DNA of 63,463 nucleotides, filler included, from Collodictyon triciliatum (taxonomy: Eukaryota), in assembly GCA_043381765.1 (NCBI GenBank). It is 6 parts of 6 records of this genome, joined end to end, with 100 filler letters (N's around TTAATTAATTAA, not from the genome) between each part and the next. Parts side by side here need not be neighbours in the genome. Positions count along the whole stretch, not along the records: positions 1 to 10,401 come from JBHJMP010002689.1; 5 more parts are not named here. One strand, 5' to 3'. This document shows, piece after piece, positions 1 through 63,463 of the stretch. Position numbers and translations under genes: made by a program. A model generated the notes under the pieces. It was not told the DNA's origin. It searched no databases and was given only the letters and a program-made list of their open reading frames with translations. The first letter of the stretch is position 1. The number at the start of each line of letters is the position of its first letter.

Positions 1-195
1 AGAAAATAAAAAATAGAAAATAAAAAATAGAAAATAAAAAATAGAAAATAAAAAATAGAAAATAAAAAATAGAAAATAAAAAATAGAAAATAAAAAATAA
101 AAAATAGAAAATAAAAAATAAAAAATAGAAAATAAAAAATAGAAAATAAAAAATAGAAAATAAAATGTAGAAAAAAAAGGAGGTAGAAAACGTAC

Positions 196-3100
196 GGATG
201 CGAATATTCGGTTTAATATGTCCAATTTCCTCGCTAAGACTAGCAATTTCTTGTTGAAGATTTACGAGTCTCTAACCAAGAAAAAAATAGACTAAAATTT
301 AAAATTGAAGGAAAAGCAAAGTGAGGATTCGATTTGGACATCTAGTAGGTAATATAAGGGGCAATACACTGAAGCTTTCACTCTGGAGCACAACTGCAGA
401 TTCGCTAGGTTCTTCTAATAGTGGTTGCAATGTCGAGATGACTAGCGTAGTGGTCTCCTGTACAAAGATTTAAGTAAAATCATTTTCTTCATCTTAACTT
501 TTTTATTATCATCATGTAAAAAAACATGGACAAGATTTATCTATACTATTTTAATTTACATCATTTGCAGGTGATTTAGCAGATATATTCCTTTCCTTTT
601 GCCTGGATAAATAAAAAAATGTTCATACCATAGAAGGTCTGTAAGCAAATATATATTTACAAAGTGCACACATTTGAGATAATATATTAGTTAACCAAAT
701 TACTCATTGGGAGTAAAATGAAATCCCCTTGACTTTGGTGCGAGAACAGCAATATCTTTTTCATCGCCTTCGATCGGAGTTTCGACTGGTGATATCGTAG
801 ATTCTGGTAGTTCGCTGTGAAAGTCTTTTTCTCCTTTATTTGACTGGACCTTGGCGTCTCGCAAGTTGGTAGAATCGAGTGAAGTTTGCATCTGCTCAAA
901 TTTCTCTGTGTGTGAGCCACACTCTTTTTGAAATCGTAATACCGTTTGATTCATTTCCTCCCATTGGCGAGCAAGTTTTTTTGTCTAAGTATTTGATAGC
1001 GTTTAATATTATTTCATTAACACGAGGCCATATCAGTAGGGTATATTAATTTGTAATCAAGCAGAATATAGAGGGAAAAAAACCAAGTCTAGTGAAATGC
1101 GATTCATCTCGGCCGGGGTTGCCTCCTGCGAAGCTATATGCTCTTTCAGCACTAAGGCTATTCCATCTATTGCAGACCAGAATGCCTTTCCAATATAAGC
1201 GCTATCCTCTAAAATGACTTTATGACGATGTTCAAAGCTTTGTAGGATAGCCTCGATTTTGTCCCGGATTGCTATAGAATGGATTGAAGAATATTCGGTA
1301 TCACCGGTGCCATCAAGGGCAATGTTTCGATCGTACAGGGCCAATAATTTCTATTTATAAAGTCAAATCAGTTCATGCCGATCACTTCTATGATGACACG
1401 GTTTTGAAAATAAACGCTATGAAAGAATTCTTACCATGGTCTCATTAGCATCATTCTCTTTCTCCTCTAGTTTCAGACGAGTCATATTCAATTCGTCCTC
1501 TATCTTTTTGATAGTAACTATATGATCCATCCTATCGGCTTCTTTTGATTTTATAATTGTAGCAAGCTCCTCCTCAATGGAATTTATTCGTTCAGTTTTA
1601 ATAATAGACTCAGACTCAAGGATGGCTAAATTTCTCTCAATAACTTCTCGGGAAATCTTCAATTCAGAAACGACATTTTGCTCTTTTTTGATAGAGATAT
1701 TCAACTCTTGAATTACAGAACTTTTTGATTCCAAAGCGTCCTGAAGTTCCTGATTTCTGAGCTCCAGGCCTTTGATAATTTCTGGCGCAGAAATGAGAGG
1801 TAGTAATTCACTAATTCGAGTTTGCATCTCTTTATTTGTCGCAAGCTGAGATGAGTATTTTTCAGACATTTCTGATAACTCTCCTTGGATATCATCCATC
1901 GATGCAATCCTTTGGCGGAGCTCGGAGATTTCTTGTCCTCTTCGTTGATTTAGTGAAGTAGCACTAGTTATTTCGGTGTTCATTTTACTCAGTTTTTCAT
2001 TCGACAAGTCAAGCTGCCTATTCAATTCAGAAATGTCAAGTTTCTTGGACTGAAGTTGGTCTGAGAGAGTGACTATCTCAGCTATCTTGTCCTTTACATC
2101 GCATTCCAATTCTGTTATTCTTCTATGCTTGGACTCAATTTCGGATTGATAAAGTGCAGATTCTTCAACTATCGCTTTTAGTGCATCTATCTCTTGAATC
2201 TTTTCGGATAGCATTTTCTCCAGTGATAATTGTTTTGCTTGCAAGGAGTCTATCTTTGACTGAAGGTCTTGCTCTGTTTGTACAAAGAAATCAATTCTTG
2301 ATTGAAGCTCTGTATTTACAATTTTTGACCGATTCAAATCATTTGCAATGTCCAATGACTTCTGTTCCATAGCCGTTATCAGGGCCTGTGCTTCGAGTAA
2401 TGATGCAGATATACGGTATTTTTCTGTCTGGACCTGCGCCACATTTTCCTTCTCCGAGGACAATAGACTGGATAATTCACCTACTTTTGATTTTAGGCTA
2501 TCGTTTTCTACTTCCAAAGATGCAATTATCTGGTTGTAGCTCTCTACCTGACGAGAGTGATTTTGCTTCAATTCGGTTAGCGTTATGACTAAATTGTCGT
2601 TGTCGCGTGCTATACTGAGTAGCTGTGTCTCTAAATCAATTAATTTGATACTCATATCATCGGAGGTCTGGGCCTTCGAAACTGTTTGTTGTTGGAGCCT
2701 GTCAAAGTTATCTCTTAGAATGGTATATGTTTCTCGTAATTGTGAGTGCGAGGCATCAATTTCATTTCTTTCTCGAACGATGAAATTATAGCTTGATTGG
2801 AGTTCTTCCAACTGACATTTTAGTGTGTCCATTCCATCTTTAAGGATGGACTTCTCGTGCTCGTTGGTGCTTAGCGAGCGATTCATATCCATAATACGCT
2901 CTTGTAGCTGTCCAATTTGTATCATATGAGACTGCTCGATATCTTTCAGGGTTTCTGATAATATATTGTAGTCGTTTGAAATTTTAGCATATTTATCCTC
3001 CGTATGGTGCAATAGCGATTCAGTTCTTTTGATTTGACCTTCCAACTCTTGAAGTGATTTTTGAAGAAGATCGTTTGCTTGATTGCTCTGTTCTAAACGC

Positions 3101-4754
3101 TCCGCTATGAGATGGGCATTAGATTCCGATCTCTGAAGTCGGGAGCCAAGATCTACAATTTGACTCTTGTATTCGTTAATCGATAGGGTTAGCTGCTGAA
3201 CACTGGCATCACGGTCAGAATTAATCGAAGACATTTCTTCAAAGATTTTAGACTGCCTCAAATTTTGATTGACAGCTGATTCTAATTCTTTCTGGCATTG
3301 AGCTAAATCAGATTCAGCCTTTTCCAATTTTGCCTCATAATCACTCAATCTATTATTTAGTGCTAATAATTCTTGCTTAGAGTCTGACTCCTTCTCACCC
3401 AAAATTTGCAGGGAGTGTTCGAGATTGAAAACTTTCTTTTCTATGAGCTTTTTCTCCTGCTTCTCGTCAAGTAAGGTTTTTCTTTCTTTTTCCATGACAT
3501 CTATTTGTATTTTGGAATTCGATAACATGCCTTTTACCTCATCGTTTTCCTTTTGTATAGCTTCAAAATCTTGCTTCATTTTCGCCATGACTGAATTTGT
3601 CTGTGAAATTCTGGACTCATACATATCAACGGCCCTTGAATATTCATCGTTGTTTTGTGTATTCAGCAACTTCAAACCTTCAATGGATTTTTCGAATGTG
3701 CAAATCTGGCCTTTTAATTCCATTATGGTTGAGTGATGAATGTCTTCATTAGTCTTACGCACGTTATTTTCCGCAGCTAGCTTCTGAATCAAGTCGTCTC
3801 TTTGAAACAGCTCTTTATTTAATCGATCAATCTCTGCAGCTTGTTTTTGAGAATATTCCTTCCTTTCTCTTAGTTCTGCCTGCAAAAATTCTTCTTTTTT
3901 CTCACTTGGATTCTTATCTTGGTTTTGATAAATGATGCTGCGTGCATCTTTCTCAGCTAACTGTTCATAATCATTGCGCTCTGTCGATTTTTGGGCGGTT
4001 GTTGCATTTCCCTCACCATAGCCCACTATCACTGTCTCTTGGTTAGTAGATGTAAGTTCCTGCGATACGAACTGGTCGCCATTTGTTGGTGACGGATCCG
4101 CATTCGGGTGTAACGTCACATGGCCAACCTCTTGTGGTTTATCCTCACTACTTTCTAATATCTCACCATGTATAAATTCCCTAGATTTTGGTAATACGAC
4201 TAGTTGTTCTATGATATCATTACTTTCTTTTTCGTGTTGGTGTGATATAATATCTTCCGAAGGACCTTCATCAACTCTAGTTGATGTATATAGTGGCGGT
4301 GTATCCACAAAGTAATCTTTTTGCTGCTCAGTCTGTGCATCTGTGCATTAATATACATAATTAAAATAGATCGACGTCAAACTCTATGAAATATTGATAC
4401 ATATGCTAGGAACAAAACCTCTCGGACTGTTCACGACAGAGATAGTTGCTGAGTGAGATGTGCCAGCGTGAGTATCATCTAATATTGCCGAAGCCAAGAG
4501 TTTTCCTTCTGGGTGGACTGTGGACTTGCTTTTCTTTTTTTGAAGCTGAAGCAAAATAGACGTTTTTTTTTTTTAAAAAAAAATTAATATGTAGTTTAAA
4601 AATATGCTAAATGCCCCTCGTTCAAAGGTATTATTCTTTTTGGTACAATGCCATAGCTCAAAAAACATCACAGTCCAATCATTCAAGGTATTTCAATGAG
4701 ACAGTAACAAACCAACTCCCGGGCTTTTGCTATTCTTTCTTGGCGGTCCGACAT
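196..4754 (-). CDS. Very long coiled-coil protein (multi-exon, 3' end outside the window); golgin-like basic N-terminus, possibly leading into a C-terminal kinesin motor
   Basis: The 963-aa heptad-rich ORF 1417-4308 joins in frame, through GT-AG introns, to upstream exons (MSDRQERIAKAREL|LQKKKSK...) and downstream exons. The last visible exon (196-271) reads RLVNLQQEIASLSEEIGHIKPNIRI. Confidence 0.8.
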
Positions 4755-5290
4755 CTATACAATGCCGTCGAAGTTATACGCCTGAGCACGTGAAGAGAAA
4801 AGAACGAAGCAACGAGACGAAATCAAAGAATAAAATGAGGAGTTGTTTGTCATATGCTAAGGACAGGAAACTGATGCGATCACTGCCTCGCACGTCCAGC
4901 GACAAAACGACCACCTCCAACTTTTTTTTTAACTCATTGTGATTTGCGTGATGAGTCATGAGATGTGTGATCGACCAGAAGAAGCGACAATCTATTTCTT
5001 TTTATGTATAGAAGTGAGATAATATCCTTATTAGGCATGATTACGTGAAGAGTAGAACGAAGCAACCTCACAAAGCGCGCGATTATACAAAGTCACCAAA
5101 TTAAGTGAAAAGAGATGAAAAGAAGTGAAAAGAAAAGGAAAATAAGGAAAGGAAACTAAATGAAAAGAAAAAAAAAAAGAAACTAAATGAAACCAAAAGA
5201 ATAGAAAAGAAAAGCTGTGATGTCAAATATTAATTCTCTTTCATATTTTATTATAAAGAATGGAGCCAGTTGGAGTCCTTTGGTTTGATA

Positions 5291-8200
5291 TTAACTTTGC
5301 GACCCTTGCGATGCCTTAAGCTTTTCTCTCAATTCCTAAGACGGAATGAACAAAAAAAAAAAAAAAAAAAGAACGTGCGAGTCAGAATCGAGGAAGAGGA
5401 AAGAAGCAAACGCAACCCAATCAATAGCACGTTAGCAGAGAGGCCAGAAATACTCTGACGGTTTTTGGGGGCGATAGATATATAATCCTATAAATTCTAG
5501 GATGGGGTGCCCTCACTTTAAACCGGGCGATGCACTCCTTCTTTGATTTCCCCGGAACCATCTCTGCAATCTTGTCCCATCTATCTGTTAACTGGGCAGA
5601 GAATGTCTTCAAACCTGTCTCAAGAGCCTTCTGCTGTTCGGCAGTCCACACCGACGAAGCAGCAGCAGATTCAGACTGCTAACATCCCAACAGCGTTAGT
5701 AAAGAAGTGCCACAACCTCTCATGAAAATGGGGTCCGGGATTGGAGTAAAGGCCAGTGAGTTTCGAAAACAAAGGAATATCCTCGCATCCAACATTTCAG
5801 GCCTATTGAATTATTCACCTTCTTAGGAATCTCCTTCGAGGCAGTCTCTGGGCTGGATACCTTTGGTGAGGCAGGGCTCTCTATGTTGGTATCTGATATA
5901 ATTGGAGTTTCTCGCGCGGTAGGTTCTGCAAGTGCAGCAGCTTTCTTTTCGCCTGGAAGGGATTCTGCGATCGGTTTGACAGCCTCTGTTGTATGTATGT
6001 ACGGAAGGGAGAGTCAGTTCTCTTCGTCAACAATTACAATAGAAATTTTAGGTGTATTAATGATAAAACACAAAATACAGCATGAAAATAGACATGGTGG
6101 TTTGGTTGAGCATCCCTTTTTGTTTGCTGCAGGTGCTATTCAATCAAACTAACCTCCTTTTTTCATCAACTTTGTTTTCTCAATAACCTCCTCGGGAGAG
6201 CGTGTCCCAATAAGATCTGCAATCTGTTGCCATCGATTGGATGCACCTCCGGGATATTTTGCGATTCCTTGAGCCAGAAGTGAAATTTCGGCTCTTGTCC
6301 ACTCGGTGTCTGCATTTAAACATTTGTTTACAATTATGAATATCATTATTATAGGTAATATAATCGAAATAAAGAAAGAAAACCATACTCTTCTTGGGTT
6401 CGACCTTCGGAGATGCTACTGTAGCTTTGGGAATAGCCGGTGAAGGTAATGGGGATGGTGACGGTGTGGTGACTTTTGGTAAGCTTTTCTTCTCTTCATA
6501 CTAAATATCACATATCACACAACACATATCAAATATCAAATGGTCAGTTTGGTTTCCCCGGTGCGATGCCTTTCGCAGCTACAAAACAAAACAAAACAAA
6601 ACAAAACAAAACAAAACAAAACAAAACAAAACAAAACAAAACAAAACAAAACAAAACAAAACAAAACAAAACAAAACAAAACAAACAAAAAAACTAAGCT
6701 GTTCATTTTTGTTATTGATTTTGAATGTAAATTATTTTCTGTAATTACGATGAAGCCGAATATATATTAATATTAATATATATTCGGCTTCATACGAACC
6801 AGTTCCCGAAGCTTGACTATAAATTGATTCGGGTTTAAAGACAACAAGCCCATGTCTTCAGATAACTGACGAAGGTCGTCAATTCCCAGGACCGTAGCAA
6901 TGTGGTCTGCTGCACTGTTTAGCTCTTCCACTTCGCTAGATTTCAAGTCTGGGACAGACTCGACAACTGCCTTAACTATGGACTTGAGATTGGACCTTTC
7001 CTTTTTCAGATTCTTTTTTTCCTTTTCCTTTTGTCTCTTCAATGCTGCTGCCTAAGACAAAACGATATATCAATGTCCACAGAGAAACCAATGCCGTTAC
7101 AGGAACGATATGACCAACCTCCTCTGCCTTTTTCCGTTCTTCGTCTTCGACTTTCTTTCTCTCCTCTTCTTCCTTCCTTAATTTCTTAAGAGGAAAAAAA
7201 AAAAAAAAAGAAAGAAAGAAGGAATGATGTCATATTATACTACTGCCTCTTTAAATATGACGAAGATAAGCTCAAAGATAATCTCTTATGCTTGGATGGC
7301 AAGTGATACCGCTTCTTCCTCAAGGCGCTTGGCTTCAAGTTTTTCCTGTTTTTTCTTTTCACGGGCGTCGATATCGGCCTGTTTCTTCCTAGATATGCGA
7401 GGGTCATACTTGTATGCTAAATGTGAGGACATAGTCAAGGAGCAAAAAACATGCAGTCTTCTCGTTTGAGGCTTTGTATGACCTGAGAGGATTTTCAAGC
7501 ACTATCAATTTGTATATATATATATGCAATATTCCACCCAACAGAAACTTAACAGAAAGGATATCTATGAGCTTTCTCAGGCGAATGTTTTCATCCTTGC
7601 GCTTTTTGACCTTGTCGCGCTCATTTTCTCTTTCCATCCATCTTCTTTCCTCTCTACAGGAAGCTTGATCCAGGTCGTGCTCGTCTTCTCCTGAAAAGTC
7701 TCTCCATGATTTGAAGTCATTCCAAAATTCATAAAATTCCATGACCTTAAACCCGATTCAGTTAATAAGGACATATTACGCTATATTAGATTCCTCATCA
7801 CCAAACATTTTCAAATACATAGATGCTCAAAAATAAATGTATGAACAACAACAACAACAACAACAACAATAACAACAACAATAACAACAACAATAACAAC
7901 AACAATAACAACAACAATAACAACAACAATAACAACAACAATAACNNNNNNNNNNNNNNNNNNNNNNNNNNNNNNNNNNNNNNNNNNNNNNNNNNNNNNN
8001 NNNNNNNNNNNNNNNNNNNNNNNNNNNNNNNNNNNNNNNNNNNNNNNNNNNNNNNNNNNNNNNNNNNNNNNNNNNNNNNNNNNNNNNNNNNNNNNNNNNN
8101 NNNNNNNNNNNNNNNNNNNNNNNNNNNNNNNNNNNNNNNNNNNNNNNNNNNNNNNNNNNNNNNNNNNNNNNNNNNNNNNNNNNNNNNNNNNNNNNNNNNN

Positions 8201-10234
8201 NNNNNNNNNNNNNNNNNNNNNNNNNNNNNNNNNNNNNNNNNNNNNNNNNNNNNNNNNNNNNNNNNNNNNNNNNNNNNNNNNNNNNNNNNNNNNNNNNNNN
8301 NNNNNNNNNNNNNNNNNNNNNNNNNNNNNNNNNNNNNNNNNNNNNNNNNNNNNNNNNNNNNNNNNNNNNNNNNNNNNNNNNNNNNNNNNNNNNNNNNNNN
8401 NNNNNNNNNNNNNNNNNNNNNNNNNNNNNNNNNNNNNNNNNNNNNNNNNNNNNNNNNNNNNNNNNNNNNNNNNNNNNNNNNNNNNNNNNNNNNNNNNNNN
8501 NNNNNNNNNNNNNNNNNNNNNNNNNNNNNNNNNNNNNNNNNNNNNNNNNNNNNNNNNNNNNNNNNNNNNNNNNNNNNNNNNNNNNNNNNNNNNNNNNNNN
8601 NNNNNNNNNNNNNNNNNNNNNNNNNNNNNNNNNNNNNNNNNNNNNNNNNNNNNNNNNNNNNNNNNNNNNNNNNNNNNNNNNNNNNNNNNNNNNNNNNNNN
8701 NNNNNNNNNNNNNNNNNNNNNNNNNNNNNNNNNNNNNNNNNNNNNNNNNNNNNNNNNNNNNNNNNNNNNNNNNNNNNNNNNNNNNTAACAACAACAATAA
8801 CAACAACAATAACAACAACAATAACAACAACAATAACAACAACAATAACAACAACAATAACAACAACAATAACAACAACAATAACAACAACAATAACAAC
8901 AACAATAACAACAATAACAACAATAACAACAACAACAACAATAACAATAACAATAACAATAACAATAACAATAACAATAACAATAACAATAACAATAACA
9001 ATAACAATAACAATAACAACAACAACATCATCATCATCAGAATGACGCATTTAAACGAACAGGCAGACCTGTTTATAAGGAGTCGAATCGTCTCCGAGCA
9101 GCGGTACTGGTTTTTCACTCGACCATCTATGAAACAAAACCGACATTTGTACCCACCAACGATTTCGTTAGTATCAATTCACTTAAGTTTGAAAATCTGA
9201 ATGGTCAACAGCAGAGACTGATGTGCATATTTCTAATGTTTATATATATATATATATATATTTAAAAAAATACTTTGAGTTCCTGAAGAAAACAGGACCG
9301 TAAACTTCATAAAAGTTTTCGCCATCTTTGAAGCTCGGTATGCTGTCATCGAACGATTCAGAAGAATCATACTCTCTCTTTTTCTTTGGGTCACTCAAGA
9401 CTTCAAATGCTGAGATTGGTGATACACATTTTTTTTTTTAAAAATAACAAGAAAAAGAAAAAGGTAAAGATTAATAAAAATAAAAATAAAAATAAAAATA
9501 AAAATAAAAATAAAAATAAAAATAAAAAGAAAAAGAAGAAATAATCGAATACAAACCTTTGTGGATGGCTTTAAAAGCTAAATCATTTGATGTGTCTAAC
9601 TCAGGGTCTCCTGCTTGCTTGTCTGGGTGGTATACGAGGGCCATTTTTCTGTCTAATGAAGAGAGATAAGCATGTTATGCAAAAGCCGATCCCGCATTCT
9701 TAAAATTATCATAAAACGATTAAAAATTGACTCATCAAAAGTGAAATCATACATGCTTTTCGAATTTGTTCGGCAGACGCTGCCCAGCGCACATCCTGCA
9801 GGCCCAAAAGTGCATAGTGATCCTGATTGGTATTTTTCAGATTATCGTGAGTCAAAAATTCACATGGAATAAAACGATTCTCTCATGAAAAAGTGGAGGG
9901 TATGCCATACCACGCATGGAAATTAACCCTGATAACTAAAAAAAAAAAAAGTTGCAAAATTTTTTTTTTGCAAACACTATGATTTAAGTACGAAATTAGA
10001 TGTCAATATGCACCTGCTCCATGATTGCACCAGCTATAATAGCTTTCTGGTCAGCTTTCGTAGTTTTAGGGGTTGATACGTCTTCTGCATCGGCGACACC
10101 GGAAGCGGCTTTCTGTGCTTTCATGGAACGCTTTGATGGTCCCGCTGTATTCGGATTCAACTGCTCCCGAATATTTCTCAGCAGCTCCAGAATACCCTTT
10201 CCGGCATTCTCCACCAGTCTTTTTCCTGGCCAGC
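5291..10234 (-). CDS. DNAJC2: DnaJ subfamily C member 2 / zuotin (MPP11) ribosome-associated J-protein, 5' partial
   Basis: Spliced exons give a J-domain (DHYALLGL...[12 protein letters not shown]...[16 protein letters not shown]), a zuotin homology region ([15 protein letters not shown]...RWMEREN...[11 protein letters not shown]) and two SANT/Myb repeats ([32 protein letters not shown]...DRWDKIA). Stop TAA at 5291-5293. Confidence 0.95.
6580..6687. repeat. (AAAAC)n microsatellite, intronic
   Basis: Tandem pentamer visible in the sequence. Confidence 0.95.
6750..6793. repeat. Perfect 44-bp palindrome in a DNAJC2 intron
   Basis: atgaagccgaatatatattaatattaatatatattcggcttcat equals its own reverse complement. 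Confidence 0.95.
7423..7564 (-). other. U12-type (minor spliceosome) AT-AC intron in DNAJC2
   Basis: On the minus strand the 5' site is G|ATATCCTTT, the branch site is TCCTTGAC (7441-7434) and the 3' end is AC|. Removal restores the in-frame sequence [16 protein letters not shown]. Confidence 0.93.
7843..9027. repeat. (AAC/AAT)n microsatellite spanning an assembly gap, inside a DNAJC2 intron
   Basis: Tandem AAC/AAT triplets on both sides of the N run. Confidence 0.9.
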
Positions 10235-10401
10235 CTATCCCAAACGAGTTACCGAGATATAAATGAGTCCCAAAAAGAAAGGAGGAAGAAAGTAAGAAAG
10301 TAAGAAAGGAAGAAAGGAAGAAAGGAAGAAAGGAAGAAAGGAAGAAAGGAAGAAAGGAAGAAAGGAAGAAAGGAAGAAAGGAAGAAAGGAAGAAAGGAAG
10401 A

Positions 10402-10501
10402 NNNNNNNNNNNNNNNNNNNNNNNNNNNNNNNNNNNNNNNNNNNNTTAATTAATTAANNNNNNNNNNNNNNNNNNNNNNNNNNNNNNNNNNNNNNNNNNN
10501 N
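10402..10501. other. Artificial contig spacer N44-TTAATTAATTAA-N44
   Basis: A six-frame stop 12-mer embedded in Ns; the identical construct occurs five times in the window. Confidence 0.97.
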
Positions 10502-12174
10502 AAAGAAAAGAAAAGAAAAGAAAAGAAAAGAAAAGAAAAGAAAAGAAAAGAAAAGAAAAGAAAAGAAAAGAAAAGAAAAGAAAAGAAAAGAAAATAAAAT
10601 AAAAAGGAAAGGAAAGGAAAACATAACAAAACAAAACAAAACAATACAAAGGAAAGCCACATACAGGATCTCTTCAGTGCGCCCCAGCTCCTTGGACAGG
10701 CTTCCCTGGAAGGAATATAGCACGACCATGGGGCTACTCTTAGAGAAGAAGGCTGACTTCGGCAGATCGCTAAACGGGAACAAAAGCAATAGGCCCCTCT
10801 AAGTGAATTATCTCGTGTACAAGACAGGGCCGTAGCAGCGTGTCACACATGGCAAGGCGAATAGAATTTCTTCTGCACGCAACAACATCAACAAAAATTC
10901 GAGTCGCTCTTACGCGCAAGAGAACTTGAGTCTGAACTCTGTTGATCTGGCGCCAGGAACCGACATGAGAACTGATTCGAAGCAGACGTTCTGTACTCGC
11001 GGAACCTAACCCCTGCGGCATAAATGAGCAACATTAGAATGCACGACGTGTTTTGCAGAGTCCAGAGCAAGGGGCAAGCCGAATTTGCAACGGGAAGGCT
11101 TCTTGAAGTCTCTTAGTCTGTCCCATCTGCGCCAGCCCAGAACACCTAACAGCTCCATGTCTTGGAACAAATACGAAACCAGTGAATTAATGTCAGAGAA
11201 GACAACTCCAGCGGCCGCTGGTCTAGATTAATCGCGCGATAAAACCAGAGATTGTTCTTCATGGAATATCCACATTTATGCTGATTCATCGAAAAGGTGT
11301 GGCGCTACATCCTGTCTTGGCAATCAATTCATTTTGCTTCGTGCTCACCCCTTGAGTTGATCAAAAAATACATCAGATTCACAATTCATTAAACAGTATG
11401 TATATCAGTCTATTTAAAATAATATTTATACATTTTGTAATATTTTCCATAAATAGTATTTTGTTGTCTTTCTCAGAAGTAACAGAATCTACTCACAAGA
11501 TTCTTTCCAAATTGGTTGCGCTTTCTCTACCGCGCACACCTCCCTCGCCCAATTAATTGTTTCTAAGGTCCTATGTATATTATTTAATGTATTATGGTAT
11601 ACTAATTGATACATATAAGATATTATATATCCAATAAGGTTCTTATAAATAACATATACATAATTTCCACAAATAGATTATCACAGAAAGTTCTGGCTGT
11701 CATTAGAAGGCCTTATGTCAGTTGTCAAAACTTGGCCAACAAGGCAGAAACGAAAATGGATCGTTTTTAGGTGGCTGAGATAAATGGAGAACTGAGATCT
11801 GATGCTCCCATCAATCCATCTTCTTGGAAGAGAGGAAGCCTTCAGACAGCCCTCAACATAGAACAGAAACTAAAGGAATATTCTTCGCATTATGCACTAA
11901 TAAGCGCTGTTCTCATAACATTCAATCTCGTCTCCTTAGTTCTGTTCTGTTCTGTTCTGTTCTGTTTTCTCTTTCTCTTTCTCTTTCTCTTTATTTGTTT
12001 TCTTCTTCTTCTTTTTCACTTCTTCTATATACTCCTCGTTCTTGCAGTTCATTGTGTGTCGCTTGTTTTCATTTCTCCGTATAATTTTTCACAGAGTGCT
12101 TATATATATTTATTAAAGTCCTTCTCCTTTTTCTTGCCATTTCCCCTCTTCATAGGTCTTGCATTTGTGCTAGA

Positions 12175-15100
12175 ATGTCTGCTTCCGGTCTAAAGCAGAA
12201 AGCGGTCATCCGAGTCCAGGTACCACCAGACAGAAACTTTGCCTTCTCGGTGGATACCACCCAGAATGTTGCCGCCTCGATGGAATCCATTTGCAAGAAG
12301 GTTTGCTTCCGACATATGCGAGCAATAAGTAACCTCCAATTATCCCGAGCCCATTTTATTCTTTCAAAAAAAGAAAGATGAGATTGAAAATAAAGAAGAA
12401 AAAGAAAAGAAACGCTCATACTGCCACTAGCTTGGAATACTCTCTTTCCCCCCATACACACATACACATTATTTTTTTTTTTTACTCATTCCTGACAGGT
12501 TGGTATTTAGCCATCTTATGAGTTTTTTTTTCTTTTTCTCGCACGTTCAAACAGGTTGGCCCCATTCGCCCGTTTACCGAGTATACTTTATGCTACAATG
12601 ATGGGACAAAGCAGGTACTTCTTGATATTGAACGACCCTTCGGTGAGCAGCTTCGTGATCCAATCCCCGAATTCCAGCTCCATCTTCTTCCTCAGTTTAT
12701 GGTAAAAAAAATTTTTCAGATTAATATCACCCATTGCCAAGTCTATTTAGCACCGGCTGTCTTATCTGAATCTGTCTCAGATGCAATATCTTTTTGGTAT
12801 TAGGCAGCTGACATGATTCGCAATCTTGGGACAACTGATCCGAAGATTTTAAAGGATTGCATGTTTAAGCTCAAGACTTATTTCAACGTAATGCTGACAA
12901 TGACTGCTAATTTTTTTTTTTTAAAAAAAATCATGTAATCTTCCCTCGCTCATCACTTTTATAAATAAATGTTGCATTCACGGCTATAAATTAAATCTTT
13001 TCCAAAATATTTAAAGGATGAACATTTCGTGGAGGCCTTCATCGATCAAGACGGTATCCCTGTGTTGGTATCTGTCGTTGTAGAAATCCGAGGTTCTACG
13101 CAGGTATTTGAAGACACAAATCTGAGTCCTTCTTATGATATCCCTTTTGAAAACGATATTATACACAATCTATCAGGGATATGGGCTACAAGCTCTAAGA
13201 TCTGTAATGGTGTACGAATCAGCTATGACAAAGTTCACGGACACAAGAGAACTTACCGAGAAGCTTATTCCGTTACTCGATAGGTCTATTTTTTTGACCA
13301 AGCGCGATTAATCAAACATTTTTCATTTTGAATATTATTGATTGAAATAAATACTTAATGGTATCTTAATATATGGCCGCATATAGCAAGACAACGAGTG
13401 TTACGAGACAAGTCTTGGAGTTGCTAATCGTCATTTGCGATAATTGTGGATTCAAACTAATCCATGACGCGATGAAATGTACTGCTCGATATGCCGGACT
13501 AGAGCCGTACGAGAACTTGATTCTTATTCTTGGAAGCGGCGATTTAGATACGAAGGTACAATACAATTACAATCTATAATCATTAATTTTCTAGCAAACT
13601 TTATTTTTGTGCTTTCGTTGCAAGTGTCAATCATTTATTCAATCATTTGCTTACATCTAATTCATGTCATACGTGGCTTGAATAGTACTTTTCCTTGATA
13701 CCCCATATCAACTGTAATACAATTATAGGTCAATTGTCTGGCTTTAATGAACACTCTTCTTCACCGGGCTCCAAACCGCCAGAAGGCCACTAAACTACAG
13801 CATAGATGGGAGAAATTGGGTCTTTTATCTCGATTGCGGGTATTTCATATTTTTTTTTATTTCCAACCTCTATAAATCCATTTTTCTCAAAGATATTTAA
13901 AATACACTCGCCAATATCACCAAATTAAAAATAATTTTTTTATCGGCTCTTCACAGAAAGATTCTGAAATCAAAGCGCAAGAATACCAAAACCAGCTCAC
14001 CCTCTTTAAGGCAATATTAACATCATATACACTTTGTTTACTTTTAATATCGGTTCTTTTGGTCAGTTTTTCATTCATATTTTTCTTTCATCATAAATGG
14101 TTTAGGATTTCACAAATGTTGACCTCAGCGAAGAAGCCGCCGTGCGAGATGTCGTCGCTGCGGAAACAATCGTAAACATAAGCCCCTTTCTCTCAGAGTA
14201 CGAATCCCAACAACCCAAGATTTTGCTCCTCCGAGAAGAACTCCATAGAATGCACAGTACTTTCTACGAGGTAAATTCACTAGGGATTTATATTAAAAGT
14301 CAACACAGTGAATGACGAAACTCACAAAAAAAAACTGGAGTTTTCGTCTATGTCATCAAGCTTGCCTTTTCGCTTTCTCGTAGGCCATCACCCAAGGCGG
14401 TTTCATAAATGTCTTTGCTCCTACCCAACGATTTGATGAAACGACCAGCATACTAAGCCAGGAACCCGTAGACCATCCTGTTAATCTTTCTATCCTTGAC
14501 CAAAGTACACGATCGTCTTTAGATGATACTTTATTCAACAAACAAACCACCAATAATATTTCTCTATTATTTAAGTTGAAAATTTTATATGCCTTAACTT
14601 ATGGTGCACTATGTTGCTTTCTTTATCTTTATATCGCTCTAACACGTAGCTTTTATATAGTCCTCAACTGGGATCCATCGCAAGTAGCTAATCCAGATTC
14701 CGTCTCTCCACGCTTGGTTTTCACTTGCACTCCTTTGTCTCAAAAGTACGAGCCTGCAATCGACCACGAACTTGCACCAATCGAAGAGGCCTTACCCGAA
14801 GCACCATACACCCAATTAAAGCTGCCAAATGTCGAAGCAACTCATGAAACAAATGCAGGTAAGATTGGTTCTTATTATTCGACATGTTTATTATTATCAT
14901 TATGAATCCGTTGTTTTTTTAAGTTTAATTGTAAAAAATTAAACCTCAAGAAAATGTACCAAGCTCAGACCAATATTTACGAGCACGGTTCAATCATCAA
15001 TGTCATAGGCATCACGGCCTCACCAGCTTCGGATTTAAGTTCAACCCAACTACTAAAAGTACCGACAGTCGATAAGGTATTCTCGATAAGCTTCCTCTAA

Positions 15101-18100
15101 TGGAATATTTAAATTAGCCCACCATTTAACTTCTTATTTTGCCCAGTTCAAAAATAGGATACCATCTTAAATACAACTTGTTAAAAATGAAACAGATTTA
15201 ATAAGACCTCTTTAAAATGAAGAGAATATCAAAATTTAACTGGTTGTTTGGGATTACGTTTTCTTTATTTTCGTAGATTCTCACTGAAACGATTCTATAT
15301 CAACTTTTATATTAAAAATATGAAAAGGGTGTTCAAGTGGAAGATGATTCAGCTCCAGTCCCACTCCCAGTTCCACTTCCAAGCGTGCCAATTCCCTCCA
15401 TCAGCATATCAACTATCTCTTCCGAGGACACCAAGCCCCGAAGCTCAGTCGATTCTTCTCGAGCAATTGTTTCCTTGGCTCCGGTTTGCGGTGTTTTGTT
15501 TCATTAAAATTTTCAAAGTCCAAAAGACGGCACATATATATATGATTACTAATGGAAACTAATCAATATGTATGTCTCCAACATGGCCAAACATAGCGAA
15601 AACCAGCGCGAGTCAACTCTATCGGGCGACAAGGTCTTGGCGCCAGCCTCAATCCATCTATCGCACGGGAAACTGTCAGCATTTCTGGCGCAGTCCTTCA
15701 AAACATGTTGAATAGAACCGAGGCTATACCAAAACCGCCGGCCGATAGAGATTCATCTTCCATCAGCCAGCCTCTTCAGGTGCCCACTGCAAACAGCCTT
15801 CGGGGCTCTGTTAGACTTTCGGCCCGCTTCACAGCCATCAATCCGATATCGGCGCCTGTCCCTGCTCCACCACCGCCTCCACCAGCTCCTGGGATTCCTG
15901 CCGGACCCGGAATGCCACCACCTCCGCCACCACCTGGAATGTCACGTAACATAACCAAAATTCTGGATTTGATATATGACGATAAAGATAACGATAATGA
16001 TAATTATAATGACAACGATAATGATAGTGACGGCCATCATAATCATCATATCATATCACGCAAGCATATCTTTTGAAATGAAAAAATATTTTATCAAAAT
16101 AAACTATCACGATAGTGGCACCGAAGCCCACAAAACCTATTGTCAAACCAAACTCTACCATGAAGCCACTCCACTGGAAAAGAATCCTCAATCCACCTCA
16201 GAAGTACTTCCATTTATTCTTGAAAGAAAGCTTATTTGTCATTCATACTTCGTATCGTGATACTATCGTTTGCTCAACAAAAAAACTAGCGTGACAATTT
16301 TATGAAATCATTTGAAACTATAACCACCAGCTCACAAAGAGGAGAGACTACCTCGACAATATGGGAATCAGTACAAGAGCCAAAACTCAATTTCGACGCC
16401 CTTGAATCTCTCTTCAAGATGAAGCAATCTGAAAGTATTTATATATATTTTAGAATGATTGGACTAATAATAATGACACATGGTTGCATTTAATTAAAAA
16501 AAAAAACGAATAATAGTCTCAACACCCGATTCAAAATCTGGTAACCAGAAGGTAATTCTGGCGTCTATTGATTCCATTTTTTTAAAATGCAAAACCTTAC
16601 CTAATTGAAATGGAGAGACATGAAAGGAACACTCGAATAGCGTATTAATAATAAATTGTAAGGTTGTTGATGTGAGAAGAGTACTGGACCCCAAACGGTC
16701 TTACATGATTGGAATCCGTATGGCTCGTCTCCCAACAGTAGAGGTTATTCTTGAAGGTTTCAGTTTATCCCATAATATATCATCAATTGTTGATAATCAT
16801 TTTAGATGAATAAAACAGTTAAATGAAATCGAATATTTTACAATAATGAGAGATATATCAAAATATCAGATAAAATGGTAATAAAATGGTGCCTTACATC
16901 ACACACGACTGTGCTTTGGTTCAAAGATTAATTTCACATACTAGCTCTTGCATCCATGGATGAGAACAAATTAACAGTGGAGGACCTTCAAGGATTAATT
17001 TCCTGTGTAAGTGTCATCATAGTCCACAACAAACACTGACTTACTGGGCTACATATTTAATTGGGCAGTTTTATGAGATGTTAAGGGGCGAACAAGTTAC
17101 TAATTTTACTCATGTAAAAACATCAGGCCCCGACAAGTGATGAAGTAGAGTCCCTTTTGGCATCACATGGAGAAGACCTCCCCTTTGATAAACCTGAGCA
17201 GTATAATTTAATTTGTGATTTACTCGTTGTGATGTTCAGAGAAATAACGACATCTGGTTAGGTTCCTTCTGCAAATCAACAAAATCCAGAAGTTGGAAGA
17301 CCGAATTAAGTGTTGGATTACTAAAAGACAATTCAGAGAAACTATCGATACTGTGGGGAGACCGTTAGTGACGCTTCAAAGGGCATGCAAAGTAAATTTC
17401 TTTTTGTCTTGACGCATATTAAAAATATCANNNNNNNNNNNNNNNNNNNNNNNNNNNNNNNNNNNNNNNNNNNNNNNNNNNNNNNNNNNNNNNNNNNNNN
17501 NNNNNNNNNNNNNNNNNNNNNNNNNNNNNNNNNNNNNNNNNNNNNNNNNNNNNNNNNNNNNNNNNNNNNNNNNNNNNNNNNNNNNNNNNNNNNNNNNNNN
17601 NNNNNNNNNNNNNNNNNNNNNNNNNNNNNNNNNNNNNNNNNNNNNNNNNNNNNNNNNNNNNNNNNNNNNNNNNNNNNNNNNNNNNNNNNNNNNNNNNNNN
17701 NNNNNNNNNNNNNNNNNNNNNNNNNNNNNNNNNNNNNNNNNNNNNNNNNNNNNNNNNNNNNNNNNNNNNNNNNNNNNNNNNNNNNNNNNNNNNNNNNNNN
17801 NNNNNNNNNNNNNNNNNNNNNNNNNNNNNNNNNNNNNNNNNNNNNNNNNNNNNNNNNNNNNNNNNNNTGCCACTTTGTAGTTGTCTGTGCGCCTTGCTAT
17901 ATACTAGAATGTTTTTTTTTTCATTTTTCTTAAACTAAAATAATTACTCAGATAAAGGAGAGCTATCCAGAGGCATTAAAACTACCGGATGAATTGACAT
18001 TAGCGAAGGAAGGTATGTTAGAAATCATTCTGTAACTTCTTATTATTGTTTTATATATTATTATTAATATTATTAGAAGTCGATGTAGAAAAGAGGTAAT

Positions 18101-19272
18101 TCTTTCTAATAGCAATTACAGTACTTATCCTAATATTTAATATTACTAGCATCAACCATCTCGCTGACTACAATTGGCAATGACCTCCAGAAAATCATTA
18201 AAGATCTTAGCTGTATGAATATTGAAAATACTATCAAAATATACAATATCTATGATGATATGATTTATTGGCCACTCAACTTATCCACATTTTTGTTTCA
18301 TTCTCTTACTGTTTTTCTAGCAATCAGAATGCTTGCAGAGGGTGTTGTCGCAGTCGTGCCAAGAAGCGATCCTTTTGTAGTCCAAATTCCAAAGTTTCTT
18401 GCTGAAGGTTATCCCATTCCTATCACAAACCAAACCATGATTCATGCAACTGGACTCTGATATTTTCTTGCTCGACATACTAATTACTTGCGTCTTTTTT
18501 TGTTTTTGTTTTATTACTATGTTGGGATAGCCGACAAGCAACTTTCGAACATTCAAAAGCAGTTACATGACACAACACAATCGTTCCACGACCTACTGTC
18601 ATTCTTTGGTCTCTCCAAGCAGCAATTCTCACAGGTTCAGTGTTATATCCAATTTAAAAAAATAGGAGAATCATACTCTTACCCTAAACGGGTTTGAAAT
18701 TAATCTATATGATTTTAATAATTCATTTTATTTTACAAAATAATAACCCTCCTCTTATGCACTACACCCATAATTCTTAGGAAACCAGCGAGGACTATTT
18801 TATGAACTTAACAAACTTTGTTCTGGGCTTCAAACAATATGCAGCTCTCGAAGACAAACCAAAGTTTGTCCGAAACATAACCAAAAGCTTAAGTCAGATA
18901 TATGAAGATAAACAAAAAAAAAAATGAGGGAGTTCTTGAAGTAAATAGCTAAGACCATTGCTAACCTACTCATATATAGACAAAAGGTATTTGGTCGAAA
19001 GATTGGGGGTGTTCAACGAGAAGGAGAAGACCCCATGGCGGCAGTTGTTCAATCAATCAGGTTCTATGACTCTGAACCTTGAATTTCTCATTGCCCGTCT
19101 CAGACGAGCAGTCCTTGTGAATGTTTTTACATTGTGGGTGGAAAGGCACGTCTCTCGAAAGAAACTGGCAACTCTAAGACTTACGTGAGCTCTTTTTTTT
19201 TTTCTTTTCTTTTTTTTTTTTCTTCTAAGGTTAAACATCTCCCAGCGCGGAACTGCCAAGAACGCGGAATGA
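12175..19272 (+). CDS. Formin with FHOD-like N-terminal GBD/FH3 region, FH1 and FH2 domains
   Basis: Spliced exons give DEHFVEAFIDQDGIPVLV...QGYGLQALRSVM...VTRQVLELLIVIC...EPYENLILIL...DTKVNCLALMNTLL (FHOD1/3-like armadillo region), a polyproline FH1 (~15853-15936), and FH2 motifs MKPLHWKRI, TIWESV, LESLF, VLDPKRSYMIGI and LDKPEQFL. C-terminus DPMAAVVQSIRLNISQRGTAKNAE*. Part of FH2 lies in the gap at 17431-17867. Confidence 0.92.
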
Positions 19273-19516
19273 AAGGTTGAATCTCTCAGAGTCCCGCCGT
19301 TCGCAGGAGAAATCCTACTGACCTCTTGCGAATCACAACAAATAAAATAAAAAACGAAAAGAAAAAAATGCATGAGAGAAATAAAACGAATTAGAAATGA
19401 AAAGAAAAAATGCGTGAGAAATAAAACGAGACAAACGAGAAATGGTGGATGAGAATAAAAATAAAGAAAAGTGAATATATACTTTATATACTGTAATACG
19501 ATTCCCCAATGCAAGA

Positions 19517-19590
19517 GCTCCTGTAGCTCAATCTGGTAGAGCATTGGTCTTATGAGCCAAAGGTCGCGGGTTCGATTCCCGCCCGGAGCA
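19517..19590 (+). tRNA. tRNA-Ile(UAU), intronless
   Basis: Cloverleaf with acceptor GCTCCTG/CCGGAGC, D-arm GCTC/GAGC, anticodon arm TTGGT-CTTATGA-GCCAA and T-arm GCGGG-TTCGATT-CCCGC; a TTTTT Pol III terminator follows. Confidence 0.95.
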
Positions 19591-20656
19591 TCTGTTTTTG
19601 GTGCGACATGGGTTTTTTTTTTGCTCCGATGATGTTGCCCTAGAACCACCTCAGACCCTTGGATTGGAAGTTTAATCGAAGCTCTTTGTGACCCAGTATG
19701 CAGTGAATATCGGGACCATAATTCGCAAGGTTTATTATGCGGGCGTCCGTTGTCTCACGCCATACTTCATTATCGTAAGATACACGCGTTCAAGCCGCCA
19801 GTATGACCTGCAGGCGACATAGGTTCGAAAATTCTTTGTGGTTAATGCTGCAAACTAACATGTGCGGCGTCGGCCCCTCCTTGCAAAGTGCCAGAATGTG
19901 TTAGTCTGTTCGCGCAAACCGTCTTTATCTCTGTGTGGATTGCTATTAAAAAAAAGCTTAGCAGAGGATTTGGCTTTGTCTAGAGCGAAGTCATATATCT
20001 GCGATATAGAGCCTTAAACAGCGATTCTGAAAGGAAACTGTGACTTAGTGACCTGTTTCGGGGCTGATGCGGAAGGCTACCCTTAATGCCATGTAGTCGC
20101 TTTCGGTAGTTTCCTCATCGATTACATCACGTAGGTGTCTCTCTTTGGTCAAGGTAAAGTTAGTAATCAACACGATGGAGAGTGGCAATCAAATAAAGAT
20201 GTATTAATCACCGAAAGAGAAATAGCTTCGCCTACTCCCACTTGTTTGGTTATATTTGAAGAAGAAAAAAAGAACGTGGGTACGCCTTATGAAAGATATG
20301 CTCATGCCGTTGTGACAGAAAAGTTTTTCTGCATGAATAAAATGCTATCCTTTGGTAGGCGACATATTAAAAAAAAATTGCATCTTCAGACACAATTCGC
20401 AATCTATTAAGTAACTTGGTACATATATTTCGAGACTGTTGTCTTTAAAATGTACGGCCCATTTTTCTGTTGGCTTCATATATATACTGGCATTATTTTC
20501 ATGGCTACTAAGTATTGAAATCAATATTTAGTGCTTACAAATTAATTTAACAACGCGTGCTGTGCGAATCTTTAGTCTATGCTTCTTCACACACCACAAA
20601 TACTTCGTAACGAAATAGATACTTCATAGTGTGTAAATTTCTTGGCGCAGGCAAGA

Positions 20657-20730
20657 GCTCCTGTAGCTCAATCTGGTAGAGCATTGGTCTTATGAGCCAA
20701 AGGTCGCGGGTTCGATTCCCGCCCGGAGCA
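20657..20730 (+). tRNA. tRNA-Ile(UAU), identical second copy
   Basis: Sequence identical to 19517-19590, 1140 bp downstream, with the same T-run terminator. Confidence 0.95.
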
Positions 20731-20902
20731 TCTGTTTTTGCCTAATGTCGCCCACTTGTTTTATGTCTACTAAGTTTTTATGTTTTTTATGTTTTTTTTA
20801 TGTTTTTTTTATGTTTTTTTTATGTTTTTTTATGTTTTTTTATGTTTTTTTATGTTTTTTTATGTTTTTTTATGTTTTTTTATGTTTTTTTATGTTTTTT
20901 TA

Positions 20903-21002
20903 NNNNNNNNNNNNNNNNNNNNNNNNNNNNNNNNNNNNNNNNNNNNTTAATTAATTAANNNNNNNNNNNNNNNNNNNNNNNNNNNNNNNNNNNNNNNNNN
21001 NN
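20903..21002. other. Artificial contig spacer
   Basis: N44-TTAATTAATTAA-N44. Confidence 0.97.
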
Positions 21003-23190
21003 TTGTCAATCCATTTTGATGTTTCTAAAAATAAAAATCCAAAATAATGTATTTGCGGTGGGATTAGTCATTCAAAATATGAATCTGGCGATTTTTTCAA
21101 CTAAATAAAGTTATGAATGAGCACCGGCGTCGTAAACCCAAACGTCATTTAGTCTAGATGATGGCCCACATCCTGTGAGATAAATCAGTCTATTTTTAAC
21201 CCTGGTGAATGCGGCATTGCTTCTAGGAGATGGAGCCACAATCGGGTAGGTCTTTAGGTAATTCGGCTCTGGAAAACTTTCGGTGATAAATGATTTTGAT
21301 TCTATGAATAGTTCAGGGATATTAAATTACTACAATAGTAAATTATTTGAATTATCTCATGTGATGGTGAATATTCTATGATTTTTTGTAAATGAAAAGA
21401 TATTGATATATTACTTAAATCCAAAACTGTCATGTTATTTGTGAGTAAGGATGCTCCACTATCCAAGGAACCACTGAAAGAAAACATTTTGTCTTGGTAG
21501 ATTATTGGAGCTCCCATGAAAAAAGGCTTAGAAATTATTTCTTCGGGTGGATTCCATTCATGATTCGCTTCAAAATATCAAATTTAAAATGAAAAAAACT
21601 GTCTTTATATAAATTATTACAAGGTTAAAATAATATAGCAGTACGTCAGATATTGATATAAGAATGAAGCGAACATATAAATGCACAATATTAAAAGCTA
21701 TTTACTCAGGTTAAAAGTCCAGTATTTTGAATAGAGCCTATTGTATATGTCAACACCGCTGAAAAAGACTAAGCGACCATCGTACAGCCCCATTTGAGAA
21801 TAGGTTAATAAAGCTTGGTTGACGTTGGTTGAAGTAAGTGCCGATATAAAGCTAAACCAAATTTGAGTCTCTGTGTGCATTTACAAGAAGAAAAAGAAAA
21901 AAAGAAATTAATAAAAAAAAATNNNNNNNNNNNNNNNNNNNNNNNNNNNNNNNNNNNNNNNNNNNNNNNNNNNNNNNNNNNNNNNNNNNNNNNNNNNNNN
22001 NNNNNNNNNNNNNNNNNNNNNNNNNNNNNNNNNNNNNNNNNNNNNNNNNNNNNNNNNNNNNNNNNNNNNNNNNNNNNNNNNNNNNNNNNNNNNNNNNNNN
22101 NNNNNNNNNNNNNNNNNNNNNNNNNNNNNNNNNNNNNNNNNNNNNNNNNNNNNNNNNNNNNNNNNNNNNNNNNNNNNNNNNNNNNNNNNNNNNNNNNNNN
22201 NNNNNNNNNNNNNNNNNNNNNNNNNNNNNNNNNNNNNNNNNNNNNNNNNNNNNNNNNNNNNNNNNNNNNNNNNNNNNNNNNNNNNNNNNNNNNNNNNNNN
22301 NNNNNNNNNNNNNNNNNNNNNNNNNNNNNNNNNNNNNNNNNNNNNNNNNNNNNNNNNNNNNNNNNNNNNNNNNNNNNNNNNNNNNNNNNNNNNNNNNNNN
22401 NNNNNNNNNNNNNNNNNNNNNNNNNNNNNNNNNNNNNNNNNNNNNNNNNNNNNNNNNNNNNNNNNNNNNNNNNNNNNNNNNNNNNNNNNNNNNNNNNNNN
22501 NNNNNNNNNNNNNNNNNNNNNNNNNNNNNNNNNNNNNNNNNNNNNNNNNNNNNNNNNNNNNNNNNNNNNNNNNNNNNNNNNNNNNNNNNNNNNNNNNNNN
22601 NNNNNNNNNNNNNNNNNNNNNNNNNNNNNNNNNNNNNNNNNNNNNNNNNNNNNNNNNNNNNNNNNNNNNNNNNNNNNNNNNNNNNNNNNNNNNNNNNNNN
22701 NNNNNNNNNNNNNNNNNNNNNNNNNNNNNNNNNNNNNNNNNNNNNNNNNNNNNNNNNNNNNNNNNNNNNNNNNNNNNNNNNNNNNNNNNNNNNNNNNNNN
22801 NNNNNNNNNNNNNNNNNNNNNNNNNNNNNNNNNNNNNNNNNNNNNNNNNNNNNNNNNNNNNAAAAGATGCTGCGTGCTGTTGTATGGTTGTAAGGGGAGA
22901 ATATTTGCCTATCAAAAGACTAAGGTGCTCATATTAATTAAAGAAAAATCGAATTAAATTAGAATAAAACAAAAAAAGGAACATAGTATAAAAATAAAAA
23001 TAGATAAACCGCGAGATAATAAAAAGAAAAAAAGACACAAACTTCCCAGTGAAGCACCAAGAGATGTACACAGGAGCGACGCCCAAACGGCAACGAGAAA
23101 CGCAACCTGCCGGGCGCTGCAAAACGCAAAGACCATGCCTACGAGCCAGACAAATAAATGAAGCCTTCTGGACTCCCTTTGTATTTGCAA
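21003..23190 (-). CDS. Secreted or membrane kelch-repeat (beta-propeller) protein, 3' partial
   Basis: A hydrophobic first exon (MQIQRESRRLHLFVWLVGMVFAFCSARQVAFLVAVWASLLCTSLGASLG) is followed by blade-like exons: LVFFSGVD...YWTFNL; MFSFSGS...MTVLDL; APSPRSNAAF...LIYLTG...LNDVWVYDA. The first-exon link crosses an N gap. Confidence 0.75.
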
Positions 23191-23560
23191 CCCGCTGGAA
23201 GAAGAATCACGAGCTGCTCTGTTCTACGTTTGCGAGTTTCTTATGCTGTCCTGCGCGTTTGTAGTTTTTTCAACCTGCGCCAAAACAGGAAATATCGCGG
23301 CATGTCAATCTGTATCCAAATCCGTTTTGTATTATGTCAATTTTACGATGATGGAAATTATAATGTATATGTCACAAAGTCGATATGAATTTCTACAAAT
23401 GGGCTCATTGTGTTAAAATGTAATATGCAAACGCAATACGTATTAAATAGTCACAATATACACATACAGGGTTGAAATTTAGTAGGGCTTTGTCCATTGC
23501 TGTTGCTTATGCACAAAGAGTGAAAGCGATCAAACCGAAAGAAAGAATCTTGGCTGCGCA
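23191..23560. promoter_or_regulatory. Candidate bidirectional promoter
   Basis: Only 370 bp separate the divergent start codons of the kelch gene (23190, -) and the TBC gene (23561, +). No specific motif identified. Confidence 0.4.
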
Positions 23561-26168
23561 ATGAATCGAGGAAAGTACGCGCGACTCCAGCAGAGAAAGA
23601 AGGCAAAGCATCCCGCAGAAACCGCCAACCACGAAGAACGGGAAAGGCAGCAGAAAGTCCAGCAGATACACAATTTCCTTCGCTCAGACTCGGTGCCCGT
23701 CCTTTTCATCTTCCCCCTCTTCTGTCGAGCCTAGTTTTTCTAATACACTTATTTCATCAGCTATGTGGCTTTTCCTTTGTGTGCAGCTTTTCAGTCCCGC
23801 TCCACCGTCTAACCTTTCAATCACTATGTCATTATTTTCAGTGGACGTCCAAAACTGCCGAAGAATTGAGTCTAGGGGGGTTTGTCAACAGGGAGCTCCG
23901 CCGGAAAGTTTGGGGCAGATTACTCTTTGTTTCTCCTCGAGAAATCGTCGACTACAAGAGTTTGTTTTAGATATATTGAATTACTATATTTATGGGGAGT
24001 CTTGTTTGATGAGCCCTAATCTTCACACTATACATTATGGTTTCTTTTTGTTCAGAGTGCCAGTTATCAATTTCTTGATATGTTGTAATATGAAAAGACC
24101 ATATGTGTGTTTGAAAGTTATTTTATCAAAAAAAAAAAAAAGAAATTTATATACCCTAATTTGATATTCGTCTCCTAAGAGCTTATAAAGGAGCATAAGT
24201 ACACCGACCAAATCGAGAAAGACGTAATACGATCACTGACAAAGCTCGTTGGAACAAAGTCCTCACAGAATATGCATGTTTCCCCATTACAAAGCATACA
24301 CACAATACTTTGGATGTCCTCGTACAAATATTAAAAATTTTCATTATATCAAAAGTCACATTATAGTAGAAAGCGAAGCCAACTGACGCATTGTAAATGT
24401 GTAGCGAAGAGCTTCGGAATGAACTGAGAGACATAATGAATGGAATCTTTTCTGTTCATGAGCACCTTCATTATTATCAGGTTCTCTTTTCAGAAATGAG
24501 ACGAAATGCGTTTTTCTATTTTTCTTTTGAGATTAAACAAGGAGTTATCTCCTACAGGGCTTTAATGACATTTGTTCCATCGCTCTTCTCGAATTGGGAC
24601 CAAAAAATGCGTATGGTGTTGTTGAAAGACTTGCGATGCTACACTTAAGGTATCTAAGACTAAAATAAGAAAAATCTTAATACCTCCAATTAAATTGCTG
24701 ACCAAGAATGTAAAAGCTCCTTTCATGTCTAACTTAATAACTTTTTGATATAAAATATCGCCTTTTAAAACCGTTATATCGTTTTCTGTTTCACACAAAC
24801 AATCGGCAGTGATGCGATGAACAAATCATTTGACTCTACTCGTCGTATTCTATATTTGACATACACATTGCTGGAAATGGTGGACCCCACTTTGTATGCT
24901 CATCTGATATCATGCGACCTCCAGCCGTTCTTTTGCATTAGCTGGATTATAACTTGGTTTGCACATGACATCGATGACCCCATAGTGGTCTGTATCAACT
25001 TTTCACCACACATATTATTTTCTTGTGTGTGTCCGTAGAACAGTTATTCAATGTACTTTTCACATTCAAGCAAGATTAAAGTATGTACGGAATACATCCC
25101 GATGTTACTACTGCCCAAAATAACGCACCACTATATTCAAGGTTGGTCGATTGTTTGATTTCATCATAGCCACGCATCCTTTGATGCCTATCTACATAGG
25201 AATAGAGGTAGGGTCCTTCATTTTCCATTAGGATTTTCATGTTTTTTTTTTTTTTGTACAGATTATTTTTCGTGAATCAATGTGTCATTACCAAAACTAC
25301 AAACGCCTGGGAAATGGATGGTTTTATTCACAATATAAAGAAAATAAGTCTGCAGTTACATAGAGCTAAAAGGAATATCGAGTATATTTTGTAATCACAA
25401 ACTGGTCATCTAATGCTATCCCAAATCAATAAAACTTGTTGTAGCTTATTCTGTATCACAGGGAAGACCTTTTGAAGACAGAAGCTGAGTACAGTTGTCT
25501 TCACCACAAATTGCACAATCTCCCCGACTCCCACCCGCTTGTTGACCAGTGGATTGTGGACTCATATTCTCTTTACAAAAGAATCCCGCCCCTGGTGGTA
25601 TTAGAAAGGGCAAAAGAATCACCAGACACCTTGTGCGTAATCCGCCCATCCACTATCTTTGTCGAGATTTATACATATTGAAATTAACAACTTCTCATTT
25701 CTGTTACTATTTCGTTTTGTGATGTAGAGGAGCACCTGTGGTTGAATCATAGAATGTGATTTCGTTTATATTTCACACTTTTTTTAGGACATGTATAAAT
25801 TCATTTCCTTACAACCGCGAATCCGTTATCCGACCACAGCAGATGGAAGCTTCTCCCACAAAGGAGCCAGACAGGTTAGACGTGCAATATGTTTACTTGA
25901 TTCCAAAAAATCAGAAATTTATCAACTACAACCGAGTCAGTTCGGCCAGCTCCATCTCCAGCTCCAGCTCCATCTCCATCTCCATGTCCCGAAGTTAATC
26001 ACTCGCCCAATACCACCTTTCTCACAAAGCACAACCAGGGGAGCAATAGAGGAGCAGAAGTCCAATGGTGAAACAAACAGCTCGTGGCACGTCAGCCCGC
26101 TAATCTTGATCGCTCTGCCATTCATAGCCTCCGCCGTGAACATGCTGATTACGAACGAAGTCGCCTAG
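23561..26168 (+). CDS. TBC1D20: TBC-domain Rab GTPase-activating protein, TBC1D20/Gyp8-like, with C-terminal membrane anchor
   Basis: Spliced exons give GGFVNRELRRKVWGRLL, QIEKDVIRSL (Arg finger), LHYYQGFNDI (Gln finger), PFFCISWIITWFAHD and RLFDFIIATHPLMPIY, then a hydrophobic tail PLILIALPFIASAVNMLI. Confidence 0.9.
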
Positions 26169-38757: not shown

Positions 38758-38913
38758 TACTTTTGCTTTTGCTCTTGCTTTTGCTTATTATCATTCTCAT
38801 CGATATCATTATTATTGTTATTATCATTATTTTTTCTTTGTGTATTTTCAGTCGGTGCCGTTTTGAAAAGACCAAGGAAAGAATAAGCGGGGAAGAACTG
38901 TTCTGCGTCAGAG

Positions 38914-40826
38914 ATGGAGTTTTCCAAAGGGAATCTCCAGCGGTTCTTTTGCAAGGATGTGTGTTGCATCACCGCTGCTTCGCTGTCCTCCTTGGAAGAG
39001 GCTCATATTCAAACATTCGGCCTTGTCATCGACTCGCTCGGCCGTGCTTCAGCCAAGGTGAATATATTGTTCATCTTCAAACGAGCACATGCAATTCTTT
39101 TCTTTCTTTTCTTATTTCATGGGAGTTTTGATCATTCCAAGAGGGAGAAGAGGATTCACCATCACAAGCAAATATCAGTTCATTTTTTCTTACATTTTTC
39201 TGCATAATATTGTAGTTTTTTTTATCTTATCTTTCTAGAATGCGCACCACTTTTCGACGTTCCCATTTTTTTTCTCGTTTGCTATAATTTGATATGCACT
39301 TTAATTTTTATTCAAATTCGAATACAACGCTATCTGCATCTGTATATATGTAAGGCTCGAAATCTAGCCTCGCCGCTCACCACACTAGCTAGAATCATGA
39401 ATCCTGAGTGCAAATTACTGGTGGCTAATATGCCTCCATCCAAGCTGCTTGGTTATGTTCTTGTCTGCCGGAAACTGGTTACTTTGAAGGTGTTCATCAA
39501 CAGAAAATCAGTGAATTAATTCTAGTTATTGCGATGGATGTTTCTATTTTTATTTTATATTTTTACTTTTTGTGAATAAAATAGAGGATAGTTGATATGT
39601 ATACCGACAAAAGGCTTCCGTTTTCCTTGCCGAATGTAATCTCATTATATTTGCTCCCCAGGATTCCATCGGTATGGTTAAGGAATTGGAGGCCATGTGC
39701 GTATTAGATATGTATGTTGCCCCACAATATCACCGGACGGGCATCGGCTCTCTCCTGTTTGAAAGGTTACTGGAGGTTTGTGGAAGATGTTCCGTGCTGC
39801 ACACGATTGATATTGTATTATTATATATGTATTAAGAATAATGTAATATCAACTCTCCCCTGTGCTTCTTTCTTCTTTTCTTTCTTTCTTCTTTTCTTTC
39901 TTTCTTCTTTTCTTTCTTTCTTCTTTTCTTTCTTTCTTCTTTTCTTTCTTTCTTCTTTTAAGAGATTTCAATAGACTTCATCTGCTGATGACCTGACCTC
40001 AAAAAACATACAGGAAGAAAACACAAGCGTTTCAAGTTTGGTGTTTGAGTCGCCAACTCCGGAGTTCCTATCTTTCCTGTCAAAAAACTTTTCTCTAGTG
40101 AAAACAATTGAGCAAACACACCACTCGGTCGTTTTTGAGCAATTTTTTTCAGATGGTTAGTTGCCTCGAACACTTACATCATTGTTTTGTCTCTTAACCA
40201 TGTTTTATTGCCCTTTACATTTCCTTCGTTTTCTGTCTTACTGTGTGTACTTATCTTAGTATCCTTTGTGCCATTAACTTTATCGACTTTGCACTAGCGG
40301 CAATAACTGGGACTCGGCCCGTTGGTTCCACTTTATCCATGCGACCCAGCTTACAAGAGATTCGCATCATTCGCACAGGCTCAAGTATCACAGGAGGTCG
40401 GCGTGATGAAGGTGTCGCTGTATTAGGCACGTATTTCCCTTTAAAATTGCGAACTTCATACGCAGCTTACATTAATATACTACATTCTTTACGTGCTTAT
40501 GATTATTGTTATGATTGTTATTGTCTGTTAGCGCTAGTATTTCATGGTGAAGCGAAACAAGCTGTTTAATGCTTATTTTATTTCATGTCATTGTACTAAT
40601 CGAAATATCTGTTTAATTTGTTGCCGTGATTTCAGATGATGGCCATAGAAAATCCTCTGGTGAATCCAAACCAGCCTTGTCGCTTGAATTGGTTGGACTC
40701 TCTGTCGGGCAACAAGCACCCATAGCTGTACTTTTATACAATACACACCACATAACTTTTCTTTGAGTTAGCCGAGACAAAAGAAAAAAAAAATAGTCCA
40801 TGGCATAATTATTGATAATATCGCGC

Positions 40827-40875
<49 letters not shown>

Positions 40876-40901
40876 AGAGAAAAAATTTTTAAATAATTGC
40901 G

Positions 40902-40937
<36 letters not shown>

Positions 40938-41846
40938 CTGAAGATGAGTAGTATGTCTCTCGGCTGATATGAAAACAAAATGAACATATCATGCCCTAAG
41001 TTTAAACTGGTTCATAAACAGCGAACCCCTTCTGCCGGTAGAAGAAAAGGAATACCCCAGTCGAATGCAGAAAACACTGCAGCACAGACAGCTCGAAGGC
41101 CTCCATCCAGACGATCCGATAACCGAACCGGCTTTCTGGCCGATCCAGATCCTCGAACGAACGACTCACCAAAAGGCATTCCTTTCGGATCTTCAAACAC
41201 TATGCCAGTTAACAGAAGAACATCCCACAATGCCTTTCCTTCTGCACCGGTCACACTCCGTTCCTTCTTGGAACCTGCTCAAACATGCGTCTTTGTCTCA
41301 AACGCCACCGAGATTCCAAACGCACTTCCAAAAGCTGCTGATATTATACCGCCTTGGGAGGTTGAGAATGCCGCAAACACGAGCGAGCCTTGTCTCGATG
41401 AGGTCCCTTCTCGACCATCCTCTGTGAATTCTCCCACCAGCGTGAAGATACGCGACCTGTCCAATTTTTCGTTGAATCCCAGGTTTCTTCTGATATATTT
41501 TTAATTTAATTTTTTTATGCAAGATTGCAACTTGGTCATAATATTATCATATCATCAACACAATAGGGTTATTGACAAGGAAGAAGATGTTCATCGACCG
41601 CGCAACGGGTATTGTCTCTCTTCGATGCCACTTTACTATCTCCATGTAAAATCATAGTCCCCGTTTCTCTTTTTCATTATTTTTTCTACTTTTTTTTCTA
41701 CTTTTTTTTCTACTTTTTTTTCTACTTTTTTTTCTACTTTTTTTTCTACTTTTTTTTCTACTTTTTTTCTACTTTTTTTTTACTTTTTTNTTTTTTTCTA
41801 CTTTTTTTTCTACTTTTTTTTCTACTTTTTTTTCTACTTTTTTTTC

Positions 41847-41944
<98 letters not shown>

Positions 41945-42241
41945 TTTTTCTACTTTTTTTTCTACTTTTTTTTCTACTTTTTTTTCTACTTTTTTTTTCT
42001 ACTCTTTTTCTTAATTATATCATGGACAATAAAATTGTCTAAAACTGTCTTGCTCGCTCGATTTCGAACCAGGCGGCGTGAACTGAAGCTTGGTGGGGTC
42101 AACGCGCTCCCATCTCTTCGCCCGATGCTCGGAGCTCCAACAGATGAGACCGATGGTGCTCCGGGGCCTCTTACACTGGGTGCACGTCTTCGTTCGCCTT
42201 CCAACGTGAAACCTCGCCGAACACGGTCTTTAGTTTCGTAA
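38914..42241 (+). CDS. ATAT1: Alpha-tubulin N-acetyltransferase (ATAT1/MEC-17)-like, divergent, with a long disordered C-terminus
   Basis: Spliced exons give MEF...VIDSLGRASAK|ARNLASPLTT...LLGYVLV...AMCVLDMYVAPQYHRTGIGSLLFERLLE|EE...LVFESPTPEFLSFLSKNFSL...VVFEQFF, colinear with the human ATAT1 catalytic domain as recalled. Exons after 40155 are less certain. Confidence 0.85.
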
Positions 42242-43100
42242 CCATAGCTTAGGGTATTCGGTGATTCAGGAGGGGAAAAGTATATGTACAATACTTGCAA
42301 TTAATAGATTTTGACTTTATATCACTGGGATGGCCCAGAAAAGGTTAGAGTTCTTTCAGTTGAATTATATTTGCATCATGCTGAATATCCAAGCTTTTTT
42401 TGATGTATACGAAAATACAGTGGCCGTTTTTTTCTTTCTATAACTCCAGCAGCGCAGCGTGAAGCTCAACTCACCACTATCTCCTATTTTTAAGTATTTT
42501 TTTTTGTTGCTGTTCCTTCTTTGTTTCTTTATGTCTTATCTTTATTTATCTCTCGAACACATTTTTCTTTTTCGTCCTCCACGACTCAATTACATTCTTA
42601 TATGAAAACCTTCAATCTATTCCCGTGTATTTGTTCCCTCTAAACAACCCCAAGACAAAATCCCCCTGTTTCTGCATGCACCTGTATAATTTTGTTAGAG
42701 AGGAAGGATAAGGGAAGAAGTATTTGATCCTACTCACCAATGGCTCTGCGCACATTTCGAACGAGCTAGAGCCGGAGTTTAAAAGGAAGCGTGAGAGTGA
42801 AAGAAAAAGAAAAGAAAAAAGAAGTAAGCCGAGTCAGACGTGGTCCCAAACACACAAGCTATCTATTGCTCGGCATTATCTTCCTTGATTCACTAACACA
42901 GCAACCACAAAGAGCCTCGAGTGGGAAGTCATCATTGGTGCACTTTTGACCTCTAGACATTTATTCTCTACGCAACGCACGTGTAGAAAAGCACCTTCTG
43001 TCGCTCATCACGGAACGCAGGAGCATCATCCGTGCACACTACGAAGCTGCCTCTCATGGACAGCCTCCATACTCCGGGCTCATCGGCCTGTCTTGTCCCA

Positions 43101-46100
43101 TCACAGCCACCATTCAGCCTCGACACTTGGCAAGTCTGACGCAGCGGGTCGGTGGACCGGATCTGGGGAAAGGCAGCGGGAAATCCACGGCCGGATGAGC
43201 AGGCCAGGCTCTCCGCCTTCTGGACCGCGGTCAAGGGTGCGCAACTCCTCAAGAAGTGTGCCGAACGCGAATATGTCCCCTGCCGGGTGGAGAGTCCCTG
43301 ATGAAAGAGTCTGTGTGGTGTGAATGGTTCTGCGATTAAGTCCTTGATTGACTTTGTCGTTGCGGAAGGTGAGATGTAATTATTGTGCGATGTTTCCTGT
43401 GCGATGTTTCCTGTGCGTCACCTCTGGAGCCCGATACTTTCGTCTTAGGAACTCGGACCCGCTGCATTCGCAGGCAAGGTCTATGGAGAAACCAAACGAC
43501 CCCAAGAGAACATGGCAATCGTCTCGTTCGATGATGCTACGGCGAATCTGTGGCATTCATTATATATGTATAGCAATTAAGATGGTAAAGTCTTCAAAGG
43601 TTCCTCTATAAAACTCTCAATACACACAGGCGACCTCAGAGAAATCATGTGTCATGGGATTGCGGGTTATGATTCCCTTTGGTTTCTTTTGGATATTACA
43701 TACAAGTATGTTGTGTGGACTCAAAGCGTTGAATGATATTGGGTTAGGTAGCCCGTGCAGATGCCTAAGCGCGCCTAGGGTATGATTGGCTACTTGGCAC
43801 CTGACAAGATATAAACAGTATGACTGTTGGACGAGAGGGTTATGCTAGTGACGCTGTTATTTATGTGATAAGTGTGTTGCGTACTTGATATTGGAATCAA
43901 TGCGCTCTGGACTTCCAGACATCACCGATGACAATAGCTCAAAGTCAAACCCCTTCATTACTATGGCCAGAATCGGAGGAACGAAATGACCCCCAAGCAC
44001 CGATGCAATGTGCGGATGTTTGATATTTCTGTTTGTGTATTGATGGCATTATAGATTGATCCCACGGATAAAGGACTTCGGTTTCATTACCGCCCATCTT
44101 ATTATATGGCGGAAGGAAACTATTCACACAATCAGAAACAACAAAATAGTATTCAATCTGGAAGACAAACGTCAGTTTTGCGACGATGGCCTTGAAAGAA
44201 AGCAAACTCTGCTTCGACTGGTGTTGACATAAGACCTCTCTCACTATGACTTGACTTCCCTGTGCATAATTTTTTAAGCTTTTTTCAGACATATATAGCA
44301 ATTAGGGAACTTGAAACTTATTATTGCGTATTAAATTTGCTTGAAAAAAAAGGGGATGCTTTGTACTCTTTTCTCTCTTTTTCTTTTTCTTTTTCTTTTT
44401 TATATTTATCTTTATCTATATCTTTATCTTTATCTTTATCTTTATCTTTATCTTTATCTTTATCTTTATCTTTATCTTTATCTTTATCTTTATCTTTATC
44501 TTTATCTTTATCTTTATCTTTGTCTTTATCTGCGTTGCCTTAAGTCGATACATACCTGGGGTGTGGATATGTACATGGTGCCCAATGGACCGGAGGATAT
44601 GTCTCGCCTACCAATGGCAAGAGATTTCCAGTCAAACTCGAAGCGAATGGTCTGGTTTTTCTCCGTGTAATCAACGCTGCGACTCACTCCTAGTGAGGAA
44701 ATATGAAAACGAAAATACATTATTTTAACATGTTGATGGTGATATTGTGTGTGTAGAATATAGACTCCTACTAGGTGAACCAAGCGAGAAAAAAATTAGA
44801 AAAGTGTGTAATGCCAATATTGAGCTTATTCTTTAGTTGCTTGCCTGTAAGATCGACGAGACCTGGTATCTATGTGAATGAAATGAAATTGTACACATGA
44901 TAACAGATATTGTAAGTATAAGAGAAAAGTTGTAGCTAGATATACAAGAGCTTGCATAATTTTCATCTTTTCTTAAATTAAACACTTTTCTTATTCTTTT
45001 TTATTTTATTTTTCTAGAAATAATGGAGATATGTGAGCCTGTGGATTTCCACGATTCTAGTTGATATGTTATATGCTCCCACCTTTAAAATTTTGTGCGT
45101 TGCGTGGTCTCTTTGAGAGAAATATTGGGTCCGACTTTTAAGCGACATTGGCAATAGCTAATTGAATTTAAAAAAAGTATATATATATATATTTTCCTAC
45201 CAATCTTGGAGACTGACTCGAAATATATTTGAATGAGAATGCATGTATTGCGTAAATTAAGGGGAAAAAAGCAAAAGAAAGTTGCAAGCCTGGTGACTCG
45301 TGATTTTCATATTTTTGATGTTTTTTTTAAAAAAAAAAAAGAAATTAATAACTTCGTGAAATCTCGTTTAAAATTGATGGGGAGTGAAATATCAGGCATG
45401 TCAACCTCATAGTGTCTTAAATCGCCTCTTGCTGCCGGGCATAGTCGGGTGTTGTATCTCTTAATCGCTGCGGACCTTGACAGGCGCTGAACATTATGAA
45501 ATTATATAGCTTTGAATCAAATAAAAGGAAAAATTATGAAATCAAAAACTACTTATTCTGTGCGAATAGTTTTTTTTTTTTAAAAAAAAAAAAAAGGACA
45601 TATTTCGTTTGTGGAAGAGCCTGGGAATTAAATCAACCTCATAGTATTCGTACGAGCAAATGATTTGCCCACCATAGCAGGACATAATTAGTTTATCAGC
45701 CTCCTTGAGTATCTGATAGAGTTTTGATATAAAAAAAGATAGGAGAAATAAATCTGAAGTAGGAGAGCTGGACTGTTCGTTCTGCTTCTGGAACGGTGAT
45801 ATGGTTTTTGAAAGGAAAAAAATTACCGAATCAGCTATCAATGTATTTGTGTGTGCGTTTGAACCAGTTTGTTCCTGGTATGTAATAGCCTATTATGCCG
45901 ATTTTTGTCATGTCAATATCGTTTATCAACTATAAACTTTGTGTTTTCATGATGTGAGATATAGAAAAAAAAAGGTAAAGAGAAATGAAGACCATTTTGA
46001 CGCAAAGGCCTTGAAAAGGAGGACTGTGCTTCACAGCTTCGTAGAATTCATATAACTCGAATGGCCATTCGTAGTTTAATAGAGCTGATTGAAAATCGCT

Positions 46101-49100
46101 GCAGCATCTATATGGTGGGTATATTTTCCATACGATTGTAGGCGAAGGAAAAAAACCGTACGAAATGTAAGATTGGGAGAAATTCAAAACTTGCCTTATT
46201 AATCTATGTTTCTATTCAATTTTATGGCATGTATGTATGTATGTATGTATGTATGTATGTATGTATGTATGTATGTATGTATGTATGTATGTATGTATGT
46301 ATGTATGTATGTATGTATGTATGTATGTATCCCTTTTTTTTTTCTTCTTTTTTTACGTATTTCAGTTTGTAAATTGGATATTCATATAAATAGAATTCAA
46401 AATAAAAAAATCGGTTAAATTTACTCAAGGACTTCCTCTCCATGATTAAATAACAGCCACACATTAGAATTTCGCTTCCGCAAAATACTTGGTCTCCATT
46501 TTTTTGTGACCTTAAAAAAACCAATTCATATACGATGTGTAGATAAAATTTAGTAAAGTAATATTGCTTTTGTTTAAAATAAAAAAAAATACGGACCATC
46601 CGCCCTTATATGATATAAATAAAATAAGAAAAAAAAGTCAATTATATAAGCAATCAGACATATGCAGAGACGTATATAATAAACTTACTTGAAGAAGAAG
46701 TGTATCAAAAATATCCAATACCCGTAGCATTTTATCCGTCAAAGCCAACCACATTTCATTCTCAAACTCTATTTCCATCACAACAACAAAGTATTCTGTA
46801 TTGATCTCACGTATGGATGCATTTGAGAACCTCCTCTGAATAGACAGTTTTGTCAGATGCCTGATTCTTGACTTCAAAATGGTTATCGATGAGGCAAAGA
46901 ATAATCACTAAAGAAACGAAATGTTACATGATTTGCGACATCTTGATCCTCTTCAAATCCAACTCTAATTGACTAGGATGGTTAAATATATCAGTTTTAC
47001 GGGAAGCCATTAGTTTCAATGACACTAAAGTAACCATAGTAGATGTGTTACTAAGTCAAAAAAATTGGCATTAAATATTCAAAGTATTAAATTCATAAAA
47101 AAAAAATTTTTAAAAAAAAAACATCCAATGAGTGATATTTAGATTGTTATTATTTTAGGTATTCAAATGACACTATTTCCTCAACACAATGAATCTGTAT
47201 CAAATAAGTGTGACACACCTTTAAATGATCGATGATAGCAGAAAAATCAAGCCTTTTTGACGGGTCAGCCTTCCAATTTTTTTCCATTATTAATCGAAAT
47301 TCGTAAATGCATCCATCTGGTATTGGTGGACGGCGATTGTCGTTCACAACCAAAGACAATAGGGCCATTTCATTTCGAATATCCGAATACAACTCTTCTC
47401 TGGTCATGACTTCCCATAACATAATTGCAAAACTGTATGAATCTGCTTTGGTGGTAACCTGAGATTTTGATATTTGCTCTGGAGATAACCATGGGGTTGA
47501 ACCCAGAGTCCCTGAGACTTTATACTCAAGACCAAAGAATTGTCTCACTATTCCTCTGTTTAAAAAAAGGCACGTCATTAAAAAAAAAAAAGTTGGATAG
47601 GACTTTATTCTATCATGTGTACTATTCATTAAATACTTAATGCAAATTAGTATATTATTTCCTACCCAACTTTTACATGCAAGTGTGAATCAACCTAATC
47701 AAAGACCATCAAATCAAATTAGAAAAAATTGTTCTCTTTTAGAAATGTGATACCAAAAGGAAATTGAAAAAAAACTATCCAACAGGGAAAGGAAGGGGAA
47801 AGGGTTATTTATTTATTTATTTTTACCATGATAACAACACTTGATAGATTTCCATGTATTACTGGATTTCGACAGTTATGCAAAAAGTACACTCCTAAAC
47901 AAAGAATAAGAAGTAATGTGAAAATCGAAGTCAAAGTACAATTCGTTTTCATTGGAAAAAATCATCCAATTAATTCTAAAGCTTTAAATTTTCGGGTACG
48001 AATCATCTTAACGTAAGTTACCCTGAGCTATCTGCAACAAGATGTCGACTTTGGTCTCGAGATTCAGCAAGCGCGAGCCCCTCAAGAGACTGTTCAATGA
48101 CCCTTCGTTCATGAATTCAGATAAAACATATATGAATTCATTGTCATGAGTTGTACCCATGTAAAGAAGAATGTTTGGGTGGCGATAGGACCTATGGAAA
48201 AATTAACTTGTCAATATTTTCTTTAATTTTTTCCAGACATACAAAGGTTTTACTAGATAGATATGTCGCTTATATGTGTAATTTAAAGGTTGGCATAATA
48301 ATAATACTTTGAATCGAATAAAGGGAAAAAAAGTTGGCATAATACGATATTTGAATCAAGGTGTCCTCATGCAGGTCAATATTGCCTATTTCTTTGGAAA
48401 TTTTTTCTATATCAACGTAAATTCCTCTTATCTTCCCGTACATTCCCTTTAGAGTTACAGTAATAAGTGAAAATAGATATTCAAAAAATGCCAAAAGAAT
48501 TACAGTTTTTTTATGACTCGAATTGTTTATGATTTGAGAAGATTATATACAGTAGGAATTCGGTGGGGTACATATGACCCTTCAATTTGAAGTTGTTCAC
48601 GCTCAAAGACTAACAGTCGCTTCTTGACTTTTCTTCGAGAAATACGTATTTTGCCGCCATAAAATCGAACAATCACGAAAGCGGCAAAGACCACCACGAT
48701 AAACAATGTTACAGGCGTTATAATCACGACTAAATTCCTATACGAAGACTCTGTGCATTGCGACATTAGATTTCAGCAAAAAATATATATTTGTTTCTCT
48801 ACATGGAATATTTCACTGATTACCTGAATTCTCATTCTCACTGGTTTCGCATTCATACTAATCCAAAAAAAAAAAAAAAGGATAATAAAAAAAAAAAAAA
48901 TAATTTTTAAAAAATTATTACTATTAAAATTAAAANNNNNNNNNNNNNNNNNNNNNNNNNNNNNNNNNNNNNNNNNNNNNNNNNNNNNNNNNNNNNNNNN
49001 NNNNNNNNNNNNNNNNNNNNNNNNNNNNNNNNNNNNNNNNNNNNNNNNNNNNNNNNNNNNNNNNNNNNNNNNNNNNNNNNNNNNNNNNNNNNNNNNNNNN

Positions 49101-50518
49101 NNNNNNNNNNNNNNNNNNNNNNNNNNNNNNNNNNNNNNNNNNNNNNNNNNNCTCACTGGTTTCGCATTCATACTAATCCAAAAAAAAAAGGATGATAGTA
49201 AGAATGAAATTAATCTTTAAATAATTATGGCTGCTAAACTTGGACAAAAAAAGATAAATAAAGAACTCATCGTCTTTAATGATTTCATGTATATATTTTG
49301 CAAAAAAAAATAAAAAAAAATAATCCAGTACCTTTAAACATTCTCCTGTTTTTGATTCTGATACTACCATCGGCCCATTTTTACACTTACATCCAAAACC
49401 ATGCAGATAATAAGAGCCCAAAGGGCAAACTGCGTAAATGAAAGGATACGCATATCATTAGGAAAATTAGAGTGAAGCTCGGTTTACATAACACACAAAA
49501 TTATAGAAATTTTATCCCGCATGTAAAATATAAACATCACATTTATAACTTGGTTTATTCTCTTTTTAGAAAATATTTTACTACGCTATCTTAGAATTTT
49601 TAAAAAAAAAATCCCTTTATTTGATTCAAGTGAAGGAAGGGGTTTTAGTAGAAATTTAAAATTTGATTTTACAAACACCTGCATGGATAAGTGTAAATCC
49701 TCTAGAACCGATTTTTGTTTGTCTTGATGAATTAAAATTTACTATAATACCATATCCATCAACTTTACCGATAAACGAACCGTTACCGGTAAATGTTTCT
49801 ATGGAATCCTCTTTTCCGTTTATTCCAAAGTACCTCATTATAACCCTTTTATGCAGAAGATAAAAAAAAAGGTACTTTAATAAAAAAAAATAATAATGGC
49901 AATGGAAATTTTTACATGCCCGAAATCTACAAAACAATCAAAAGAAGCTACTGTTCAAATCTTACGCATCACCACCAGCCAAATCGTAAGTGAGGTTAAT
50001 GTGATTTGATTCATAGACAACCCATTTGCAACTTATTCCAGTGATGTATCTTGAATCCATGTTTCCGCCGTCCAGATGTTGCTCCTTGAAATTCCCGCAA
50101 CCAACGAATGATCTATCGCTGGAACAAAAACCTGGAATTATTATATTCACACAAATTATATTAGTAATTTCGTGTTATTATTTTATTATGTTATTATTAT
50201 TATTACTTATATTGATACGACTATCATTATAATTTTTGGTATTATTGTTAGTAAAATTATTGTATATTATATCACATGTAAATGATCGAATGTAATCTTA
50301 TTTAATAGTCTTCTTTTGATGATAGTAATGGGAAGTAGAAAAAGCGAGTACCAACGCTTGAGCTAGACAGGTATGAATTGAACATGGCATAGCTCTGACC
50401 GCCATAACCCCACAGCCTATTTTGAACAAGGACTGCAGAGAAGCCAAAATAAATTTGATCCGAGGTGGTAATCTTAAAATAAGGCCCTGGTATTAACTTT
50501 GATGATTCTATTGTAAAA

Positions 50519-50557
<39 letters not shown>

Positions 50558-53500
50558 GTAAATAAATAAATAAATAAAACATAGTTTCCTGTAAAAAAAA
50601 TAATAAAAGGAAACACTTTATATTAGTTCAAGTTTTTGAATTTTTCATAATCAAATGGAAATTGTAATGTATTCATTTCGTTTCATTTGATGGTATAGAA
50701 GAGGAATATACCCATGTCCAAAAAGTAGTTTTTAGAATTAAAAGCGTCAACTTCAACTTCGACCATGACCAAGAATCTGTCAATGACAACAGAACTGAAA
50801 ATAGGTGATATATTTGGTATACTGACCCCCAACTGAGACCAAACAAGGGTGTCTATTAGTTTGTAAGATGTTACGGAAAAAAATCATTTCAACAGAAACC
50901 CCTTGCTATGAAATTCTGGCTTATTTGAAAAAGATAAGAGAAGAGATTAAGTGGTACTTATATTGATGAACCAGATATCACTTTGAGCTGCATTGCCATA
51001 AGAGACTCCTCCCACAACCCATATGACGTCTCCCCACGTTGCCACGCAGCTACGAGTCCTTAAAATCTGTCATAAGTTCCATGAATTATCCCAATTTAAT
51101 ATGATACTTTGTGAGTCTATCATCCAAGGATTAAAAAAAAACTAGACCCAAATCATAAATAAAATTAATAATAGTAATTTATTACAGGTCCCATATTCGA
51201 AGTTGGAAAAATCGATATATTTCTAGACGACATATCAAAGTGAATTATATTCCTTTGCACACTTCGTTGGGATGTCCGTTCTGTAGTCTTTCATGTTATT
51301 TAAAGCCCTTTTCAGAAATATTTATATATTTCTTCGGTTTTCAGTAGAAGAAAAATCACCATTTATATCGAATTTGTATAAAAAAAAATTAGAGATGCCT
51401 TGCCACCCACTAGCCAAAGACCGGTTCCATTTTGAATTTTGCCAACACCAATTCGAGAGAAAATGGAATGTAAATCATAACTTGAGGGAGCAGAAAAAGT
51501 TGACCAAGTACCAGCCGTAAATATCCATAGCAAAGTTTCTATAATTATATTTTCTCCTTTTCCGCCGAATACGAATATTTTGTCTTCATAGCTAGAAAGT
51601 GTCATCAAATATCTCGGCTCTGGAGCATTTGGCTGAGAAGTTGCTCTGCTCAGTGCGCTCCAACTATAAGTTACTAAACACGCCGATGAGTTTTTTTTTT
51701 TTTATGAAACAAAAACACAGAAAAAATATTTCAATATACTCACCAGTATTATATCCCCATAAGTCATTCAAATACATAGTGGCTCCATAATTTGTGATGC
51801 CTCCGAAGATAACAAAAGAGTCCTGATTATATCTTGCGATGGAGCTATCCCTTCGAGGCATCGGAATATATTGATGCGACGAATCTTTCCAAATTCTCAT
51901 TGCTGTTGATTCATTTAACGACATGAAGGTTAAAAAAAAAAAAAAAAGAGTCTTGTATCAAAGCTGTGGGTTAATAAGTCTATACTTTACATGCATGTCA
52001 AAGCCCATTAATTATATATTATCGATGTAATCAATCAACGCACAAATGGTATTTTTCTTTATTCGATTCAAAGAACGCACGAGCATAATATTTCTTTATG
52101 TAATTCAACACTCCACCTCCATCCCACACCCATATATCATGAGCAGTGGAAAATTTTTCGGTACCTCCAGCGATGAGAACACCTTTTCCTCGATATAATA
52201 CTGATATTGCACCAAATCTTTGCTGAGGCCATTTTATAGGAAACCCTGATTCCCATACGGTGTCTTTGTTATAATACACTAATTCGAGAGTTTCTAGAAA
52301 CCAAACATTCATGAAATCAGTTTTGATATAAATTTTTGATGTGATAAGAGGACCCTACATCCCCGTATACCTTGAAGATAATATTTCTATTTTTTTTTTT
52401 TAAAAAAAAAAAATCTTACGAAGGGATAAAACCATCATGTCATTCATAGAGCTTGAGCCAGAAATACCACCAAAAACGTGTAGCTCATCCCCAATCAACC
52501 AAAAATTAGATTTCGAACGTGCCATCAGCCCGGTGCTAATTTTCGACGATAGACAAGGTGAAATATTAGGGATTCCACGATTAATCCATGAATTGATACC
52601 TGAATATTTAATTTCATTTACAATTCAAAACATGATTAACGAGAAAGAAAAGAATAGAAACTTTGATTTAAACACATACGATTTATTTTCCCATTAACAA
52701 TGAAAGTAAATAAGGGCCGTAAAATAAACTTTGTGTACGGGGAATGTCATGATTTTTAAGTATTCAAATGTCCAGTTACTTGTATCATATATCCATAGAT
52801 TCATGGAGTCTTTTTCTCCATTCCATCCAGATAAAACAAATATCTTATTCCCATAAATTGCCCCAGATGGATATGAAAGTTTGGGGCTACTCGTGAAGCC
52901 ACTCTTGATTACCCAACCATCAGAAGCTAATGGAAGAGGGTTACTAAAAAAAAAATAATAAAGAAATAGGTTTCATAGTATTATAGCACGATGAACTACT
53001 ATTGAGATTTCAAATGGATCATATTTCACAAGTATCGTAGATGCTGCCGTTCATGAAATCCTTGGTGACGAGCTTTGGTCATAGAAAGAATGGTGACACA
53101 TGTGAAAGATTTTCATCGTGTAAGTTAAATGAATAAATATAATATTGAATCCAAGATTTTTTTTATTAAATTTTACATTTATTCCCCCCATAATGTATAT
53201 AATAGTTTGGTTCAGGAGACACAAATGTCCTTCACTTTCTGGAAAAGTTTCATTTCCGAGGAATTCCCATTTCTTCCTGTATAAATCCAAAGAGAAAATG
53301 CGAGGATTATAGACACTGAACGAAATCCCCCCAAATAAAAGACTTTTCCCTGAGAGAGGAACTATGCAAGCTCCATATCTTGAGTCAGGCACATATCCTG
53401 AAACGGTTGTCTCCTTAATAGAATATCGGAAAGGTTCTAAATATTCAGTTCCGTCAAACCAAAAAAAAATTAGTGAAAAGATTGTATTTCTTTTCTTAAA

Positions 53501-56500
53501 AAAAATGAATTATTCACTTCAAACAGTTAATTAATATGACATCATCAAGAATACTTTACTGGTCGTAAGATATTGAAAATGTTCTTTTTGATTATTTTTT
53601 TTTTAAAAAAAAAAAAAAGGTACCGATGAACAAACCTTCCATTTTTACTTCTAATATCGAATCACTTCTTTGATAAGGCTTCGGGGGGTATATGAAGGGT
53701 GAATGCAACCCATTAAAAATATAGAGAGTGCTTCCCGTAATAACACCATTTCCCAAATAACCAGAATAGGTTGCGTGATGGGTTTTTTGTGTAGTAAAGT
53801 CGATGTCTACGTGGCCATTATATGTGTAAGTAAGTTGAAGTGGCTCCATTGAAGGTAAAGTACTTTATTTTTTTTTAAAAAAAAAAAAAACCTGGAATCG
53901 TGTCGATAGGTGGTGGCTTTGGACAAGGGAGTAGCAAAATTAGTAGATGTTAGACGGGGATGGCGATGATGAACCATAATTTTCTGTTTGATAGTCGAAA
54001 AATGATATTTGACAAAGAAATTGAATACCCTTTCCCCAGGAATGACCGGTTCTCTAATATTGCAATTTCCTAGGAAATCAATCGTCCCCAAGTACGAAGG
54101 GCATACACAAACTCCGTCGATTAAGAGAAAATCTGTTCCGCACTCTATTGAAACGAAAACTTTATTCCATGACGACATGTTTTGCTTTTTTATTAAAAAA
54201 AAAATAAGAATTTGATTACGAATACAAATACAAATATTTCGAATCGTATAAGAAGAATACTTATGAATTTAAAGCTAAATCCCAGTCCTAAAGATGCATT
54301 CAATGCTACTTTAAATCGAAGCATGAGCTCGCCACTGCTTAATGGAAAGGATTTCCCAACCATGGATTTATCAAATTGTATCTTTTTGGGGAGAAAATCG
54401 TTTGAAAAAATATTTTAAAGCGAAATATATCATTATATAGATGATGTAAATGATTGTTCCTCTTACTTTATTGAAAGTTTTGTCTAGCTTTTCTTTACTA
54501 GATGTAAAGGGACATCCTATGGACTCCAGGACAACATCTCCTCCACTTAATACATCAAAATCTTGAACCTGTGGGAGTTTCAATATAGGGTACTGGTTTA
54601 ATCCACAAAGGAAGAGAAAAAGTCGATAAAAAGGGCATGTCAGCGCCCTATTGCAGCCATACTTTCCAACTATATGAAACTCATGCAGGATCTTTTGTTT
54701 CAAATATTGTAAATATTCATGTCCATTTACATGTATCCAATTTGCTCCCATCACTATCCAGGAGCAATTCGACCCAGCCAAATATCTCATGTTGCCGCTT
54801 CCATCAGTGATAGATACTGAGGTCTCAACAGTTACCGTTCGCTTCATGGGACAGTATAACGTGGCTGTAATAAGGAGTCGTCAACTTGGTTAAATTTTGT
54901 AAAACTGTCACTTTTATTACTAAGAAAAGTTGACATGATTCAGTTATGAATTCGGATCAAAGACGAAAAAAAAAATGTTCTAATATTTTTATTTTTTTCC
55001 TTTATTCGATTCGATGTTCTAATATTTTTATACAATTGATATTTCTTTACATAAATCCAGAGTAGAAAGATGATATATATTTGAAGATCCGGGAAGCCAT
55101 GAGGCAGACACTATCCTTGTTCCTTGCACGAGAGAAAAGCGGTTTATTTCTGATGGAGAATCGGTTGGAAGATGTATAATTTTCCAAGATTCTGCTATGA
55201 AAAAAAAAAGCATTAGATCTTAGGGGAAGAAAAAGCGAGCTACATTTCAAGTTTAAGTGATGAGTTAAAATGAGTCATATCTTCTAAGTTGCATGGGTGT
55301 CTGTAAACAAGTGAATATCTGATATTCTATTAGGCACACTGACCATCAAATATTATGGCAGAACGCTGTTGCTCAGGCAAATAATATGCTCCTGATATTA
55401 TGAAATAACCAACATGCCCAAATAATATATCAAATCCACCCCAGTTGATTGGGTAGGATTGAAAAACTTTCCTCCAAGTAAATGTGACTGAATATTGTAC
55501 AAATTTAGAATAAAAAAAGGAAACATTCTCGAAATTTACATATTATTATGGAATATCGAGAGATTACCAACTTTCATTTTAATTTGATGTAATTTATAAT
55601 TTATAAATACCTGTATGAAAGCACCATATATCATTGTATGTTAAAAATCCTGGACGTATACCGCCGGCAATACAAAATTCATCGCCCACTAGAGCAGACG
55701 AAGCAGATACTCTATAATCAGGGCTAGAGCTGAAACTTTCATGCACTATGTACTCCTCCCGAAGCAAGTCAACCATCAATATTTGGTTTTTGTAAATTGA
55801 CGAAGCCGGAAAGCGTGAATCGGTAGAATTTGTCATCTCCCACGATGAAATCCATAAGGTTTCTCCTGTCTGGGCATAAGCAGGATAGTGACTAGTCTTT
55901 GAGAGTATCTCGTCACATACCCGATTCTTCAACTGTATATCACTCCATGTTAACGTGTCTAAATTATTGATTTTTCAGATATGCCATTCTTTGAAACCAA
56001 AACATATAGGATTAAGATGATGTATTTTATTAAAATGGAACCTAAAGAGAATTTCCTGAATACATTAGCTATTCTATTATCTAGGGGTTGTCCAGATATA
56101 ATATAAAATGTGTTGTTCAAGTAGGCTCCTACCTGAATTTAAAGATCAAGTTGTTGTTATTGTTTTAAAAAATACTGGCATCTTGAATCAAAGTTCGATA
56201 CTGTATGATAGTCTATCTTTTTCTTTAAAAAAAACTTCTCTTGGTATATACCAGGTAAGAGTTAATTTATTTTAAAGTACATAAAGATAATTGAATTGGA
56301 GATTACCCCAGAAGATATCAGGGGACTACATGACGATACGGATACATCACAAGGCGACTCTCTGAGAAGTCTTTTCCATTCAATTTTTTCTGCATGTTTT
56401 TCAGTTGATTTGTTGAATGGGATAATATCAGAGATTAAAGAACTGTCAAAGAGTATAAAAATATTGGAATGTAATTAAGGCACAGAGTAAATATATTACA

Positions 56501-59265
56501 ATATCGCTTTGCCACCGAAAATCATATTTCATATGAGAAGTAAGCATCAAAGGATGAAAAAAGTCAATGACACTCGAGTTATCATAAAAGCGTGAAAACT
56601 GTACAGACAGCTACGAATAGTATTCACCCTCGTTAAACATCCAAACGTCGTTCAGGGTTGTAGATACGCTATGCATCCAACCTCCAAATAAGATGAAATT
56701 TTTTTCATCCGCAGGAATAAATATTGGTTCGTATCTATTTGTTGGTCTACTGTACGGCGAACCCCATACCCAGCTTCTTGTTTCTTAAAATCAAACAATA
56801 CAAAAATAAAAACCGTTAGGACCATACTTTGATTGGTATAAAACAGAATATTGTATTTTTTTCTCTTTTCAAAACAGTATTTTGTCTTGATTGTTTGAGT
56901 TGAAAACATCATCTAGCCAAGAAAAAAAACTTGTTTGTTGGCTTCAAACCTAGCGAAAACATCCATATGTCTTTTGTGGAAAAGGAAATACTCCCTCCGA
57001 ATAAGATGAGCATATCTCCATGAGTAAATCCAACACCTCCTAATTTTCGAGTGGGAAACCGAATCGGCAGAGGGCTCGATGAGTTATATGCCTCATCTCT
57101 GTACTGTGAAACTCGAATTTGACCAGCCCCTGGTACAAAAACCGTATAAATTTAAAGATATCAAATGGATTATGTAGACATGCATTAGGTATTTTATCGT
57201 TTTAACTACCATAAAAAAAGCTGGTAAAGTGTATTTCAGAAGAATCCATATCTGATCGACCACCGTATACATACAATATGCCCTTATATCCGAACAAAAC
57301 ACTTTCTGCTCTAAAGTTGAATGTCAACTGAACTTTTTTCCATGATATAGTTTCTATAATTTAAGATTGCATTCATAGTATTAGAGCACGCAGTGATGTG
57401 GTAGTTATAAATTAGCAAATAGTAAAATTGACCATTCGAAGAAATCAATAATATTCAAACAGCCCAGTAATCCCAATACACACATACACAAGAATGTAAC
57501 ACAGGGATCTATTTCATATAAAGTCCTTCCAGCTAATTCTTTTTATCCCAATTAAATCCAATATCTGTAATTTTAACAAGTCATGGCATGTAGATACTCA
57601 CCAAGTTCAAATATCCACAAGTCATAGGAAGACGATTTGTTAAAAGCACTTAGGACATATAATATACCATCGACATATTGATTTTGTGATAGGGACGTCG
57701 TCGGATACAACGGACTTCTGTAATTCACCAATGCCCATGTATTGGTATCTTGTAAAGATGAGAGAATTCAATGTGTATTTAGCAATTGAACACCAACATC
57801 AGTTGAGAACATGGCTCGATGAGCTTAAATAATGTGACGCATTCCAGTAATTCGCAATTGATCGACCCGTATATGTTAGCAAAATACCTGGTTGATACTT
57901 CCATAAATCACTCAAAAGGGACTGCGTTCTGGGGTAGTTTCCTCCGTATAGGTATATAGCATTTCCATGGACAAATAAGTAAGGTAAATCTCGCACTGGT
58001 GGCCCGTTTACCCCAATCAGAGCTGAGCTCCATTCCAGGTCCAAAAGAGAAAGAGTATACATATATAATCCAGAGCCCAATGATACAGTCCCGACGAGAT
58101 ATATCTAGGTTTGTATTATTTGGTAAAAGTATTCCAAAACTCGTTTTTTTTTATTAAAAAAAAACTACATGTTAAGGTTATTTAGAAAAAAATTATTGAA
58201 CGAAATTGTAAGAGTTGCATTACAGTATCAAGGTATTCGTACACTATGGATACATACGGTATTCATGAAATGAACAGCGGACATTTGGTTTATATTTGAT
58301 GGAACATCGCCGCTTGTTACAAATGAAGGCATTTGCTTCGTCTCTGAAAATATATTGGATATATTTAACTTGATATAGGATAAAGACGCGAATCTGCGCA
58401 TACCATGTCAAAAAAAAAATCTAAGGTTTTAGAGTATATTGGTAAATCTGAGGCATTTTTCTGTGAAGTAACATTGACAAGAATGATAGCAACAGTTGAA
58501 GCTTATTGATTTTTTTTTAATTTATGCTTAGATGGTGAGTCCATACTAACAATTCAAGGCGAATAATAGGAAAAATAAAACATCGGCCAATTCAATTGAT
58601 GCATGATATATTTGTATATCAAGATCACTTTTTACCTATATCAAACTTGAAAAGCTTGTAGGAGAATGGACTGATATATGATAAAGGTGGCATTAAATAT
58701 GAGAATAAAAATCTGGCCAAAAAAGTTCACGTGTATGAGTAGATTCCTCTTCATGAGGATGTGGATGATTCCTTACTTTGTACAAAGCCAGTATACTGTT
58801 TTATCGACGTGTACTACCAATGGAGAAATAGCACCACTAGGTCGCTCATCCAAATGGATCCACCGAGAGAGACCATCATCTGCAATATCATCGGACAGAT
58901 CAGAAAGAAGAGTACAAAAGGGTCATTAGACATGAGATTTAACTATAGGGTTTGAATGTGAGGAATATATCGAGATTTATGGAGAGGGAAAGAGAGTGAT
59001 GATGAGGGGGAGATTCAAGGTTGGTTTGAATAGAAATTTGTTCAGATTATATATTTGAGACAGACCGGGCAGGCTTGACATCAAATAAAAGAATAAAGCA
59101 AACCAGTCTGTCGGTATGTCGAATCAGCTACGCGGCGGAGTAGTACCGGGGAGAGTACATGCAACCAAACCAGCAAAATAGTGGCCGTATTTTGCATGCT
59201 GGTGGCTTACCTATGAATATGAATGGATGATTGAAGGGTTCTCTTGCTCCCGCACTGTGGGCTCC
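43101..59265 (-). CDS. Large single-pass receptor: kelch repeats and two CUB-like domains, TM helix, TKL pseudokinase, degenerate class III cyclase, second pseudokinase (5' partial)
   Basis: Many kelch exons (IYLYGG...DLWKY; FVIFGG...LNDLWGY); CUB-like DGSGNMRYLAGSNCSWIV and DSRYITGISCKWVV; TM LVVIITPVTLFIVVVFAAFVIV; kinase 1 RHPNILLYMG...WLSPE...KADSYSFAIMLWE; cyclase-like FQSALLNYEWP...FQGLCVKM...YGGQII; kinase 2 IKHPHIASVLG...YRAPE...GDIFAFG...RCLSPDPVHRP. Stop TGA at 43101-43103. Confidence 0.88.
44405..44530. repeat. (TCTTTA)n microsatellite, intronic
   Basis: Tandem hexamer visible in the sequence. Confidence 0.9.
46229..46330. repeat. (TATG)n microsatellite, intronic
   Basis: Tandem tetramer visible in the sequence. 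Confidence 0.95.
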
Positions 59266-59450
59266 GTATGCAGACATACAAAGAGAAAAAGAGACATCGA
59301 AAATAGATTTCGAACTTGCACGGAACGGGAGCAGGGCTAACAAAACAAAATCATGTTTCTTTGTTTTTTTTTTGTTTTTTTGTTTTTTTGTTTTTTTTGT
59401 TTTTTTTGTTTTTTTTGTTTTTTTGTTTTTTTGTTTTTTTTGTTTTTTTT

Positions 59451-59542
<92 letters not shown>

Positions 59543-59642
59543 NNNNNNNNNNNNNNNNNNNNNNNNNNNNNNNNNNNNNNNNNNNNTTAATTAATTAANN
59601 NNNNNNNNNNNNNNNNNNNNNNNNNNNNNNNNNNNNNNNNNN
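59543..59642. other. Artificial contig spacer
   Basis: N44-TTAATTAATTAA-N44. Confidence 0.97.
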
Positions 59643-60215
59643 ATATTTTGTATCGAAAGAATTTGGAGTAGGCCATAGCCATCGAGAACTGAGTAGACTG
59701 CGCACCGTTAGACGAGCGTTCGTTCTTGAGGCGGAAAAAGAATGGCGACGGGATGTTGTATGAGATTGGTCTGCGTAAGCGCCATTTTCCTTTGTTATTC
59801 AGGGCGGCTGTGGTTGGCTGTGCATCTTGTGTGCGGAATGCGGTGGAGCCTGGCGTTGTGATGTACAGGCCATCTTCTTTGAGTGAGATTTCTCTGATGG
59901 TGGCTGTGTTGCCTTCGTGAACCTGTTTGATGATGCAGAAGCAGCACAGATACCGTACGCTTCGCCAGTAGGCAGCGCACCCTTCCACAACGGATGCAGG
60001 CCACAAAGCCACACATCACAATTTATTCCAGAATAGGAGTATGGACACATTTTTCCATGAGAGGGAGACTATTTAGGCGCACCCGTCACACCCACGCCCA
60101 CCACCGCCAGTGCTTTCTGTCCAGCAGGCGGAAGGGGAGAGACGCCACGGCCCCAAGGAGTTAGGGGCGGAGTGGTCAGACAGGAGGCTGCCTACGGCGG
60201 GCGCAGGGCAATGGC

Positions 60216-60217
<2 letters not shown>

Positions 60218-60283
<66 letters not shown>
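60218..60283. repeat. (GA)n microsatellite upstream of the four-TM ORF
   Basis: Tandem dinucleotide visible in the sequence. Confidence 0.95.
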
Positions 60284-60287
<4 letters not shown>

Positions 60288-60348
60288 GGGAAGCAATGCG
60301 GGCGCACTAACCGACAGCGGGCGAACCGCAACGCAGGAAGAAGACAAG

Positions 60349-61006
60349 ATGCCGCAGTTCACGTGGCAGAACGTGCTTGCGCTGGTGCTGCTTGCGTCCA
60401 CGACGATCTCGTGCATCGGCCTGCTGTCGTCGGCGCTGGCGCAGGACACGCTTGCGATCGGGGTGGAGGACAAGGACGAGTCGTTGACGGAGCTGTACTC
60501 GCTGGTCTTCTACCGCACCACGGACATGCTGGTGCAGTACGGGCGGGTGGAGGACGACGTGCTTGTGTACGAGTACACCATCAGCTACAGCGAGTGCACG
60601 GCAGACTGGTGCGGCGACGTGGAGGCTGCGGCCCGGCAGACGCGCGGCCTGAGCATCGCCGCCCTGGTCTTTGTGCTGCTGGCGGCCATCCTCTTCGGGC
60701 TGCTCTTCTTTGCGCGCCGCCTCCACCTCGTGCGCACCCTGGCCGCCCTGCTGCTGCTGCCCTTCGCCCTGGCCGTGGCCGCCCCGAGCGCCTGGTTCGC
60801 AAACGGCTTCGGCGAGATCCCCGGCGAGATCCCCGGCCGACCGGGCTCGTACTACAGCCCCACCTCCGTCGTCGTCATCCCGGGCATCACCCCGGTCCTG
60901 CTCTACGTCGCCGCCCTCATGCACTCCATCCTCTTCTGCTGCATCTTCTGCTGGTTCTCCTGCATCCTCTCCCTCAACCCCTCCCCCTCCCCGGACTCCT
61001 TCTCCA
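60349..61006 (+). CDS. Four-TM membrane protein, claudin/PMP22/amastin-like topology (3' end runs into a gap)
   Basis: Uninterrupted ORF with strong G/C third-position bias, four hydrophobic segments, a large first loop containing C-x4-C (ECTADWC) just before TM2, and a Cys-rich end of TM4. Confidence 0.7.
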
Positions 61007-62113
61007 NNNNNNNNNNNNNNNNNNNNNNNNNNNNNNNNNNNNNNNNNNNNNNNNNNNNNNNNNNNNNNNNNNNNNNNNNNNNNNNNNNNNNNNNNNNNNN
61101 NNNNNNNNNNNNNNNNNNNNNNNNNNNNNNNNNNNNNNNNNNNNNNNNNNNNNNNNNNNNNNNNNNNNNNNNNNNNNNNNNNNNNNNNNNNNNNNNNNNN
61201 NNNNNNNNNNNNNNNNNNNNNNNNNNNNNNNNNNNNNNNNNNNNNNNNNNNNNNNNNNNNNNNNNNNNNNNNNNNNNNNNNNNNNNNNNNNNNNNNNNNN
61301 NNNNNNNNNNNNNNNNNNNNNNNNNNNNNNNNNNNNNNNNNNNNNNNNNNNNNNNNNNNNNNNNNNNNNNNNNNNNNNNNNNNNNNNNNNNNNNNNNNNN
61401 NNNNNNNNNNNNNNNNNNNNNNNNNNNNNNNNNNNNNNNNNNNNNNNNNNNNNNNNNNNNNNNNNNNNNNNNNNNNNNNNNNNNNNNNNNNNNNNNNNNN
61501 NNNNNNNNNNNNNNNNNNNNNNNNNNNNNNNNNNNNNNNNNNNNNNNNNNNNNNNNNNNNNNNNNNNNNNNNNNNNNNNNNNNNNNNNNNNNNNNNNNNN
61601 NNNNNNNNNNNNNNNNNNNNNNNNNNNNNNNNNNNNNNNNNNNNNNNNNNNNNNNNNNNNNNNNNNNNNNNNNNNNNNNNNNNNNNNNNNNNNNNNNNNN
61701 NNNNNNNNNNNNNNNNNNNNNNNNNNNNNNNNNNNNNNNNNNNNNNNNNGCGCAGTGAAATTTGGCTCTTGTGTATATTTTCCATTCAAAATTTCAGCCA
61801 ACCCGCGAAGATTTTCCATTTGCGTCCTTCATTCATGTAAATAGACCAAGGAATCATGATGTCAACACAGACCCACATTAGGTTTTTAAGCGGTGCTTCT
61901 TCGGAAATGGTTGGGTGGTGTTGTGGCTCGAGGCAATATTTTTGGTCATTATGTTGCCATATTTCATGCTGGCATAAATTTCAATTGCAATTTACTTTCA
62001 TTAACTTAATTTTTGACCTCATGGCATTTAAATTGCCTATTATTACAATATTTACTCAGAATGATATAATTTCCAAAATAGAATACTTGGTGTGTCTGCG
62101 CTGTGCTGACAGA

Positions 62114-62213
62114 NNNNNNNNNNNNNNNNNNNNNNNNNNNNNNNNNNNNNNNNNNNNTTAATTAATTAANNNNNNNNNNNNNNNNNNNNNNNNNNNNNNN
62201 NNNNNNNNNNNNN
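62114..62213. other. Artificial contig spacer
   Basis: N44-TTAATTAATTAA-N44. Confidence 0.97.
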
Positions 62214-63463
62214 TAATAATAATAAGCATGAACAATTAAGTATTAAGGACGATTTTTACGAATGCTCATAGACGAATGCTGTAATGAGGATAAAAGAAAT
62301 TATCTAATCTTGAAGAGAAAACAAAGAGTTATGAGACTTGCCCAGAGAATGCACCAGCAACGACGGTTCCTGTTTGATTGTTTATAGTGAGTTTGTTGAC
62401 ACTAATTGATAGATGCTTTATTAATATGCATAAAAATGCAATTAATGCGGAGCGGGCTGACAAGTGTATGACGAAGAAAAAAGACGGACCCATTAACGAT
62501 ATAGACTCAACATCATCTGGTTTACAGACATCAGCTTCAGACGGACTCATAGAGGAGTTCTTTGGTTTGTTTCGCAGCACAGTGGATTTTTGCAGGTATC
62601 TGAAGTTGTATTGTAGTCTTTTTTGCCTAGTAAGCGATAAGGAAACGTAGAAAAATGAAGAGAAAAACAAAACAAAAAAGAACAAAAAAAAGAAAAGAAA
62701 AGAAAAAGAAAAGAAAAGAAAAAAGAAAAGAAAAAGAAAAGAAAAAGAAAAGAAAAAAGAAAAAAGAAAAGAAAAAAGAAAAGAAAAGAAAACGAAAACG
62801 AAAAGAAAAAGAAAACGAAAACGAAACGAAAACGAAAAAGAGAGAAGCAGTTAGAAAGGAAATATGGACTATGGGACGCTTTTGAGTTGATTTTCGCCTT
62901 TTGTTTTCTGCCTTGGTGTGTATATGGCAGTGCATGCATGGATCAAGTACCAACCCGACACTCACGCTGGACATACTCTGTATCCCTCGCAGGCTCGAGG
63001 GGTTTGAGACCAAGCTGGAGTGAGCAGACACCACATGTAAATTCAAGAGAAAAAGAGAAAAAAGAGAAAAAAGAGAAAAAAAAAGAAAAAAAAAAAAAAA
63101 AAAGAGAAAAAAGAGAAAAAAGAGAAAAAAGAGAAAAAAGAGAAAAAAGAGAAAAAAGAGAAAAAAAGTTAAAATCAACTGTGTTTGTCGGACAACAAAA
63201 ACGGGAAAGGACAGGAAAAGAACTGGACAAGAAAGGAGAGAAGGATAGGGAAGCGAGTTGAAAGAACATCGTGCCTAGGCCCCTCTTTTTTCTTTCTTGT
63301 AGCCTGAATGTGTGACGGTGTGTTTGGGCGGAAGCAAGAAACCAGAAATGCGATGAAACAGCAGAGAAAATTGATTGGTCGAAGCGAGGCGCGTGGGTTT
63401 GGTTGTTTGTTTCTCGTGGCTGCGACTCAATTTCCGCTACTTGGCCGAATGGCATTGAAAAAA

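Follow-up and report, generated by a model that had tools for sequence, protein, structure and literature searches.

A probable minor-class AT-AC intron in a DNAJC2/ZRF1-type zuotin gene

Positions 7564..7423 on the minus strand of the stretch of DNA analyzed here (63,463 nucleotides of Collodictyon triciliatum, hereafter the window, whose coordinates are used throughout) very probably form a genuine minor-class, that is U12-dependent, AT-AC intron in the zuotin homology domain (ZHD) region of a DNAJC2/ZRF1 ortholog. The intron is 142 nt long and of phase 1, and it was delimited by direct reading, by a ranking of splice options and by a homology-based exon model. An earlier note on this DNA had proposed a U12-type AT-AC intron in DNAJC2. 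As far as genomic sequence can speak to it, that proposal is supported, with the 5' splice site, the branch site, the termini, the phase and the fit to homologs all favourable.

Host gene and splice signals

The homolog-supported part of the host gene covers 5517..9849 on the minus strand, and its true 5' and 3' ends lie outside these coordinates. Judged by the domains it encodes, namely a J domain, a ZHD and two SANT domains, the gene is a zuotin of the DNAJC2/ZRF1/MPP11 type. The J domain is distributed over the minus-strand exons 9849-9753, 9652-9557, 9409-9274 and 9126-9069, which were located by tblastn of four homologs together with direct reading; its HPD motif (...VYHPDK...) falls in exon 9652-9557 and aligns with the J domains of the homologs. 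The ZHD exon and the later exons (7745-7565, 7422-7310, 7184-7119 and 7051-6800, minus strand) were placed by tblastn, reading and alignment. They are separated from the J-domain exons by intron 9068..7746, on the same strand, which contains (GTT/ATT)n microsatellites and occupies 1323 positions; 840 of these are N, so the figure is not the true length of the intron. The eight exons of the model are all open, and the resulting 333-residue translation, HPD motif included, aligns well with six homologs. Apart from 7564..7423, the introns of this model (six in number) are GT-AG. Two SANT exons lie outside the eight-exon model, near 6301-6164 and 5648-5517 on the minus strand. They were recognized by tblastn and Pfam, the latter giving two Myb/SANT matches (PF00249) that exceed the cut-off, one in ORF 6152-6415 and one in ORF 5424-5678.

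The zuotin homology domain itself was matched in the ORF scan by Pfam PF21884 (ZUO1-like ZHD) with an E value of 1.2e-20, above the curated cut-off. The 60 residues of the ZHD exon are 53-69% identical to the best of 22 homologs; the best matches include Rhodelphis marinus, Drosera, Naegleria and transcript sequences, and none of the 28 candidates for this exon was an animal, fungal or amoebozoan sequence. Among zuotin structures, the exon matches 7x3k_A, 5dje_A and 7z3n_C, all from fungal zuotins, at E values of about 3e-8. As in DNAJC2/ZRF1/MPP11 and fungal zuotin, which are J-domain co-chaperones associated with the ribosome, a J domain with HPD and a ZHD are present here, and the two C-terminal SANT/Myb domains are present too. 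To our knowledge, fungal zuotin does not have the SANT pair.

The upstream exon (7565..7745, minus strand) carries most of the zuotin homology domain and ends in ...CTCATAG at 7565, its last base being the first of a split Asp codon. The downstream exon (7310..7422, minus strand) opens with the AT that completes this codon (G|AT), continues with LAYKYDPRI... and is directly followed by the GT-AG intron 7309..7185. Read on the minus strand, the intron between them starts with AT (7564-7563), the beginning of a 5' splice site, ATATCCTTT at 7556..7564, that opens at the very first intron base and matches the U12-type consensus in full. The branch-point sequence TCCTTGAC occupies 7434..7441 on the minus strand, and its A at 7435 is presumably the branch point; the 3' junction is 11 nt from the end of the motif and 12 nt from this A. 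By direct reading, the intron closes with ...TCCTCAC at 7423, and the terminal AC (7423..7424, minus strand) is the 3' splice site. The U12 consensus has been given as [G/A]TATCCTT for the 5' site and TTCCTT[G/A]AC for the branch site, and the same source describes minor introns as usually lying outside phase 0 (bioRxiv 10.1101/2020.10.12.336362). The exon model likewise places intron 7564..7423 in phase 1, not phase 0. Membership of the U12-type class is judged by an extended 5' site, a branch site roughly 10-15 nt from the 3' end, AT-AC or GT-AG termini and restoration of the reading frame and the conserved protein; each of these features was found, the termini here being AT-AC. The coordinates and motifs put forward in the earlier note, down to the protein motif it predicted for the spliced product, were all correct on the minus strand.

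If the established model of minor splicing applies here, U11 and later U6atac would pair with the ATATCC... 5' site, and U12 would pair with TCCTTGAC so that the A at 7435 is bulged out. The 3' AC would then be selected by its short distance from the branch point (12 nt) and not by a polypyrimidine tract.

Choice of junction and competing readings

The junction was compared with alternative splice options by means of a profile built from 22 DNAJC2 homologs, with the query left out. Scored were all in-frame, stop-free excisions with GT-AG, GC-AG, AT-AC, AT-AG or GT-AC termini (n=224) in which the first intron base lay within 7645..7446 and the last base followed 30 nt or more beyond it, down to 7346 at the lowest. 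Excision of the AT-AC intron 7564..7423 matched the homologs ungapped and ranked first of the 224 options at 121.4 bits, a score that the profile may slightly favour because its homolog segments were cut by the BLAST coordinates of the AT-AC model. Joining 7565 to 7422 also produced an ungapped alignment across the junction with all 22 DNAJC2 homologs retrieved, including the six in the model alignment; left unspliced, the frame shifts and a stop follows shortly past the intron. On its own, the upstream exon matches positions 35-94 of the 105-position profile PF21884 (E 7.6e-20), and the match ends where the exon ends. Given that it stops at position 94 of 105, the domain needs the downstream exon. 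A Pfam scan of that exon alone found no match, because its 37 aa are too short.

How often such signals arise by chance was assessed over the whole window. Taken singly, the motifs occur about as often as expected: ATATCCTT 3 times versus 3.03 expected, RTATCCTT 6 versus 4.64, RTATCYTT 18 versus 13.57 and TCCTTRAC 4 versus 3.62. These single-motif counts were therefore left out of the evidence. A composite signature, defined as ATATCCTT followed within 1000 nt by TCCTTRAC and 7-12 nt further by AC, has a single occurrence in the window, which is intron 7564..7423. Of 1000 windows simulated with a first-order Markov model, 19 contained it, or about 0.02 per window, and 209 contained a relaxed form ([AG]TATCCTT, TCCTTRAY, A[CG]). 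The composite signature by itself is thus only mildly unusual, and the evidence rests instead on where it falls, namely at the junction required by homology. It is the position of its two ends that exceeds chance, each on exactly the base that protein homology sets independently.

Several other splice sites lie close by on the minus strand. The interval 7417..7553 holds GT donors at 7553 and 7537 and an AG acceptor ending at 7417, and a further AG acceptor ends at 7409, 8 nt past its low end. A non-canonical GT-AC excision, 7553..7412, reached 117.6 bits; it leaves the protein length unchanged and alters three residues. More conventionally, the U2 spliceosome might remove a GT-AG intron, either 7537..7417 (GTGGAATAT...TTTAG) or 7553..7409 (GTTAAGTTT...ACAAG), in which case the U12-like motifs would be coincidental or relics. 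Both excisions are in frame and stop-free, and a pyrimidine-rich stretch precedes the acceptor at 7417. U2-type donors in the window are moreover only loosely conserved, with G at +5 in 9 of the 12 donors read (DNAJC2 and fibrillarin), so that signal strength alone does not decide against alternative donors; that the donors at 7553 and 7537 both have A at +5 is by itself a weak argument against them. The best-scoring GT-AG option, 7537..7417, reached 112.1 bits and adds seven residues, and 7553..7409 reached 111.6 bits and exchanges four residues for three (net -1), among them an Ala common to all six aligned homologs; the AT-AC junction scored 121.4. Removal of either GT-AG intron would also give no reason for perfect binding motifs of U11 and U12 to stand exactly at the junction defined by homology. 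We consider splicing by the U2 machinery at this site very unlikely.

A U12-dependent intron could also end elsewhere, as a 148-nt AT-AG intron (7564..7417) that uses the AG at 7418..7417, whether constantly or as an alternative isoform. Such an excision is in frame, and AT-AG is described for Physarum as the commonest non-canonical U12 boundary pair, with 29% of the non-canonical cases (bioRxiv 10.1101/2020.10.12.336362). Its score of 111.2 bits nevertheless falls 10 bits under that of AT-AC, and it drops Asp-Leu, a two-residue deletion seen in none of the aligned homologs. The AG is 18 nt from the branch A, whereas the canonical AC is nearer, at 12 nt, and comes first. We regard use of this AG as highly improbable. 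Extremely improbable, in our judgement, is a non-functional intron, be it in a decaying pseudogene, as an assembly artefact, or in an organism that has lost minor splicing and does not splice it productively. The scaffold is indeed a patchwork, with the 840-N gap 380 nt upstream of the intron and five N44-linker-N44 joins elsewhere, and the window yielded no minor snRNA. Against this, the intron sequence is free of N, the eight exons are open and their 333 residues align with homologs, both the HPD motif and the ZHD are complete, and the SANT exons give matches of their own. None of the 17 consensus positions has been altered, an argument that minor splicing has stayed under selection. The genuine AT-AC intron 7564..7423 remains the reading that we prefer.

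Probable minor splicing in the window and minor introns of other eukaryotes

A strict scan of the window found no second short-range U12 intron, and seven other RTATCCTT/GTATCTTT sites in it lacked the combination of an open upstream frame and a well-placed branch site. A relaxed, Physarum-style scan of the window returned only noise. The intron 9068..7746 was considered as a further U12-type candidate, with TCCTTATTAAC lying 15 nt ahead of its AG, but its first bases are GTCTGC and it was judged U2-type. Genes for U11, U12, U4atac and U6atac were not detected in the window, either at Rfam gathering scores or at E<=1, a result that carries little weight at 63 kb. Of the 191 ORFs listed, 150 were scanned with Pfam, and none of these showed a domain specific to U11/U12 proteins.

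A neighbouring 976-residue coiled-coil ORF had no match at E<=0.001 among 7998 candidates, and the best match of a kinase exon was 48% identical (1.84 billion representatives searched). A fibrillarin exon had 5289 matches; among the 120 listed, identities ranged from 65 to 91%, most of them 80-91%, and plants, fungi, animals and protists were represented alike, so that this exon gave no information on the lineage.

Compared with the canonical U12-type AT-AC introns of animals, plants and many protists, the intron described here has the same 5' site, a branch site near the 3' end, AT-AC termini and a non-phase-0 position. It also follows their pattern of occurrence: within its gene it stands alone, all the other modelled introns being GT-AG. 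The host gene is where it departs from the mammalian set. No DNAJC* gene is in the table of mouse and human minor-intron genes (PMC6717393, supplementary file 1), in which the control DERL2 is present, so the DNAJC2 intron lies outside the mammalian minor-intron set. DNAJC* is likewise not in the table of responsive human introns of PMC11347168, and the supplements of PMC11347168, PMC6717393, PMC7507305 and PMC10639083 contain no DNAJC2 entry. DnaJ and zuotin are not mentioned in PMC2846911. Among the literature matches listed, none paired the names of DNAJC2 with 'minor intron' or 'AT-AC'; one match for 'DNAJC2' with 'U12-type' proved to concern DNAJC21, and by their titles the three others dealt with apple fruit-skin pigmentation (two) and with non-coding RNAs in myelodysplastic neoplasms (a review).

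Physarum polycephalum offers a second comparison. According to Larue, Elias and Roy, its branch motif is TTTGA, 9-12 nt from the 3' site, with two matching changes in the U12 snRNA; they describe conserved U12 introns without a classical branch site and count 20,899 of 175,198 introns as U12-type (bioRxiv 10.1101/2020.10.12.336362). The present case resembles Physarum in its U12-type 5' site and AT-AC termini, in its simple-repeat-rich DNA, and in coming from a eukaryote that is neither animal nor plant. It differs in having the classical branch site TCCTTGAC and in showing one U12 candidate in 63 kb. From the classical branch site and this low number of candidates, the minor splicing implied here appears to be of the ordinary, low-density kind. 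On these two grounds, an origin of the DNA from Physarum was judged unlikely.

Implications for the gene model and the organism

The DNAJC2 intron is an ordinary addition to a well-known class and no new type of element. In a survey that covered over 3000 genomes, 1172 genera out of 1844 had minor introns, among them amoebozoans, stramenopiles, several fungal groups, green algae and a glaucophyte (PMC10639083). The general view is unchanged by the present case, because minor introns are already known in most major eukaryotic groups.

For annotation, the earlier note had expected a GT-AG gene finder to get this junction wrong, which is plausible given the two in-frame GT-AG alternatives (7537..7417 and 7553..7409). 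Software that accepts GT-AG introns only would add seven residues to the conserved ZHD or exchange four for three, and the correct 7565|7422 junction mends the DNAJC2 gene model.

For evolution, the case would place a minor intron in DNAJC2, which is not counted among the minor-intron genes of human and mouse, and it adds one data point on loss, conversion or gain. The lineage may be a poorly sampled one without documented minor splicing, as the best value of 69% over the ZHD exon of DNAJC2, the 976-residue ORF without a homolog and the best kinase match of 48% might indicate. The intron would then be either an ancestral survivor that was lost or converted in animals, or a canonical U12 intron gained, as a rare event, in this lineage alone; we consider this wider scenario rather unlikely.

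As for the organism itself, the fully intact consensus makes it most probable that a functional minor spliceosome has been retained, and that its U12 snRNA binds branch sites through the canonical sequence. One intron with an intact consensus would be good indirect evidence for such a spliceosome, and it predicts that minor snRNAs are present in the full assembly.

Introns in the DNAJC2 and fibrillarin genes

The minus-strand DNAJC2 gene contains another intron upstream of its U12-type (minor-spliceosome) AT-AC intron. This intron (7746-9068, minus strand) spans 1323 positions, which are filled by (GTT/ATT)n microsatellites together with a gap of 840 N at 7946-8785. Despite the presence of TCCTTATTAAC 15 nt before the AG at its 3' end, a U12 assignment was set aside, and the intron was judged from its sequence to be U2-type, that is, of the major-spliceosome class, because its 5' end reads GTCTGC.

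The fibrillarin gene, located at about 28.0-29.8 kb on the plus strand, has an unusually high GC content of ~51% and seems to harbor a GC-AG intron. The candidate intron (29501-29631, plus strand) follows an exon ending in ...ATTAAG, starts with GCGAGT and ends in ...CACAG, followed by GCTAACTGC. Its removal gives ...ISIK|ANCIDST..., which is the same as in homologs.

Contig joins and repetitive coding regions

Five identical joins (10402-10501, 20903-21002, 33254-33353, 59543-59642, and 62114-62213) each consist of 44 N, TTAATTAATTAA, and 44 N, a six-frame-stop linker. Thus, the window is a chain of contigs assembled separately, and the order and orientation of these contigs may be uncertain.

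Two long ORFs on the minus strand are of repetitive or coiled-coil type. The uninterrupted coiled-coil ORF at 1420-4347 (976 residues) has a weak CALCOCO1-like Pfam match under the cut-off; none of 7998 scored candidates of similar length was a homolog at E≤0.001. Tandem 14-residue units (TFEETQPMTKKxxN) make up nearly all of the 500-residue ORF at 31739-33238, whose Pfam matches all fall below the threshold and stem from low complexity.

On the minus strand, a long region belonging to a multi-exon gene (about 47153-57300) contains many kelch-repeat exons at 51.3-56 kb and a C-terminal TKL/Tyr-like kinase exon (47153-47689, minus strand), for which the closest match in a search of 1.84 billion representatives was just 48% identical. 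An isolated kelch-like ORF is located at 21114-21326.

tRNA genes and exons with domain matches

Within the kelch-repeat gene region, ARAGORN alone called a 91-nt tRNA-Lys(UUU) at 51330-51420 (minus strand), which may be spurious or may contain an intron. A pair of identical tRNA-Ile(UAU) genes (19517-19590 and 20657-20730, plus strand) were identified by Rfam at 70.2 bits each and are spaced 1140 nt apart.

Plus-strand exons at 24769-25035 and 39596-39832 match RabGAP-TBC (E = 7.8e-8) and the GNAT domain of Mec-17/alpha-tubulin acetyltransferase (E = 4.4e-7), respectively. Given the distribution of Mec-17/alpha-tubulin acetyltransferase, the latter match hints at cilia or flagella in the source organism.
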